Source of the DNA: an uncultured delta proteobacterium
GTDB taxonomy: Bacteria; Desulfobacterota; Desulfomonilia; Desulfomonilales; Desulfomonilaceae
DNA: 64,000 nt
Assembly (NCBI GenBank): GCA_963789265.1
Contig: CAWBKB010000001.1
Coordinates: 2,208,001 to 2,272,000 of the forward strand
Direction: 5' to 3'
The notes under the pieces are model-generated. The model saw nothing but the letters and a program-made list of their open reading frames with translations, was not told the origin of the DNA and did not search any database. A program made the position numbers and the translations under genes. Shown here piece after piece: positions 1 through 64,000 of this stretch (its first letter is position 1; every line of letters begins with the position of its first letter).

Positions 1-2
1 AG

Positions 3-704
3 GAAACTCCGTTTCATTACTGTCCCGGATGCGGCCACAGCATCATACATCGTCTGGTGGCCGAGGTAATAGATGAAATGGGAATCAGGGAGCAAACAAT
101 AGGCGTGCCCCCCGCAGGTTGTGCGGTTCTGGCTTACAACTACTTTGATGTGGACATGGCTGAAGCGCCTCACGGCAGGGCCGCAGCAGTGGCAACCGGA
201 ATCAAGAGGGTTCTTCCGGATCGCATAGTGTTCACATATCAGGGCGATGGCGATATAGCCGCCATAGGGACGGCTGAGACGATTCATGCAGCGAACCGCG
301 GTGAACGAGTCACCTCCATTTTCGTCAATAATGCTGTTTACGGGATGACCGGCGGCCAAATGGCACCCACCACCGTGCCGGGACAAGTGACAACTACCAC
401 TCCTGGCGGGAGAATCCCTTTGAGGGACGGCAACCCTCTGGATCTCAGCGAGATGCTGGCGGTGGCTGTCGGAAGTGTCTATATCGAGAGAACTTCCGTT
501 ACCAGCCCGAAAAACATCCTGAAAACCAGGAAAGCGATAAAGAAGGCTTTCACAGTTCAGATCGAAGACAAAGGTTTTTCCCTGGTGGAAATCCTTTCGC
601 CGTGTCCTACAAACTGGAAGATGACGCCTGTGGAGGCGGCCCGCTGGGTGGATGAAACCATGACGAAAACATTCCCGCTGAAGGTGATAAAGGATGTTGC
701 TTAA
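3..704 (+). CDS. 2-oxoacid:ferredoxin oxidoreductase beta subunit (TPP-binding), 5'-truncated by window edge
   Basis: Frame is open from nt 3 (..FHYCPGCGH..); GDGD...NN TPP motif, YGMTGGQ, SPCPT. Confidence 0.93.
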   Translation, partial: ETPFHYCPGCGHSIIHRLVAEVIDEMGIREQTIGVPPAGCAVLAYNYFDVDMAEAPHGRAAAVATGIKRVLPDRIVFTYQGDGDIAAIGTAETIHAANRGERVTSIFVNNAVYGMTGGQMAPTTVPGQVTTTTPGGRIPLRDGNPLDLSEMLAVAVGSVYIERTSVTSPKNILKTRKAIKKAFTVQIEDKGFSLVEILSPCPTNWKMTPVEAARWVDETMTKTFPLKVIKDVA

Positions 705-1239
705 GATAATATTTTCAGGCTTCGGCGGCCAGGGCGTTCTCATGATGGGATACGTACTGGCTGTAGCGGGAATGAACGAGGACAAACACGTCACATTCCT
801 GCCCGCTTATGGTGCGGAAGTGCGAGGTGGAACCGCCAACTGTACAGTGGTGGTCTCCGATGAGGAAATCGCTTCCCCCATTGCATCCTCGCCGGAGTTT
901 GTCGTTGCCATGAATTATCCTTCCATGATCAAGTATCAGAACATGGTTAAGACCGGCGGGACACTGTTTCTTAACAGTGACTTGATAACGGACCCGTCAG
1001 CCAGGGAGGACATCAAAGTGGTACAAGTCCCGGCGAATACTCTGGCCCACGAAATGGGCAATGACCGCGTCCTGAATATGATCATGCTTGGGGTGGTTAC
1101 GTCGACGGTCGGGATTGTCTCCGAAGAATCCCTTGCTCAAGCTGTGGGGACAGTGCTGGAAGGTAAGAAGCAATCAATGGTGAAGATCAATCAGCAGGCA
1201 CTGGCAAGGGGCTCGCAATATATTTCGTCCTCACGCTGA
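694..1239 (+). CDS. 2-oxoacid:acceptor oxidoreductase gamma subunit
   Basis: SGFGGQGV, YGAEVRGG and NMIMLG motifs; overlaps the beta subunit stop. Confidence 0.93.
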   Translation: MLLKIIFSGFGGQGVLMMGYVLAVAGMNEDKHVTFLPAYGAEVRGGTANCTVVVSDEEIASPIASSPEFVVAMNYPSMIKYQNMVKTGGTLFLNSDLITDPSAREDIKVVQVPANTLAHEMGNDRVLNMIMLGVVTSTVGIVSEESLAQAVGTVLEGKKQSMVKINQQALARGSQYISSSR

Positions 1240-1307
1240 ATGCCGCACAGTTAATTCAGCGGAGGCGTCGGAGCGGCTTTGTTTTTAGTAGAATCCGGAG
1301 GTTCTTT

Positions 1308-1745
1308 ATGAAGACTGTGAAGGAAATCGAAATTAGACTTCAAAATAGATCTGGCGTGCTATCGGATATTAGTGAACTGCTCGGAGCGAACGGCATCAAT
1401 ATCTTGGCCTTGACCTTGAGGGCCGAAGGAGAAATGGGCAAGCTCAATTTCGTGGCCACGGATCCCGCTCGAGTGATGAACATACTGGCGAGCGCGGGCT
1501 ACGATCCGAAACTCAAGGAGATTATAGCGGCCGAGGCTCCTCACCATCCGGGAGGTCTCAATGCCGTGTTGAAGCCTCTCAAGCTTGCAGGCGTCAATAT
1601 TGAATATCTCTATTCCTGCATTGGCTGTCAGAGACCGGGGGACAGGACGATAATCCTGCTTGGTGTTGATAATCTCGAAGCCGCGCATGAGGCCCTGACC
1701 CGAGATTGGATTCAACTCTACGGGGAGGAGTTGCACAATTTTTAA
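1308..1745 (+). CDS. ACT domain-containing protein
   Basis: Two ACT-like repeats (NRSGVL..I..LLG.NGINI; PGGL..VL..L..AGVNIEY); GGAGG RBS. Confidence 0.85.
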   Translation: MKTVKEIEIRLQNRSGVLSDISELLGANGINILALTLRAEGEMGKLNFVATDPARVMNILASAGYDPKLKEIIAAEAPHHPGGLNAVLKPLKLAGVNIEYLYSCIGCQRPGDRTIILLGVDNLEAAHEALTRDWIQLYGEELHNF

Positions 1746-1915
1746 AACCTGTTGGCAACCCGATCTGCGGATCGAGAAATACAGCGCTTCTCTGCAAAGA
1801 GCAGCACAGTGAGATAAGATTCTGACCCTACCAAGCCGAGTCCCTTCCGCATAAATGCCTTGAGCTCAATCCCGGGCCGTGAACGGTTGCCGAAGCTGCC
1901 ATCGGCATCATACCG

Positions 1916-2059
1916 ATTTGCTTTCAAACAAGTGAGAATGGGGCGATAACAAAGGGCACTGACCTGGCGCCATGATGGGGCTCAGGTCAGTGGCACCCAA
2001 CATCCAGTCAAGAGATCGGGTCCTGGGTGCCACGGATCTGGGCTTTGTCAGATCCGTGC
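1916..2059. repeat. Copy (reverse orientation) of modular TIR/MITE-like repeat family
   Basis: Reverse complement matches 18170-18300 and 21641-21780 (GGATGTTGGGTGCCACTGACCTGAGC...CCAGGTCAGTGCC...TCACTTGTTTGAAAGC). Confidence 0.85.
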
Positions 2060-2278
2060 CGTATTTCCTTGATTGTTCACCGTTTGATCGCGCACTGGCA
2101 TCAGATCATGATCTTTGTGGGAAAAACCCCTTGGTTAATAGTGTGTGGGCATTCGCTTACGCGCGCGAAAAGATCGTGATTGCGAGCCCCGCGGCACGCG
2201 GGATTTCACTCCTCGCAATTGTAGAGGGCAGAAGATTCCCCGCGTAAGCGAACGGGCACAATCGCATGATTATAAAAC

Positions 2279-2326
2279 TTGACAACGGTTCGGGTAAAGT
2301 GGTAGTGACTGAATGAATCATTCATT
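2279..2326 (+). promoter_or_regulatory. Putative sigma-70 promoter (TTGACA 2279-2284) with palindromic operator AATGAAT-C-ATTCATT (2312-2326)
   Basis: 7-1-7 inverted repeat; a near-identical palindrome occurs at 4756-4770. Confidence 0.65.
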
Positions 2327-2584
2327 ACAAACCCAGGTTTTCTTACAACCGCCGAATCCTCGGAGGGTCATAAGCGAGAGGAATTAGGAATTACGGGAAT
2401 GTCAAACCAGAAGCTCTGTACGAGACGGTGAACTTGAAATTCACCAGAGTAGAAGCCGTAATTGGCACTTTTCCGATCCCCCGGCGCCGAGAGGGTCGAG
2501 CATGGTTGAGGCTGCCAAAAGGCAGTACAGCGCTTACCTGCCTTAGGGCATCTTTTTCGATTCTTTTTGGATCGGGCGGAAGAG

Positions 2585-2712
2585 ATGAAGAGATTTCCTT
2601 CTCTCCTGTTGGGTGTGCTGGTCATCGCAGTATCACCGCGCCCGCGTTTGCATGGGAATTCGCCATGACGGGCGAGACCGTATTCCCGTATCGCTACTTT
2701 GCACGGCCGATG
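2585..2712 (+). pseudogene. N-terminal remnant of a secreted porin-like protein (same style as 26150-27964)
   Basis: MKRFPSLLLGVLVIAV, then a frameshift into APAFAWEFAMTGETVFPYRYFAR; compare ASPGYAFELNLTGSWIWGYDYF. Confidence 0.5.
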
Positions 2713-2953
2713 AGTTTTGGCGGGTCGCTCGGTGGAGTCCACGCGCATGGCTCTTCCGCCGAAGGCGCGGATGCTTCAATTCAAGACGAACACGTCCGGC
2801 TCCATCCTGAAAAGCGAAAACTGTGGTGTCGTGGTCGAAGGAGCAGATCTCGGCGTACAATTACCTCGGGCTAATCGAGTTCGTTGAGTGGCGCCTATTG
2901 CCGGAACAGGAACCGGCAAAGTATGAGAAACTTTGAGTAAAGGAGGAAGATCG

Positions 2954-3940
2954 ATGAGTGCAGCCAAAATCAATACCGTGCTGGGGCAGATCTCTCCTGC
3001 GGAGTTGGGTGTGACCTTAGTTCACGAACATATGATGACGGGGTTCCCAGGCTGGGAGGGTGACCGAACCATAGCTCCCTTTAATCATCAGGCAGCGGTT
3101 GAGAACGGTGTGACGCTTCTCCAACATCTCAAGGGCCTTGGCCTGAGGACTTACGTTGATGCGACCCCCGTCGACTGCGGCAGGAACGTTGAAGTACTGA
3201 AAGAAATCTCGGAAAAATCCGAAATGAACATCATTTGTTCCACTGGGTATCACTTCGAAGGACTTGGATCTCCGACTTATTGGAAATTCCGCGCCAGCAT
3301 GGGAGACGTAAGAGAGGAGCTTTACGAACTCTTTGTGACGGAGGTGACGGTAGGCATACGGCGCTCGGGGATCAGGGCCGGCGTTATCAAGGTGGGGACA
3401 AGCAAGAGCTACATCACTGACTACGAGAAGCTAATGCTGGGCACGGCGGCTCGGGTCCAGAAAGAAACAAACGTACCCATCATCACTCATACAGAAGAAG
3501 GCAGCCTGGGGCCCGAGCAGGCAGAGTTTCTCATCGCGGCCGGCGCGAATCCCAAAGGTATTCAAATTGGTCACATGAGCGACAACCTTGATATCGCATA
3601 TCAAGTCAGGACGCTTAATCACGGAGTATACGTCGCATGGGACCGCATGGGTCTTGAGGTACTAGCGAGCTGCCCCAGAGATGCCGATCGGTATGCCGCA
3701 ATGCTCGACCTGATTGCCAAGGGTTATCACGATCGACTCCTGATTTCTCATGACTCGACATGTACGTGGTTGGGCCGGCCGCCTAATGTGCCGGCGCGGG
3801 TGTTGGAATTTGTCGCCAACTGGCACCCCACCCATTTGTTCAATAACATCATCCCTGCCCTGAAAAAAGGAGGGGCAAGCGATGATCACATTAAGACCAT
3901 CATTGAAGACAACCCCCGTCGTCTCTTTGAAGGCAAATAA
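2954..3940 (+). CDS. Phosphotriesterase-like lactonase/amidohydrolase
   Basis: HEH, carboxylated-Lys position (VIKVG), THT, GHM and SHD metal ligands; AGGAGG RBS before ATG 2954. Confidence 0.9.
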   Translation: MSAAKINTVLGQISPAELGVTLVHEHMMTGFPGWEGDRTIAPFNHQAAVENGVTLLQHLKGLGLRTYVDATPVDCGRNVEVLKEISEKSEMNIICSTGYHFEGLGSPTYWKFRASMGDVREELYELFVTEVTVGIRRSGIRAGVIKVGTSKSYITDYEKLMLGTAARVQKETNVPIITHTEEGSLGPEQAEFLIAAGANPKGIQIGHMSDNLDIAYQVRTLNHGVYVAWDRMGLEVLASCPRDADRYAAMLDLIAKGYHDRLLISHDSTCTWLGRPPNVPARVLEFVANWHPTHLFNNIIPALKKGGASDDHIKTIIEDNPRRLFEGK

Positions 3941-3956
3941 GTGAGAGGATTAAGAT

Positions 3957-4712
3957 TTGTCGCCTGTTGCTCAATATGAAGCGCCGCATAATCTCGCGGA
4001 AGACACCAGGAAAAGGAAGCAGCTTGAAAAAATTATTGAAAGCGGCATTAGGGTGTTTTCCGCCCGAGGGTACAAAGAGGCACAGATGTCCCATATCGCG
4101 CTGGAAGCCGGCATAGCGCCCGGCACCTTGTACCTTTATTTTGCAAGTAAAGAGTCGTTATTTAATTTTCTGCTAAAACATATTTTTTCCGGCAGACAAG
4201 ACTTTGATGCGGTTTCATTTCCCATAAAGTCCTATTCATGGGATGCGGAGATCGCCTCTGAGAAAAATGCCTTTGTGTCGTCGAAATTGTCCGCTCTTCT
4301 TCACGAGGCTGTCCATAGAGAAAATATTGAGGATGTGAGCAAGGAGTTCGAAAACATTGTTCGCAATCTCTTTTCGACCATGGCCACATATCGGGATGGA
4401 ATAACAATTCTTTTGCAGTCGTCACTCAATTGGCCACAGCTTGCGGATTTTTATGTCAGTATAGTCAAGGATCTTCTCGAACTGCTGGCCGCTTATCTCG
4501 ACAAGAGGATAGGTCAGGGGCTTATAAGGGAAGTTCCGAGTGTAACCTTGTCAGCCAGACTTATTCTGGAAAGTATTGGCTGGTTTGCCGTGCACAGACA
4601 CCGGGCGATGCATCAGGTCGCATTCAGTGAAAAAATGGCGGAAGAAACAGTCGTGGATGCGTTGATGCACGCGTTCCTTCCGGAGCATTTGTATGAACAA
4701 CGCGGGGCCTGA
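3957..4712 (+). CDS. TetR/AcrR family transcriptional regulator
   Basis: N-terminal HTH IALEAGIAPGTLYLYFASKESL; start uncertain. Confidence 0.9.
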   Translation: MSPVAQYEAPHNLAEDTRKRKQLEKIIESGIRVFSARGYKEAQMSHIALEAGIAPGTLYLYFASKESLFNFLLKHIFSGRQDFDAVSFPIKSYSWDAEIASEKNAFVSSKLSALLHEAVHRENIEDVSKEFENIVRNLFSTMATYRDGITILLQSSLNWPQLADFYVSIVKDLLELLAAYLDKRIGQGLIREVPSVTLSARLILESIGWFAVHRHRAMHQVAFSEKMAEETVVDALMHAFLPEHLYEQRGA

Positions 4713-4755
4713 AGATGAACTTTGAAAAGCCGATTTTTTTTTGCACCGGTTATTG

Positions 4756-4770
4756 AATGAACCGTTCATT
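4756..4770. promoter_or_regulatory. Palindromic operator AATGAAC-C-GTTCATT (probable TetR site)
   Basis: Perfect 7-1-7 inverted repeat just upstream of the dehydratase RBS. Confidence 0.65.
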
Positions 4771-4786
4771 TATAAAAGAGGACGAG

Positions 4787-6463
4787 ATGAAAATGAAAAG
4801 ACAGAGCAGCGTGTTTTCCGACGACGACCCTTTCTCCATGATACGGCGTTCCATTCTTTATGCGTGCGGGTGGACATACCAAGAAATCAAGCGACCGTTT
4901 GTGGCCGTAGTGAACACCTATAACGAGATGCATCCCGGACATGCTCATCTCAAGACGTTGGCTGAGCGGGTTAAGGCGGGTGTGCGTCTAGCTGGAGGTT
5001 TTCCTTCAGAATTTTACACCCTCTCCCTCTGCGACGGGTTAGCTAATGGCCACGAAGGAATGAAATACGTCCTTCCCAGCCGGGAGATTATTGCCGATTC
5101 CATTGAGTTGGGCCTACGGGCGCATCGTTACGATGCTGCGGTGCTCATAGGCTCATGTGACAAGATTATTCCTGCCTTGTTGATTGCATCTGCACACGTC
5201 AACATTCCGGCCATCATTGTAACCGGAGGGCCGATGCCTGCTGGTTGTTGGCCTCGAGAAGGGGTCAAAGCGTCCGTTTCCAATATGGACCTGATGGCCG
5301 GAAAGCTGTTCATGGGTGAGCTAAGCCCGGAACTGCGAGAAGAAGCCCTGTCTTCGTTTTATCCTTGTGCCGGCGCCTGCTGGGGCATGGGTACCGCCAA
5401 TACTATGGCCTGCCTGTGCGAGGCTCTGGGGATGAGCCTTCCAGGGGATGGGACAGCTCCCGGCGTAATGGCCAAAAAATCCCGGTTTGCCGAGGAGGCC
5501 GGGGAAAAAATCGTGCAACTTCTGGCAGAAGGGATCACCCCTGACAAAATCCTCACAAGAAACAGCCTGGAAAACGCCTTGAAGGTGAACGCAGCAATCG
5601 GGGGGTCCCTGAATACTGTTTTGCATTTGCCGGCATTGGCTATGGAACTGGGGATTGATCTCGGTTATTCGGATTTTGACCGGCTTTCACGCCTGATTCC
5701 TCATTTGACAAACGTAGAACCAGCAGGCCCCTATTCAGTCATCGACCTGGATGAGGCAGGAGGCATTCCCGGGGTGATGAAGGTCCTGGGGAATCATCTC
5801 GCTGGAAACGCTCTAACCGTGACCGGCAAAACTCTCGGCGAAAATTTAGAGAAGGCAAACATTTTTTCTGATGACGTCATCAGACCTCTTACGAATCCGG
5901 TCCATCCGTATGGTGGAATAGCCGTGCTCAAGGGAAACCTTGCCGAACGTGGTGCAGTTATCAAACAGGTGGCGGTGAAGAGGAACCTTTGGCAATTCAC
6001 CGGGGAGGCCAGGGTCTTTGACTCTGAGGAAGAAGCTGTGACCGGCCTGAGCAACGGGCAGATAAAAAGGGGAGACATCATTGTGGTCCGGTATGAAGGT
6101 CCAAAAGGCGGCCCGGGAATGCGAGAGATGTCTTATTTGCGCGTCGTTGTAAAACTGTTCGGCATGGGCGAGACCAACTATATTGTGACCGATGGCCGTT
6201 TCTCCGGTTACAGTGATGGCCCTTGCGTTGGTTATCTCTCTCCGGAAGCGGCCGATGGGGGAACCATCGCCCTGGTTCAAGATGGAGACATGATTAAAAT
6301 TGATATAGAAAATCGAAGGATTGACCTGATAGTGCCCGATGAAGAGTTGGAGCGAAGGAGGAAGGACTTGGTCCATCTTCGCAAGGAATATCCCCGAGGT
6401 TACTTGGATATTTATGCCAGGTCAGTATCTCCGGCGGATAAAGGAGCAGTTATAAAGGCTTGA
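4787..6463 (+). CDS. IlvD/Edd family dihydroxy-acid / sugar-acid dehydratase
   Basis: CDG, SCDK, MGTANTM, GPKGGPGMREM and TDGRFSG motifs. Confidence 0.93.
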   Translation: MKMKRQSSVFSDDDPFSMIRRSILYACGWTYQEIKRPFVAVVNTYNEMHPGHAHLKTLAERVKAGVRLAGGFPSEFYTLSLCDGLANGHEGMKYVLPSREIIADSIELGLRAHRYDAAVLIGSCDKIIPALLIASAHVNIPAIIVTGGPMPAGCWPREGVKASVSNMDLMAGKLFMGELSPELREEALSSFYPCAGACWGMGTANTMACLCEALGMSLPGDGTAPGVMAKKSRFAEEAGEKIVQLLAEGITPDKILTRNSLENALKVNAAIGGSLNTVLHLPALAMELGIDLGYSDFDRLSRLIPHLTNVEPAGPYSVIDLDEAGGIPGVMKVLGNHLAGNALTVTGKTLGENLEKANIFSDDVIRPLTNPVHPYGGIAVLKGNLAERGAVIKQVAVKRNLWQFTGEARVFDSEEEAVTGLSNGQIKRGDIIVVRYEGPKGGPGMREMSYLRVVVKLFGMGETNYIVTDGRFSGYSDGPCVGYLSPEAADGGTIALVQDGDMIKIDIENRRIDLIVPDEELERRRKDLVHLRKEYPRGYLDIYARSVSPADKGAVIKA

Positions 6464-6563
6464 CTTAAGATTGCCCCATGCTGTTGATCTCGCAAAACTC
6501 CATCGCGAGCGCAGGTTGAAAGCATGAAAATCGAATCAACTCAAATCTCAGCAAGGAGGCACT

Positions 6564-6836
6564 GTGATAGACAATATCATCGTGATTCATTCCAGCGATA
6601 ACGTTGGTGTCGCCTTGACCTCGTTGTCCGAAGGTCAAAGAGCCGCGGCGAAAGGACTGGAACCATTTGTTGTTCTTGAGAAAATTCCCGCGAGCCACAA
6701 GGTCGCTTTAAGAGACATCGCAGCGGGAGAAGAGATCGTAAAGTATGGCGAAATCATAGCAGTCAGTAGCAAGGTAATCAAAAAGGGGCAGTGGGTACAC
6801 ACACATAACCTGGAAAGCGAGCGGTGCAAGAAATGA
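6564..6836 (+). CDS. UxaA/GarD family dehydratase, small (SAF domain) subunit
   Basis: DNVGVAL...IPASHKVALRDI..GEEIVKYGE.I...WVHTHN. Confidence 0.9.
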   Translation: MIDNIIVIHSSDNVGVALTSLSEGQRAAAKGLEPFVVLEKIPASHKVALRDIAAGEEIVKYGEIIAVSSKVIKKGQWVHTHNLESERCKK

Positions 6837-7993
6837 GCGAACTAAAAGGATATCTCAGAAAAAACGGAGAATTCGGTCTCCGCAATCATGTTCTGATTCT
6901 ACCGACTGTCTCCTGTGTCAACGGAGTGGTTCAGCGCATTGTCCGCGATGTGCCCGATGCGGTTGGGATCACCCATGCTCATGGCTGCGGCCGGGGAGGT
7001 CCAAAAGACGTGCAAATTCTTTTTCAGGTCCTCTCCAGAATGGTGCTCCATCCCAATGTCGGGGGCATAGTTCTCATCGGTTTGGGCTGTGAGGTCTCCA
7101 ACACAAAGAATCTTGCTCCATTTATCAAGGATGCGGGTAAGCCCATTGAGATTTTTAATGTCCAGGAAGACGGCGGCTCTTTGAAAACCGCGCAAAAAGC
7201 GGCCGACGCGGCCCGACAAATCCTGGAGGAAATCGGGAATCAGCAGCGTGTTCCGATGCCCTGGGAGAAACTCCTGGTTGCCATGGAATGCGGCGGTTCC
7301 GATGCCATGTCGGGAGTTACTGCCAACGCGGCCTTGGGAGCTGTTTCGGATCTGTTGGTGGAAAACGACGCCTCAGTCATTTTCGGTGAGAACACTGAGA
7401 TGATTGGTACAGCCCACGTGCTGAAAAGGCGAGCAAAGAATGAGCAAATTGCCGGACAAATCCAGCAGATGGTCGCTCGAGCCGAAGGCTTGGCGCATGA
7501 AATAATGGGACCCATGGCCGGTTTGGTGATCTCTCCGGGAAATATGGACGGGGGTATGAGCACGATCGCCGAGAAATCTATGGGTTGTATTTTCAAGGGC
7601 GGTTCCACCACAATCAATCAAGTCGTGGATTATGGTGAGGTCCCCACGGAAAGGGGTCTTATTTTGCAGGATGGACCCGGGTACGATGGAGACTCTATGG
7701 CTGGATTGGCTGCCAGCGGTTCCCAGATTATGTTCTTTTCCACGGGGCGAGGCACGCCGGCCGGATTTCCCATCATGCCGGTTATCAAGGTGTCCAGCAA
7801 TTCCCGCACTTATGAGGCCATGCCGGATGATATGGACGTTAACGCCGGCCGGTTGCTGGAAGGTGAGTCACTCAACGTTTTGAGCACAGAGATGATTGAT
7901 CTAATGATTCGCGTGATCAACGGCGAAATGACCAAAGCGGAATCAAATGGCATGGATGTTTTTACCTTCATGACCGTCCATCCACCGTTTTGA
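6833..7993 (+). CDS. UxaA/GarD family dehydratase, large subunit
   Basis: GYLRKNG.FGLRNH, LGCE, ECGGSD..SG.TAN, EKSMG and STGRGTP motifs. Confidence 0.92.
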   Translation: MSELKGYLRKNGEFGLRNHVLILPTVSCVNGVVQRIVRDVPDAVGITHAHGCGRGGPKDVQILFQVLSRMVLHPNVGGIVLIGLGCEVSNTKNLAPFIKDAGKPIEIFNVQEDGGSLKTAQKAADAARQILEEIGNQQRVPMPWEKLLVAMECGGSDAMSGVTANAALGAVSDLLVENDASVIFGENTEMIGTAHVLKRRAKNEQIAGQIQQMVARAEGLAHEIMGPMAGLVISPGNMDGGMSTIAEKSMGCIFKGGSTTINQVVDYGEVPTERGLILQDGPGYDGDSMAGLAASGSQIMFFSTGRGTPAGFPIMPVIKVSSNSRTYEAMPDDMDVNAGRLLEGESLNVLSTEMIDLMIRVINGEMTKAESNGMDVFTFMTVHPPF

Positions 7994-8043
7994 TCCCAAT
8001 GACACAGCATCTCCTGGAACCAACAACGCTGAGGAGGCGAGGA

Positions 8044-9018
8044 ATGATCTACAGGCAATATTTTGGAGGAGTGTATGCAGTGGTTCCTACCCCTCTACGA
8101 GAGGATGAAAACATCGATTACAGGGGACTTGAGCATCTCGTCAGTTTTTACGTTGAATCCGGGTGTCACGGAGCGGTAATTCTGGGCAGCGGAGGAGAGT
8201 TGCCCTATTTCTCTTTCGACGAGCGAATTCAGATCATAAAGGCCGCGGTTGAGGCCGCGCAGGGCAAAATTCGTATTCTTGCAGGCACCGGGTTTTTCAG
8301 TTTGGGTGAAACCGAGCGTTTTCTTAAAGAGGCAGGCATCCTGGATATTGATGGACTTCTAGTAATTTTACCCACGTACTATCCTATACCCTTCACTGAC
8401 GTTCAGGCATTCTATAAACACATAAGTGCAATTTCAGAGAAACCAATCTTCTATTATCATTATCCTCAAATGACGGAGCTCTTTCATTCTCCCGGGCAGA
8501 TGGCACCCATACTCGACGTCGATGGATTGGTTGGGATCAAAGAGAGTTCGCTGAGTCTTCCTGAGGTCCGAAGACATTTGGCCGCTATTACAAAAGAAGA
8601 TTTTGTAATATTCTCCGGAAATAGTTTTTCACTTTTGAGAGTGCTCGATATGGGCGGAGCCGGCACCATCTGCCAGATACCAGCGTTCGCGCCTCGTTTG
8701 GTCGTGGATTGCTACGAAGCATGGAAGACCGGGGATAGGCAAAAAGCGAAGGTGTTACAGGCCGGCATACTGGATCTGTTGCCGTTTCTAAATAGTTTCA
8801 CTATTCCAGCCGGAATCCAGAAACTAGGTTTCAAGATCTTGAGCCGCTTGCCCATCTCGTTTAAGAATAAGACCCGTTCGCGTCACGCGGTTATTAAGGA
8901 AACACTGCGCCAGCTAGGTCACCCTATAACCGCGAAGGTGCGGAGTCCTTTACCGCAGATAACGGAGTACGATCAAAATACCATTAGGCGTTTATTGCCT
9001 CAACTGAAACTATCTTAG
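8044..9018 (+). CDS. DHDPS/NAL family class I aldolase or dehydratase
   Basis: GSGGE, YYHYP and Schiff-base Lys in GIKESS. Confidence 0.88.
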   Translation: MIYRQYFGGVYAVVPTPLREDENIDYRGLEHLVSFYVESGCHGAVILGSGGELPYFSFDERIQIIKAAVEAAQGKIRILAGTGFFSLGETERFLKEAGILDIDGLLVILPTYYPIPFTDVQAFYKHISAISEKPIFYYHYPQMTELFHSPGQMAPILDVDGLVGIKESSLSLPEVRRHLAAITKEDFVIFSGNSFSLLRVLDMGGAGTICQIPAFAPRLVVDCYEAWKTGDRQKAKVLQAGILDLLPFLNSFTIPAGIQKLGFKILSRLPISFKNKTRSRHAVIKETLRQLGHPITAKVRSPLPQITEYDQNTIRRLLPQLKLS

Positions 9019-9070
9019 GGGCGGGTGGTTGGAACGCGGACGGAAGTCCGAGAGGAGGAGTGAAAGACAC

Positions 9071-10621
9071 ATGAACGGGGCCGAACTAGTTATGAAGACC
9101 GCTGCCGCAGCGGGGGTGGAAATATGCTTTGCGAATCCCGGAACCACAGAAATGCCCCTGGTGCAGGCGCTGGACACCGTACCCGGCATTCGAGCCGTAC
9201 TAGGGCTGTTCGAAGGAGTGTGTACCGGCGCTGCTGACGGGTATGGCCGCATGCTCGACAAACCGGCCATGACTCTGTTGCATCTAGGCCCAGGTTTGGC
9301 CAACGGAGTCGCTAACCTGCACAATGCCCGCCGTGCTCACACTCCGGTCTTGAATGTGATAGGCCAGCACGCTTCCTGGCATCAGCCAGCGGACCCGCCT
9401 CTTAACATGGACATCGAAGCTCTTGCCGGAACAGTCTCCGGTTGGGTACGGTCCTGTGAGTCAGTTGCGGACTTGTCTCGAGATACGGCAGAAGCGGTTG
9501 CCGCTGCCATGCAGAGACAGATTGCGACAGTCATTGTGCCTCATGACTATCAGTGGAGCGAATGCACGGATGAAACGATAATTACTCCCCTCTTCTCGCC
9601 TCATCCCATTGACAACGATGCGATAGAAGAGGCGGCTAGGCTCCTTCGTGCGAGTCCTAACTCGTTGATAATGCTCGGCGGCCGAGCGTTACGGAAACGT
9701 GGACTGCAAGCAGCCGACCGTATACGAGCAGCTACAGGATGCGATCTCTTTTCGGAAATTCTGCCTGCACGTATGGAACGAGGCGCGGGCATCCCCGCAG
9801 TGGACCGCCTTCCCTATTTTCCTGAGCACGCGACAGCGGCGTTATCAATATATCAGGCGGTAATACTGGCTGGAGCCAAGGAGCCCGTGGCATTTTTCGG
9901 GTACAAGGGTATGAGAAGTCGATTGCTGAACGACAATCAGCAAAGCCGCTTGATCGCCGGGCCTCGCGATAACGTGGAGGATGCTCTCGAACACCTGGCC
10001 GATGCACTGGGCGCGTCCGGGGCTTCGGTCCATACTGCCGCAAACGCAAAACACTCGATCCACGGACTTCCTCAGGGCATACTTACCAGGGACAAGGCCG
10101 CGGCCACCTTGGCTGCCCTTCAGCCCGAGAACGCCATAATAGTGGATGAAGCAGTAACCACGGCAGGGGCCTATTATCCTCTCACGGCAACCGCACCGCC
10201 GCACAGTTTGCTCTGTTTGCCGGGCGGTTCCATTGGCATGGGAATGCCGTGCGCGATCGGAGCGGCCCTCGCGTGCCGGGACCGTCCTGTAATCAGTTTC
10301 CAGGCTGATGGGAGCGCTATGTACACGGTGCAGGCGCTGTGGACTCAGGCACGAGAAGGTCTGGACATAACCACGCTCATCTGCTCGAACCGGAGTTACG
10401 ACATTCTCAAGCTGGAGCTCATGCGTGCCGGCACTGTTTCGCCCGGAAAGAACACGCTCGCTCTCACTGACCTGGGAAATCCCTCCCTCGACTGGGTGCA
10501 GATCGGTCAAGGCATGGGGGTGCCTGCTGTGTCCGTTGACACCGCGGAGCAATTAGCTAAAGAATTGACCGCCGCGCTTCACGAACCCGGGCCTCATCTC
10601 ATCGAAATGGTACCTGTCTGA
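9071..10621 (+). CDS. TPP-dependent enzyme, acetolactate synthase large subunit / benzoylformate decarboxylase-like
   Basis: FANPGTTE, LHLGPGLAN and ADGSAMY..QALWT motifs. Confidence 0.9.
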   Translation: MNGAELVMKTAAAAGVEICFANPGTTEMPLVQALDTVPGIRAVLGLFEGVCTGAADGYGRMLDKPAMTLLHLGPGLANGVANLHNARRAHTPVLNVIGQHASWHQPADPPLNMDIEALAGTVSGWVRSCESVADLSRDTAEAVAAAMQRQIATVIVPHDYQWSECTDETIITPLFSPHPIDNDAIEEAARLLRASPNSLIMLGGRALRKRGLQAADRIRAATGCDLFSEILPARMERGAGIPAVDRLPYFPEHATAALSIYQAVILAGAKEPVAFFGYKGMRSRLLNDNQQSRLIAGPRDNVEDALEHLADALGASGASVHTAANAKHSIHGLPQGILTRDKAAATLAALQPENAIIVDEAVTTAGAYYPLTATAPPHSLLCLPGGSIGMGMPCAIGAALACRDRPVISFQADGSAMYTVQALWTQAREGLDITTLICSNRSYDILKLELMRAGTVSPGKNTLALTDLGNPSLDWVQIGQGMGVPAVSVDTAEQLAKELTAALHEPGPHLIEMVPV

Positions 10622-10626
10622 GACTT

Positions 10627-11559
10627 TCAGCGCACCGGTCTTTCGACCTGGTCAAAAGCTGCGCGCACAATCTGCGCCAAGTCTACGGCCTGCCCGCTTC
10701 CCCAATAGCGGATAAAGAACATTCGAGGTTCTTCGTCGAGCATGTGATTATTCACAGCTACGATAGCAATGCCGCCCTTCCTCAAAGTGCGGACGACTCG
10801 GTTGACTTCCGAAGCGGTTACCGCGATGTCGCCGGCCACGCGGGCTCGTTCGTTGGTCCCCACAAATCCTGCCCAGGAATTCATTCCCATGGCGGCAGTC
10901 ATCTCCAGCCCGTGACTTCGCACGCCGGATCGGCCGACTGTGACCTTGAACGCGCCACCGGTGCTTTTCCCGGTATGGCCGACGATATTTTCTATGCGCC
11001 TGGTGTCCAACGGCGATCCGGAGAGTTCTGACGAGCCCTCTCCGGTTGGCTGGGGGGTAGCCGTTTTGCTCAAAGCATTCTTGACTCCGCGTGCGAGATC
11101 CTGTGCCTTGCCGATCCCGTTAAAATACATGGACAGAGTGCCCGGTCTTTCACCCGAGAAATCATTGTGCAGAGCGGTTATGTCGATTCTTGCCCCCTCC
11201 AGTGTGGAAATGACGGAATGCACTTCCTTATCGAGTAACACCAGATTCCCGATCACCAACACATTGTCCCCGATGTTCGCCCACGCAACCCAGGAATCAA
11301 GTCCCAGACCGATTGGCACATGTTCGCCATCGACGATGACCTGTATGTCACTGCGCGGGTATCGTACGATGAGAGTGCCTCGCCTTATTTCTCCTTTCGT
11401 GCTCAAAATTTTCTCAATTTGGGTGAAATGATCCGCGTCCGCTGCTGTTGCAACGGTACTGGAAAATATTGACAGCCAGATGATAGCAATCGCAACTATA
11501 GCACTCGGATGATCAATTGAACGACTAAACATTGTGTATTGTCTCCTGCTACTGCCCAT
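10627..11559 (-). CDS. Secreted DUF1259 (LppY/LpqO-like) tandem-domain protein
   Basis: Signal-like N-terminus; repeated SWxxF..G..V..EV..V...L...I.I.A.(H)NH motif. Confidence 0.75.
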   Translation of the reverse strand: MGSSRRQYTMFSRSIDHPSAIVAIAIIWLSIFSSTVATAADADHFTQIEKILSTKGEIRRGTLIVRYPRSDIQVIVDGEHVPIGLGLDSWVAWANIGDNVLVIGNLVLLDKEVHSVISTLEGARIDITALHNDFSGERPGTLSMYFNGIGKAQDLARGVKNALSKTATPQPTGEGSSELSGSPLDTRRIENIVGHTGKSTGGAFKVTVGRSGVRSHGLEMTAAMGMNSWAGFVGTNERARVAGDIAVTASEVNRVVRTLRKGGIAIVAVNNHMLDEEPRMFFIRYWGSGQAVDLAQIVRAAFDQVERPVR

Positions 11560-11958
11560 AAGACGTTCAGCCCGGTCGCGGATTCTTCCACTCCGCGATG
11601 GTCATAGCTCTTTACTTCGCTTGTAGAGCGAGATACCTCTGAGGGCTCCAGCGATTCCAAGCCGCTGACCTCACGGATCGAATTATAGCCGTACATGTGG
11701 GCAAATTCAGTCTAAAAAGTAACCATGACAGACACATAATTTTCACATGGCTAACGATCGATCATCCCTCTATTGCTTCCTTGCATTGTGCTATCGAAAT
11801 TATGACTCAGGGAGACAGGCCGCCCGGGACTGCGGCAGATCGGCAAACATCCTTCTCGGATTTCTCCCTGATGTGGATTTGAGCCGCAGGATGAGACCGG
11901 GCAGTCCCGGCGGGCTGAAGAATCCTGTATCCGGAAGATATAGAAATGAGGCTATGAC

Positions 11959-13071
11959 ATGATGACACTTCTACTACAAATATCTGTTGCAATAGTGTCT
12001 GTGCCGGCATTCCTCTCGGCGATCGCACATGCCCGCACAGAGACCCAAAAGGCGACCTTTGCCGGGGGGTGCTTCTGGTGCATGCAACCCGAATTTGAAA
12101 AACTCGATGGGGTTGTGAAGGTGGTGGCTGGTTACATAGGCGGCACCGGTAATAACCCAACCTACGAGGACTATGCCCAAAAGGGTCACGTTGAAGCGGT
12201 ACAGATTACCTTCGATCCATCAAAGATATCCTATTCACAGCTTCTGGACGTAGTCTGGAGGCAGATAGACCCTACGGACGCCGGTGGCCAGTTCGTCGAC
12301 AGGGGGCCGCAGTACCGGTCTGCAATCTTTTACCATGATGAAGAACAGAAGACGCTGGCCGAAAAATCGAAAGAGGCACTCGCAAAGTCCGGAAGATTTG
12401 ATGAACCTCTGGTAACCGAGATCATCAAAGCCTCGGCATTCTATGAGGCCGAGGATTATCATCAGGACTATTCTAAAGAGAACCCCATCCGATATAAGTT
12501 CTACAGGTACAATTCCGGCCGTGATCGATACTTGACCAAAATATGGGGTGCGGACAGAAATCGAGAAAAGACAAGTAGTAATACTTCGGAGAACATAGAT
12601 ATGGGCAGGAAAGAACTTAAGAAAAAGCTAACGCCGTTACAGTACGAGGTGACGCAAGAACCCGGGACCGAACCGGCATTCAACAATGAACATTGGGACA
12701 ACAAAAAGCCTGGGATCTATGTTGACATCGTTTCCGGGGAACCTCTGTTCAGCTCACTGGATAAATTCGATTCCGGCACTGGATGGCCCAGCTTTACCAA
12801 GCCTCTGGAACTCGGAAACATAGTGGAAAAACAAGACAAAAGTTTCTTCACCACGCGCACGGAAGTCCGAAGCAAGCACGCTGATTCCCATCTCGGGCAT
12901 GTATTCAATGACGGGCCCAAGCCGACCGGTCTGCGCTATTGCATGAATTCCGCGGCGCTCCGCTTTATTCCGAAGGAAGATTTGGAAAAGGAAGGGTACG
13001 GCCGTTACGAACAGCTTTTCGAAAGAGACGGTGAAGGGTACGCGTCTAGGGAGAGCTACTTCAGGGGCTAA
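11959..13071 (+). CDS. msrAB: Bifunctional peptide methionine sulfoxide reductase MsrA/MsrB, probably exported
   Basis: [14 protein letters not shown] (MsrA); [24 protein letters not shown] (MsrB); hydrophobic leader. Confidence 0.95.
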
Positions 13072-13110
13072 ACTGTAGCACCGGGGCAACCGCGGATCTG
13101 GCAATCCGCA

Positions 13111-13210
13111 TTCACCGCGGAGAGGGCCGAGAACGCGGAGAAAAAGGATAGCTTATACCAGCTCCCATAGCTGCCCAGAGAAAACAGAATTCTCCGCGCT
13201 GAGCGGTGAA
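13111..13210. repeat. CACCGC.GAG..C.C.GAG..CGC.GAG-type short intergenic repeat
   Basis: Related copies at ~25121-25148, 38428-38456, 41816-41846 and 63271-63291. Confidence 0.6.
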
Positions 13211-13452
13211 CTGTTATCTTGAGGGAATGCAGTGGAGAGCCTATAGGTGAATCTGTAACATGTAGCGGGTTACAAATCCTCAAATGTGGGGAAGCCGCTC
13301 CACATATCGGTTCCCATATTTCATGTTCGCTGAATCAATGCACTGTCCCATAATTATGGCGGTTCACCGTCGGTCTCAGGGGCTCGGAATCCGTCTGGGG
13401 CGTCTTCAGGTTGCAATATGCCGCGGCCACGCCTCCGCGGGATCACTCTAAA

Positions 13453-13848
13453 TCAGTTGGAATCCAAGATATCTCGAATCGCTCCCAGTATCTCCTTCAT
13501 ATTGTACGGTTTGCCTACAAAGCCCCGGGCCGTCGATTCAATGGACTCTTTCGCTGCATCATTCAGAGGGTAACCACTAGTTACCAGAATACTGAGATTG
13601 GGGTCGATCTTATGAAATTCTTCGAGGCACTGCTCACCCCCCATTTCCGGCATGATGAGATCAAGAACCACCAGGGAAATTCTATCTCTCTCTTTCCGGT
13701 ATATATTCAGAGCCTCTTTCCCGTTTGTCGCGGTAATTACTGTGTAACCGCATCGCTCCAAAATTCTTTTCGTCAGATCGCTGACCATGTCTTCATCTTC
13801 TACAAGCAGAATCGTCTCGGTCCCCCCATGTGTCGGGCAATTCTTCAT
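13453..13848 (-). CDS. Stand-alone response regulator receiver domain
   Basis: ILLVEDE, LDLIMPEMGG, TSGY and KP motifs. Confidence 0.88.
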   Translation of the reverse strand: MKNCPTHGGTETILLVEDEDMVSDLTKRILERCGYTVITATNGKEALNIYRKERDRISLVVLDLIMPEMGGEQCLEEFHKIDPNLSILVTSGYPLNDAAKESIESTARGFVGKPYNMKEILGAIRDILDSN

Positions 13849-14080
13849 GGCTTAGGCCCAATCCTGGGGCTCTGCGGCAAGGGCAGAGGCTGAGATTTCG
13901 TTAGCGAATCTGGCTTTTCACCTGTCCTACGGTGTAGGATAAACCAAAACCATGTTTAGGTTAACTGAAAAAGTGCAAAAAGGCCGTCCAAGATGCGCTG
14001 AATTATCCGACACCGTATGACGCTATAGGATGAAACTGAGGATTTGTGACCGGAAATAAGGTCTGGACGAGGAGAGTGAA

Positions 14081-14347
14081 TTAATCTTGCGGGTTGCGGC
14101 GGCTTGGCCTAGGGAAAGCCCCATTGCGTTCCATCAGGAATAAATATAACTTGAGCGCCTTTTCCACGTGGTGAGATCTGGCATTTCCTAAGCTGTCCAA
14201 ACGCCTTACTACGTCAGCAGGCAGGCTACAGCTAATCCTTGCCGTTTGTCTCACTTGTTGTCGCCCTCGTGCCGTATAAGAACGGGGGTCAAGTTGAACT
14301 TCTTGCAGCAACATCCAAGCTGCCTTTATCTGCTCTTGCCTTGACAT
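14081..14347 (-). CDS. Small hypothetical protein with ribbon-helix-helix (CopG-like) segment
   Basis: GGAGG RBS before ATG 14347; RISCSLPADVVRRLD...RSHHVEKALKLYL. Confidence 0.55.
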   Translation of the reverse strand: MSRQEQIKAAWMLLQEVQLDPRSYTARGRQQVRQTARISCSLPADVVRRLDSLGNARSHHVEKALKLYLFLMERNGAFPRPSRRNPQD

Positions 14348-14613
14348 CCTACCTCCCTCACGATTCTCACACCCATTCCAACATTCAATATATGTGCCAA
14401 TTACCGTTTTCGGATGAAGACCAAGGGACGCCATTGGGGTTCCTCGCTTTGCGAACATCTCCCCCGGCAAATGACAGGGTTGGGAATGGTAATCTGTGTA
14501 CTTTATCACTCTTTTATAACATTTTGAAACCATTAAAGAGCGCGTACGACGAGGGTATGCAGGATGTCGCGATGTAAGCGTTCAGATTTTAGCGGGACAG
14601 TGTCATTAAACCT

Positions 14614-14893
14614 GTGGGGCAGGCTTTCCGAAACAGTTTCAAAACTAATTTGATGTCCAGAATCGTGCCACGATTAAGCCTGGTCAGCATTTTCGGTGCC
14701 CTCACCCCAGCCCTCTCCCAGAGGGAGAGGGAGCTGATCCAAGGTCTATATTGGCGTCCCCTCGCCCTTTGGGAGAGGGTCAGGGTGAGAGATTCGTGGT
14801 ACGATCGCGTCCAGTTCAAGAATTTTGAGACAGTTTCTTCCAGCCTGCCTATTTCTTGACCTGGCCGACGGCAGGCTGGAAAGCCTGCCCCAC
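14614..14893. repeat. Inverted pair of GTGG-type REP hairpins; the left one is interrupted by a MITE
   Basis: GTGGGGCAGGCTTTCC|..|AGCCTGCC and GGCAGGCTGGAAAGCCTGCCCCAC; relatives at 28589-28655 and 30951-31030. Confidence 0.75.
14630..14837. mobile_element. 208-bp MITE-like element (17-bp imperfect TIRs, TTCC target duplication) containing CCCTCACCC..GGGAGAGGG palindromes
   Basis: GAAACAGTTTCAAAACT vs reverse complement GAAACTGTCTCAAAATT (14/17); TTCC at 14626-14629 and 14838-14841. Confidence 0.7.
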
Positions 14894-15015
14894 CACGTAA
14901 GAGAAAGTTTGTCGCCGCGGACACATTTCACTTGACAACGGATCTAGAGAACTAGATAACTATAACAATCTCGTGACTCCCTCCATCCAGGCTATGGCTT
15001 AACAAGGTGACACTC

Positions 15016-15828
15016 ATGATCATCATTGGTGAAAAGATCAATGGTACGAGAAAGCGGGTGGGCAATGCGATTCAGGATCGCGATGCTGATTTCATACGCG
15101 ACCTCGCGGTGCGGCAGTTTCAAAGCGGCGCGGCCTTCATAGATATAAACGCGGGTAGTTTGCCCGAGCGCGAACCGGATGACATGGCATGGTTGGTGGA
15201 AACCGTCCAGGAAGTAGTGCCTGATGCAACACTCTGTTTGGACAGCCCCAATCATAAGGCCCTTCGTATCGGCATCGAAAAGGCCGTAAAGCCCCCTATG
15301 CTCAATTCTCTGAGCGGCGAGAAATTCCGTGTGGATGAGGTGTTGCCGCTTGCCTGCGAGTTCGGGACAGATCTGATAGTCTTGGCTTTGGATGATAATG
15401 GAATCCCTGCAACCAGCGACGGACGGCTCGCTATCGTCCGAGGGCTCGTGGAAATGACTCGGAACGGCGGGATGCCCGACGAAAAGCTTTATGTAGACCC
15501 TCTTGTGATGGCAATTGCTACGGGCACAGAGAACGGGAACATCACACTTGAGACGTGCCGGAAGATCAAAGACGAATTCCCCAAAGTTCATTTAACCTGC
15601 GGGTTGTCCAACATTTCCTTCGGGATGCCGCTGCGGTCAATACTCAACCAGGCTTTCCTGGTGTTAGCGATGCAAGCCGGCATGGACAGCGCGATAGTCA
15701 ACCCGGAAGAGCGAGAACTGAGGGGGATGATGATGGCAGCAGAGACGCTTTTGGGAAAAGATCGGCACTGTCTCAACTTCAATCGAGCCTTCAGGTCCGG
15801 AAGAATCGGGCCAAAGAATGATTCGTGA
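15016..15828 (+). CDS. Methyltetrahydrofolate:corrinoid methyltransferase (AcsE-like, pterin-binding)
   Basis: IIGEKINGT, DIN.G, LDS, NS, DPLV and GLSNISFGMP.R motifs. Confidence 0.92.
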   Translation: MIIIGEKINGTRKRVGNAIQDRDADFIRDLAVRQFQSGAAFIDINAGSLPEREPDDMAWLVETVQEVVPDATLCLDSPNHKALRIGIEKAVKPPMLNSLSGEKFRVDEVLPLACEFGTDLIVLALDDNGIPATSDGRLAIVRGLVEMTRNGGMPDEKLYVDPLVMAIATGTENGNITLETCRKIKDEFPKVHLTCGLSNISFGMPLRSILNQAFLVLAMQAGMDSAIVNPEERELRGMMMAAETLLGKDRHCLNFNRAFRSGRIGPKNDS

Positions 15829-15850
15829 TTAGGCGTTGTTATATGTCACT

Positions 15851-15950
15851 GACTAAGTACAGCGTTTCATAAATACGGTGCCAATTGCACGGTAGCGCCG
15901 GCGTCTCTGCCGGCGTTTCGCGAACAACCGGCACTGAGGCCGGTCCTACT
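15851..15950. repeat. Intergenic repeat with GTAG-type REP
   Basis: GACTAAGTACAGC.TTTCATAAAT.CGGT also at 34554-34582; ACCGGCAC.GAGGCCGGTCCTAC inverted at 48338-48360. Confidence 0.7.
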
Positions 15951-16051
15951 GGGTTCCCGTGTACGCGGGAATGACGGCTATTGAACCAGAATACGAGATC
16001 GTTTTTGCGAAGAAGAGCGCTAATGACGCACTTCATAAAGGAGGGAGCACT

Positions 16052-16684
16052 ATGCAAGATCTTGTGAATGCAGTGGCGGAGATGATGGAAGACCAGGCCA
16101 TGACTCTTACAAAGAAGTACGTGGCAGAGGGCGTGCCGGCCATTCAAATCGTCGACGCGTACAAGGAAGCACTGGGCATCATCGGGAAGCGTTTCGAGGA
16201 GTGTACCTACTTCGTCCCGGAACTGATTCTGGCCGGTGAGATGACGAAGGCGGCCTACGAGATCGTCAAGCCTCTGATGACGGGCGGGGAATCGAACGCG
16301 GAAACACAAAGACTCGGTAAGTTCCTTCTGGGAACGGTTGAAGGTGATATCCACGACATCGGCAAGGACATGGTCCGCATGCTCATGGATATTAACGGAT
16401 TTGAAGTGAGGGATCTCGGCGTTGACGTCCCGGTTCAGCGGTTCTGGGACGAATACGAAGAATTTCATCCCGCTATCATTGGACTGAGCGGATTGCTTAC
16501 CTTGTCTTTCGAGTCCATGAAAAAGGTGGTCGATGTACTGAAAGAGAAGGGAGTGCGTGACAAAGTAAAGGTGATCATCGGCGGCGGGCAAATGGACGAA
16601 AAAGCTTGCAATTACATAGGCGCGGATGCCTTTGTTACCGATGCCGTAGCTGGAATCAACATTTGCAAAGGATGGGTGAACTAA
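16052..16684 (+). CDS. Corrinoid (B12-binding) methyl-carrier protein
   Basis: FVPELILAGE cap domain; GDIHDIGK (DxHxxG), GLSGLLT, IIGGG. Confidence 0.93.
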   Translation: MQDLVNAVAEMMEDQAMTLTKKYVAEGVPAIQIVDAYKEALGIIGKRFEECTYFVPELILAGEMTKAAYEIVKPLMTGGESNAETQRLGKFLLGTVEGDIHDIGKDMVRMLMDINGFEVRDLGVDVPVQRFWDEYEEFHPAIIGLSGLLTLSFESMKKVVDVLKEKGVRDKVKVIIGGGQMDEKACNYIGADAFVTDAVAGINICKGWVN

Positions 16685-16727
16685 GATAGCGTGTTGCGAA
16701 CCAGGTCATCCAGAAGGAGGGGAAGCC

Positions 16728-18062
16728 ATGACAGAAGGTTGGGAGAATATGTCCTCAAGCCAAAAGCAGGAGGCGTTTTTGGCGAAATGGGCCTCCGGAG
16801 AAGGCATCACGTTCGCCAACGATGAAGCAAAGGCTGCTTACCAGTACCGTGCCGGACTTATTGCGGATGCGGTCAAGCTCAAGAAAGCCCCTGACAGAGT
16901 GCCAATTGTCCCGCTGGCGACTTTCGCGCCCGTCATGCTTTACGGTTACACTGGGAAACAGGCCATGTACGACCCTCACATACTCGGTAAGGTCTGTCTG
17001 GATTACACGAGAGACTACGATGTAGATGCGACGGTTGTTGCGCCCATGGTCATGTACGGTCCGGCTCTGGAGGTGCTGGACTACGAACTGTACAAATGGC
17101 CGGGGCACGGCCTTAAGGAAGAGCAAGGTTATCAGTTCCTTGAAAAAGCATACATGGCAGCCGAGGACTATGATCACTTCATAGCAGACCCCAGTGACTA
17201 TTGGTTCCGGGTCTGGTTTCCTCGGACTCACGGCGCCCTGAAGCCTTTGGCCCAAATGCCGCCGTTGTACGGCACCATGGAACTGCCTATGGCCGGGCCG
17301 TGGCTTTGTGCGTTGGGCGCTCCGCCGATCCAAGAAGCATATAAAGCCCTTCTGGAAGCCGCCAGGATCAGCTTTGAGTGGATCGGGGCATTGGGGCAGT
17401 ATATTGGACAGATATTAAGCTCAGGTTATCCGATGTACGCGGGCAGCGCCTGCAAGGCCCCTTTTGACGTTCTGGGTGACTCCTTCCGGGGCACCGCGGA
17501 ATTGATGATGGATCTTTATCGAAGACCGGATAAGGTATTGGAGGCCGTGGACAGGCTTGTACCTCTCATGATCACCATGGGTGTAGGCGGAGCTTTGGCT
17601 AATAACAACCCGATCGTTTTCATTCCCTTGCACAAAGGCGCCGACGGCTTCATGTCCAACGAGCAGTTCGAGAAGTTCTATTGGCCGAGTCTCAAAAAGG
17701 TGATCCTCGGTTTGGCTGAACAGGGGTGTATGCCCTGTTGCTTTGTGGAGGGCGGCTATAACCAAAGGCTGGAATACTTGGCCGAATTGCCCAAAGGAGA
17801 ATGCGCATTTATCTTTGATAGAACTGACATGGCCCGAGCCAGACAAATGTTGGGAGGCAAGTCGTGCATCGGCGGAGGATTTCCGGTTTCCCTGATTATT
17901 ACCGGCAATACAAAAGAGGTAGAAGAGGAGACCAAGAAACTGTTGGAAGTGGCCGCGGGTGATGGCGGATATATCCTTAGCATCGGGTGCGCCATGGACC
18001 AGGCAAGGGAGGACACGCTCAAAGCGTTTATTCAGGCCGGGAAGAAGTACGGCAAGTATTAG
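16728..18062 (+). CDS. URO-D/MtaA-CmuA superfamily corrinoid methyltransferase
   Basis: PDRVP, APFD..GD.FRG...MMDLYRRP, FMS..QFEKFYWP and GGYIL motifs; adjacent to the corrinoid protein. Confidence 0.85.
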   Translation: MTEGWENMSSSQKQEAFLAKWASGEGITFANDEAKAAYQYRAGLIADAVKLKKAPDRVPIVPLATFAPVMLYGYTGKQAMYDPHILGKVCLDYTRDYDVDATVVAPMVMYGPALEVLDYELYKWPGHGLKEEQGYQFLEKAYMAAEDYDHFIADPSDYWFRVWFPRTHGALKPLAQMPPLYGTMELPMAGPWLCALGAPPIQEAYKALLEAARISFEWIGALGQYIGQILSSGYPMYAGSACKAPFDVLGDSFRGTAELMMDLYRRPDKVLEAVDRLVPLMITMGVGGALANNNPIVFIPLHKGADGFMSNEQFEKFYWPSLKKVILGLAEQGCMPCCFVEGGYNQRLEYLAELPKGECAFIFDRTDMARARQMLGGKSCIGGGFPVSLIITGNTKEVEEETKKLLEVAAGDGGYILSIGCAMDQAREDTLKAFIQAGKKYGKY

Positions 18063-18109
18063 GAATGAATGAGGCACGCGCCTGTACGATAGCCGGAAGA
18101 AGTCATACC

Positions 18110-18301
18110 GATTCGCGTTCAAGCAAGTCACATAAGTTCGCGATAAAACGATAAATTCAGCAGGGATGTGACAAAGCCACCCGCGAGACGCGGGATGGCA
18201 GCCGGAACCTCATGAACGGATGTTGGGTGGCACTGACCTGAGCACCGTTTTGGTGCCAGGTCAGTGCTGTTTGCCGATTCTCGCTTATTTGAGAACGAAT
18301 C
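18110..18301. repeat. MITE-like element bounded by imperfect ~20-bp inverted repeats
   Basis: GATTCGCGTTCAAGCAAGTCA ... TCGCTTATTTGAGAACGAATC; ~130 bp nearly identical to 21650-21780. Confidence 0.8.
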
Positions 18302-18447
18302 GAAAATCCCTTTTGTTATGCGTCGACATACGCCTGCATGCCTCGGGCTGTGACAAGCATGAGGCATGCTCTAGACTGGACGCAAAATGAAGGCTCCACC
18401 GGATTAATCCGGCGGTCGGTGCCACCAGGTTCGAAGTCGGCATCAGC

Positions 18448-18568
18448 GTAGGATGCTGGTGAGCCCGCGTTTTGCGCGGGAGAACCGCATCAATCGAGAA
18501 AAAACCGCGCATCCCGCGTTGGCGGGACGGTTCGTTCAGCGTGCCGCGGGACTTACCAGCATCGTACC
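18448..18568. repeat. GTAG-type REP inverted doublet
   Basis: GTAGGATGCTGGTGAGCCCGCG ... CGCGGGACTTACCAGCATCGTAC. Confidence 0.6.
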
Positions 18569-18675
18569 AGCATCTTTGCATCTTGTGCCGCGCCAGTACA
18601 CGGTTGCTACGTACTGAAGGCGAGGGCTTTCCTCCCATTCCCCGCGGGAGACAATAACACCAGGAGACTTTTAAG

Positions 18676-19917
18676 ATGACCGATGCTCAAGAGTTGCTGC
18701 GTCAAAGGGAACAGCGCATCCAGGATGCGATAGCTCTCAAAAAACCGGATCAAGTTCCAATCGCTTGCATGTGGGACTTCTTTCCGGCCAAGCGGAAAGG
18801 CGTCAGCATAAAAGAGGTCATGTACAATTTTCAACTCATGTTCGACCTTTGGGTGGAATGCATGGAGCATTTCGCACCCGATTTGGGAGACAATCCCTAT
18901 CCTCTTCGAGGATTCGGTCCGCTGATGGAAATATTGGATTTCCAACACCTTAAATGGGCCGGACACGGCGTAGGCGACAATATGTCCTACCAGTTTGTGG
19001 AACTGGAAGTCATGAAAGCGGACGAATATGACCATTTCCTATTCGATCCTTCCGATTTCATGGTTCGACGATTCTGGCCGCGGGTTAACAAGGCCTTTGC
19101 CCCTTTTGAAAAAATACCGCCTTTGAATCAGGCTATTTCTTACACGTGGGGCCTTTACAACGCCGTGTTCCTCTTGACTCCCGAGATGGAAGCGGCTCGC
19201 ACGGCAATGATCGAGGCCGGTAAGGCATCCGCGGAAGTACTAAAATGGTCGGCAGCTTTTGGCAAGAAAATGGTAGAGTTGGGGTTTCCTCCTTCTTCAG
19301 GAGGATTCGCGGAGGTCCCTTTTGATACGTTGGGTGATGTCTTCCGTGGCACCAAAGGGATCATGATGGATTTGTACAGGCGCCCTGACAAAGTCATGGC
19401 CGCCTGTGAAAAGCTGCTCCCCATCATGATTGATTCCGCGGTTGCCTCGGCCCGGCGGACCGGCGTTCCTAGAGTGTTCATTCCTCTTCACAAGGGGCTC
19501 GACGGTTTTTTGTCTCCGCAACATTTTGACAGGTTCTATTGGCCGCATCTGAAAGCCCTCTTGGAAGCGCTCATCCGAGAGGGCATCACTCCCTGGGTAC
19601 TTGCGGAAGGCGTGTGCAATTCCCGACTTCAGGCATTTCGAGACGTGCCTCCGGGGAAAGTGATTTACCATTTTGAGGGAACCGATATTTTTAAGGCCAA
19701 GGAAACGATGCGCGATCGCTGCTGTCTTCGCGGCAACGTCCCTGCCAGCATTCTCACTGTCGGGAGCCCTGCAGATATTAAGTCTTATTGCAAGAAGCTT
19801 ATAGACGTCTGTGCTGCGGACGGGGGCTTCATTATGGATGCGGCCACGCCGCTTGCCGACGCCAGGCCCGAAAACGTACAAGCCATGTACGATTTTACCA
19901 GAGAGTATGGAGCGTGA
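18676..19917 (+). CDS. Second URO-D/MtaA-CmuA superfamily corrinoid methyltransferase
   Basis: Paralog of 16728-18062 (KWAGHG, PFD.LGD.FRG, FIPLHKG.DGF, FYWP). Confidence 0.85.
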   Translation: MTDAQELLRQREQRIQDAIALKKPDQVPIACMWDFFPAKRKGVSIKEVMYNFQLMFDLWVECMEHFAPDLGDNPYPLRGFGPLMEILDFQHLKWAGHGVGDNMSYQFVELEVMKADEYDHFLFDPSDFMVRRFWPRVNKAFAPFEKIPPLNQAISYTWGLYNAVFLLTPEMEAARTAMIEAGKASAEVLKWSAAFGKKMVELGFPPSSGGFAEVPFDTLGDVFRGTKGIMMDLYRRPDKVMAACEKLLPIMIDSAVASARRTGVPRVFIPLHKGLDGFLSPQHFDRFYWPHLKALLEALIREGITPWVLAEGVCNSRLQAFRDVPPGKVIYHFEGTDIFKAKETMRDRCCLRGNVPASILTVGSPADIKSYCKKLIDVCAADGGFIMDAATPLADARPENVQAMYDFTREYGA

Positions 19918-19973
19918 CCGACTCTGAAGGCTGTAGTAAACCTCGAAGCACCGGAATAGAGAACTAACTGACC

Positions 19974-20717
19974 ATGCACGAACGGATCAATAAAGATCGT
20001 TTCGAACCAGCCTACGCCCAGTTGGCTGCCATTCTTCGTCGCCAGATAGCTGGAGGAGTCTATCCGCCCGGCGAGAAAATCCCGTCAGAGTCCTCCATTA
20101 GCAGACAATATGGCCTTTCGGTGATGACAGTTCGTCAAGCCGTCGGAGTACTGATAGAACAAGGACTGATCGAGCGCATTCGAGGCTCCGGATCATTCGT
20201 CAAACCGGTCACATTGACCGGATCGAGATTTGACCTGGACAGCATCAAGGAGATTTTCGAGGATCCCGAACGCACACGTGTCAAGGTGCTACAAATAAGT
20301 CTCGCAAGGGCGGACGCGAAAACCGCTGAAATGCTGGATCTGCACGAAGGGGTAAGAATAATTCTCATCCGCCGTCTCTTACTGCGTGACAACCGGCCCG
20401 TAATGTTCCACGAAGGGCGTATCCGCTGTGATCCCACTCGCCCCGTCGTGGAGGCCGAATTGAGCGTTGGGCCTCTTTCCGATCTGTTCAACGGGCACGG
20501 GGGCGGCCAAGCGAAGAAGGGTGAACTGACCGTTATGCCCACCGTCCTAAATCACGAGGAAGCCGGTCTTTTGAATCAGTCCGAGGGCACCCCCGTCTTT
20601 CGTTTAGAGTACCTGGTTTATGACTTCAACGACGCTCCGTTCGGTTGGGGGTGGTTCACCGCTGCACCCGAAACCATGTCTTTGAAGACCAAACTGGGGT
20701 TGTGGGACGAATCTTAG
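19974..20717 (+). CDS. GntR family (HutC/UTRA) transcriptional regulator
   Basis: PAYAQL..IL...I..G.YPPGEKIPSE, TVRQA, RG.GSFV; C-terminal UTRA-like domain. Confidence 0.9.
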   Translation: MHERINKDRFEPAYAQLAAILRRQIAGGVYPPGEKIPSESSISRQYGLSVMTVRQAVGVLIEQGLIERIRGSGSFVKPVTLTGSRFDLDSIKEIFEDPERTRVKVLQISLARADAKTAEMLDLHEGVRIILIRRLLLRDNRPVMFHEGRIRCDPTRPVVEAELSVGPLSDLFNGHGGGQAKKGELTVMPTVLNHEEAGLLNQSEGTPVFRLEYLVYDFNDAPFGWGWFTAAPETMSLKTKLGLWDES

Positions 20718-20734
20718 AGCGCGGAGAGGTCGTC

Positions 20735-21424
20735 GTGCCGAAGAGAACTGTCAGAACTATAGCCCATGAGATGGGAGAACTGGCAACGCTGTTAGCCGAC
20801 CTAAGGGAAGAAGAAGCCCTGCTGGCCCTCAAACGGCACATCGCTGCCGGGGTGCCGCCCACTGAACTACTTCACGCCTGCCAGAGGGGGATGCGTCTGG
20901 TCGGTTCGATGCACGAGAAGGGGCATTATTACATCGCAGGGTTAATTATGGCCGGCGAGATAATGCGCGAGGCCGTTGAACTACTCAGGCCGGTCATGAT
21001 TAAAGAGTGGCGCGGTAAGGCCTACGGACGGGTGCTGCTGGGGACCATTGCCGGCGATATCCATGACATTGGAAAGAACCTTTTCAGAGACCTCCTGGAA
21101 TGTCACGGCTTTACCGTCTTGGACCTCGGAGTTGATGTGCCTCCTGCCGACTTTGTGGCAGCGGAATTCGAGTTCAAGCCTCATCTGATTGCCGCTTCGG
21201 CTCTCATCACGGACAGCTTTCCTCATCTTCGGGAGCTTGTTCAATTATTCGAGGATAGCGCTCGGCGCAGGTCGGCCCGGCGACCCTTTATACTCATTGG
21301 TGGAGGACAAGTCGACGAACGAGTCTTTCGGATGTGCGGAGCCGACAATTGGGGAGAGGACGCTTTTTCAGGGATTCAGATTTGTAGGAGACTCATGAAA
21401 GATGCCGGCAAGCCCGCAGTCTGA
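20735..21424 (+). CDS. Second corrinoid (B12-binding) protein
   Basis: GLIMAGEIM, GDIHDIGKN, LGVDV, IGGG; GTG start after GGAG inferred. Confidence 0.88.
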   Translation: MPKRTVRTIAHEMGELATLLADLREEEALLALKRHIAAGVPPTELLHACQRGMRLVGSMHEKGHYYIAGLIMAGEIMREAVELLRPVMIKEWRGKAYGRVLLGTIAGDIHDIGKNLFRDLLECHGFTVLDLGVDVPPADFVAAEFEFKPHLIAASALITDSFPHLRELVQLFEDSARRRSARRPFILIGGGQVDERVFRMCGADNWGEDAFSGIQICRRLMKDAGKPAV

Positions 21425-21428
21425 TTCC

Positions 21429-21780
21429 ATTCGCTTTCAAGCAAGTGACACCGTGTTCTTAGTGGAACAGGCATCTTGCCGGTCGTCATGCCCGCGTACG
21501 CGGGCATCCAGACTGGACCCCGGATCGAAGTCCGGGGGGTGATCCCGCGGGACGCGGGACAGGTAGAATGCCTGCCCACCGTATCCTGACCCGGATTGTC
21601 ACTTGTTTGATGGGGCATTGCTATCAAACGATAAATACTGCACGGATCTGACAAAGCCTCCCGCGTCCCGCGGGATGGCACCCGGGACTACATGAATGGA
21701 TGTTGGGTGCCACTGACCTGAGCACCGTCATGGCGCCAGGTCAGTGCCGTTTGCCGATTTTCACTTATTTGAGAGCGAAC
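21429..21780. repeat. Composite MITE-like element with ~20-bp TIRs and internal palindromes
   Basis: ATTCGCTTTCAAGCAAGTGA ... TCACTTATTTGAGAGCGAAC; left half matches 38590-38719 (inverted), right half matches 18170-18300. Confidence 0.85.
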
Positions 21781-21797
21781 TAGTCTGAAGCAGTTTG

Positions 21798-23579
21798 TTA
21801 CAATCCGGAACTGATCCCGGCTAAGCTGCGGCTTTGCGGCCCATGGGCAGACACAAAATTCAGGTGGTAAACGAACAGCTTACTAAATTCCGGATGGGAG
21901 CCAAGGTCCAGCACTTGGATTATAGACGCCAATCCCTCCATATCCTTCAAGATATCCCGATTGAGCAGGGCAAGGGAGGCTCCGGAAAGTGATGAATTTC
22001 CCGCAAACGTGATCTGCCCAGCGTACTCTGTCGGCAACAATCCTATGCGTTTCAGGTTTTCAGGATTCAAGTGGTAACCGAACGCGCCGCCCACGATTAT
22101 CTGCTCCAGGTCGCTTACAGAACGACCCGCTTCGCGCAATAACGTGAGAATCCCAGTTATGGCCGCGCTCTTGGCCAACTGCACCTGTCGGATGTCCCTC
22201 TGGCTTAGAAAGATGTTTTCCGTCAAGTAGTAACGGTCGCCCTGCAACCGATCAGTCAGTCTTTTGTCAGCCTCGGGATTGAACGCTCCACTGGGAGCAA
22301 TGATCCCTGAAGTGATCAGCGCTGCCACAAGATCGACCAGGCCGCTTCCGCAAATGCCCACGGGCGGCCCATCCCCTATGGTGGTGAAGCGAGGCACCAT
22401 GTCGCTCCCAAGGGTAACGGAATTTATGGCACCCGGCACGGCTCGACAGCCGCATGAAATATTCATGCCTTCCAGTGCCGGTCCCATCGCGCAAGATGTG
22501 CCCAGCAATCGATCGGGTCCTTCGATCAGCACTATTTCTCCGTTTGTACCGATGTCAACAAATAGGGTGCACGCGGGGCAGGACCGATAATCGATTGCTG
22601 TGAGACCGCCGACAATGTCCGCGCCAACATAGGCTGCTGCGCCCGGCAAAAGGATAAGTCGCCCTTGCCGGGCAATGGGAAGGCCGCAACGTTCTCCCTC
22701 CAGCGCAAGGGGTTTAAGAAAGGTAGGGCGGAAAGGAGCCAGAGCGAGCGAGAACGGGTTGACTCCTGCGAGGATATGGAGCATCGTCGTGTTGCCTGCC
22801 GCAGTCATCAGAACGACTTGATCCCGACTTCGCCTGGCCCCCAGAGCCTCATCGAGCATCAACCCCAGTTGTGCGATTAGCGCAGTTCGCAGAATTGATA
22901 GGCCGTCGGGATTCTGTCGGCAGAAGTTGATGCGGGTGATCACGTCGCCGCCATAGGCGGTCTGGGGATTCAACGCCGAACTCCTGCCGAGCAATTCTCC
23001 GCTGTCCAGGTCGAATAAATACAACGAAAGGCTTGTTGTGCCGACGTCAACCGCGGCGCCGAGAACAGGATTTTGGTCGAAACGAATATCCAGGAGCTCG
23101 TTTCCGAATACAATGCCGTACGGTTGGTCTACACTTCCATCCCAGGTCGCTACTTTGTCAAGAATGCCGGGATCGGAAACTCGGAAAGGAAGAGTTTCCA
23201 CGTACGGGATTGAACCTCGCCCCTTTTCCGGCAAAACCACGCGCTTCACTGGACTATTGAGAGCAACCTCGCGAAATTTCGGACCGAACACGGACTGGAG
23301 TTGAGTCCAGGCATCGCTTATGGTGACGGAAACATTCCCGAGCACTTTTGCTTTGCATGCCAGGCGAATGTCTGCAGATTGGCCTTCCAGATGCGCACGT
23401 TCTGCATCGTCAGGAGAGCTCAATTTTCCGTGCGCAACTACTCGGCATTTGCCACAGATTGCTCTACCGTCACAAGTCGATTCCACTCCCATTCCAGCAC
23501 GACGAATGCATGACAGCAGGGTTTCACCCTTCGCCGCTTCTATCGTCAATTTGTTTCCGCTGAATGATACCGTAGGCAA
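21798..23579 (-). CDS. ASKHA-domain reductive activator of corrinoid enzymes (RACE/RamA-like, DUF4445) with N-terminal 2Fe-2S domain
   Basis: CDGRAICGKC..RLAC; DVGTT, GGDVITRI, DIGTNGE, GPALEG, GICGSG and QLAK motifs. Confidence 0.92.
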   Translation of the reverse strand: MPTVSFSGNKLTIEAAKGETLLSCIRRAGMGVESTCDGRAICGKCRVVAHGKLSSPDDAERAHLEGQSADIRLACKAKVLGNVSVTISDAWTQLQSVFGPKFREVALNSPVKRVVLPEKGRGSIPYVETLPFRVSDPGILDKVATWDGSVDQPYGIVFGNELLDIRFDQNPVLGAAVDVGTTSLSLYLFDLDSGELLGRSSALNPQTAYGGDVITRINFCRQNPDGLSILRTALIAQLGLMLDEALGARRSRDQVVLMTAAGNTTMLHILAGVNPFSLALAPFRPTFLKPLALEGERCGLPIARQGRLILLPGAAAYVGADIVGGLTAIDYRSCPACTLFVDIGTNGEIVLIEGPDRLLGTSCAMGPALEGMNISCGCRAVPGAINSVTLGSDMVPRFTTIGDGPPVGICGSGLVDLVAALITSGIIAPSGAFNPEADKRLTDRLQGDRYYLTENIFLSQRDIRQVQLAKSAAITGILTLLREAGRSVSDLEQIIVGGAFGYHLNPENLKRIGLLPTEYAGQITFAGNSSLSGASLALLNRDILKDMEGLASIIQVLDLGSHPEFSKLFVYHLNFVSAHGPQSRSLAGISSGL

Positions 23580-23591
23580 GAGGCTTTCCCT

Positions 23592-24290
23592 TCAGATCGC
23601 CGCCTGGATCGAGGAAGAACGAAATGCCGAATCAAAGCCCAAATGGGTCAATTCAATAGTAGTGAACGGCGGGATGATCACGAAATCATCATCATTCCAA
23701 GGACCCAAGAGGAAATTCTTGAGATAACGGTCAGTTCCCTGGAGAATGAGGAGTTCCAAGTTCAGGGTCGCGGAGATATCGCGCGCGTACGGAATAAGGC
23801 CGGGCAGGTCGTAGGCGCCGGTATCTATAAGAGCCAGGAATTTGTAATGCGCCAGCATCCTTCGATAGATCCGTTCCGTTCGTTCCGGACCGAACCGCGC
23901 CATAACAGCTTGGTACTCCTTCCAGATATTTACCTCTCCCTCCAGCCAGCCTTTCGTCAGAAAATAGACGCCACCGTGCCGATTACAACCATCCCTGGTT
24001 TCTTTGGACCCCAGGAGCAAGGTTATGCAGTCATCCACTCTGGGAATGACCAACTGATAGTCTCCGGACTTCAGTCCGGCCACGGCATTGCCGCAGAAGC
24101 CAAATCCGAGGAGCACTCTCTTTACTCCATTTATCCGGTCCAATTCCTCTTGCAATCGCCTACGCAGGGAGTCCGTCACCAGGTGCAGCCCGGATTCGAC
24201 CCATACGAAACTATGCGCACAGTTTGTTTCTACGGCGGCTTTTTCGAGTTCGTTGCGAATGGTGTTGCAGGCTATAATCACTGTTTCCAC
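23592..24290 (-). CDS. DUF1638 domain protein (usually linked to corrinoid activation)
   Basis: IIAC, GLH, GFCGN, DDCI.LLLG, FLTKGW and IDTG motifs; GTG start inferred. Confidence 0.85.
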   Translation of the reverse strand: METVIIACNTIRNELEKAAVETNCAHSFVWVESGLHLVTDSLRRRLQEELDRINGVKRVLLGFGFCGNAVAGLKSGDYQLVIPRVDDCITLLLGSKETRDGCNRHGGVYFLTKGWLEGEVNIWKEYQAVMARFGPERTERIYRRMLAHYKFLALIDTGAYDLPGLIPYARDISATLNLELLILQGTDRYLKNFLLGPWNDDDFVIIPPFTTIELTHLGFDSAFRSSSIQAAI

Positions 24291-25180
24291 TTTCGGTATC
24301 CTTCTATTCGTGAATTGACCATTATTATAGCCCAGCGGACCGGAGTTCGGAAAGCGTCCATACATCAATTCGGGTGAAGATCCATGGAAAAATGTGCAGG
24401 CATCCATTTACACCGTGGAAAAGGTTGTCATTGAGAGCGCGGAGAACCAAGATTCCCTGGTCGGGCCGCTGTTCAAATGACATTCTCTCGCGTGAATGAA
24501 AGCTCGCTATGAGCGAATTTTCTCGTTGCCCTGTGGTGCGGCATCGTGGTATTCATATTCATAGATTGAATACTCATCAAAATAATAACCCTCAAAACCC
24601 ACGAGCCTTGGAATTCGAGCCAATTCCGAGCACCCGACGTGTTGGCTCCACGGGGCGTCCCGTTCTTCCTCGTCGGAACCAGGAGAAATATTGATGGAGA
24701 TCAAATTGAAGACAACGCCGGCTGATGAAAACGAAAGAACTTTTTGGGATGAGCATGGGGCTTTATGGCAGGTACCGAACATCCAAGTCCGTTTGTGGCA
24801 TATTTCGAGCAACGACAAAGGGATTAGACGGCAAGGACATCCACGCATTTTACAAGAACGGCGCTCTATTTATCGTGAACTGGTCTGACGCAAGGGACTA
24901 TTTCAATTCCAGTAACTGTTCACCCGGTAATCAATCCCGCGACCGCGCGGGGATCACCGTTTCGCGAGACGAGCGATACGCAAAGAACGCGGACAAAAAT
25001 GGATAGCCTATTCAGCGCCACGCGAGTCACCCACGCGTACAGTCATGGCGGAATTGCCCTTACTGTCGCAGGCCGAGACTTATCATGTCTTTGGTGGATA
25101 AGTGCATAGCGCAACAGAATTCTCCGTGGTCTCTGCGTTCTCCGTGCTGAAATATTGCGGTCATCGTACAGGAGGTAATC

Positions 25181-25942
25181 ATGTTCTTGGAAGGAAAACT
25201 CGCATTGGTAACAGGCGCTTCCATGCCCAAAGGCATCGGGAGACACGCCGCGCTTACGCTTGCGAGACATGGGGCGAATGTAGTGGTAACAGGCTTTCAT
25301 CACATGGAAGGGCCGACGGCTCTGGCAGAAGATATTAGAGCTATGGGCCGAAAAGCCGTGGCCGTGCAGATGGACGCAAGTGTTGCTGCGGATGTGGCCA
25401 AAGGCTTTGCAACCATTAAAGCTGAGCTTGGATCGGTCGATATCGTTGTGAACAACGCCGCCCTCATGGGGCACAACATAAGCATTGCCAGGACCACCAC
25501 GGAAGAATGGGATTATGAAGTCAAGCTTTGTCTCAATTCCGCGTTCTATTGCATCAAGCAGGCATGGCCGGATATGTGCGCCAAGAAATGGGGCCGCATT
25601 GTGAACATGACGTCAGTGGCCGGTGTTTTGGGCGGCGCCGGCCAGACGAGCTACGGGGCTGCCAAGGCAGGTCTCATCGCGCTCGCAAAGTCGGCAGCCC
25701 TGGAGGGTGCGAGGTTCAACATCACGGCAAATAGCGTACTCATCGGCATCTGTGCCACTGATAGTTATGACCTGCTCCCCGAGCCGGTTCGTCAGGCCGT
25801 TGAGAAAAAGACTGCCTTCCGGAGACCTGCAAACCCCCAGGAAATCGCCGACGCCATCGCTTACCTGTGTTCGGACAGCGCAGCATATATGACGGGATCC
25901 ATCATGAATATGATGGGCGGTCTTGACCTGTTTGTGTTTTGA
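25181..25942 (-). other. placeholder-free note: antisense frame of SDR gene is non-coding
   Basis: Short minus-strand ORFs here are shadows of the plus-strand SDR gene. Confidence 0.3.
25181..25942 (+). CDS. Short-chain dehydrogenase/reductase (FabG-like)
   Basis: TGAS..GIG, NNA, catalytic YGAAK; GGAGG RBS. Confidence 0.92.
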   Translation: MFLEGKLALVTGASMPKGIGRHAALTLARHGANVVVTGFHHMEGPTALAEDIRAMGRKAVAVQMDASVAADVAKGFATIKAELGSVDIVVNNAALMGHNISIARTTTEEWDYEVKLCLNSAFYCIKQAWPDMCAKKWGRIVNMTSVAGVLGGAGQTSYGAAKAGLIALAKSAALEGARFNITANSVLIGICATDSYDLLPEPVRQAVEKKTAFRRPANPQEIADAIAYLCSDSAAYMTGSIMNMMGGLDLFVF

Positions 25943-26149
25943 GCGGTGCCGCCCCCCCCGCATCACAGACATGAAGGCCATTAAAGCAGTTCTCGAAAAT
26001 TGTCACGGAATGTTTGCGGGTGCCACTGCTGAACAAGTCGGCAGTGGCACTCCATACAGAACTCTTATTCGCTGCCCTCTTGGAATTTTCCGTTAGGCAT
26101 GAGTGAGGACCCGCACCTCCGGTCCGACCTGGGGCACAGTAACAACCTT

Positions 26150-27964
26150 CTAGAAATCGGCCTCCATTACTCCCTGGAAACCGAATATGGGTTGAATTTC
26201 CCGGTTAGGATTGACCGCCCATCCAGAGGGGCCGTCAGCGGCCGTAGGACTGACAAATGTTCCGACTCCTGCCACTGTAGTAAAAGTGTTGGCATATCGC
26301 TTGTCAATGCAGGCATATTTGAACCATCCGCCCGGCTGCCAATATGCGCCACGCAAGTGGACAATCAGACCTTCCAACAGCTTCCAGTCGACGCCGGCAG
26401 TAGCTTCCCACCCCAAGGAATCGTCGGGAATCGACGGAGCGGGAGCTGCGAGAATGTTCTGCGGTGCAGTCAGAATCACTCCGTCTGTGCCGAGTTGCTG
26501 GCCCAGCAGCAAGACTTTGCCTCCTCCATTAGTTCCATCAGACGACGGAACCAGGCAGCCCCAGCCCCAGCCTTTTGACACCCTATTCGCAGTGAAGAGT
26601 GTGCCATAGATGTTCAAGTTGCAAGCAACTGCATAGTCAACTCTTGCTCCGAAAGACGAGGCATCGGTTATAAAGCCTTCACCGTTCCTGTTGACGGCAT
26701 TCAGGCCTCCGCCATATTGATAACCCATCAGAAGGCTGTAAGGCAGGAAGATGTTTGTACAAGCAAAATTTGCTCCATTGACCACATTCTCCCACGATTG
26801 TTTCTTAATCCAGATCCCATGTCTGCGGTCAGGGCCGGGAAGCCACGAATAAAACAGACTCAGTTTGGAGGGACCGCACATTGCTCCTAATTCCACCATA
26901 TACTTCCAGGCTTCCAGATAGTACGGCGCAAACAGGCTCCCGCCGCCGTCCGCGAAATCAGCGACATCTGTGGCGGCCTTTTGCACGGTTAGCTGTTCTC
27001 TAAAATAGGCCAGTTCATTGTTGAAAAACAACCTGCCGTTGTTGTACCTGAAGTAAAACGATCCGTCTTCAACCACAGCATCGTAGGTTCTGGATGTGAG
27101 GGCATTGCTGTTTGTAGTTGCCCCACCCGGCCCATTGTGAATAGGAATATATTCCCCAAGTAAGCCAAATTCGAATGGACCATTGTCATATAAAAAGACC
27201 CATTCGGGATGAAGGTTGCGCTTGCGATCGTTGTCCCATAAACGATACAAAATAGGCTCTGCGGGCGCGGCGTTGACCGCAGCGGCCTGAGGACCGGTAT
27301 TGTTAGTGGTGCTGACAACGTTCCGGCCTGCCATGGAATTGGTCCAAGTCTGGCCTCGCCAGGGATGGAAGACAAATCCAATTCTCATTGGACCATAATT
27401 TGACCAGACCCCGAACGTCTCCGTCGTGGCATTGTGCCGGTCGAACAATAGCCCCAGTCCGTGCGCCAGGGGGCGCTTCCCTGCTACTATTTGTCCCCAC
27501 GGAACTTGCGCCTCCAACCACCAGTAAGTCCAGGTCCCTGAGGCCATCGGGTTGTACACGCCGATGGCCGTGTTGTTGGGGTACAGGCCGTATTGGGAAG
27601 TCCCCGAGCCAATCTGGTAAAGGCCTCTGAGCATTATGGCCGGATTGATTATGATTTCAGGCAGAATCTCCATTCTCGACCATTGGAGGGACGCGTCCGA
27701 TCCCGTGACAAGGCCGTACGGCTCGCCGTTTATGGTGCGAAATCCGACAAACGAGTTCATGGAGTTGAATTTCGCGTTTGCAGGTGCGTCGGCGGCAGCA
27801 CTGGCGTGATCGTACTGTCCGAAAAAACCGGCTCGACCGTATTGGTCGAAGTAGTCGTAGCCCCATATCCACGATCCTGTGAGGTTCAATTCGAACGCGT
27901 ATCCTGGTGAGGCGACGAACCACAATCCTGCTAGAATGACTAGCATCACTCTGAATCTATACAT
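26150..27964 (-). CDS. Putative outer-membrane beta-barrel / porin-like protein
   Basis: Signal peptide ending GYA; aromatic/Gly/Asn-rich strands; C-terminal Phe (MEADF); AAGGAGG RBS. Confidence 0.7.
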   Translation of the reverse strand: MYRFRVMLVILAGLWFVASPGYAFELNLTGSWIWGYDYFDQYGRAGFFGQYDHASAAADAPANAKFNSMNSFVGFRTINGEPYGLVTGSDASLQWSRMEILPEIIINPAIMLRGLYQIGSGTSQYGLYPNNTAIGVYNPMASGTWTYWWLEAQVPWGQIVAGKRPLAHGLGLLFDRHNATTETFGVWSNYGPMRIGFVFHPWRGQTWTNSMAGRNVVSTTNNTGPQAAAVNAAPAEPILYRLWDNDRKRNLHPEWVFLYDNGPFEFGLLGEYIPIHNGPGGATTNSNALTSRTYDAVVEDGSFYFRYNNGRLFFNNELAYFREQLTVQKAATDVADFADGGGSLFAPYYLEAWKYMVELGAMCGPSKLSLFYSWLPGPDRRHGIWIKKQSWENVVNGANFACTNIFLPYSLLMGYQYGGGLNAVNRNGEGFITDASSFGARVDYAVACNLNIYGTLFTANRVSKGWGWGCLVPSSDGTNGGGKVLLLGQQLGTDGVILTAPQNILAAPAPSIPDDSLGWEATAGVDWKLLEGLIVHLRGAYWQPGGWFKYACIDKRYANTFTTVAGVGTFVSPTAADGPSGWAVNPNREIQPIFGFQGVMEADF

Positions 27965-28588
27965 AAATCCTCCTTTCACACCCTACTATATTCACTGCAA
28001 CTAATTCACACCGCGAATAGTCACGTAATGACTACCAATATGCTACGAAACCCTATGTGGACGCCTCCCAGGGCCGATGTTCCTCCGCGATTACCACCGT
28101 ATCGACCCGCTAGTGTCCCTAGTGGGGTCGTGGGTGGAATTGTCAAGAGTCATCAAATGGGTAGTCGCGGTGTGACTATGCCGATACCATCAACCCTCGT
28201 ACGATCCCCTTCCACGGAATCTTACGCCACAGTCAGTCGCCTGACTCGCTTGACTCATGGGATACCCGAAAACAAGGCTTGGACTCTGGGGTCTCTCTTG
28301 CAAAAGCCTCACACAGAAATTCGGGTCAATTCCTACATGTCGGTAGTTGGTTATATTGGGTAGAAGTAACCATACGGAGCATGAATGTTCTTGTCAAGAG
28401 TTTTCTCACCCTTCCAGCATTCCTTCACATGCGCGGAGAGAAATGGCGGCCTTGCATTGCGAGCAGTGAATGGTTGGATAGCCTTTCAGCCTGTCGCTGA
28501 CGGATGGGCGTCTCCGCGTTCCGCGCGGGGCATCCCCACTGCAAAGGGCCGGTCCAACGGATAAAATTGCACCCCTTACTATCCAGCC

Positions 28589-28655
28589 TGTGGCGCAGAC
28601 TTTCCAGTCTGCGGATTCTCGAACTGGATTTGGCGGACTGGAAAGTCCGCCCCAC
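28589..28655. repeat. GTGG-type REP inverted doublet
   Basis: GTGGCGCAGACTTTCCAGTCTGCG ... GCGGACTGGAAAGTCCGCCCCAC. Confidence 0.7.
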
Positions 28656-28794
28656 GGCAATCTGAGCCATTAGAGGAAAAGATTCCCTTCCCGCGGCAAG
28701 CGAGACTCGCCATTACAAGCTTCCGTCGCCTGTAAGTGAATGATTGGCGGCAGCACGTTCAAGACGTGACACAATGTGAGTAACCTGTAAGAAG

Positions 28795-29499
28795 TTATTG
28801 AAAGAAGCTCTCATCGCAGCTAATTCCGGCTTCTTCAAACTCTTTATACAGTTTGGTCAGCCTGTCGTTAGCAATACGTGCCTGCCGAGGTTTTTCTTCC
28901 GTTTCATGGTCCGTGGCATAACAGGCAAGACACCATTGGCACTGGTGCGTTGCCCCGAGACTCATCACGTCAAAGTTTCCGACCAAGAAGGTCCGGCGCT
29001 CTTTACGATTTCCGAAGTTTTCGACTGCGGCGAGAAACTCCAGGTTGACCTGCATAGAAACCTTATTGCCCTCTCTTGCGATATGAATGTAATCCTCCAA
29101 CGTGAGGATCGGACCTTGGGTGTCCTTGAAATCCTGAAATCTTACCACCATGTCGTTCAGGGAAAAGAGCTCGGTTTCTATAAGAATCCCTGCTTCATTC
29201 AGCGCTCGATAATCCTTCTGTAAATATCTGTTGGCAATCATTACAGCCTGGGATACGTGAGGACACAGATTGTGCGGGCAGCCTCGAGCATAGCATTTTC
29301 TGAAGCTGAATTCTTTGCTGTCTACAGTTCCGGAAAAACGACAGAAGAAGAGGATCGCTCGATATCCGTAGCTTGTATGAGTGAAATCGACTTCGTTGAT
29401 TTCAAAGGACGGGAGACAGACGATTGTTGCCCCTCTTTTTCCATGAGCAACAAGCTCGCCAATGCGAATGGGAGGTTCGAGACCAATCGTTTGATTCAT
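28795..29499 (-). CDS. Cys-rich hypothetical protein
   Basis: Long ORF with CYARGCPHNLCPH and CQWCLACY; start uncertain. Confidence 0.65.
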   Translation of the reverse strand: MNQTIGLEPPIRIGELVAHGKRGATIVCLPSFEINEVDFTHTSYGYRAILFFCRFSGTVDSKEFSFRKCYARGCPHNLCPHVSQAVMIANRYLQKDYRALNEAGILIETELFSLNDMVVRFQDFKDTQGPILTLEDYIHIAREGNKVSMQVNLEFLAAVENFGNRKERRTFLVGNFDVMSLGATHQCQWCLACYATDHETEEKPRQARIANDRLTKLYKEFEEAGISCDESFFQ

Positions 29500-29638
29500 G
29501 GCTTGTGCCTCTGTGTCGAATGAAGGTGTCGTCCGTCCGCGGTTTCCCTCCGGATCGCTGGAGGCCCACACGCGATGTAGAGAAGCTGATTCCAGACCTC
29601 ACGGGGTCTCCTCCGACCAGCCTATGAAGAAATCACCG

Positions 29639-30007
29639 TTAATAGTTCAGAACCGCCTGCGAGTTAAGGCACTCACTCAAAATTGTGGCGCCGGCGACCA
29701 CTTCCGATTTATCAATCAGGTCGAATGGCTCAATGTTGCGCTCCTTGATACAGGGAGAGCAGACAAGGATTCTTCCTCCCAGCTCCAGAAAGGAATCCAT
29801 CAATTTCTTCAACGGATCGAAACCACCCGCATGCACGCTTTCAGCGTACCCCTTCTTTGCCAATAAGACTCCATACCCCTGGAGAACAATAATTCCCGGC
29901 TCGTCCATTGCCAGAGCCGCGTTGCCAAGGGCGAATGGGATGGTGGCCCTCTCAGGGTCATCTCCGGCATGTGTTGCAATGATTACGACGCCTTCTTTTT
30001 GTTCCAT
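29639..30007 (-). CDS. DsrE/DsrF-like family sulfur-relay protein
   Basis: THAGDDPERATIPF, LQG.GV..., VCSPC, VAGA motifs. Confidence 0.85.
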   Translation of the reverse strand: MEQKEGVVIIATHAGDDPERATIPFALGNAALAMDEPGIIVLQGYGVLLAKKGYAESVHAGGFDPLKKLMDSFLELGGRILVCSPCIKERNIEPFDLIDKSEVVAGATILSECLNSQAVLNY

Positions 30008-30071
30008 GAATAAGGCCCTTTCTTGTGCTAAATTTTGTTCGGCGACAGCCTCGCAAGGCCTGCGCTTTAGT

Positions 30072-30365
30072 TCACTCTTCGCAACCATCCAAATAATCAA
30101 TCAACCCTTTGAGACGCGGGCGGGCCAAGCCATAACGAACGACCGTTCCCTCGCGCTCGCAAACCAAAATCCCATGCGTCCGCATAATCGAGAGTTGATG
30201 AGAGACATCCGGCTGCGAGGCCCCCAGACGGTTAGCCAAGCCGGTGACGTTCTCCCCGCCTTTACTGAGAATTGCCAAAATGCGGAGGCGCAGAGGATGA
30301 GCAACTGCCTTGACGATTTCGGCCACGTCCTCGGCTCGCTCCAGGTTGTCTATGAGACTGTTCAT
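30072..30365 (-). CDS. ArsR/SmtB family transcriptional regulator
   Basis: KAVAHPLRLRIL, SQPDVSHQL..MR..G, R.G..V.Y. Confidence 0.9.
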   Translation of the reverse strand: MNSLIDNLERAEDVAEIVKAVAHPLRLRILAILSKGGENVTGLANRLGASQPDVSHQLSIMRTHGILVCEREGTVVRYGLARPRLKGLIDYLDGCEE

Positions 30366-30379
30366 CGGCGTAATTTTAC

Positions 30380-30921
30380 TCAGATGAATAGCTGATTGCT
30401 CGAATTGGCAGCGTGGGCCAAAAAGCTGGCGACACCAACGTATTCCACGCCGGGATACTCGATAAGCTCTTCTCGTCTGAAGCCCATGAGGTCCATGGAC
30501 ATCTCGCAGACGCAGATCTTCACGTCAAGCTCAGCCGCTTGGGCGAAGAGCTGCTCCAGGTCCGGGGCCCCTTTTTCTTCATCAGACCCTTCATCATTGC
30601 CGTTCCCATGCCGCCCATATTCATCTTGGACAGCTTCAACTTGTTGTAACCCGTGGGCAGCATCCAGCCGAACATCCTCGACATCAAGTTCTTTCCTCCA
30701 ACTTGGGCCTGTGGCTTGCGCAGTGCAGCGGTGCCCCAAAAGGTAAAGAAAAGCACTACCTTCATGTCCATGGCAGCCGCGCCCACAGCGATGATCATCG
30801 CGGCCAGCACCTTGTCGAGATCGCCGGAGAATATGACCATCGACATCTTGTCTTCCCTGGGCGGTCCCAATTCATCGACTTTTTGCTTCAGATCGTTGAA
30901 CTCGGATATGTCTAAACTCAT
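30380..30921 (-). pseudogene. DsrE2-like (DsrE/DsrF/DrsH) protein split by a one-base frameshift near 30570
   Basis: FSGDLDK..FFTFWG..LSKMNMGGMG..MMKGLMKKK in one frame; APDLEQL..CEMSMDLMG..GVASFL in another. Confidence 0.85.
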
Positions 30922-31162
30922 TGTCACTCCTTACGTAATCATTCAGTCTTGTGGGGCAGTCCCGCGAGGCGCGGGATGGCCTGCCGAGGAAACCCCTGTT
31001 CAATGGCGGGCTAGAAAGCCCACCCCACGAAGCCACCGGCAAATTCCGGCTGTAACTGAATGCATACCTCCTTATAGCTCGAGCCATTTGCTTCGCGGTC
31101 CGCTAGTAGTTGGCACAATGCTCACAGGGAATATTCACTCCATACAAATGCTTTCCCTGCTG

Positions 31163-32311
31163 CTACACTTGACGTTGAGCCCTTAACTCATGCGTGAACA
31201 GGGCCACAGGCCGAAGAATTGCATGAGCGAATTTCGTAAATGGCAGTAGCAGCACGAGCATCATTGCTCCTACCAGGTGGACGAGGAACACAACATACTC
31301 CCCGACCGAACCCAAGGGCAGATAGACGGAAATTTCCACGACGAATCCAGTCAGAGTCACTCCCCATAACAATCCGAGAAACAGCCAGTCTGAGAGCATA
31401 GAGTGGGAGGCGTACTTGTCGGGCCGTGTTATCCTGTTGAACAGTGCTATACTCGTCCCGTAGAGAACTAGAAGACCGGCTACAGTGCCCAACAATCGCA
31501 TTGGATAGTATATGGGGACCTGTGAGAAGGGCTCCTTGAAAAGCAAATCAAGCCCGGTCGCTGCCAGCAGTCCGAGGAACCCCCACATAATCGACAAATG
31601 AACAAAGCGGCGGCGCAGATACCATGGCCCGGGCTCAGTGTCGCACCGATCGAAGCGAGTTTGGCCGACTGCTTCGAGAACCGCCGATTTGAGTGCTGTC
31701 CAGAGACTGGACCTGTCCCCTTCCCTATCTTGGACCGGAACAGCATCATTTGCCGATCCGCCAAGAGCCTTGTTGAGACGTGTGACCATGGTGACCACGC
31801 TTAGAAGGGCAACTAAACCCGCGATTGCAATCACCGTTTGTCCGGTATAATGGATGTAACGGACATTGATGAAGCTCCCCAGTTTCAGTGCCTCCGCGGG
31901 CATAGAGCCGTACCCCGTCAGCATGATCAGAGCGAGTATCGCGGCGATACAGATGAGAAAACACACGGCAAAAGTCTTGGAAGTGTAGAGACGCCGACCC
32001 AGCGTTGTGGGATCATAATGAGATATGACGTACCTTCGGACGGCTGCCACGAACTCGGCGGGTTCGGCCTGCCTCGGACAGGTGGCCGAACAATCTGCGC
32101 AATAATAGCAGAGCCACATCTCTTTGCCGGCGGCCAAACGATCCTTCAAACCCAGTTGTGCGTACCTGATGAATTTTCGTGGAAACGCAGCCCTCCCTTC
32201 AGAAAGAGAACATACCGCAGTGCAGTTTCCGCAATTGAAGCAGGCATTTATATCTGAAGCCCCGTAACGGGCCAGTTCAGTCATGAACCCAGGATCTACC
32301 GTGTGGGACAT
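31163..32311 (-). CDS. HdrC/QmoC-like protein: two 4Fe-4S motifs plus a multi-TM (putative heme b) membrane domain
   Basis: CFNCGNCTAVC, CYYCADCSATCP; TM helices with His (HLSIMWG, HLVG) and LPFTKFAH. Confidence 0.85.
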   Translation of the reverse strand: MSHTVDPGFMTELARYGASDINACFNCGNCTAVCSLSEGRAAFPRKFIRYAQLGLKDRLAAGKEMWLCYYCADCSATCPRQAEPAEFVAAVRRYVISHYDPTTLGRRLYTSKTFAVCFLICIAAILALIMLTGYGSMPAEALKLGSFINVRYIHYTGQTVIAIAGLVALLSVVTMVTRLNKALGGSANDAVPVQDREGDRSSLWTALKSAVLEAVGQTRFDRCDTEPGPWYLRRRFVHLSIMWGFLGLLAATGLDLLFKEPFSQVPIYYPMRLLGTVAGLLVLYGTSIALFNRITRPDKYASHSMLSDWLFLGLLWGVTLTGFVVEISVYLPLGSVGEYVVFLVHLVGAMMLVLLLPFTKFAHAILRPVALFTHELRAQRQV

Positions 32312-32314
32312 CGT

Positions 32315-32596
32315 CTACTCCTTCAGCAGCACGTACAGGAAGTGGTCGCCGCTCTGTTCGCCTTCAGCCACCTTCCCATATTTCCTCATGGACGTTAGAT
32401 GCCACAGCACTCGGTGAGAAGGGATGCCGGTTTCCAGGGCTATTTCCGGGACCGTTTTGGGGCCCGTGCCAAGTACTTCGGTGAGCTTCTTCCTCAATCC
32501 CCTGGTCTCTTTGACTCGCTGCGTGACACCATCGATTATTGACTTCCGAGCCTCTCTGAGCGCCTTGAGTTTTTCTCTTTCAGCCTGGTCCGTCAT
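32315..32596 (-). CDS. Small winged-helix protein
   Basis: GPKTVPEIALETGIPS..VLWHL..MRKYG.V. Confidence 0.75.
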   Translation of the reverse strand: MTDQAEREKLKALREARKSIIDGVTQRVKETRGLRKKLTEVLGTGPKTVPEIALETGIPSHRVLWHLTSMRKYGKVAEGEQSGDHFLYVLLKE

Positions 32597-32614
32597 CCTC
32601 TTTCTCCAATGCTG

Positions 32615-34535
32615 TTACCGGGCTGCAATGGCATCCACCATGGCATCGAACTGGTCAAGGGTCCAACCATTGACGTTCATGGCCCGGTGCGGACATACCG
32701 CGGCGCAAGCTCCGCACCCCCTGCAAAGCGCCGGATTCACCAAGGCCTTCTGCTCCACCTTGTCGTCCAGTTCCAGATCGGTCAGCGTCAAAGCGCCCCC
32801 ATAACTGCACTCGGCCAGACAAAGACCACAGCCATCGCAAAGTGCGGGATCGACTCGGGCAACGAAGGGTTCTAATTCGACATATCCTTTGACCAGTGCT
32901 ATGGCAGCCTTGGAAGCGGCAGCCGCTGCGGAAGCACAACTCTCTGTGATGTCTCGCGGGCCCTGGGAAGTTCCGGCCAACAGCAGGCCGTTCACCGACA
33001 TTTCCACCGGCCTGAGTTTGGGATGCACTTCTTGCAGGAACCGGTCGGCACCTACCGGCAGCTTGAATACGTCGACCAGATCCGAGATGTCGTTGGGCAT
33101 CATACCTACGGACAGGACGACCAGGTCGACGAGGGCTTCCACGTCCTCGCCAAAGGTGAGAGTGTCTTTCACCCTCACCTTTAGAGGACGCTTGGAGGTT
33201 GCTCCTGCCTTTTCGACCACAGGAAGCAAGTCGGGGGTGAACCTGAAGAACAGAACCCCCTTCTGGGAAGCCTTTTCATAGTAATCTTCGTGGCCGCGGC
33301 CGTACGAGCGGATGTCCTGGTAGTACTCGGTACACGTGCACATCGGGAAATCGGTCTTTGATCTCGTTGGCCGCCTGAAGTGTCGCCGTGCAGCAGACTC
33401 TGGAACAATAGTTGTTTACTCTACCGTCGGGCTGCGGTTCGTGAATTCCGTCTACCTGTCTGCTACCCACACAATGGATCAAGGCAATATCTCTTACCGG
33501 ACGCCCTTGGAACTCCAGCCGTCCACCGGTGGGTCCGTCGGGAGAGAGCATCTTAATGAGATCCGGCAAAGTTATCACTCGCGGGGATTCTCCGTATCCG
33601 TACTCTCCGCTCCTGGGCTCGTAATGCTTGAAGCCCGTCGCCATCACCACGACACCGGCTTTGATCTCGAGGATGTCATCCTGGGATAAATTCCAGTCTG
33701 ACCGGACTGCACAACCCTCGAATGGGCGAAAGATCACCTTCTTGTTGACGGCACCGATTTCGCTGGGGCGAGCTTCTGCTCTTCTTCGCACTTGGACCAG
33801 AAAATCCCCTATCGTGCCGCTGCTGGAGGCGACTTCGGCTTGAGTGTAGACAGTGATGTTCGAGTCATCGATCACTTCTTCCACTAGTTCCGCGAGCAAA
33901 TCCCCGGCCTTTTCTTCCGTTGGATAGACTCGATCAAGCTGCGCCGTTTGCCCTCCCAGATACGGAGATTTTTCAATGACGGTAACGCCAATTCCTTGTT
34001 TTGACAGCGTTCGAGCCGCGGTGAGACCGCTAATCCCACCGCCTATGATGACAGCGTGTGGATGAGCTTCTATTCGGATCGGCTCCAGCGGCTCAAGAAG
34101 CGCGGCTTTGGCAACCGCGGCCGCCACCAGTCTGAGGGCCTTTTGGGTGGCCTCGCCGGCATCATGACTGTGCGCCCAACTTACTTGCTCTCTGATATTT
34201 GCGTGTTCGTATAGAAACGGGTTATGTCCTTGCCTTGTCAAGGCATTGCGGAAAGTCACCTCATGAAGTTTTGGCGAACAAGATGCCACTACGACTGCAT
34301 CAAGGTCTTCGTTGCGGAGGTCTTCGAGGATCAGATCTTGCCCGGGATCCGAGCACATGAACATGTTTGTACGGGCGACTTTGACCTGTGGTATCTTTTG
34401 CACTTCTTCGGCAACTTGCTTGACGTCCACCACATCCGAGATGTTTCCGCCGCAGTGGCAAATATAAACACCTATCCGAGGCTCTTTTGACTGAATGGTC
34501 TTCGATTGGTTCTTCACTTGCGCTTCCTCGGGCAT
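32615..34535 (-). pseudogene. HdrA/QmoB-like FAD/Fe-S flavoprotein with a one-base frameshift near 33330
   Basis: GVYICHCG.NI, FMCSDPGQ, ANIREQ, GGGISG, CVGSR, YCSRVCC; continues in another frame as YYQDIRSYG..GPRDI..CDGCGLC..CRGCGAC. Confidence 0.9.
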
Positions 34536-34553
34536 TTCGTACCTCTTGATTCA

Positions 34554-34725
34554 GACTAAGTACAGCATTTCATAAATGCGGTCTGGTATGCTGGTAGCGT
34601 CGCCGTCATTCCCGCGTACACGGGAATCCAGTCAGGACCCCGGATCGGAGTCCGGGGTGACCGCAGCGAACAGGATTGCAACCACCCACCACATTGCCCG
34701 AAACAAGGCTCCGTACTTAAGAAAT
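34554..34725. repeat. Intergenic repeat cassette between the two hdrA-like genes
   Basis: Shares 15851-15879 motif and GTCATTCCCGCGTAC.CGGGAATCCAG / CCCCGGATCG.AGTCCGGGGTGAC palindromes. Confidence 0.75.
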
Positions 34726-34755
34726 CGAGCATAAGGAACCACTCTGCTTGGAAGC

Positions 34756-36111
34756 TCAGCCCACCGCTTGTTCGGCAAGCACTTCTTCACTCTGGTCAGT
34801 TGCCCCGGCGATGAGTGTGGAGATCGGCCCCAGGGATGCAATATAATTTGCTGTCTCCATAGCGGCCGCACCAGCCTTTGCAATAGTATCCACAATGTCC
34901 TTGGGTCCGCCCGCAGTCCCTGCCACAAAGACCCCCTCTTGATCGGTAAGGGCCGGTGCCATTTTGGGTCTAGGACACAAGACAAAGCCGTCATCCGCTT
35001 GCCCCACCCGGATGAATTCCAGCGGGTTGCACCCGGGTAACATGCCCAACGAAAGAACGACCATGTCGTGATTTCGCTCCTCAACACGACCGTCCTCTTC
35101 CATAAGCTCTACACGAACGTTCAGATTGTGGTCCTCGCCTTCAGTGATTTTCCCTACCTTGGCTTTCACGAACTCTATGCCCATGGCCTTTGCGTTTTGA
35201 TAGAATTCTTCGTACCCCTTGCCGAAAGCGCGAATGTCCATGTAGTAAATCGTCACATCCACCAGCGGAAGAGCCCCCGAGAGTAACATCGCCTGCTTTA
35301 TTGCGTACATGCAGCAGACTCGGGAGCAGTAAGGAACGCCAAGGCTCCGATCGCGTGAACCGGCGCACTGCACGTAGGCGATGCTGTCAGGAATTTTGCC
35401 GTCCGAGGGCCGGATTACCCTCCCATAAGGGCCATTAGGCGACAACAGACGCTCCATCTGGAGCGAGGTCAAGACGTTATGGCTCTCCTCGGGGAGATAC
35501 TGTCTCTTGGCTTCCTTCAGACTGAGCTGGAATCCTGTGGCAAGAATGACGCTCTTGGCTTCAACGATCACTTCCTCGGGCTGTTGGTAATAGTCCACTG
35601 CATGGGTGGGACAGACCTTTTCACATGACCCGCAGAGCATGCAATTATCCACATCCAACAGTGCCTTCTGCGGGATAGCGGTTGCGAAAGGCACATAGAT
35701 GGCTTTCCTGGCTCCCATTCCGCCTTCAAACTCATGCGGCAAACCCACAGGGCAAACGTACTCACACTGGCGACAACCTATGCAGAGCTTTTCGTCCACG
35801 TATCTTGGTTTTCGTGTGAGATTGGCTCGGAAGAGTGGACCCTCTCGTGTGATGGATCTGACTTCCGTGTAGGTAAAGATTTGTATGTTCGGGTGATGAG
35901 CCGCGGCAGCCATCCGTGGCGTTGTGATACAGCTTGCGCAGTCCAGAGTAGGGAAGACTTTGCTCAGGGCTATCATCACCCCGCCTATGCTTGCCTCCTT
36001 TTCCACGACAGCTACTCTGAACCCCTGATCGGCCAGATCCAGGGCTGAGGTGAGCCCGGCTATACCTCCGCCGACGACAAGAGCGTCATAGTGTTCGGCC
36101 AGCGTTTTCAT
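34756..36111 (-). CDS. HdrA/QmoA-like FAD/Fe-S flavoprotein
   Basis: GGGIAG, KVFPTLDCASC, CIGCRQC..CP, CMLCGSC..CP, CAGSRD, YCSRVCCMYAIK, GPKDI. Confidence 0.92.
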   Translation of the reverse strand: MKTLAEHYDALVVGGGIAGLTSALDLADQGFRVAVVEKEASIGGVMIALSKVFPTLDCASCITTPRMAAAAHHPNIQIFTYTEVRSITREGPLFRANLTRKPRYVDEKLCIGCRQCEYVCPVGLPHEFEGGMGARKAIYVPFATAIPQKALLDVDNCMLCGSCEKVCPTHAVDYYQQPEEVIVEAKSVILATGFQLSLKEAKRQYLPEESHNVLTSLQMERLLSPNGPYGRVIRPSDGKIPDSIAYVQCAGSRDRSLGVPYCSRVCCMYAIKQAMLLSGALPLVDVTIYYMDIRAFGKGYEEFYQNAKAMGIEFVKAKVGKITEGEDHNLNVRVELMEEDGRVEERNHDMVVLSLGMLPGCNPLEFIRVGQADDGFVLCPRPKMAPALTDQEGVFVAGTAGGPKDIVDTIAKAGAAAMETANYIASLGPISTLIAGATDQSEEVLAEQAVG

Positions 36112-36545
36112 TTTGCTAAGTGCTCTATCTCCCCTTTGCGGGGGGAGCCGATTTCTTTGAGAAGGCTGTTCATCTGGTTGACTTCCTTAAGGAACGCTTT
36201 GGTACAGACGGTGCATATAGCGGTAAGTTTGATCCTTCGACGGTCGTATCCTTCCTGCTTCATCCTCCCGGTGACCCTGTCCATTCGCGCGGCAAAACGA
36301 CGATACGCGCCTTGGTAGGGACATTCCTCACCACACGACATAACGATGATGCCGCCTATTCCTTTATCCAGGGTCCGAAAGTAGAAATCTTCCGGAAGCA
36401 TTACAGGAGCCGGAATTCGAAGTATGTAAGTATTGGGCGGATAGGACAGGTGTGCCTGTCCGACCGTATCGGCCCCGGGGTAGGCGCACGCTATTGTCGC
36501 CAAGATGAGAATCTTCGCCTGGGCCGCGTCTGATGAAGTTGCCAT
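36108..36545 (-). CDS. MvhD-like 2Fe-2S subunit
   Basis: CAYPGAD..G...YP, C.EECPY.G, G.D.RR; adjacent to hdrA. Confidence 0.82.
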   Translation of the reverse strand: MATSSDAAQAKILILATIACAYPGADTVGQAHLSYPPNTYILRIPAPVMLPEDFYFRTLDKGIGGIIVMSCGEECPYQGAYRRFAARMDRVTGRMKQEGYDRRRIKLTAICTVCTKAFLKEVNQMNSLLKEIGSPRKGEIEHLAK

Positions 36546-36556
36546 GTCTCTGCCCG

Positions 36557-36811
36557 CTATTTCTTTCTCGTAACAAAGATTCGATCGTACCCCTCGGCTT
36601 CAAGCACTCCCATGAACTCATGACCGACCTTCTTTGCCCACGCAGGGATGTCGCTCTTGGTCGCCGGATCGTTGGAAAGCACTTCCAGAACGTCGCCCAC
36701 CTTGACTTGCCCGATCCCCTTCTTTGCTTCGAGCAACGGTCCCGGACATGCGCTACCCCACGCGTCAACCACCTTGGCGGCGGTCAGGTTGGCCAATTCT
36801 ACGTTACTCAT
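36557..36811 (-). CDS. TusA family sulfur carrier
   Basis: VVDAWGSACPGP, GDVLEV..DP....DIPAW....GH; AGGAGG RBS. Confidence 0.9.
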   Translation of the reverse strand: MSNVELANLTAAKVVDAWGSACPGPLLEAKKGIGQVKVGDVLEVLSNDPATKSDIPAWAKKVGHEFMGVLEAEGYDRIFVTRKK

Positions 36812-36862
36812 GGATATTTCCTCCTGGATCATTTCGTCTTGGCGCTCGGTTTCTGATGAATA

Positions 36863-36878
36863 AGCAATTGCCATGCCA
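36863..36878 (-). promoter_or_regulatory. Sigma-54 (-24/-12) promoter of the tusA-hdr operon
   Basis: TGGCATG-GCAA-TTGCT on the minus strand, ~50 nt before tusA. Confidence 0.85.
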
Positions 36879-36997
36879 TCTCATGAACCGGACCGTTGAC
36901 TTGAGCTGAAACCAATAAAATTAGCCAGATAGAAGATGCATCCCGGTCAATGGCTCTTCACGGCACCATGTTCCATGTCAATCTTTCTTGAGAAATT

Positions 36998-37032
36998 GGT
37001 TGACAAATGTTAACCTGTAAACCTGGGTTTAC
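36998..37032. promoter_or_regulatory. Candidate enhancer (UAS) palindromes for the divergent bEBP
   Basis: GGTTGAC-AAAT-GTTAACC and GTAAAC-CTGG-GTTTAC, ~120-155 nt upstream of the -24 box. Confidence 0.55.
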
Positions 37033-37066
37033 GTTAACGTTTAAGCTCGGCAGTTGAGGTGCCTCG

Positions 37067-38422
37067 ATGAATCAGCAAGAGATGGTCGGCTTCTGGAAAA
37101 CCATCGTCGATACAATGATGAACGGCCTGATAGTGGTTGACGCAGACGGGATGATAGTCGCGGTCAATCATGCCACTGAAGAAATCACCGGCTATGAGCG
37201 GGAGGAACTCATCGGAAGCCCCTGCACGATTCTAAACTGCGACCAATGCCCTGCCCGTGTGCCGGAAGGCGACTTTACATGCGATCTGTTCGAGACGAAA
37301 CAAATCGAGAAGCGCAGATGTACTCTCACGAGAAAAGATGGCACCGTGCTGCCTGTAGTGAAGAATGCCAGAGTCCTCAGCGGGAATGATGGAAAGGTCA
37401 ATGGTGGCGTAGAGACCATCACGGATCTCAGTGAGATAGTTACCAGAGATCTGAAAATAGCCAGATTGAGTTCAATATTGAAGGGCAAAGACAGCTTTCA
37501 CGAGATCATTGGGAAATGTCGAGCAATGCAAGATGTCTTTGATTTGATCACCGATGCGGCTCAATCGGATGCGCCCATTATCATCTACGGTGAAAGCGGC
37601 ACAGGCAAAGAACTCGTCGCGTCCGCGATTCATAAACTGGGCAGACGTAAGGCCGGTCCTTCGGTCAAAGTGAATTGCGCGGCCTTAACCGAATCACTCT
37701 TGGAAAGCGAGCTATTCGGACATGTCAAGGGCGCTTACACTGGAGCTGACAGAAACAGAAAGGGGCGTTTTGAAGTGGCGGACGGAGGGAATATTTTTCT
37801 CGATGAGATCGGAGACATCCCGCTTTCCATGCAGGTGAAAATATTGCGGGTTTTGCAAGAAAAAGAATTCGAGCGAGTTGGAGATAGTAAACCAATAAGA
37901 GTGGATGTCAGAATCATCTCGGCGACTCATCGAGATCTGTCCGAAATGATTGCTCGGAATGAGTTCAGGGAGGATTTGTTCTATCGTCTCAATGTTATCC
38001 CAATCCATTTGCCTCCTTTAAGAAAAAGGCGGGAGGACCTTCCGTTGCTGATCGAACATTTCATCGAGGAAAATCGCTTGAAAACCGGCAAAAACATAAT
38101 CGGGATCAGCAGCCGGGCCATGAACTCGCTGATATCCTACTCCTGGCCGGGCAATATCAGGGAGTTGCTCAATGCTATTGAATATGCTTTTGTGGTCTGT
38201 CGGCAGGCACGCATAGAAGAGCCTCACCTCCCCGAAGCTATCAAGAATGGAAAATCATCGCTTTCCTCGGCTAAAGACGGTGAAGGGGAAAGGAACCGGA
38301 TCGTCGAAGCTATCAGGCAAGCTGGCGGCAAAAAACTTGAGGCGGCCCGACTGCTCGGGATTACCAGGCAAGCTCTCTGGAAAAAAATGGCCAAGTTGGG
38401 GATCAAAAAGGAATTTGCCTGA
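37067..38422 (+). CDS. PAS-domain sigma-54 enhancer-binding protein (Fis family)
   Basis: GESGTGKE, ESELFGH.KGAYTGA, FLDEIG, WPGNIREL; C-terminal HTH. Confidence 0.95.
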   Translation: MNQQEMVGFWKTIVDTMMNGLIVVDADGMIVAVNHATEEITGYEREELIGSPCTILNCDQCPARVPEGDFTCDLFETKQIEKRRCTLTRKDGTVLPVVKNARVLSGNDGKVNGGVETITDLSEIVTRDLKIARLSSILKGKDSFHEIIGKCRAMQDVFDLITDAAQSDAPIIIYGESGTGKELVASAIHKLGRRKAGPSVKVNCAALTESLLESELFGHVKGAYTGADRNRKGRFEVADGGNIFLDEIGDIPLSMQVKILRVLQEKEFERVGDSKPIRVDVRIISATHRDLSEMIARNEFREDLFYRLNVIPIHLPPLRKRREDLPLLIEHFIEENRLKTGKNIIGISSRAMNSLISYSWPGNIRELLNAIEYAFVVCRQARIEEPHLPEAIKNGKSSLSSAKDGEGERNRIVEAIRQAGGKKLEAARLLGITRQALWKKMAKLGIKKEFA

Positions 38423-38589
38423 TTGTCCACCGCTGAGAACACAGAGATCGCGGAGAATTCTGCTCTCTACAAACCTGTATGGGGATTCTCGAAATTGATC
38501 ACGGAACAAGAAGAAGGCTTGGTGGCGACGCCCCGCGCGGAACGCGGGGTTGCAGTGGGGATGCCTCGCGTGGAACGCGGGACTCCCTG

Positions 38590-38719
38590 CCATTCGTCAC
38601 CCCGGACTTCGATCCGGGGTCCAGTCTGGATGCCCGCGTACGCGGGCATGACGACAGGCAATCACGCCCGGGCGTGACTGTCCTACTAAAAACACGGTGT
38701 CACTTGTTTGAAAGCGAAT
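38590..38719. repeat. Inverted copy of the left half of the 21429-21780 element
   Basis: Near-identical reverse complement of 21429-21538. Confidence 0.85.
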
Positions 38720-38939
38720 AGGTATTATTCCTCCCTTTCGTAAAGCGGGGTCAGGGGAAACTTTTTGGATACCTCCTTGAAAATCCCCCTAAATCCCCCT
38801 TTAGAAAAGGCGATATTATACTTGCCAAACCCTTCTTTGTTTGCCTTGATACTTTCTATCTAAAAACGCGCGCGGTTCCAATAACTTACCTCTTGAAAAC
38901 GAGAAACAGAACCATGTAGTCTTCCCGATTCAGAAACGG

Positions 38940-38989
38940 AAAAAGCCGAATAAAGGAACTATCTTAGCGGTATCATTCCTTTATTCGGC
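38940..38989 (-). terminator. 14-bp perfect hairpin followed by T-run on the minus strand
   Basis: GCCGAATAAAGGAA (38945-38958) / TTCCTTTATTCGGC (38976-38989); A-run at 38940-38944. Confidence 0.55.
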
Positions 38990-39038
38990 CCGATGTTGGG
39001 TCAGGGCGACCCCTAAACAACCAATGGAGGATAACATC

Positions 39039-39275
39039 ATGTCCATTCCTGAATCAACACGAAACGAACTGTACTTGAGAGCAGGCGGTTTTTGCGAGTG
39101 TACCATGCTTACCTGTTTTGAACATCCGCGTGGAATGAGATGCCCTAAGCCCCTTGGTTGGGGTTGGCATGCTCACCATAGATCGAGATGGGGCGGTGAT
39201 GACCTTGGCAATCTTCTTGCCATGTGCCCAGAGTGTCACCAGAATACCCTAACTTATGGTCAGCCTCGCTGGTAA
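39039..39275 (+). CDS. Small HNH endonuclease (IS passenger)
   Basis: R..L..RAGG.CEC, HAHH, GGDD..NL.AMC.ECH; GGAGG RBS before ATG 39039. Confidence 0.82.
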   Translation: MSIPESTRNELYLRAGGFCECTMLTCFEHPRGMRCPKPLGWGWHAHHRSRWGGDDLGNLLAMCPECHQNTLTYGQPRW

Positions 39276-39630
39276 AGCGTTTGTGTAGTCGCTTCAATGC
39301 GCGCAGAACGTGCGGGAAAGCTTCATGCCAAACCGTTAACTCTGCTTGAATAAGACCCGATTCACAAACTTGGAGATAAACGGTCGCCCTATCCCCAACT
39401 TCTCTTACTAAGGCTGGCCCAAAAAAGCCAAGAACAAATTCTGCCAATTCTCTCCAGAAATGTCGGCCCTCATAACAGCCATATATGAATAATATTCGCG
39501 CTGGTCGATCTTGACTGCCTTGGCAGCTTGAAATTGTTTGAAGTCGTGCAAAGGCACTTAGAGCCGTCACCAAGTCAGCAACGCCTTCATCCACCGGTGC
39601 GTTGACCTTTATGAATTTCTGTTTATGCAT
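39145..39630 (-). CDS. Hypothetical protein with VD..V.DLV.AL...TISSCQG motif (IS passenger)
   Basis: ATG overlaps the stop of the upstream small ORF; 3' end overlaps the convergent HNH gene. Confidence 0.6.
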   Translation of the reverse strand: MHKQKFIKVNAPVDEGVADLVTALSAFARLQTISSCQGSQDRPARILFIYGCYEGRHFWRELAEFVLGFFGPALVREVGDRATVYLQVCESGLIQAELTVWHEAFPHVLRALKRLHKRFTSEADHKLGYSGDTLGTWQEDCQGHHRPISIYGEHANPNQGA

Positions 39631-39787
39631 TCTCGGTCGGTTCTTTTGTTTTTTTTGCTGGGAGTATCTTCTTTAGGGCTTCGTCAAGTTTTTCTTCTGC
39701 GTCTTCTCCCAAATGTTCTTCAGCAACCTTTACGAAGCGCGCATATTGCTCCGCGTCGTCTGGCTTCGGTTTTTTCTTTCTTCCCAT
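39623..39787 (-). CDS. 54-aa ORF translationally coupled to the transposase (absent from the ORF track)
   Basis: TAATG overlap; MGRKKKPKPDDAEQYARFVKVAEEHLGEDAEEKLDEALKKILPAKKTKEPTENA. Confidence 0.65.
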   Translation of the reverse strand: MGRKKKPKPDDAEQYARFVKVAEEHLGEDAEEKLDEALKKILPAKKTKEPTENA

Positions 39788-40761
39788 TATCGCATAACCC
39801 CGATTTGCCTATCAGTCGTTTGATAGGTGAGACGCTTTCCCACTACGCCCCTTAGCAGTATATCGGCTCTCTCAGTATCGCTAAAGCCTTTACGGGCGGA
39901 TCTCTTCTTGCTGTTGGGCCTGCCACAACGGTTATTATACCGAAAATCGAATTCGGCAAGGTAACGATGGAGATGCTGTTTTTTGCAATGCTGATAGATG
40001 CCCTTCATTCCTCGCTTAAAGATCGAAAAGAAGCCTTCAGCGCAATTGACGTGGACGGTGCGGTCTTCCCTGGACACATATTCCCCGTTACTGTGTTGAA
40101 CCATGCCATGCTCGGCAAAGTTTTCGTCAATGTGGCGATACTGACCGGCATCGTCAGTCATAACTCTTGCTTCTCGGTCTATATTCTCCTGTAGAATCGG
40201 AACGATGGTCTTTGCGTCAACGCTGTCCACGACCATACTTCGTGAACAACCAGACTCACGGTCAATGAGAGAAAGGATTTTGCGCTTGTGCACGTACCCT
40301 TTCTTCACTTCTTTACCGGGCTCATTCCAAAGAAAAGTTTCGTCAGATTCCACGGCCCCGCCATTTGCACCAAAAGGGGTCAGGTCACCGCTTCTCATGG
40401 CTTCTCGGATGCGATGACTCATGAACCAAGCACTTTTGAGAGTAATCCCCAACATCCTGTGGAGTTGATTTGAGGAAATACCCTTCTTTGATGCGGCAAT
40501 GAGGGTCATAGCCTGAAGCCACAATCGAAGCGGAATATGGCTTGATTCAAAGATGGTTCCGATCTTCACAGAAAACTGCTTTCGGCACACATAACACTTG
40601 TAAAGCCCGATTCGGGTGCTATTGCCCTTCATCTTACTTATACGCTCAGTAGCACCACAATGGGGGCACACCGGACCGTTAGGCCATATCCGGGCTTCAA
40701 TATACGCGTATGCAGCCTCTTCGGTTTGGAAGTGTGGCTTAGAGATGGTTGCGTGCCTCAT
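39787..40761 (-). CDS. IS1595 family transposase
   Basis: Zn ribbon CPHC..CYVC, GTIFE.SHIPL..W, E.DET, TD, N..EGFFS..KR, HL..YL.EF.FRYN. Confidence 0.95.
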   Translation of the reverse strand: MRHATISKPHFQTEEAAYAYIEARIWPNGPVCPHCGATERISKMKGNSTRIGLYKCYVCRKQFSVKIGTIFESSHIPLRLWLQAMTLIAASKKGISSNQLHRMLGITLKSAWFMSHRIREAMRSGDLTPFGANGGAVESDETFLWNEPGKEVKKGYVHKRKILSLIDRESGCSRSMVVDSVDAKTIVPILQENIDREARVMTDDAGQYRHIDENFAEHGMVQHSNGEYVSREDRTVHVNCAEGFFSIFKRGMKGIYQHCKKQHLHRYLAEFDFRYNNRCGRPNSKKRSARKGFSDTERADILLRGVVGKRLTYQTTDRQIGVMR

Positions 40762-40776
40762 AATAACCGTCCTGTC

Positions 40777-41640
40777 TTAGCGCAATTTCGCGTAGTCTTC
40801 GACAAAAAGCTTTACGGCGTTAAGTACCTTGATAGCGTCTTTGTCATCGTAATCAACTCTGACATGAATAGTGTCGTCTCTCCATGCCATTCTTACGCCA
40901 TTCAAGAATCCATGAGTAATTTTGCGTCGGTCTTTCTTGGCTCGTACTTTTGGCGGATCAATTTGTTCGTGTTCAAGTTTTTTATTAATTTCACCCAAGA
41001 TTATGCCCCATGCCTTTTTGTCAAAAATCCTAGGAGTTACTTTTAGTTTGCGAGCAAATTTACGTAGAACTACTTCTAGGATTCGCATCATGTGAAAGAC
41101 GGAAGCCGTATACCTCCCAACTGCAAAGCAATTCCCGGCTTCTTCGGCATCTTTCCTCAATTCGGGAAATTTGCTCAAAACCTCTTCGCCGAGGAACGTA
41201 CCTTCCATTTCATAAAAGCCTGAACCTGTAGGGTAAAGCATCAACATGGTTCTATTATCAATCTCGTGCAAAACGCCCTGAATTAATGAATCTAGCCTTC
41301 CCCGGATTTCATCATAGTGCTGCTTTTCGACGTTTTGATTACATAAATAGTTGATATGTTCCACCAAAACGTCTGCATTACTCGCGGAGTTGGTTAGGCC
41401 CGATGTTGCCGCCCTAAATCCCAACTCTTGTATTTCTAACAGTATTTCGGCCAAATCAACCGAGTAATCCGGGTGCATCAGGGCGTTAATGATCCCAGCG
41501 CAATGCGCCAAATTAGAGCAAATCCTAACGAAATTTCTTGCATAAAATCTCAAGATGTCCCACAAGCTCACAACCTGGAATGGGTGAAACGGGTCTTTCA
41601 AAGAAGACTTGTCTCTTAATAGCCGAAAGGTTAAATTCAT
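40777..41640 (-). CDS. Hypothetical protein, C-terminal HEPN/DUF4145-like helical domain (IS passenger)
   Basis: EEAG.CF..GRY.ASVFH.MR.LE..L and RDDTIH (Rx4H); AT-rich. Confidence 0.6.
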   Translation of the reverse strand: MNLTFRLLRDKSSLKDPFHPFQVVSLWDILRFYARNFVRICSNLAHCAGIINALMHPDYSVDLAEILLEIQELGFRAATSGLTNSASNADVLVEHINYLCNQNVEKQHYDEIRGRLDSLIQGVLHEIDNRTMLMLYPTGSGFYEMEGTFLGEEVLSKFPELRKDAEEAGNCFAVGRYTASVFHMMRILEVVLRKFARKLKVTPRIFDKKAWGIILGEINKKLEHEQIDPPKVRAKKDRRKITHGFLNGVRMAWRDDTIHVRVDYDDKDAIKVLNAVKLFVEDYAKLR

Positions 41641-41906
41641 CTTACTCCCCCTCTCTGGGTTTGGCAAGTATAATATCGCCTTAGAAAAGGGGGACTTTGA
41701 TCGCCCTCGGCCTGCATGGACCTCTTCTAAAGGAATGAAATTGCCTTAAGGTAACGCCTATGGACCTTATCGCACGCTCCGGTGAGCGACGTGGAATTGA
41801 ACAAGCTATCTTTTATCTCTGCGTTCTCGGCAGACTCTGCGGTGAACCTGATATCCGGCGAAAAGTCATTCGGCACATAGACTTAGTCAACCGCATGCCA
41901 AATTGC

Positions 41907-43693
41907 TCAGAAAGCACCATCGGGCAAGTCAACGACTTCGCGGGACGGCTTGTTGCAGGTCTCCAAGCGAGCGTTCAGGTACCAGGCAATGTAATCTCTG
42001 CGAAGTACGTCGCTTGCATAACTTTGCCGAGGTAGAAATCTTGCTTATCGCCTTCGTCGATTTTTCTCTGTGCAGCCACGGCCAGGTCCAGGAGACGCCA
42101 TATCATGATTGCGTCGCCATAGCACAAGAGCGCCGGATGCGTCTTCGATCCCCACTGGAGAACGTCGGTTTGAATGATATTCGCCATTGCAAGCGTCATC
42201 TCCTGCAAGCCTACTGTGGCATCCCCCAAAGAACGGACATGATCTCCAAGCACCGGGTGATCCGAGTATCTGGTGCAGAATGCTCGAAGTTCGCCAAGGA
42301 AAGCCTTTATGGGCGCACCCCCGTCCTTGATCAACTTTCGCCCCATGAGATCCATAGACATAATGCCGTTTGTTCCCTCGTACAGGGATAGGATTTTGGC
42401 GTCTCTCATGTATTGTTCCAGAGGATAATCCCTGGTAAAGCCATATCCGCCTAGGCATTGGATTGCATATTCACAAACCTTGAAGCCGGTTTCGGAGGCA
42501 TAAGCCTTAATAATGGGCGTTATGAACTCCACAAGGGCATTGTAACGCAACCTCTCCCTCTCATCTTCCGATTCTTCGGATAGATCCAGCCAATAACCCG
42601 CGGTATAGGCCATCGATCGCATGCCGTCCACCGCAGCCTTCATCCAGAGGAGCATTCGGCGAACGTCCGGATGATCTATGATGGGAACCTCTCCCGATTT
42701 CCTACGAGCGAGATCATGTCCCTGAATCCTTTCCTTTGTATAAGCGAGGGCATTCAGGTACGCGGTTGCCGCAATCCCGATTCCGCCCACGCCCACGTTG
42801 ATGCGAGCACTATTCATCATTTGGAACATGTGAGCGAGACCTTTGTTGGCCTCCCCGCACAAGTAGCCAATGCAGCCGTCATTGTCCCCAAAGTTGAGAA
42901 CGCAGGTGGGGGAAGCGTGCAGGCCCATCTTCTGTTCCACTCCGACGCAAACTACGTCATTCGGTTCCCCCAAAGAACCGTCATCCCGCACTCTTATTTT
43001 CGGAACAACAAACAGCGAGATCCCTTTCGTCCCGGCAGGTGCGCCCTCTAGTCGGGCCAAAGCCAAGTGGATAACGTTTTCGGTGAGATCGTGATCCCCC
43101 CACGTTATAAACATCTTGGTTCCTTTGATCCGGTAATGATCGCCCTCCGGAATCGCCTTTGTTCTGATGGCGCCCACATTTGAACCGGCCTGCGGTTCGG
43201 TGAGGCACATAGTTCCTGACCATTTGCCTGAATACATGTTGGCAACGTACCGGTCCCGAAGTTCTTTCGTGCCGAAACACTCAATCAGATGCCCGGCACC
43301 ATGGGTGAGACTCGGGGCCATGTGAAATGAGATGCAGGCGCCGTACATAAGATCGTTAATGACGATCCCCATCAGATGGGGAAAGCCCTGCCCCCCGTAC
43401 TCCGCATCGCTCGTAGGTGCGATCCAGCCATTTTCGCCATAAAGCCGAAAGGCATCCCGATAACCGGGGGCACAACAAACATTACTTGCCCCGAGAGTGC
43501 AGCCGTGCTTGTCACCAACCTCCTGGAGCGGTCCAACAACGCCACCGGCGAACTTGACCGCTTCTGCGACCAACATATCCAATGTCTCCACGTCAAGTTC
43601 GCGGAACCTGGGGAGTTTGCAAAGGTCCCCGTAGTTAAGCTGTTCATTAAGAATAAAGTAGATATCCCGCTCACTTACCTTGAAATGTGTCAT
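41907..43693 (-). CDS. Acyl-CoA dehydrogenase; premature TGA at 41975 from a frameshift, C-terminal tail in another frame
   Basis: MCLTEP.AGS, G.K.FIT.G, KMG.HASPT, Q.LGGYG, YEGTNGI; tail ARLETCNKPSREVVDLPDGAF ends at 41907. Confidence 0.9.
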
Positions 43694-43819
43694 CAGTCTT
43701 CTCCTCTAATTAGAGTCTTAGCCGTGTGTTCCTTATAGATCCACGATCGCGATGTCGGGCTGTTCAAGCATGGTTCAGTTGACAGGTCCGCCTGATATCA
43801 AGTATTTTCTACTTAACAG

Positions 43820-43835
43820 GGCAACTATCGTGCCA
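43820..43835 (-). promoter_or_regulatory. Sigma-54 promoter of the acyl-CoA dehydrogenase
   Basis: TGGCACG-ATAG-TTGCC. Confidence 0.8.
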
Positions 43836-44144
43836 AAGGCTCGGACATAGACCGATGAGTCGGATGCCGGGCGTTTGCCTACTTATTTCTTGGCTGTAAC
43901 CCCGTTTGTGGATTTTCTTATTCATTGAGGCATTTTGTAGAGGAAGTTCTACACGCTTCGGGGCTGATCTCGCTAACTTGGCATAAGGACTGACGGCTAA
44001 GAAGTTGACAGCTTCCCTATGTATAAAATGATCTACGTATAGAATCTTCGACACAATTACCCGTGCTCCGGCGACCTAACCGGGAAAACCCCGGCTTGAG
44101 TCCACTCACTTTCACCTTATAAAGCAGCCATCCGTCATCTAACA

Positions 44145-44160
44145 AGCAATTTTCATGCCA
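44145..44160 (-). promoter_or_regulatory. Second sigma-54 promoter
   Basis: TGGCATG-AAAA-TTGCT. Confidence 0.7.
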
Positions 44161-44285
44161 ATGCCAGGCAATGCTCTTGCCCTCTCACGCGGCGAGCTTT
44201 GTAGAGACAAGTTTGACTACGTCCTCGGATTTTTTGACAGATTGTAAAAATGGTTGAATTTGTAGGACGCGGCGAGCACTCCAAG

Positions 44286-44651
44286 CTAAGAAGGCGTCTC
44301 CTCGATTACGTCCACACGGTCGGAGTAAAAGGCCACGTAATTCTTGATGTCAGCCACGGATGGATATGGTGACTCGTAGCTCCAGACAGCGTTTTCCGCT
44401 GATCGGCCGTCTGCACTTATGCTGAAATAACTTGCATCGCCCTTGTAGGGGCAATGGGTGGAGTGGTTGGTACGCTTAAGCGCGGTGAGGTCAACGTCTT
44501 CCCGCGGGATGTACTGAACCGGGGGTAATGTCGCTTCCCGGAGTGTCAATACCGGCTTGCTGTCCGCAATGGTGCGGCCGTTAAAGGTTACCCGAATCCT
44601 GTTGGGGTTGCGTTCAATCGTTATCGGATGATCCGGACCTGGAATCTTCAT
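44286..44651 (-). CDS. DUF427 domain protein
   Basis: LRE..LPP..YIP..DV, T.CPYKG.ASY, AVWSY..P. Confidence 0.88.
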   Translation of the reverse strand: MKIPGPDHPITIERNPNRIRVTFNGRTIADSKPVLTLREATLPPVQYIPREDVDLTALKRTNHSTHCPYKGDASYFSISADGRSAENAVWSYESPYPSVADIKNYVAFYSDRVDVIEETPS

Positions 44652-44849
44652 TTTTGTCTCCTGTTGGCGCGAGCTCACCGCCGCGATTAATTCTTCGGAA
44701 CGTATGGGCCATAACGAGGATGGATACGATGTGGTCTGATTCCGGACGCAATCCATCGCTCCCCTGCCCCGCTACACTCTTTATGAAATATGGAGACGGC
44801 ATGCGCATCACGCAAGATAGTTGCAGGCTCGATGTGCGGCTGGGCAGGC

Positions 44850-44927
44850 AGTTCACGCAAGAAGAGACGTCTGAACCATGTCGCAGGCGTCAAGGATGTC
44901 ATTCAACTAGAGGTATACACGCCGCAT
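44850..44927 (-). pseudogene. Truncated HepT/DUF86 (HEPN) toxin remnant
   Basis: MRRVYL*LNDILDACD overlapping the end of the MNT gene; in-frame TAG. Confidence 0.65.
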
Positions 44928-45225
44928 ATCGTACTCGTGCCGTGGCCAGATCGTGGTCACGAATAACCGGCTTCAGACCGTCTTTGGGGACTAGATCAGC
45001 TTTGCGGCCCAGGAGGGCTTCCAGTTCGCACTGCATTCGGGCCAGAGTCACAAAAGTGACTCGTGCTTCTGGTTGGAAGCTTACCAACATATCTACGTCA
45101 CTCTCAGAATCGCTATCCGAGCGCAGCATGGACCCGAACAGCGCTAGCTCCCGCACCTGGTATTGACGGCAGGCGCTTGCGAGCTCTTCCATAGGAATGT
45201 GAAAAGACGCCACTTCGTTCATCAT
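44899..45225 (-). CDS. Minimal nucleotidyltransferase (MNT/MntA-type antitoxin)
   Basis: LFGS..R......SDVD.LV.F, LE.LLGRK.DLV....LK. Confidence 0.85.
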   Translation of the reverse strand: MMNEVASFHIPMEELASACRQYQVRELALFGSMLRSDSDSESDVDMLVSFQPEARVTFVTLARMQCELEALLGRKADLVPKDGLKPVIRDHDLATARVRYAACIPLVE

Positions 45226-45421
45226 TTTTCCGGTCTGAAAACCTTCCTGCGTGCTACCGCAAAGTAATGTACAGGCCGGTAAAACCCGGGAACAGCATAC
45301 CAGATTGGGGACGACCAGCCAATTGAGTAAGCTGTCCCCAGATTTTTTGCGCTGTTCATTCCACTCTGGCTGGAATTGCTTTTGTTCCATCGTTTGCCCT
45401 TCAGGCGGCGCCACCGTACCT

Positions 45422-45703
45422 TCAGTAGACTTCATCGTGGGTGCCCACCGTCTGGAAGAGAATAGCCTCCGAGCCCTTGTAATCTACCATCTCAAACACA
45501 ATTCTCAAATCGTAGCCTACACTTGCGGCCCATGCCCCTTCGAGGTCCCCCTTGCGCTTATGGGTCTTCAACTTGGGATGCAGCGGATCTTCTGATAACA
45601 ATTCCAAAGCGGCTTGGAGGTCTTCGGCCACGCCGGAACGTTTCTTGAGAAGGCGCTTGGCAGCGCGAACAAAAGCACTGGAGCGTATCAGCGTACGCTT
45701 CAC
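45422..45703 (-). CDS. RelE/YafQ family toxin
   Basis: F.RA.KRL, LKTHK.KGDL, DLRIVF, GTHDEVY. Confidence 0.88.
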   Translation of the reverse strand: MKRTLIRSSAFVRAAKRLLKKRSGVAEDLQAALELLSEDPLHPKLKTHKRKGDLEGAWAASVGYDLRIVFEMVDYKGSEAILFQTVGTHDEVY

Positions 45704-45915
45704 GACCGTATCTCTTTCATGAGATCTTCGACCGTGGTCGGATCACACTGACCTTGCGCAAACTCCTCACGGGACTCCAGAATATCTTGAGCCAACCTCT
45801 TTCGGCCCTGCTCGGCCAGACGGCGCCGGACGATAAGGACCAAGGTCTCTTGTTCGTCCGCAGATAACTTGTCCACTGCCTCCAGCACTTCTCCGAAGCA
45901 TGCTGTATTTTCCGT
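45700..45915 (-). CDS. Cognate antitoxin; ACG occupies the expected start codon position
   Basis: AGGAGG RBS then ACG GAA AAT; EVLEAVDKLS.DEQETL...EDLMKEI; GTGA overlap with the toxin. Confidence 0.7.
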   Translation of the reverse strand, partial: TENTACFGEVLEAVDKLSADEQETLVLIVRRRLAEQGRKRLAQDILESREEFAQGQCDPTTVEDLMKEIRS

Positions 45916-46344
45916 GACTCCCCTCCTGTGCGGCAGGCCCCGGTAGCTTTCCGTGGCCCATGTTTGACTGTCTCTTGACGATTTCCCCATCTCCTCAGTC
46001 TCGTTCAGTCGATGCATACAGAGAAGTCGAGACCAACGTTGTACTCACATGGATCATTGCCATTCTAACTGTGGCGAAAGAACGTGTCGGTGTCAAGCAG
46101 AAGAAGGACTTGTGGTGCCGATTGCAGCCATATGAACGAAGCACCCGGTGCAGTAACATCACGAATTACAAACGGAACCCCGATTGCTTCCAGCCAAGCT
46201 GCTTTCATTTTCGTTTGTCACTCGTTACGTTTTCTGACTTGTTTTTGGATAGTTTCCACATAAACTCGCATTGGTCTCATGCTTCGAGCTCCTCACACAC
46301 TCGCTGTTAGTCTTATTGCCCGGAATCGTCACATTCGACCCGAT

Positions 46345-47184
46345 TCAACGATCTGTTCCCCGCACGTTGCTAAGTGCGATAAGCTGGCCCACGCTTCGGC
46401 AATCGCTCGTTTTCGACTTTACGCGAGGCTTGTCCTGTCCACGTATCTCGGACAGAGCACGGCATTTAAGTTCAGCGCCGACCGTCGAATTGTCTTCTGC
46501 GAGCAATCTCACTAGTGCAGCATCCTTGTCCTTTTGCTGCAACTTTGCTACCCACTTTGAAAGTTCTTTTCTAGTCAAAGGGTTAGAACTCTCGCTTTTC
46601 TCAGCGGCTGCGGAGATCAAGTCCGGGTCGATGCGCAAGAAGTCCGCTAGACTTCTGAGCGGCGCATTTAGCGAGCGAAGCCCTGACGGCACAGGCGGCT
46701 CGAGAGTGTCATCATCGAATTCCCCTGCCTGTACACCGAGCAGCCACCCGAAGTACAAACAACGGTAGTCGCCACCCATCAAATCCGCCCTCAACTGCAC
46801 CAGCGAGGCCATCCACCCCGCTCCTTCGATCCATTCGCTCTCCTCTTCCTCGGAGGAGAGGGTAAAAATGAGATTAGCTGCATGCTTTCGATAGTTGAAA
46901 CTGTCACAACCGCAATATTCTTTGGCGAGATCAAGATCGATTACATTTGCGGGTACACGCAGCATGAGAATCCGGATACCCCAGTTTGCCAGATAGAGAT
47001 GGGCATCAAAATATTTCTCCATCCAGTCGTTCGGATCGCCCTTCAAGTCGCCCCAGTTGTATTCGTTAACGAAGCTGTAGGGCGAGATGTCGGCCCGCGA
47101 TGAATAGGATCTCAGCTCGTCCATCTGCCTCTCTGTAAGTGGGCGATCAATGGCTCGGAACTCATAGTAATGGTACTCGCTCAT
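46345..47184 (-). CDS. Conserved-type hypothetical protein (MSEY.YYEF.AIDRPL), possibly C-terminally truncated
   Basis: Y.WGD.KGDP, YFDAHLY.ANWG, R.DL..GD.R.LY..WL motifs. Confidence 0.75.
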   Translation of the reverse strand: MSEYHYYEFRAIDRPLTERQMDELRSYSSRADISPYSFVNEYNWGDLKGDPNDWMEKYFDAHLYLANWGIRILMLRVPANVIDLDLAKEYCGCDSFNYRKHAANLIFTLSSEEEESEWIEGAGWMASLVQLRADLMGGDYRCLYFGWLLGVQAGEFDDDTLEPPVPSGLRSLNAPLRSLADFLRIDPDLISAAAEKSESSNPLTRKELSKWVAKLQQKDKDAALVRLLAEDNSTVGAELKCRALSEIRGQDKPRVKSKTSDCRSVGQLIALSNVRGTDR

Positions 47185-47275
47185 AAGTCACTTCTTGGTG
47201 TGTTAGTTCGTTTGAACAAAATTGGTCGACAAAACGGTCCGCGTCAAGGAAAAAAACCGTCACCAGTTGCTCGAA

Positions 47276-47821
47276 TCAGCTCATCCGCCTGGCACGGAAC
47301 TCAGCTTCGAGCTTCCAGGTCCTACCATCCGCTTGCAGCGCTTCCCCAAGCCAGTGGAATGTCTCGGCGGTGATTTCAGTGAACATCCAACGAGTCACCG
47401 TGCCGTTGGAACGAAGACCGATCTGAACGATATCCTCGTCGCTCGACCGCGCGATTTGTTCCTCGCGGTGATTTCTCGCGGGATTGGTCCATGTGATGCG
47501 CCAGGCTTGGATAGTCGGGTCCCAAACACGCAGCGTCGAGCCATAAGTAATTACCTTGCCGGAATCTCCGCTTTGTCCCGAATTTTGAGACACTATAAAG
47601 ACATCCTGCACCGCCCGTCCTTCGAGCACCCACCCGAAGTGAGCCTCTCCTTCTAAGGATTGCGAAGTAACGTCAAGGCCGTAGTAGTGACGAACATCCA
47701 GTGCCCAGCTTCCGATCAGCCTGCCGTACAGATCCTCTGATTCCGGGATCTCAGGCGACCGGCCTTCGGCCGCCAACGCAATCCAAAGTTCTGCACTTTG
47801 TCCCGCATTAATTGTATCCAT
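47276..47821 (-). CDS. Hypothetical beta-rich protein
   Basis: LIGSW, GEAHF.WVLEGRAVQDV, YG.TLR; RBS present. Confidence 0.75.
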   Translation of the reverse strand: MDTINAGQSAELWIALAAEGRSPEIPESEDLYGRLIGSWALDVRHYYGLDVTSQSLEGEAHFGWVLEGRAVQDVFIVSQNSGQSGDSGKVITYGSTLRVWDPTIQAWRITWTNPARNHREEQIARSSDEDIVQIGLRSNGTVTRWMFTEITAETFHWLGEALQADGRTWKLEAEFRARRMS

Positions 47822-47833
47822 CGCCAGTGCCTC

Positions 47834-48130
47834 CTATTGGGCGCCCGAGTCTTTCGAAAAGACCCAGCGGTTCCTCGGCTTGACTAACAGCGGAGTAAGC
47901 AGACGTACAGGTTCGGCATTCGCATATTCATCACGGGTGCGGTCTGCGGCCTCTCTGGTGGCCCATTCACTGACGACCAACAGATGCCCCTTTTCATCTT
48001 CGTCTCTGAGAATGAAATGAGATACGTAACCCTGAAAGCCCGTCATATCAGGCCAGATTCTGCGAGTGAGCGCAAGCCCTTCTTCCTCAGAGCCAGGCTT
48101 CAACCATGTTTCCCAAACTACAGTAGCCAT
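47834..48130 (-). CDS. Antibiotic biosynthesis monooxygenase (ABM) family protein
   Basis: LKPG.EE, GF.GY....LRD, VVSEW.TRE; AGGAG RBS. Confidence 0.8.
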   Translation of the reverse strand: MATVVWETWLKPGSEEEGLALTRRIWPDMTGFQGYVSHFILRDEDEKGHLLVVSEWATREAADRTRDEYANAEPVRLLTPLLVKPRNRWVFSKDSGAQ

Positions 48131-48233
48131 ACCGTATACTCCTTTCGAGAATGTTGTGCTCGCCTGATAACAATAAGACCGATTCGCCTCACACCAGTGA
48201 GCGATCAAACGGTGAACAATCAGGGAAATACAG

Positions 48234-48490
48234 CACGGATCTGACAGAGCCTCCCGCGGGACGCGGGATGGCACCCGGGCCGCTGAGCATCGAAAGCTAA
48301 GTCCCGTTGTCGTCATGCCAGCGTATGCGGGCACCGGTAGGACCGGCCTCCGTGCCGGTCATTCATTTGCCACCGGCGGGGTGGTGGGACAGGCGTCCCG
48401 CCTGTCGACGGGCAAGATGCCCGTCCCACTGCGCTACTCCCCGGATCGGAGTCCGGGGTGACGAATGGCGGGCAGGATGCCCACCCTACT
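48234..48490. repeat. Dense mosaic of REP-like palindromes
   Basis: Modules shared with 21641-21686, 21484-21538 and 15927-15949. Confidence 0.8.
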
Positions 48491-48583
48491 GAAGAAGGCC
48501 CGTCGCCATAATGTCATTTGCGATATCGATCATTTCTCTCGAGAATTGATATGAGTAAGACGTAATCATCTCCTAATGCCCCA

Positions 48584-50158
48584 CTACGAATCTCCCCTGA
48601 TTGACAACCACGACACGAGAGCGCTTACCACGGAGAGTACCGCGGCCAGTAAAGCGATGAGGCGAAATCCGCTGACGAACGATTCCCGAATAGCGTGTCG
48701 GATTGTCCTCCGGGCTTCACCGCTCACATTGTCGGGAATTTTCGTGTTAACAAAGTTCGCGCTTTGTTTGACCAATTGCATTCGAACTTCAGAAGACACC
48801 GGGATCTCTCGCAGGCGTTCGCTCAAGCCTTTGTCAAAATTGTTCAGCATAAAGACCCCGAAAACCGCGACTGCGAGCAGAGCAGCGACACGGGAGACTG
48901 CATTGTTGATGCCGGAAGCAACTCCAGCGTGGCGGTCTTCAACCGCGCTCATCACCGTGGTCGTCAGGGGAGCGACACTCGCGGTCAATCCGATGCTCAT
49001 CACCATCACCGCAGGGAAGAAGCTCGTCCAATAACTACCCGCCTCTGCCCCGGGCAACGCGAACAGAGCAAATCCAGCGGCCGCGATGACAGGACCGATG
49101 ACCAACGGCAGTTTAGAGCCATAGTGCGCAACCAGGCCGCCTGCCCAACGCGAAAGTAGAAACATTGTGAACACGAATGGCAATAGAGCAGCACCCGCGG
49201 CTGCCGGACTGTAGCCTTGCACTTGGATAAGGTTGAACGGCAGGAAGAAGAGCAGCCCGTTTAGTGCTGTATAAAGAAACAGGGTCAAAAGATTTGCGCC
49301 CGCGAATGTTGGCGAGCCAAAGAATCCGAGGGGCATCATCGGTTCTTCGTTACGGGCCTCAGCGAAGATGAACCAGGAAAGCGCCGCAGCGCCAATAGCG
49401 AAACTTCCAATCAAGAATGGGGTGGCCAAGCCGCGCGAATTCGATTCGATCAGGCCGAAAACAATGCCGCCCAGCCCGATTGTCGCCAATATCGCACCCA
49501 GCCAGTCCAGACGCCCCTTAGCTTGCTCGTTGCGGCTCTCCGGGACGTGTTGCCATGCAATCAGCAACGCTACTGCTGCGAGCGGGACATTGATAAAGAA
49601 GATCCAGCGCCACGAAAAATGCTCGACGAGCCATCCGCCCAGGACAGGGCCAATCCCGACGGCAATCGCGGTGAATCCCGCCCATGTTCCGATGGCCTGC
49701 CCTCGCCTCTCTTTGCCGAAATTGGCACTGATGAGCGCTAGGCTTTCAGGCACGAGCAGCGCCGCGGCTACACCTTGTGCGCCTCGTGCGACAATGAGTT
49801 GACTAATGTTTGGCGCGAGGCCGCACCAGATTGAAGCCAGGGCGAAAAGCAGAACGCCCACCGAGAAGACACGCTTGCGGCCCAGATCGTCGCCCAGCGA
49901 CCCACCAACGAGAATCAATGACGCGAGCATAAGTGCGTAAGCTTCGACGATCCATTGGGCTTCGGCGACGGTTGCGCCCAGTTGGCTTTGCAGCACAGGC
50001 AGCGCGACATTGACCACAGTCCCATCAATGAACGTAATGCTGGAGCCGAGAATCGCCGCGGCAAGCACCCACTGTCCCACCTCCCGACCGCAATCCGTTA
50101 CCTCCGGTTGGCATCGCACAAGTGCTTCGTCGCATGGTTGTCGTGTGTTACCGAGCAC
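48584..50158 (-). CDS. MFS transporter, DHA2 (EmrB/QacA) type
   Basis: D.TVVNVALP, G.LGD..GRKR, GP.LGG.L, WRWIFFINVP. Confidence 0.92.
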   Translation of the reverse strand: MLGNTRQPCDEALVRCQPEVTDCGREVGQWVLAAAILGSSITFIDGTVVNVALPVLQSQLGATVAEAQWIVEAYALMLASLILVGGSLGDDLGRKRVFSVGVLLFALASIWCGLAPNISQLIVARGAQGVAAALLVPESLALISANFGKERRGQAIGTWAGFTAIAVGIGPVLGGWLVEHFSWRWIFFINVPLAAVALLIAWQHVPESRNEQAKGRLDWLGAILATIGLGGIVFGLIESNSRGLATPFLIGSFAIGAAALSWFIFAEARNEEPMMPLGFFGSPTFAGANLLTLFLYTALNGLLFFLPFNLIQVQGYSPAAAGAALLPFVFTMFLLSRWAGGLVAHYGSKLPLVIGPVIAAAGFALFALPGAEAGSYWTSFFPAVMVMSIGLTASVAPLTTTVMSAVEDRHAGVASGINNAVSRVAALLAVAVFGVFMLNNFDKGLSERLREIPVSSEVRMQLVKQSANFVNTKIPDNVSGEARRTIRHAIRESFVSGFRLIALLAAVLSVVSALVSWLSIRGDS

Positions 50159-50216
50159 GTATCTGTCCGAGAATCACTATACTCAATTCGTTGGCCGATT
50201 GGTGATCGCGGTTACA

Positions 50217-51161
50217 TCATTCATTTCGAATACTGCCATGTCCCGTCTGCTTCCGAGCATGCTTGAGGAACGTCCCATTCTGGTATTCTTGAAAGGCATG
50301 CTTTAGCTCATCCCGCGTGTTCATGACGATAGGGCCGTACCAGGCAACCGGCTCACCTATGGGCCTGCCTGAGATAAGCAGAAAACGAACTTCACTCTTT
50401 TCAGCGCTCACGGACACCTCGTCGCCATCGGCGTAAAGAACAACGCTTCCATTTCCACAGAGGCAACTCCGCTTAAAGTCAAAATAATTTGACCCGATTA
50501 CCTCATGAGCATACGCATCACGGTCTTGATCGAAATAGCCTTCCCCGCGGATCACATACGCAAAAACGCTCTTCCCCCGATCCACCTGGTGGTTGAAGCT
50601 CATTCCGGGAGGAACCATGACGTCCAGGTACTCGGGATCGGTCACGATGTCTCGGACGGGCCCCTCCGTTCTGTTCACCGTTCCGCAGATTACTTTTACT
50701 TTTGTGCCATTTTGAAAAGAGATTTCGGGAACTTGCTGGCTTTTCACGTCCCGATAACGCGGGTCCATCATTTTGTGAGACTTGGGCAGATTGGCCCAGA
50801 GTTGGAATCCGTACATCCGGCCGTTTGGATCTCCTTGGGGCATTTCCTGATGTATGATTCCGTTGCCCGCGGTCATCCATTGCACGTCGCCGGCAGTAAT
50901 GACACCGCTGTTACCCATGCTGTCGCCGTGTTCGACAGTTCCCTGGAGGACGTACGTAATTGTCTCGATCCCACGGTGTGGGTGCCAAGGAAATCCCTTG
51001 ATATAGTGCTCGGGATCGTCCGAACGAAAATCGTCCAACAAGAGAAACGGATCAAACATAGAAACTTGGTTGAATCCGAAACCCCGTTTGAGATGAACCC
51101 CGGCTCCTTCAATTGTGGGTTTACTCTTCCATACCCTTCGTATCTTTCTCACTTCAGACAT
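50217..51161 (-). CDS. Pirin family protein
   Basis: DPFLLLD, HPHRGIET, WMTAG.GI.H.E, QLW.NLP, GP.VMNT. Confidence 0.93.
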   Translation of the reverse strand: MSEVRKIRRVWKSKPTIEGAGVHLKRGFGFNQVSMFDPFLLLDDFRSDDPEHYIKGFPWHPHRGIETITYVLQGTVEHGDSMGNSGVITAGDVQWMTAGNGIIHQEMPQGDPNGRMYGFQLWANLPKSHKMMDPRYRDVKSQQVPEISFQNGTKVKVICGTVNRTEGPVRDIVTDPEYLDVMVPPGMSFNHQVDRGKSVFAYVIRGEGYFDQDRDAYAHEVIGSNYFDFKRSCLCGNGSVVLYADGDEVSVSAEKSEVRFLLISGRPIGEPVAWYGPIVMNTRDELKHAFQEYQNGTFLKHARKQTGHGSIRNE

Positions 51162-52164
51162 TGCCTACCTCCAGCACGATCTTTCCGATGTGCATACCGG
51201 ATTCCATCAGTGCGTGCGCTTTTGCAGCATCAGCGAGCGGAAACACCTTGAAGATAACCGGTCGGAACTTCTTCGCCTCGATCAATAGCCACACATTCTG
51301 CCTCAGGGCCGCGGCCACTGCGCTCTTGAACTCCACGCTCCGGGGGCGCAAGGTCGAGCCGGTCACGGTCAGGCGTCTCCGCAGGATCTCGCCGCAATCC
51401 ACCTCGGCCTTGCTGCCGCCAAGGAACGCAATGATCGCCAGGCGTCCGTCGTCGGCCAGGCACCTCAGCTCGCGCGGCACATAGTTACCGGCAACCATGT
51501 CCAGAATCGCATCAACACCTTTGCCGGAGGTGATCTGCTTCACCACCTTTTCAAAATCCTCTGTGCGGTGGTTGATTGCTCTTTCGGCGCCGAGTTCCTC
51601 GCAGGCCGAGCACTTCTCGGCGCTGCCCGCGGTCACGAAGACGCGATGGCCCAGCGCTCGAGCCATCTGAATCGCGGTCACTCCTATTCCGCTCGAGCCG
51701 CCTTGCACCAGCAACGTCTCGCCCGGGGCCAGTCGTCCGCGCTCAAAGACATTGATCCAGACCGTGAACATTGTCTCCGGCAGGGAAGCGGCCTCAATCG
51801 GCGTCAAACCGTGGGGCAACGGCAGACACTGGCCGGCAGGCGTCGTGCAATACTGGGCGTAACCGCCTCCCGGTGTTAACGCACAAACCTGTTCGCCGGG
51901 CTTCCATTGACTGACCCCTTCCGCACACTCGACCACGGTTCCGGCAACCTCTAGCCCGGGCAGGTCGGAATCGCCCGGCGGTGGAGGATAGTTTCCCGCG
52001 CGCTGAAAACAATCAGGGCGATTGACACCCGCGGCCGCGACACGGATCAGTACTTCGCCCGGCTTGGGTCGCGGCACCGGTCGCGTCGCGGTATTCAACA
52101 CCTCGGGCCCTCCGGGGTGCGAGATCTCAACCACTCGCATACGATCGGGAAGGCTGGAACGCAT
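51154..52164 (-). CDS. NAD(P)H-quinone oxidoreductase (PIG3 / zeta-crystallin type)
   Basis: GVNRPD..QR.G.YP, PGLE.AG, GG.SGIG, GSTLR, HIGKIVL. Confidence 0.92.
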   Translation of the reverse strand: MRSSLPDRMRVVEISHPGGPEVLNTATRPVPRPKPGEVLIRVAAAGVNRPDCFQRAGNYPPPPGDSDLPGLEVAGTVVECAEGVSQWKPGEQVCALTPGGGYAQYCTTPAGQCLPLPHGLTPIEAASLPETMFTVWINVFERGRLAPGETLLVQGGSSGIGVTAIQMARALGHRVFVTAGSAEKCSACEELGAERAINHRTEDFEKVVKQITSGKGVDAILDMVAGNYVPRELRCLADDGRLAIIAFLGGSKAEVDCGEILRRRLTVTGSTLRPRSVEFKSAVAAALRQNVWLLIEAKKFRPVIFKVFPLADAAKAHALMESGMHIGKIVLEVGNV

Positions 52165-52242
52165 TGGCTTTTCTCCTACTTGATCACTTCCTCACCGTCG
52201 ATTCGCGTTGGCTCTGATAGAGCGAAGTGGCGTCAGCACCTA

Positions 52243-53262
52243 TTAACGTTCGAGCGTAACTCGCTTCGATGTCTTGTTTGGAAATTTGTTCCTCACACGG
52301 GCTTGGGCATCAGATCCTTCAAGCACGTAGACGATTTCCTGCTTGTCTCTGAACTTTTTCACAAAACGCTGCACGTACCCTTTTCTGTCGAGCAAGAACT
52401 CCCCAATATTTTGCTCACCGGCAGGACAAACAGCCACGCATCGGTCACACCTCGTCTGCGGACAAATGGACAAATTTTGCCACATCGATATGGTTTCAGC
52501 ATCGCTCACGTGAGTTTGATACTCTTCGAAACTCTTGCTGTCCACGAGGTGTTTTACCCAGTTCACAAAATTACCGGCTCGCTCTCGGTAATTATGGATG
52601 TAGCAAGGGAAGAAGTCAAAATTACCGTTTGCGCCGATGGCCCCGGTAGGGCAAACAGAAACGCAGAGTTTGCACTCTATGCAAGGATTAAATTCCGTCG
52701 GGCCATCATAAGCGGTTAGTTCCGCTCCGATCAAGACCGTGGCAAGGACGATCCCATTCCCAAAGCGCGGGTGGATGACCATCCTGTTCCATCCCATTTG
52801 ACCGAGGCCAGCTTCCACGGCAATCGGTTTGTCCGACACGAAATGCATAACACCAGGCCAACGTTCAGCTTCGTACGGGAAGCCTGCAGAAAGATTCAGG
52901 GCAGAGATGCCCATTTCCTGGAGGTTACTAACCAAATTACTCGCAGAACCATTTGCATGTTCCCAGGTGTGATGAAACTCCAAACTGGTCAGGGAGTGAA
53001 AGACCGTCCGGAGGGCTTCTCTGTTTAGGCGAAAAGCAAGGCTTGCGATGGTCTTGGCTGTCGGCAACGCTTCAAGAATAGCGCTCTTTTGGTTCGCTAC
53101 GGCGGGGCGATCGACTTCGATGAAACGAGCGTCGGCTGCTCCCGCTTTCAGGCATAAATTTCGCAGTCGTTGAGTCTCAAGTGTCGTGGGTACTCCCGCG
53201 AATCCCTCCGAGCCTAACGAATCGTAAAACCATTTTACTGTAGGGTGATCTTTGGAATACAT
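52243..53262 (-). CDS. QueG/reductive-dehalogenase-like 4Fe-4S dicluster protein
   Basis: K..AV.AGLG..G.N...IHP.FG, CIECKLCVSVCP, CDRCVAVCP. Confidence 0.75.
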   Translation of the reverse strand: MYSKDHPTVKWFYDSLGSEGFAGVPTTLETQRLRNLCLKAGAADARFIEVDRPAVANQKSAILEALPTAKTIASLAFRLNREALRTVFHSLTSLEFHHTWEHANGSASNLVSNLQEMGISALNLSAGFPYEAERWPGVMHFVSDKPIAVEAGLGQMGWNRMVIHPRFGNGIVLATVLIGAELTAYDGPTEFNPCIECKLCVSVCPTGAIGANGNFDFFPCYIHNYRERAGNFVNWVKHLVDSKSFEEYQTHVSDAETISMWQNLSICPQTRCDRCVAVCPAGEQNIGEFLLDRKGYVQRFVKKFRDKQEIVYVLEGSDAQARVRNKFPNKTSKRVTLER

Positions 53263-53270
53263 ATCGCCTC

Positions 53271-53726
53271 CTAACGATTTCGGTGCGTTTCCTTTTGAAG
53301 TGTCATGCAAGTGCTTGTGGCTTTGGCCACGAGACGCCCCTGAGAATCTGTGATATCGCATTCAACCATGCCAATGGTGCCACCCCGATTCACGATCTTC
53401 CCTTTTGCGAACAATCTTTCTTTCCAAACGGGCCTGAGGAAATTGATTTTTAATTCCAGTGTCGTGAAGGTTTCTCCACTGCCCAAAGTGCTAGCGTAGG
53501 CTGCTCCCATCGCAAGGTCGGCAAGGTCGCACAAGACCCCGCCATGTAACGTTCCCATTGGATTAAAGTGTTGAGGTCCCGCGTCGAGTTCAAGGTGGGA
53601 CTCGCCCGGTTGGACGGAGATCACTCTGAGACCTATCAACTGCGCTATGGGCGGGTCAGGCAATTCTCCTGAGATCATTTTCTGCATTCGGTCCATCATT
53701 TGCTCATCCTTTGCTGCTGATTCCAT
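53271..53726 (-). CDS. PaaI family thioesterase
   Basis: NPMGTLHGG...LAD, T.ELKINFLRP. Confidence 0.9.
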   Translation of the reverse strand: MESAAKDEQMMDRMQKMISGELPDPPIAQLIGLRVISVQPGESHLELDAGPQHFNPMGTLHGGVLCDLADLAMGAAYASTLGSGETFTTLELKINFLRPVWKERLFAKGKIVNRGGTIGMVECDITDSQGRLVAKATSTCMTLQKETHRNR

Positions 53727-53746
53727 GTTGTACTCCTCTCGATTAG

Positions 53747-53760
53747 GGTGTAAATACACC
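53747..53760. promoter_or_regulatory. Palindrome GGTGTA-AA-TACACC (probable MarR operator)
   Basis: Shares core GTGTAAATACAC with 54302-54319. Confidence 0.7.
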
Positions 53761-53775
53761 TATATGGACAAATAA

Positions 53776-54258
53776 TTACGTGAGAGCTGTCAGATCGGCA
53801 ATTCCCTCCAACAGAGAAGTCCAGCGGTCTTCTCCCAATTCTCCGACTACTTCAGCCTGCGCCTTTTGCCAAAGAGGGAAAGCCGCAACTAGTGCGGTGT
53901 GTCCTTGCTCGGTGAGAGACAGCTTCCGGGTGCGAAGGTCGTCACCCTGCTCTACGTCAATCATCCCTTTCTTGTTCAATAAGGAGACATTGCGGCTCAG
54001 GGTTGTTCTATCCATAACAATAGCCTTGGCGAGCCGCTTGATGGTTACCGGTTCGAGAATCCTGATAGCCGTAAGAAGAGTCATTTGGGTTACCCTCAAG
54101 CCACAGGGCTTTAGTGCGGCATCGTAAAAGCTCGTGACTCGCCTGGTGGCTTTCCGGAGATTGAAACAGGTACAGGACTTACTTATGTCTACAGCGGTAT
54201 TGAGCGGGAGTATCTCCGGATTCGCTGATACCTCTCGTTTCTTTTCAGGGTCCAACAT
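53776..54258 (-). CDS. MarR family transcriptional regulator
   Basis: C.CFNLRKATR, TQ..LL, MDRTTLSRN, D.R...LT..G. Confidence 0.92.
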   Translation of the reverse strand: MLDPEKKREVSANPEILPLNTAVDISKSCTCFNLRKATRRVTSFYDAALKPCGLRVTQMTLLTAIRILEPVTIKRLAKAIVMDRTTLSRNVSLLNKKGMIDVEQGDDLRTRKLSLTEQGHTALVAAFPLWQKAQAEVVGELGEDRWTSLLEGIADLTALT

Positions 54259-54301
54259 TCAACTCCGAACGATCTCGGGTGCTGACGGTTAAGCTATGTG
54301 C

Positions 54302-54332
54302 TAAGTGTAAATACACTTATACGCGTTGTCAA
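54302..54332 (-). promoter_or_regulatory. marR promoter TTGACA-N17-TACACT overlapped by palindrome TAAGTGTA-AA-TACACTTA
   Basis: -35 at 54327-54332, -10 at 54304-54309; perfect 8-2-8 inverted repeat. Confidence 0.8.
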
Positions 54333-54376
54333 GAATGAGATGGAGCAGTTCCGAAATCTCCACGACGGCCGAGAAT

Positions 54377-54871
54377 TCAGGCTGCAGACTCTCGAAGAAG
54401 ATTCTCGATTTTCGAATCCAGATCCCGTGCGACTGCAAGGGCGTCCGGGTTTCCGTAGGGAGCCAGAAGGCTCGCCATCTTGTCGTACGTCAAATGCACA
54501 CCGTCCGGCCTCTCATCCACCAGAATTGTGACCGGGGCGTAAGATCCAGCGTCGGGAACATTCTTTGCCATTTCTTTCATGATTAACGGATTGCCTATCA
54601 GTAAGCGGACGATTTTCGGCGTGTCGAGCCCGGTCTCTTTACGCAGAATCGCGCCAAGATCGAGTTCCATGAACATCATCAGGCCCGTTCTGCCCAGACC
54701 TCTATGAACGGCACTTTCCAGTTCAGAGAAGGTCCGTGCATTCCTGGTCACTCCGAAGAACTCGCCCATATCAGGATGCCCAACGGCCGCTTTTAGAGCC
54801 CCCACGACCACCTCAAACGGCTTGGAAGATATCACGCTGAGCCGTTCGACCTCGAACTTTCTGATCGCCAT
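54377..54871 (-). CDS. DUF302 domain protein
   Basis: IGNPL....M..., G.YAP..ILV.E, A..LD.K. Confidence 0.8.
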   Translation of the reverse strand: MAIRKFEVERLSVISSKPFEVVVGALKAAVGHPDMGEFFGVTRNARTFSELESAVHRGLGRTGLMMFMELDLGAILRKETGLDTPKIVRLLIGNPLIMKEMAKNVPDAGSYAPVTILVDERPDGVHLTYDKMASLLAPYGNPDALAVARDLDSKIENLLRESAA

Positions 54872-54926
54872 GTTTGCTTTCCTTTCATAAAAGCGAATTA
54901 CGCGACCACGATATTGGTGATCTGAA

Positions 54927-55550
54927 TCAGTACACCAGCAGGGCCAACAGCTTCTCGGTGGTCAGGATTGCATGGGCGTAAGTCGGCCCGTTCAATTCGT
55001 GTGCGGCGTACATCCGGTCCCGGCTAAAGGCCGCTCTTGCGTCCTTCACGAGTGTGACGTGATAGCCAAGTTCGGCTGCAAAGCGACTGGTTGCTTCGAT
55101 GCACGTGTTAGCCAGCAGGCCAATCACGATTACCTGGACAATTCCCTTCTGCTTCAACAGGAAATCGAGATCCGTGTTTGCAAAGCCGCTTCCGCCCCAA
55201 TGTTGCTTGATGAGGATGTCACCCTGTTGAGGGGCGAAATCAGGATGCCATTCGCCGCCCCACGAGCCTCTCGCGAAGGCCTGCGCTTGACCTGCCGAGA
55301 TTTGATAGGGAGTCGGATGGTCCCAATCTTCATAGTCGCCCGGTTCCCACTGTCGATGCGGAACATAGAATACCTGGATGCCCGCTTTGCGGACAGCAGC
55401 GATGACGGTTCGCAAATTGTTCAGCAGCTCGACCTCCTTAGCTACGACTTCGATCCTCGACCAAAACTTGCCGCCTTCAGAGAGGAAATCATTGTAGGGG
55501 TCGACGAACAGTAGAGCCGTCTGGTCCTTGGTATAGCGGTTATCCAACAT
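54927..55550 (-). CDS. Isochorismatase-like cysteine hydrolase
   Basis: VD.YNDF, K..., GF..TDLD..L, G..ANTCIE.T.R. Confidence 0.9.
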   Translation of the reverse strand: MLDNRYTKDQTALLFVDPYNDFLSEGGKFWSRIEVVAKEVELLNNLRTVIAAVRKAGIQVFYVPHRQWEPGDYEDWDHPTPYQISAGQAQAFARGSWGGEWHPDFAPQQGDILIKQHWGGSGFANTDLDFLLKQKGIVQVIVIGLLANTCIEATSRFAAELGYHVTLVKDARAAFSRDRMYAAHELNGPTYAHAILTTEKLLALLVY

Positions 55551-55578
55551 TTCGATTCTCCTTTTGCCGTTGAAGTAC

Positions 55579-56124
55579 TCAGGCGGAGAGTGACGGCAAT
55601 TCGGACTCTAAAGCCGCAAGCATTGAATCATAATCCGGCAAGCCGTCGTAGCGCGTTCCGTTGATAAAGAAGGTCGGGGTGCCGTTTACGCCGCTGCGGA
55701 TGCCGCTCTGGCGGTCCTCCTTAATACGGATCTGAACAACGTCTTGCTTGATATCGTTCCCGAATCTTTCCAGATCCAACCCGATTCTTTTAGCCCACGA
55801 GCGAATGATGTGCGGCTCGAGGAATATCTGCTCTTCAAAGAGCAGATCGTGCATCTCCCAAAACTTACCCTGGAGCACCGCGGCTTCCGCCGCTTCGGCC
55901 GCGATCAGGGCATAAGGGTGCGCCTGGGTCAGAGGGAAATTCCTGAACACAAATCGCAACTTCTGCCCCAATGTCTTCTGCAAGCGCTTCACGACTGGAT
56001 AGGCTGCTCCGCAGTAACGGCATTGATAATCGCCGTATTCCACCAAAGTTAAAGGCGCGTCGGCGGGTCCTTCAGCGTGGTCACGCGCTGAGATGGGCTG
56101 AGTAAGCGTGGCGGATTTGTCCAT
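55579..56124 (-). CDS. DsbA/thioredoxin-fold protein
   Basis: EYGDYQCRYC, FRNFPL, GV.GTPTFFING. Confidence 0.9.
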   Translation of the reverse strand: MDKSATLTQPISARDHAEGPADAPLTLVEYGDYQCRYCGAAYPVVKRLQKTLGQKLRFVFRNFPLTQAHPYALIAAEAAEAAVLQGKFWEMHDLLFEEQIFLEPHIIRSWAKRIGLDLERFGNDIKQDVVQIRIKEDRQSGIRSGVNGTPTFFINGTRYDGLPDYDSMLAALESELPSLSA

Positions 56125-56148
56125 GATTCCTCCTGACTGGACATCGAA

Positions 56149-56640
56149 CTAATTTCGAGCACTGACTGCTTTTTCGCCTTTGACCATCGATTCCAAGGCT
56201 TTGAAAATGCCGTCCGCGCCCGGATTGATGCCCACCGGCGAGACGTAACTCCAACGGATGATGCCTTCGGCATCGATGACGAACAACGCCCGCTCCGACT
56301 CACCGTCTTTCTGTCGGTAGACGCCGTACTTACGGGCCACTGCACCTTTGGGCTCAAAATCCGCCAAGAGCGGAAAGTGCAATTTGCGATCTTTGCTGAA
56401 CGCAAGATGGCACCAGACGCCGTCTACCGAGATGCCTATGATTTGAGCTTCAAACTCAGAGAACTCGGGCTTCAACTCGTTGTAGAGCGCCAACTGGTCG
56501 CTGCAAACGGGACTCCAATCGGCCGGATAGAAGATCAGAACTACAGGCTGTCCGCGAAATTCGGAGAGAGATACTTTTTGATCGGGGGTGGTTGAAAGGG
56601 AAAAATCAGGGGCTTGAACTCCAGCCTTAAGAGCTGTCAT
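56149..56640 (-). CDS. AhpC/TSA (peroxiredoxin-like) redoxin
   Basis: APDFSL, FYPADWSPVC, GISVD, R..FVID. Confidence 0.9.
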   Translation of the reverse strand: MTALKAGVQAPDFSLSTTPDQKVSLSEFRGQPVVLIFYPADWSPVCSDQLALYNELKPEFSEFEAQIIGISVDGVWCHLAFSKDRKLHFPLLADFEPKGAVARKYGVYRQKDGESERALFVIDAEGIIRWSYVSPVGINPGADGIFKALESMVKGEKAVSARN

Positions 56641-56696
56641 GGGATCCTCCTTATGAAGCAGCGCACATAGCACGGCTTGCGTTTTCATTGCCTTCA

Positions 56697-57602
56697 CTAG
56701 GCCCGTGCGACAGTCCGTGGTGTGAGGAGGTCATCGAGGCCTATCCGGCGGAGAAGCTCCGTTCGGACGCGATCGGCGACAGCGTTAACAACCTCACAGC
56801 CATCTTGAGATGGATCGATATGCGTCCGAAAGGGGCGTCTACCAAATGGCAGGTCAACGACTTTGACAATAGCGTCTGAGACAGCAGCAGCGTCTGCGTC
56901 AGCGGGCTCAAGAGCAGCCATGCCCCTGAGGATCTGATCTGGAATCCCGTGGTAGGGACCAGAATCGTATTCCGAGGCGCGAGTTTTGTCACGGGGGGAA
57001 CCAGCGTGCTGGTAGTGATTCGTACCCCTTGTGAACGAGCCCGGCACAATGATCGAAGTCTCGATTCCCCAACGGGTCAACTCGCTTGCGTAGCTCACCG
57101 CCAGTGAATCCATCGCGGCTTTGGCGGCGAAATAAGGCCCAAGATAAGGCGGCGTTCCCCCTCGCACGCTGCTGCTGGAGACCCACACGACCAGCCCCCT
57201 ACCTTGCTTCCGTAACTGCGGAAGGGCAGCTCGGTTGACGCGCTGGGTTCCGAGCACATTGGTGTCATAAAGCTCGGCCAGTTGATCCGGTGTGAACGCT
57301 TCGGCCGGTCCAAAAACCATGTGTCCGGCATTGTGAATTACCACATCTAGACGCCCTTCTTCCCGGATGATCGCTTGAATCGCCCCGTCACAGGATTCCT
57401 GCGAGGAAACATCGAGTTCGATAGTCCGCAGGTCGACGAGGTTGTCGGCTGCATACTCCTGTATTTCCTTGACCTTTGACGCATTGTGGCCTTTTATTTC
57501 GCGCATGCTCGCATACACAGTGTGGCCCGCACGGGCCAACGCCCGCGCCGCGAGGGCACCGAAACCACTGGATGAACCGGTGATGACAATGATGCTCTTC
57601 AT
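56697..57602 (-). CDS. SDR family oxidoreductase
   Basis: TGSSSGFG, HNAG, YFAAK. Confidence 0.9.
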   Translation of the reverse strand: MKSIIVITGSSSGFGALAARALARAGHTVYASMREIKGHNASKVKEIQEYAADNLVDLRTIELDVSSQESCDGAIQAIIREEGRLDVVIHNAGHMVFGPAEAFTPDQLAELYDTNVLGTQRVNRAALPQLRKQGRGLVVWVSSSSVRGGTPPYLGPYFAAKAAMDSLAVSYASELTRWGIETSIIVPGSFTRGTNHYQHAGSPRDKTRASEYDSGPYHGIPDQILRGMAALEPADADAAAVSDAIVKVVDLPFGRRPFRTHIDPSQDGCEVVNAVADRVRTELLRRIGLDDLLTPRTVARA

Positions 57603-57680
57603 GGCCGCTCTCCTATATAGGCGAATTAGTCTCTTACACGGATCACAAATTTCATTTCACAAGCGGTGTGCTCGGAGGTC

Positions 57681-58415
57681 TCACGCAAAGCCTCCGTTGG
57701 CACGCAGGACCTGCCCATTGACCCAGCCGCCGTCGGGGCCAGCGAGAAACGAAACTACGTTGGCGATGTCTTCAGGTTGGCCGAGGCGTTCGAGAGGAGG
57801 AACTTTGCTGAGTTCCTCGATTTGAGCATCGGTTTTGCCTTTGGTGAATAAGTCCGTTGCCACTGGACCTGGTGCCACTGCGTTTACGGAGATATTGCGC
57901 CCCCGCAGTTCATTGGCGAGCACGTGAATAAGTCCCTCAACGCCCGCTTTCGAGGCAATATAGGGACCGTAAGTCGGGAATGCCTTCGCGATGACACTAC
58001 TCGAAAACGCTATAACGCGCCCGCCAGCAGAAACATGCAGGGCTGCCTGTTTCAGGACCACGAAAGTTCCGCGCAGGTTGGTGCCGATCACCCGGTCGAA
58101 GATTTCGAGGTCGCCTTCGTCGATGCGCAATAAGGGCATAATGGCTGCGCAGTGCACCACAACGTCGATTCTGCCGAAGGTATCTAGAGTTTGCTTGAAG
58201 AGATGCTCTACATCGGCAGCGTCCGCAACATCTGCCTGCACGGCAATGGCCTGTCCCCTGGCTGCCTTGATGTCGGCTACGGCTTTTTCAGCTTTCTCGG
58301 CGTTGCCTGAATAGTGCGCCACAATCGCAAAGCCGTCATGTGCAAGCCGTGTCGCGACAGCCCGCCCTATGCCTCCCGATGCTCCTGTGACAATTGCAAC
58401 CTTATTATTCTCCAT
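57681..58415 (-). CDS. SDR family oxidoreductase
   Basis: TGASGGIG, YIASK, NAVAPG. Confidence 0.92.
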   Translation of the reverse strand: MENNKVAIVTGASGGIGRAVATRLAHDGFAIVAHYSGNAEKAEKAVADIKAARGQAIAVQADVADAADVEHLFKQTLDTFGRIDVVVHCAAIMPLLRIDEGDLEIFDRVIGTNLRGTFVVLKQAALHVSAGGRVIAFSSSVIAKAFPTYGPYIASKAGVEGLIHVLANELRGRNISVNAVAPGPVATDLFTKGKTDAQIEELSKVPPLERLGQPEDIANVVSFLAGPDGGWVNGQVLRANGGFA

Positions 58416-58438
58416 TTCAATACCTTACTCTTTCTTAT

Positions 58439-60048
58439 GGGTGCCGCTACTTTCTGTCAGGAGTTATGCGGCACGCGGTAGTTCTTGATCCCGGATCTCG
58501 GGAGAGTTTGTATCTTCGATGCCGTAGAGGCGTCGCCTCTCCGATCTTCGTCTATAATTCCAAAAGAGATCCCAGTCGTTGTTGATGTGAACGGCCCTCA
58601 GGTGGATCATGCTTTCCGCTCCATGGATCGTCCAACTCATCCCCGTGAGTTCCAATCTGTCGTTGATGAGGTTGCGACATGCTCCTTCAATGACCCCGCT
58701 GCCGATGGGATAGCCTTTTGCCAAGCAGATTTCGTACCGCATGTGCTTGCGGTTTCGTTGGAGATACCCGATGACTTGTTCGATGCAATGTTTCTTGGCG
58801 CCGGAGAGTTCCTGCTTGGTTAGCATCTGCTTGAGCCCGCCGATAAGCCTGCCGGCCCTGCCGCCCAGGAGCATTCTCAATCTCTCCGTCACGAATTCTC
58901 TGGCTTGCGGGCTGCCCTCGTCATAAAAGCAAAGAGCGGCTTTCCCCAAGTGTTCCAGGACGTGAAAGATGTCCAGCACGAAAAAGGCTGCAGGAAAATA
59001 TGCGCATACCAGTGCCCAGAGAGAACGCTCTCCGTCCAGGATACAGACCAGCTCGTTACCTTTCGGCAATCGCTGTTCGACAGCCTTCTTCAGGCGGGCC
59101 ACCGTCTTTTCCGAACCATCGGTGAGGCTGCCCCACGTAAGCTTGTCCTGGGGTTTGGGCCTGGAATCGAAACTACCCTCGTCCGATACCTCACGGACAA
59201 TGTCGTCCTCCGTGCGGACGTAACGTGGAGTGACGTAGGTGGAGATCACGGTTGCCATCTTCTTCTTTCCGGGCTTGTCGGGATCAACGGAGACCCTCTC
59301 GGGACCGGCCCCGCCTTCCTGGGGCTTACGAATAACCACCCCCTTCTTGTCTACGGTAGCGACCGTTACCACAGCATCCGGACAAAGATCCGGCGGGGCC
59401 TTCTCTGCGTAGTATCGATCCACCTCGTCGCAGACGTCTCCCACAATGCTCTCCAGTGAACGAATTGGCATCCTTACGGGAAAGAAGGAACGAAAAATCT
59501 CCTCCGCATCCTCGTAGCTCATCGAAACCGCAAGCCGGGAAGAGAACTCCTGAACCAGGTATGAATAGCCTCTCTCAGGCAAGTTGATCTCTCCATCCAA
59601 AGGAAAGACTCCCGGTGAGCCGGTTGCGTGATAGTAGGCTCTCCGGATGGATATCGTTCCAAAGATGGACCGATATGCACATCCCCTGTCACGAACATAT
59701 GGCAATCGATGGCCCTGGGGTTCGATGATCTCCTTGCCGGCATATCCGGTCCCCTTTTCAGACACAAATTCTTCAAGAGCCGCTTTCCCGACCGCCATCA
59801 CCATGGGAAGAAGCTGCCTTTCTACTTCCCCGATTTCCATTCCTTGCGCTGACTCTCGCACAAAGGCGAGAATCTCATTGACCAGCGAGATTATGTTCGG
59901 TATTCCTTGTTCCATATCCGGTCCTCCCCAGCGGATACATCGTTCGCCAAACGTCATGTACCCCATAAGAGGACCGGAAACCACTCCTTTCTCCGTGCTA
60001 TCTACTCGTTTTTACTTGAGCCACTCATGACAAGAAATCGCGGCACCC
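58439..60048 (-). mobile_element. ISKra4-family insertion sequence (1610 bp)
   Basis: 26-bp imperfect TIRs (21/26) starting GGGTGCCGC; 9-bp TSD CTTTCTTAT at 58430-58438 and 60049-60057. Confidence 0.9.
58464..59915 (-). CDS. ISKra4 family DDE transposase
   Basis: S.FG...I.R.YY, DG...LW, LD.FH..E.L, G.PIGSG..E.AC. Confidence 0.9.
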   Translation of the reverse strand: MEQGIPNIISLVNEILAFVRESAQGMEIGEVERQLLPMVMAVGKAALEEFVSEKGTGYAGKEIIEPQGHRLPYVRDRGCAYRSIFGTISIRRAYYHATGSPGVFPLDGEINLPERGYSYLVQEFSSRLAVSMSYEDAEEIFRSFFPVRMPIRSLESIVGDVCDEVDRYYAEKAPPDLCPDAVVTVATVDKKGVVIRKPQEGGAGPERVSVDPDKPGKKKMATVISTYVTPRYVRTEDDIVREVSDEGSFDSRPKPQDKLTWGSLTDGSEKTVARLKKAVEQRLPKGNELVCILDGERSLWALVCAYFPAAFFVLDIFHVLEHLGKAALCFYDEGSPQAREFVTERLRMLLGGRAGRLIGGLKQMLTKQELSGAKKHCIEQVIGYLQRNRKHMRYEICLAKGYPIGSGVIEGACRNLINDRLELTGMSWTIHGAESMIHLRAVHINNDWDLFWNYRRRSERRRLYGIEDTNSPEIRDQELPRAA

Positions 60049-60517
60049 CTTTCTTATGCATGCTTCCGCTTAGGCGGGGAACTCGAGCAACTCCGGCACT
60101 GTCACCACCGAGCGCCAGGCACCTATGCGTACGCCCCTACGTGGTGATTTTCTTGCGTTAGACGGATTACAAGCAATTTACCTCTTTTCTTCCGCCCTAC
60201 TTTATAGCTCCAAATAACACTCGGCCTAAAATGTTCGCCAATTTGGCTCATTCCCCAATTTAGCCCTTTAGTCTGTAGATGCACCGATGGCAAAGAAGGT
60301 TCTCAGGTTTCTTCTGCGAGGCTTGTTGCCTGGTCTCTCATGAGTGGCATTGAAGGGGGAAAGGGGTCAGAAAGGGGTCAAGTCTGTTCTTGACTCATCA
60401 CTGCAGGCAATGCGCCGAAATGTAGCTTGGAAATGGGTGACCCCTTCTCATGACCGCTTCTTTCATGCCGACAGGGACTTCCGTCCCGAGCAAGGCCTCG
60501 GCGAATGGTCCCATACC

Positions 60518-61532
60518 TCACATGGTCAGGACAACGCGGAATTCTGCTTTCCCGCTCATCATGCGAGCGTAGCCTTCTGCCGCTTTCAGGAGCGGGTACT
60601 TTTCGATCATCGGGCGCACGCCGGTCATTTCCGCGAAGCGCAGCGTGTCTTCAGAGTCAGTTGGGGTCCCACTCGCCCAGCCGAGAATTCGCTTCTTGCC
60701 CGTAATCAACTGAATGGGCGACACCTCGATCGGATCCATCGAGATTCCTACAACCAGCAGTGTGCCATTCGCGCCTAGGCCCCCGATCAGCGCCGACATC
60801 GATTTCCCGCTGGGTGCCGTGGCAAGAATCACGCGCGCGCCGCCGAGTTTCTGCAGCTCGGCCGCGGCATCGGTGGCGACGCTGTCGATATAGAGATCCG
60901 CTCCAAGCTTTTTTGCGAGCGCAGCGTTGTCCGCTCCATGGCTTATTGCCGCCACTCGATAGCCAAATTTGTTAGCGAACTGAATTCCCAAGTGGCCCAG
61001 CCCGCCAATGCCCTGGATGGCTACAAGATCGCTTGGCAGCGCACCACTATGACGGAGAGCATTGAACGTGGTAATTCCGGCGCACATCAGCGGCGCGGCT
61101 TCGGCGGCATCGAGCGATTCAGGCATGCGGGCCAACGCGTCGACCGGCGCGACCATGAATTCCTGATAACCGCCGTCGTAGCTGATTCCGCAAACCTTCG
61201 CATTCGCACAGTTCACGAAATCCCCCCTCCTGCACGCGGGACAAGTGCCGTCCTGGCCGCCATGCCAGCCTACGCCGACGCGTTCGCCCTTCTTCCAATC
61301 CTTCACACCGGCTCCGACTTCGTCGATCACGCCAGCCACTTCGTGTCCGGGCACGCGCGGATACGAAATGCCTGGAAAGAGGCCTTCTTTAGTCATTACA
61401 TCACTGTGACAGACTCCACATGCTTGAACGCGGATCCTCACATGTCCCGAACCGGGCTCCGGGATTTCGCGTTCCACGACTTCGAAGTCCGCTCCCGGCC
61501 CAGGGTACTTGCACCGCTTTCATTCTTGCCAT
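60518..61532 (-). pseudogene. Zn-dependent alcohol dehydrogenase with a one-base frameshift near codon 10-11
   Basis: AGGAGG RBS, MARMKAVQVP, then shift to PGADFEVVERE; CHSD, GHE, GIGGLG. Confidence 0.85.
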
Positions 61533-61566
61533 TTGCTGTTCCTCCTTACTCCTTATCTGCCCCCGC

Positions 61567-61700
61567 CTACGCCCTGAAGAACTCGAGCAGATCCGTGTTA
61601 ACCTGATCCTTGTGGGTCGAGCACAGTCCATGCGGCGCTCCCGGATAGATTTTCAGGGTGGGGCCCTTGACGATCTCGGAAGAGAGCAGGGCTGACGCGC
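61567..61700 (-). pseudogene. C-terminal remnant of a non-heme haloperoxidase-like alpha/beta hydrolase
   Basis: [42 protein letters not shown]; no upstream gene body. Confidence 0.75.
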
Positions 61701-62160
61701 GTAACCATTAGTGCCCAGACAGTGTTTCTCTCACGCTGCTTGAAATCGTAGCAATTTTCTCTTGTTCCGAACTAATTGACGGCTCTCGAATTCACTGGGA
61801 CCAAAATTATCCACAACTTGGCCTATTCGTCATTTAGTCGTTTAGATGCTCCAATGAGAAAAAGGTTCTCAGACCGGAAATTGACTACTTGTCGCCGCTA
61901 TCCCGTTCCTTTGTTGTGAAGGGATCTTGGTCAACCTCATGAGAATATTTCGCGCATTTAAAGTGGTTGACCTTGCGCTACACCTTCATCGAAGGTTTGG
62001 AGCGACAATATTCCAGCTCGATTGAGCGTCAGGCTGTTTGTCGCTGGAGTGCTTCCGCAGCCTGAGTCGATGTGATAGATCTTTGCCGTACATTTCTCTT
62101 TGCGGTTTCAAGCAGGAGGATACAGGGGACCTGCCCGAGTGCCACCCACAAGAGGTACAA

Positions 62161-63231
62161 ATGGAAATCATTAACGAATTGCTGGCCCGCATCGGAATTA
62201 CTATGGAAGGAGCCCTCGTCCAGGGTGCGATTGCCATTGCGTTGGCAACGCTCGTCGCTGCCCGGTTGATCCGGGTTCTTGGAAACCGAGCAGTACGAGC
62301 CGTATGCCGCTGGTCGGGGCATGAGATAGAGGGACGGCTCCTCGAAATCATCCATCTACCGCTGTGGGTAACCATCGTCCTGCTAGGCGTCCTCACAGAG
62401 ATCCACTGGCTTAAGCCCTCGCCGGCCGCAGATTTTGCGATAGCCGGGGCAGCAAAGACAGGTCTCGCCATCATGTGGGCCGTGGCTCTGGGTCGCATTC
62501 TCTCCTTGTTCTGCAGCCGATTCAGCCAATCAAATCCTCACGTGGCGGAGGTCTTTCGTCTCACCGAGAACATCGGTATGGCACTCATCTGCATCATGGG
62601 GGTGCTCGCGGTCCTGTCGGTTTGGCAGGTCAATCTCACACCATTTCTCGCATCCGCCGGTTTGGCGGGAGTCATTGTCGCCTTGGCCGCCAAGGACACT
62701 TTAGCCAACTTCTTCGGCGGCATTAACGTGTTTCTCGATAGACCCTTCAGAACGGGCGATTACATAGTGCTGAATTCAGGTGAACGTGGGGAGGTTGTGC
62801 ACATCGGACTTAGGAGCACCAAAATCATCACCAGGGATGACATCCTCGTTACTATTCCGAACGCAGTCATGGCCAATTCGAAAATTGTGAACGAAAGCGC
62901 TCCTGACCCGAAGTTCCGGGTAAGGACAAGCGTCTCCGTGTCGTACAGTTCCGACGCAGACCAGGTGGAAGCGCTTCTATTGAAGGTGGCTCGAGAAAAT
63001 CCCCTGGTCACCGATCAACCAGGCCCGAGGGTACGATTCCGGGCATTTGGAGAATCGGGACTTGAATTCGACCTCCTGTGCTGGATCCACGAATCCAGAC
63101 AGAAAGGAAGGGCGCTGCACGAAGTCAACCGTGCGATTCTCACAGAATTCAACCGAGCCGGGATCATGTTCTCGGTGCCCCAACGAGACATTTATCTGCA
63201 CCAGCGGGCGCAGCCGTCGGAGACTCAGTGA
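62161..63231 (+). CDS. MscS family mechanosensitive channel
   Basis: LAAKDTLANFFGG, PF..GD.I, IGLRST, IPN. Confidence 0.92.
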   Translation: MEIINELLARIGITMEGALVQGAIAIALATLVAARLIRVLGNRAVRAVCRWSGHEIEGRLLEIIHLPLWVTIVLLGVLTEIHWLKPSPAADFAIAGAAKTGLAIMWAVALGRILSLFCSRFSQSNPHVAEVFRLTENIGMALICIMGVLAVLSVWQVNLTPFLASAGLAGVIVALAAKDTLANFFGGINVFLDRPFRTGDYIVLNSGERGEVVHIGLRSTKIITRDDILVTIPNAVMANSKIVNESAPDPKFRVRTSVSVSYSSDADQVEALLLKVARENPLVTDQPGPRVRFRAFGESGLEFDLLCWIHESRQKGRALHEVNRAILTEFNRAGIMFSVPQRDIYLHQRAQPSETQ

Positions 63232-63314
63232 GATTTCGGTCCATCCGACCAATACACAAAAAAAGAATAGTTCATCGCAGAGACGCAGAAGCCATGTCGC
63301 TCTTAGAGTTGACC

Positions 63315-63755
63315 TTACTCAACCGCTTTCTTTACCAGATCCCCAATCCCGGAGATATTTTTCATCAATTGCTCTGGAAGGCCATGCCGCTCCTTGAGAT
63401 ATTCAGGTGCGTTATACGTCAACCAGACTTTTCCGTTTGCGTCTTCCCACGCGAGGGCCTTCAACGGGAAGTCAATCGCTACGGTGGGCGAGGCAATCAT
63501 CAAAGGAGTCCCTGCCTTGGGGTTGCCAAAGATCAATAGCTGAGCGAGGTGCATCTTGAGCCCCACCTTCTCGGCATCTCCGCTAAAGTTGACACGCGCA
63601 AAGACGGTCAAACCGTGTTTCTTGACGATAGACTCGAGTCTGTCCAGAGTCTCGGGCACAGAATAATTGCTTGGAACATTGACGAGTCCGTTATCTGCCG
63701 CGGGCGCCGGCGGAATGAAACCCATCAGCAGTAGAGCAAGGGACCATAATTTCAT
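63315..63755 (-). CDS. Secreted DUF302 domain protein
   Basis: Signal peptide; FGNPK.GTPLM, D.PLK.L.WED. Confidence 0.88.
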   Translation of the reverse strand: MKLWSLALLLMGFIPPAPAADNGLVNVPSNYSVPETLDRLESIVKKHGLTVFARVNFSGDAEKVGLKMHLAQLLIFGNPKAGTPLMIASPTVAIDFPLKALAWEDANGKVWLTYNAPEYLKERHGLPEQLMKNISGIGDLVKKAVE

Positions 63756-63775
63756 GATACACTCAGTTGACCTCC

Positions 63776-64000
63776 TTATCCGGTGTCCATCGCTGTAAAC
63801 AGATTATTCAGCGCTTCGGCCAAAGTGGGATGGGCAAAAATGCCGTCGCGCAAGGATGTGTAGGGTAGTCGGCCCATCATGGCAACCTCGAAGACCGCCA
63901 TGATCTCACCGCCCTCAATGCCCAGCACGGCTGCGCCGAGTATCTCCTCAGTGTTAACATCCACCACGGCCTTGATGAAGCCGCTAGTCTCGTCCACTTC
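63776..64000 (-). CDS. C-terminus of a pyridine nucleotide-disulfide oxidoreductase (MerA/RclA-like), truncated by window edge
   Basis: ILGA..LG..GGE, HPTLAE.LN dimerisation motif. Confidence 0.85.

Follow-up and report, generated by a model that had tools for sequence, protein, structure and literature searches.

Operon organization

The locus described here, part of a 64,000-nucleotide stretch of DNA from an uncultured delta proteobacterium that was analyzed as a whole (the window), is best explained as an intact sigma-54-controlled operon encoding a membrane-anchored electron-transfer complex. We see an even chance that this is a quinone-linked HdrA-type complex acting on TusA- and DsrE-bound sulfur independently of APS reductase and DsrAB, by the mechanism proposed below. 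If the sulfur role is true, the operon may represent a possibly unrecognized route of sulfur redox chemistry in a sulfate-reducing bacterium from soil and in many other anaerobes.

The operon lies on the minus strand (28795-36878) and runs from its promoter through tusA, an mvhD-like gene, hdrA1, hdrA2, a winged-helix gene, a qmoC-like gene, dsrE2, arsR, dsrE and a hypothetical gene; a PAS-bEBP gene in the divergent orientation faces the operon. The features are:

37067..38422, plus strand: divergent bEBP with Cys-rich PAS, AAA+ sigma-54 activator and Fis-type HTH domains (PF00158, 242 bits; PAS_9; HTH_8)
36995..37045, no strand: candidate enhancer-binding sites in a conserved block between the divergent transcription units
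36864..36878, minus strand: sigma-54 type -24/-12 promoter, TGGCATGGCAATTGC, invariant in a four-way alignment
36557..36811, minus strand: tusA, encoding a dedicated sulfur carrier of 84 aa if translated from its most likely start at 36811 (PF01206, 70 bits)
36108..36545, minus strand: MvhD-like subunit (MvhD/FlpD, PF02662, 73 bits) with a CxxC pair, C111 and C114
34756..36111, minus strand: hdrA1, 451 aa, HdrA-type flavoprotein core with an inserted 2x[4Fe-4S] ferredoxin domain (NCBIfam HdrA2, 481 bits)
32615..34535, minus strand: hdrA2, HdrA-type flavoprotein with the cluster domain at its N terminus and a 2x[4Fe-4S] domain at its C terminus
32315..32596, minus strand: winged-helix protein, 93 aa, without cysteines, between hdrA2 and qmoC
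31163..32311, minus strand: qmoC-like membrane subunit, HdrC-type 2x[4Fe-4S] plus NarI/HdrE-like haem-b domain
30380..30927, minus strand: dsrE2-like carrier (PF13686 on both ORF pieces)
30072..30365, minus strand: ArsR/SmtB-family regulator (NF033788, 72 bits)
29639..30007, minus strand: dsrE-family carrier (PF02635, 48 bits) with an invariant CxxC (VCSPC)
28795..29571, minus strand: Cys-rich conserved hypothetical, 258 aa, after dsrE

All of the genes listed in an earlier note on this DNA were found at the coordinates given there by an ORF check with Pfam and NCBIfam matching, and the same two libraries detected neither a CCG (HdrB/HdrD) domain nor Apr within the operon, bearing out the absence of both HdrB and Apr. 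Taken as a whole, the interpretation in that note is partly supported. It overlooked the split frames of hdrA2 and dsrE2 and the overlap of the tusA ORF with the promoter. The hdrA2 gene is divided into two overlapping ORFs (family matches of 355 bits for the N-terminal piece and 181 bits for the C-terminal piece) by a single additional base at 33329, which is absent from a metagenome contig (run X1); the orthologue in related locus L013 is unbroken at 639 aa. The dsrE2 gene is divided in the same way where the A5G4C4 run near 30567-30571 is one base short; its frame is intact in L013, L014, and L016, and a metagenome contig (run X1) has the additional base. Both apparent frameshifts are assembly errors, and independent soil-metagenome contigs restore both frames. 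The tusA ORF (105 aa, open to 36874) most likely starts at the ATG at 36811, which is preceded by AGGAGG, and the dsrE ORF, open to 30100, probably starts at 30007. The 258-aa hypothetical protein, which possibly belongs to the operon, has an equivalent position in L013, L016, and L092, no Pfam or NCBIfam match, and protein-atlas scores all below 0.9.

Regulation

Sigma-54 control, as claimed previously, is supported by retention of the promoter with bEBP-linked loci, by its invariance in alignment, and by the presence of rpoN in the genome. The promoter motif alone is not significant, with 72 matches of up to two mismatches in the window against 63.7 expected. The same -24/-12 element stands 63-67 nt before tusA in all three of the closest orthologous loci (L013, L015, and L016) and is invariant across the four aligned promoters despite diverging flanks; among 52 related loci that lack a bEBP gene, none has a strict match. 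Conserved stretches, for example AACGTTAACGT and AGGTTAAC, located approximately 120-180 nt upstream of the element and common to the window and these three loci, are candidate enhancer-binding sites. The cysteine pattern of the bEBP PAS domain (C-x5-C-x2-C...C) is kept in the cluster-linked bEBPs of L013, L015, L016, L070, and L092. The ArsR-type regulator has a weaker match to the sulfite-sensing BigR in NCBIfam (53 bits against a cut-off of 155); many related loci have ArsR genes, and the ArsR cysteines are not conserved among them.

Conservation and genomic neighborhood

Fifty-eight related loci whose upstream flank extends to 6 kb or more were scored for the core, and in 53 of them tusA, mvhD, hdrA1, and hdrA2 lie on the qmoC strand. 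These core loci come from at least 11 named phyla and all but two of them (51/53) have a DsrE-family gene, so that linkage to TusA and DsrE holds across phyla; by gene content, the same operon appears to occur in many other anaerobes. The carriers retain their cysteines: all 58 cluster-linked TusA rows share Cys-Pro-Gly-Pro without change, DsrE C114 and C117 are kept in 14/14 rows, and the dsrE2-like protein has a conserved Cys within a CVCEMS motif. The winged-helix marker is patchy, occurring in 11 of 36 genomes from other members of the family and in one of six from the genus, and the operon is therefore accessory and outside core sulfate reduction.

Sulfur-trafficking genes neighbor the operon in other lineages, including those for cysteine desulfurase (six loci), a YeeE/YedE sulfur transporter (six), thioredoxin (six), and NifU (four), and a DsrC/TusE and DsrK-like CCG protein pair is found near four loci. 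These neighbors point to sulfur trafficking, and cysteine desulfurase, NifU, and MoaE are compatible with a biosynthetic as well as a respiratory sulfur role. A rather improbable alternative is that the complex is a general (bifurcating) ferredoxin/NAD(P)H:menaquinone oxidoreductase with sulfur carriers for biosynthesis or maintenance, for example to release sulfide reductively from cysteine-desulfurase persulfide for Fe-S clusters, molybdopterin, or thiolated tRNA. The nearby desulfurase genes are joined in its favor by NifU_N (four loci, including the closest relative L013), MoaE (three), and TrmO (four), by the fusion of HdrA1 to a GltD-like NAD(P)H module in one subtype, and by the presence of a DsrC/TusE-like gene in only five of 15 host genomes. 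Such biosynthetic neighbors are sporadic, however, whereas DsrE genes and the placement of tusA next to mvhD are near-invariant, and two more TusA genes elsewhere in the genome could serve housekeeping. Patchy presence among close relatives would be odd for a housekeeping function, and a haem-b quinone module would be a heavy investment for cofactor synthesis.

A second complex beside canonical Qmo

The genome elsewhere contains dsrAB and a canonical aprBA-qmoABC cluster, with canonical qmoC (443 bits) adjoining aprA (868 bits) on another contig, so the operon encodes a second complex and is not the genome's sole Qmo. In the QmoC tree, canonical QmoC sits on a long branch external to the 78 copies from related loci. 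In the HdrA tree, one clade of 30 rows unites the HdrA1 sequences (support 100) and another of 30 rows the HdrA2 sequences (support 99); both stand apart from the canonical QmoA and QmoB clade (support 99), placing the subunits outside the canonical clades. The earlier note had named two findings as counting against its reading, nesting of the subunits within canonical QmoABC as the only qmo copy and loss of the tusA/dsrE linkage; neither was obtained, because a separate canonical Qmo is present, the subunits do not nest, and the linkage is conserved.

These data make it very improbable that the operon encodes an alternative Qmo feeding APS reductase or some other sulfate/sulfite-pathway enzyme, as has been assumed for "type II Qmo" of the sulfate reducers Ammonifex degensii and Vulcanisaeta moutnovskia (PMC10504309). 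In favor of such a role, the QmoC architecture is identical, a Syntrophobacter MAG (L065) pairs canonical QmoA/QmoB with a QmoC of the related-locus clade, and type II Qmo has been assigned to those two sulfate reducers. Against it, aprBA-qmoABC is already present, the winged-helix marker is limited to 11/36 family relatives, and neither AprA nor AprB was found in any of 80 related loci. Among 15 other host genomes, only one has aprA or dsrA, each gene being over its cut-off in one of the 15, a scarcity that may partly reflect incompleteness since the hosts besides the window's genome are mostly MAGs.

Relationship to known systems

The earlier description of this locus as an undescribed system was overstated, as the complex is probably the HdrA-like one that received the name "type II Qmo" in 2023 (Neukirchen et al., ISME J, PMC10504309), which was reported in organisms with or without Dsr/Apr, its function left open, and for which that paper cites Chernyh et al. 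2020. Compared by description rather than sequence, both have QmoA/B-like proteins nearer to true HdrA than to bacterial QmoA/B and a QmoC-type membrane subunit. The order tabulated there for A. degensii KC4 (QmoA-QmoB-one unlisted accession-QmoC, apart from dissimilatory genes) fits the hdrA-hdrA-small gene-qmoC layout seen here. Unlike our reading, the paper frames type II Qmo as part of sulfate reduction; the passages compared here make no mention of TusA, DsrE, or a separate MvhD-like or winged-helix gene, and the word TusA is absent from one of its supplements. Our literature search found no publication on the sulfur-carrier linkage or the altered MvhD-like subunit.

Sulfate reducers and green sulfur bacteria have canonical (type I) QmoABC, which likewise contains two HdrA-related flavoproteins and a QmoC bearing two [4Fe-4S] clusters and two b haems, has a quinone link, and is without HdrB. 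The QmoC-like protein here scores below the equivalog cut-off (NF038018, 232 bits against 300); it has eight conserved cluster Cys, plus C223, and conserved His H154, H238, H345, and H363. The flavoproteins fall in other clades. MvhD is the C-terminal domain of canonical QmoB, whereas here it is a separate gene with altered cysteines, aprBA is not linked, and sulfur-carrier genes always accompany the complex.

Flavin-based bifurcation is the known logic of the methanogen MvhAGD-HdrABC module. This and the Fdh/Elp-Hdr complexes (5odc, 7bkb, 8rvu) share the HdrA core, with HdrA1 scoring approximately 400 bits against solved HdrA chains over residues 9-421 and having 14 conserved Cys; the N-terminal domain of QmoC here is HdrC-like. 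The present complex differs in having no HdrB catalytic subunit, hydrogenase, or formate dehydrogenase, in its added haem-b membrane anchor, in the division of HdrA functions between two unlike subunits, and in its MvhD [2Fe-2S] ligands, which are not conserved.

In sHdr-LbpA sulfur oxidation, an Hdr-type complex works with a TusA/DsrE3 sulfur-transferase cascade (PMC11094781, PMC6067878), and these published systems resemble the operon in always having TusA and DsrE-family carriers and often ArsR-type regulators. In contrast, HdrB1/B2 (CCG) and a lipoate-binding protein are missing here, the complex is membrane-bound via QmoC, and the HdrA proteins belong to the long type with a ferredoxin domain (sHdrA 6tjr, 116 bits; methanogen HdrA, approximately 400).

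Proposed mechanism

The CxxC of the MvhD-like subunit is present in 62/62 rows and in none of eight canonical rows, while the canonical MvhD Cys columns are occupied in 0, 18, 31, 19, and 48 of the 62 and are thus not conserved. Its AlphaFold model (pLDDT 87) has the MvhD fold, with TM 0.81-0.90 to MvhD chains 7bkb_F, 5odc_D, and 8rvu_F. In variants from archaea, Elusimicrobia, and Ignavibacteriales, TusA gives way to a VhuG-like hydrogenase subunit placed after a canonical MvhD, suggesting that the MvhD position is the plug-in site of the redox partner.

We propose that the complex comprises the MvhD-like protein, two unlike HdrA-type FAD/iron-sulfur proteins, the winged-helix protein, and the QmoC-like protein, with HdrA1 and HdrA2 probably forming a heterodimer that mimics the HdrA homodimer. 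The operon itself encodes sulfur carriers (TusA, DsrE2-like, and DsrE) and an ArsR-type regulator. Sulfane sulfur carried on TusA/DsrE as persulfide, or possibly thiosulfonate, would pass to the MvhD-like subunit and its invariant CxxC. This subunit would occupy the position on the HdrA module at which electrons arrive from MvhD in methanogens, and the sulfur would undergo a two-electron redox reaction there, most likely being reduced to sulfide. Menaquinol would exchange electrons with the complex via QmoC, whose two [4Fe-4S] clusters and two b haems would connect it to the menaquinone pool, and the HdrA flavins probably link a second, low-potential partner, presumably ferredoxin here and NAD(P)H in the variant with the GltD-like module. 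No S-S catalytic site of known type occurs in the operon, HdrB/CCG and molybdopterin subunits both being absent, and the MvhD-like CxxC could be part of a different metal site, which counts against this reading.

The same complex might run in reverse, oxidizing cytoplasmic sulfide or carrier-bound sulfane sulfur with electrons passing to menaquinone; in that case part of the electrons might reach ferredoxin by flavin-based bifurcation and TusA persulfide would be loaded as product. We consider this direction unlikely. The S0/HS- midpoint potential lies approximately midway between those of menaquinone and ferredoxin, and Qmo and Hdr-type complexes are in principle reversible, both of which favor it, as do a proposal that Qmo works both ways (PMC13490349) and the company of TusA, DsrE, and ArsR-type regulators kept by the oxidative sHdr system (PMC11094781). 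Most hosts, judged by the organism names on their records, are apparently anaerobes without obvious sulfur-oxidation pathways, however; no SQR-like cysteine-flavin site was identified, and the loci have no downstream enzyme to oxidize persulfide further.

The winged-helix gene is found in 38 of the 53 core loci and has 504 homologues, and the model of its product (pLDDT 92) is a generic ArsR/SmtB-like winged helix. Since a Bacteroidales variant is without it, this protein may serve in regulation and not as part of the complex.

Organization of the operon

ORF, Pfam and NCBIfam annotation resolved a tight run of minus-strand genes at 28795-36878, facing a divergent gene for a sigma-54 enhancer-binding protein (bEBP). 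The earlier note had described this operon and its gene content from the sequence alone, and its observation is borne out, as every part it listed was found by ORF and family annotation:

37067-38422, divergent to the operon: PAS / sigma-54-activator / HTH gene (the bEBP)
36557-36874, minus strand: tusA ORF (PF01206); the probable real start is the ATG at 36811, with AGGAGG ahead of it
36108-36545, minus strand: mvhD/flpD-like gene (PF02662 at 73 bits)
34756-36111, minus strand: hdrA1 (NCBIfam HdrA2 at 481 bits)
32615-34535, minus strand: hdrA2, as two overlapping ORFs
32315-32596, minus strand: winged-helix gene, 93 aa
31163-32311, minus strand: qmoC-like gene (NF038018 at 232 bits)
30380-30927, minus strand: dsrE2-like gene (PF13686), as two overlapping ORFs
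30072-30365, minus strand: arsR
29639-30007/30100, minus strand: dsrE
28795-29571, minus strand: Cys-rich hypothetical gene, 258 aa

Pfam and NCBIfam searches found no Apr-like protein and no CCG (HdrB/HdrD) domain among the operon proteins. A protein atlas search with the 258-aa hypothetical protein returned only scores below 0.9, with the SWIM family annotated on 12% of members in one cluster only. The flanks of the operon are unrelated to it, with a corrinoid methyltransferase and RACo on one side and an IS1595 transposase and acyl-CoA dehydrogenase on the other. The IS1595-family transposase gene (39787-40761) lies approximately 1.4 kb past the bEBP gene, and nucleotide similarity between the window and L013, a related locus from another genome, ends where the bEBP gene ends.

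The hdrA2 and dsrE2-like genes are each broken into two overlapping ORFs in the window. Compared to L013, which is 86-90% identical, the window has an extra C at 33329 in hdrA2 and is missing one base near 30567, in an A5G4C4 run, in dsrE2. Contigs from the soil-metagenome run X1, which contain half of the window's words and may represent the sample behind the window's assembly, do not have the extra C at 33329 and do have an additional base at 30571 (one contig each, depth 4.4); no RNA data set was among the runs matched to the window. The dsrA gene of the same genome is also split, with two adjacent model matches in different frames (contig 6, 339556-340795; model positions 1-257 and 255-401), which is probably a further consensus error of the assembly. 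Based on the X1 contigs, the orthologues and the split dsrA, we attribute both breaks to consensus errors and consider the operon intact. Decay of hdrA2 and dsrE2 into pseudogenes was rejected because both breaks are missing from the X1 contigs and from the orthologues. An X1 contig additionally lacks one base at 36855, in the leader that separates the tusA start from the promoter, a difference that is a probable third consensus error.

A second complex separate from canonical Qmo, Hdr and sHdr

The genome that carries the operon (6.06 Mb in nine contigs) also encodes a canonical Qmo system. On contig 7, a qmoC scoring 443 bits to NF038018, over the equivalog cut-off of 300 bits, lies approximately 3.7 kb from aprA (868 bits) with the canonical qmoA and qmoB in between, and dsrA is found on contig 6. 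The qmoC-like gene of the window, at 232 bits, falls below the same cut-off. The possibility that the operon is the only Qmo of this genome was thus rejected, as a qmoABC adjoining aprA is present on another contig.

The phylogenies place the subunits of the operon outside canonical QmoA, QmoB and QmoC. In a QmoC tree of 82 sequences, 78 of them from related loci (the best 80 of at least 587), the canonical copy forms a long branch outside all 78 related-locus copies, which themselves fall into three well-supported clades. An HdrA tree of 83 sequences, built from 33 of the 80 loci, picked for breadth, and from 14 sequences of the window's own genome, resolves an HdrA1 clade (30 sequences, support 100) and an HdrA2 clade (30 sequences, support 99) with congruent internal structure; both are excluded from a further clade (support 99), which unites canonical QmoA and QmoB. 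HdrA1 scores approximately 400 bits to solved methanogen HdrA chains versus 197 bits to the QmoA of its own genome.

A comparison of gene contents shows further disparities. The operon QmoC has the same Fer4 dicluster and Nitrate_red_gam domains as its canonical counterpart, with eight Cys and four His, but canonical QmoABC partners AprBA and the operon has no linked aprA. HdrABC contains a CCG-bearing HdrB catalytic subunit, in contrast to the operon, in which no protein matches PF02754. The sHdr-LbpA system contains HdrB1/HdrB2 and a lipoate-binding protein, neither of which is found among the 13 operon-region proteins scanned. The parts are separate from those of canonical Qmo, Hdr and sHdr.

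Conservation and distribution

A one-genome-per-species scan identified at least 587 stretches encoding relatives, of which the best 80 loci were kept and annotated with the window's proteins. Counts were made on the 58 loci in which 6 kb or more precedes qmoC; 22 loci with shorter flanks were left out. Among these best loci, tusA, the mvhD-like gene, hdrA1 and hdrA2 lie on the same strand in 53 of 58, at least one DsrE-family gene accompanies this core in 51 of the 53, and 38 of the 53 also have the winged-helix gene. The parts are conserved as a unit, and the linkage of the complex to TusA and DsrE, on which the earlier interpretation leaned, holds across these loci. The exceptions include L051 and L057, in which the genes are present and their labels are altered by frame breaks or fused ORFs, and two archaeal loci, L068 and L083. 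In the remaining exception, L065 from a Syntrophobacter MAG, canonical qmoA and qmoB stand ahead of a QmoC of the TusA-linked clade. At this locus (6184-11170), QmoA and QmoB score 462 and 822 bits to their counterparts in the window's genome and QmoC groups with the TusA-linked clade (234 versus 140 bits), so that L065 looks like a mosaic Qmo.

The 53 core loci are distributed across Chloroflexota (16), Bacteroidota (11), Acidobacteriota, Armatimonadota and Planctomycetota (three each), Thermodesulfobacteriota, Spirochaetota and Myxococcota (two each), and Ignavibacteriota, Verrucomicrobiota and Actinomycetota (one each), with eight lacking a phylum name. Closer to the window, the winged-helix marker was found in 11 of 36 same-family relatives (including one of six from the same genus) and in none of 24 from the neighboring family (60 relatives in all); this patchiness indicates that the operon is an accessory trait.

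Neither AprA nor AprB was detected in any of the best 80 of the at least 587 loci. In a breadth sample of 15 other host genomes, aprA and dsrA each exceed their cut-offs only once, both in the same Syntrophaceae relative, and a DsrC/TusE-like gene is present in five; as these genomes are mostly MAGs, missing aprA or dsrA is not proof of absence there. With this limit for the other hosts, the operon is independent of Apr and Dsr.

Sporadic neighbors in the best 80 of the at least 587 loci include further DsrE-like genes (15 loci), LysR (14), Crp (seven) and ArsR regulators, thioredoxin, cysteine desulfurase and a YeeE/YedE sulfur transporter (six each), NifU (four) and MoaE (three). Four Prolixibacteraceae-type loci, the only ones of these 80 with a CCG protein, carry a DsrC/TusE, HmcE-like and HmcF/DsrK-like CCG module as a separate neighboring module. 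In these loci (L026, L027, L030 and L033, approximately 1-3600), dsrC/tusE, the HmcE-like and HmcF/DsrK-like CCG genes and a cysteine desulfurase gene lie directly upstream of dsrE2-tusA-mvhD-hdrA-hdrA-qmoC.

A probable sigma-54 promoter and its putative activator

The sequence TGGCATGGCAATTGC at 36878-36864 forms a -24/-12 element approximately 55 nt ahead of the probable tusA start. Taken alone such a match means little, since at two or fewer mismatches the pattern occurs 72 times in the window versus 63.7 expected. The element TGGCA[CT]-N5-TTGCT is found, however, at the same offset in L013, L015 and L016, the three closest orthologous loci of the best 80, all three of which have a divergent bEBP. 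A four-way promoter alignment shows the element to be invariant within variable surroundings, with a second conserved block adjoining the bEBP start. Strict -24/-12 matches are absent from the 52 TusA-bearing loci that have no bEBP, and three more distant bEBP-bearing loci have no match directly upstream of tusA. The genome encodes rpoN (440 bits). The element, a cognate bEBP and rpoN are thus all in place, which supports the -24/-12 promoter and divergent PAS-bEBP proposed earlier and points to the operon being part of a predicted sigma-54 regulon.

The PAS domain of the bEBP (37067-37500) contains the motif SPCTILNCDQC...CDLF...RRC, which is kept in the cluster-linked bEBPs of L013, L015, L016, L070 and L092 and is absent from two other bEBPs of those loci. 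This Cys-rich domain is a candidate Fe-S or thiol-based sensor.

Subunits, cofactors and carriers

In HdrA1, 14 Cys are conserved, among them those of two ferredoxin-type motifs within an inserted domain. This domain is missing from HdrA2, whose conserved Cys comprise four belonging to the N-terminal HdrA domain, another four located in the core, and those of two C-terminal ferredoxin motifs. Given these complementary domains, the two proteins share out the domains of one methanogen HdrA. The QmoC-like protein has eight cluster Cys, one further conserved Cys, and four conserved His in its membrane part; its dihaem NarI/HdrE-like domain presumably binds heme.

TusA scores 70 bits (cut-off 28.6), and its Cys-Pro-Gly-Pro motif (C22-P23-G24-P25) is invariant in 58 of 58 aligned sequences. 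DsrE has an invariant CxxC and the DsrE2-like protein one conserved Cys. The two pieces of the latter reach 104 and 61 bits to Pfam PF13686 and only 32 and 37 bits to the DsrE2 equivalog NF047629 (cut-off 210), so we assign the gene as DsrE2-like and not as a characterized DsrE2. The winged-helix protein has no Cys and is modeled (pLDDT 92) as a generic winged helix. A fold search with this model matched nothing but winged helices of the generic ArsR/SmtB-like and Z-alpha kinds, none at E of 0.001 or lower, and does not tell a subunit from a regulator.

The MvhD-like subunit departs from the canonical form. Superposition of its model (pLDDT 87) on MvhD chains from three solved Hdr complexes gives TM scores of 0.81-0.90 (Foldseek matches 7bkb_F, 5odc_D and 8rvu_F, E 2e-11 to 2.5e-10), and the subunit keeps the MvhD fold. 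We aligned 62 cluster-linked sequences with eight canonical ones, namely two stand-alone MvhD of the genome, two QmoB C-termini and four hydrogenase-linked MvhD. Five canonical Cys columns, which we take to be the ligands of the [2Fe-2S] site, are filled in six to eight of the eight canonical sequences versus 0, 18, 31, 19 and 48 of the 62 cluster-linked ones. Conversely, all 62 cluster-linked sequences and none of the eight canonical ones have a CxxC at the position of residues 111-114 of the window's copy. Thus, unlike MvhD/FlpD, the operon's subunit does not conserve the cluster-site Cys and has a new CxxC instead.

Variants indicate what may dock at this position. In archaeal, Elusimicrobia and Ignavibacteriales loci, the gene order is qmoC-hdrA-hdrA-mvhD, and a canonical MvhD is followed by a VhuG-like hydrogenase small subunit, which suggests that the MvhD position is the docking point of an external redox partner; in the TusA-linked form that partner would be a sulfur carrier. 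In another subtype, found in Bacteroidales, some Chloroflexota, Actinomycetota and Aminicenantes-like MAGs, HdrA1 carries a fused GltD/NfnB-like module, an NAD(P)-binding flavoprotein (residues 157-651, 486 bits to PRK12771), which is predicted to add an NAD(P)H site to HdrA1. Two Thermoleophilia MAG loci, L052 and L057, each carry two convergent cassette copies, one of them with a short and the other with a long, GltD-fused HdrA1; QmoC is matched in the second copy by no more than a short HdrC-like piece.

Proposed function and relation to described systems

Qmo and Hdr complexes lie at the heart of sulfate reduction, sulfur oxidation and methanogenesis, and how they work is still a matter of debate. 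The operon is a real, widespread and uncharacterized variant of this family, one that retains the electron-transfer core and has exchanged the APS reductase, HdrB or hydrogenase partners for sulfur-carrier proteins. We propose that the subunits would assemble into one complex in which QmoC would exchange electrons with menaquinone, the HdrA pair would bifurcate or confurcate, and TusA would pass sulfur to the CxxC of the MvhD-like subunit, with reduction of carrier-bound sulfane sulfur as the putative net reaction. Redox potentials are compatible with either direction and with more than one sulfur species; bifurcation would be put to good use by thiosulfonate reduction and would not be needed for persulfide reduction. 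It is conceivable, though we consider it rather doubtful, that the complex is a new kind of flavin-based bifurcating (or confurcating) respiratory enzyme whose third substrate is sulfur held on a carrier protein. A persulfide or thiosulfonate bound to TusA/DsrE would then be delivered to the CxxC of the cluster-less MvhD-like subunit, and its low-potential reduction would be driven by coupled exergonic menaquinone reduction. If true, many non-sulfate-reducing anaerobes, with Bacteroidales, Anaerolineae, Planctomycetota, Armatimonadota and Acidobacteriota among the hosts, would gain an unrecognized cytoplasmic and energy-conserving route for sulfur or thiosulfate reduction.

The earlier note interpreted the operon as the best candidate for an undescribed system distinct from Qmo and sHdr, a reading that is partly supported. 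The distinction from canonical Qmo, Hdr and sHdr stands; "undescribed" has to be qualified, as the closest described entity is type II Qmo (Neukirchen et al. 2023, PMC10504309). According to that paper, type II Qmo occurs with and without Dsr/Apr, its role is left open, and its A/B-like subunits are nearer to HdrA than to bacterial QmoA/B, as is also the case in the operon (HdrA1, 481 bits to NCBIfam HdrA2 versus 197 bits to the QmoA of its own genome). The proteins of Ammonifex degensii and Vulcanisaeta moutnovskia that represent type II Qmo do not occur among the best 80 of the at least 587 loci. A table entry there for Ammonifex degensii KC4 lists QmoA-QmoB-(one unlisted gene)-QmoC apart from the dissimilatory genes, an order that fits the operon layout when compared by accession order and not by sequence. 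In the literature searched, the term "type II Qmo" was found in PMC10504309 only. Literature searches, with subscription reviews outside their scope, found no paper on the TusA/DsrE link, on an altered MvhD encoded by its own gene or on the small winged-helix protein, and the available portions of PMC13490349, PMC12998232, PMC6018796 and PMC12142623 do not describe the operon.

The family is widespread in anaerobes that gene-marker surveys would not class as sulfur cyclers. If carrier-bound sulfur is turned over, soils, sediments and guts would host more hidden sulfur cycling than is currently estimated, and the conversion of an MvhD "wire" to a thiol-based hand-over site would be shown. What the window adds is the presence of both this and the canonical system in a single sulfate reducer, which allows the two to be distinguished within one organism, a defined sigma-54/PAS-bEBP switch for which the inducing signal can be sought, and frame breaks that are read as artefacts.

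The genome encodes related components outside the window. On contig 4 (273520-274307), an intact second dsrE2-like gene of 181 aa adjoins another tusA, and a third tusA is located on contig 3 (598634-598834). A further Hdr-like cluster on contig 1 (1945696-1949605) encodes three proteins: a short HdrA-like one of 352 aa, one of 576 aa that has ferredoxin-type matches, and one of 405 aa whose N-terminus is HdrC-like.
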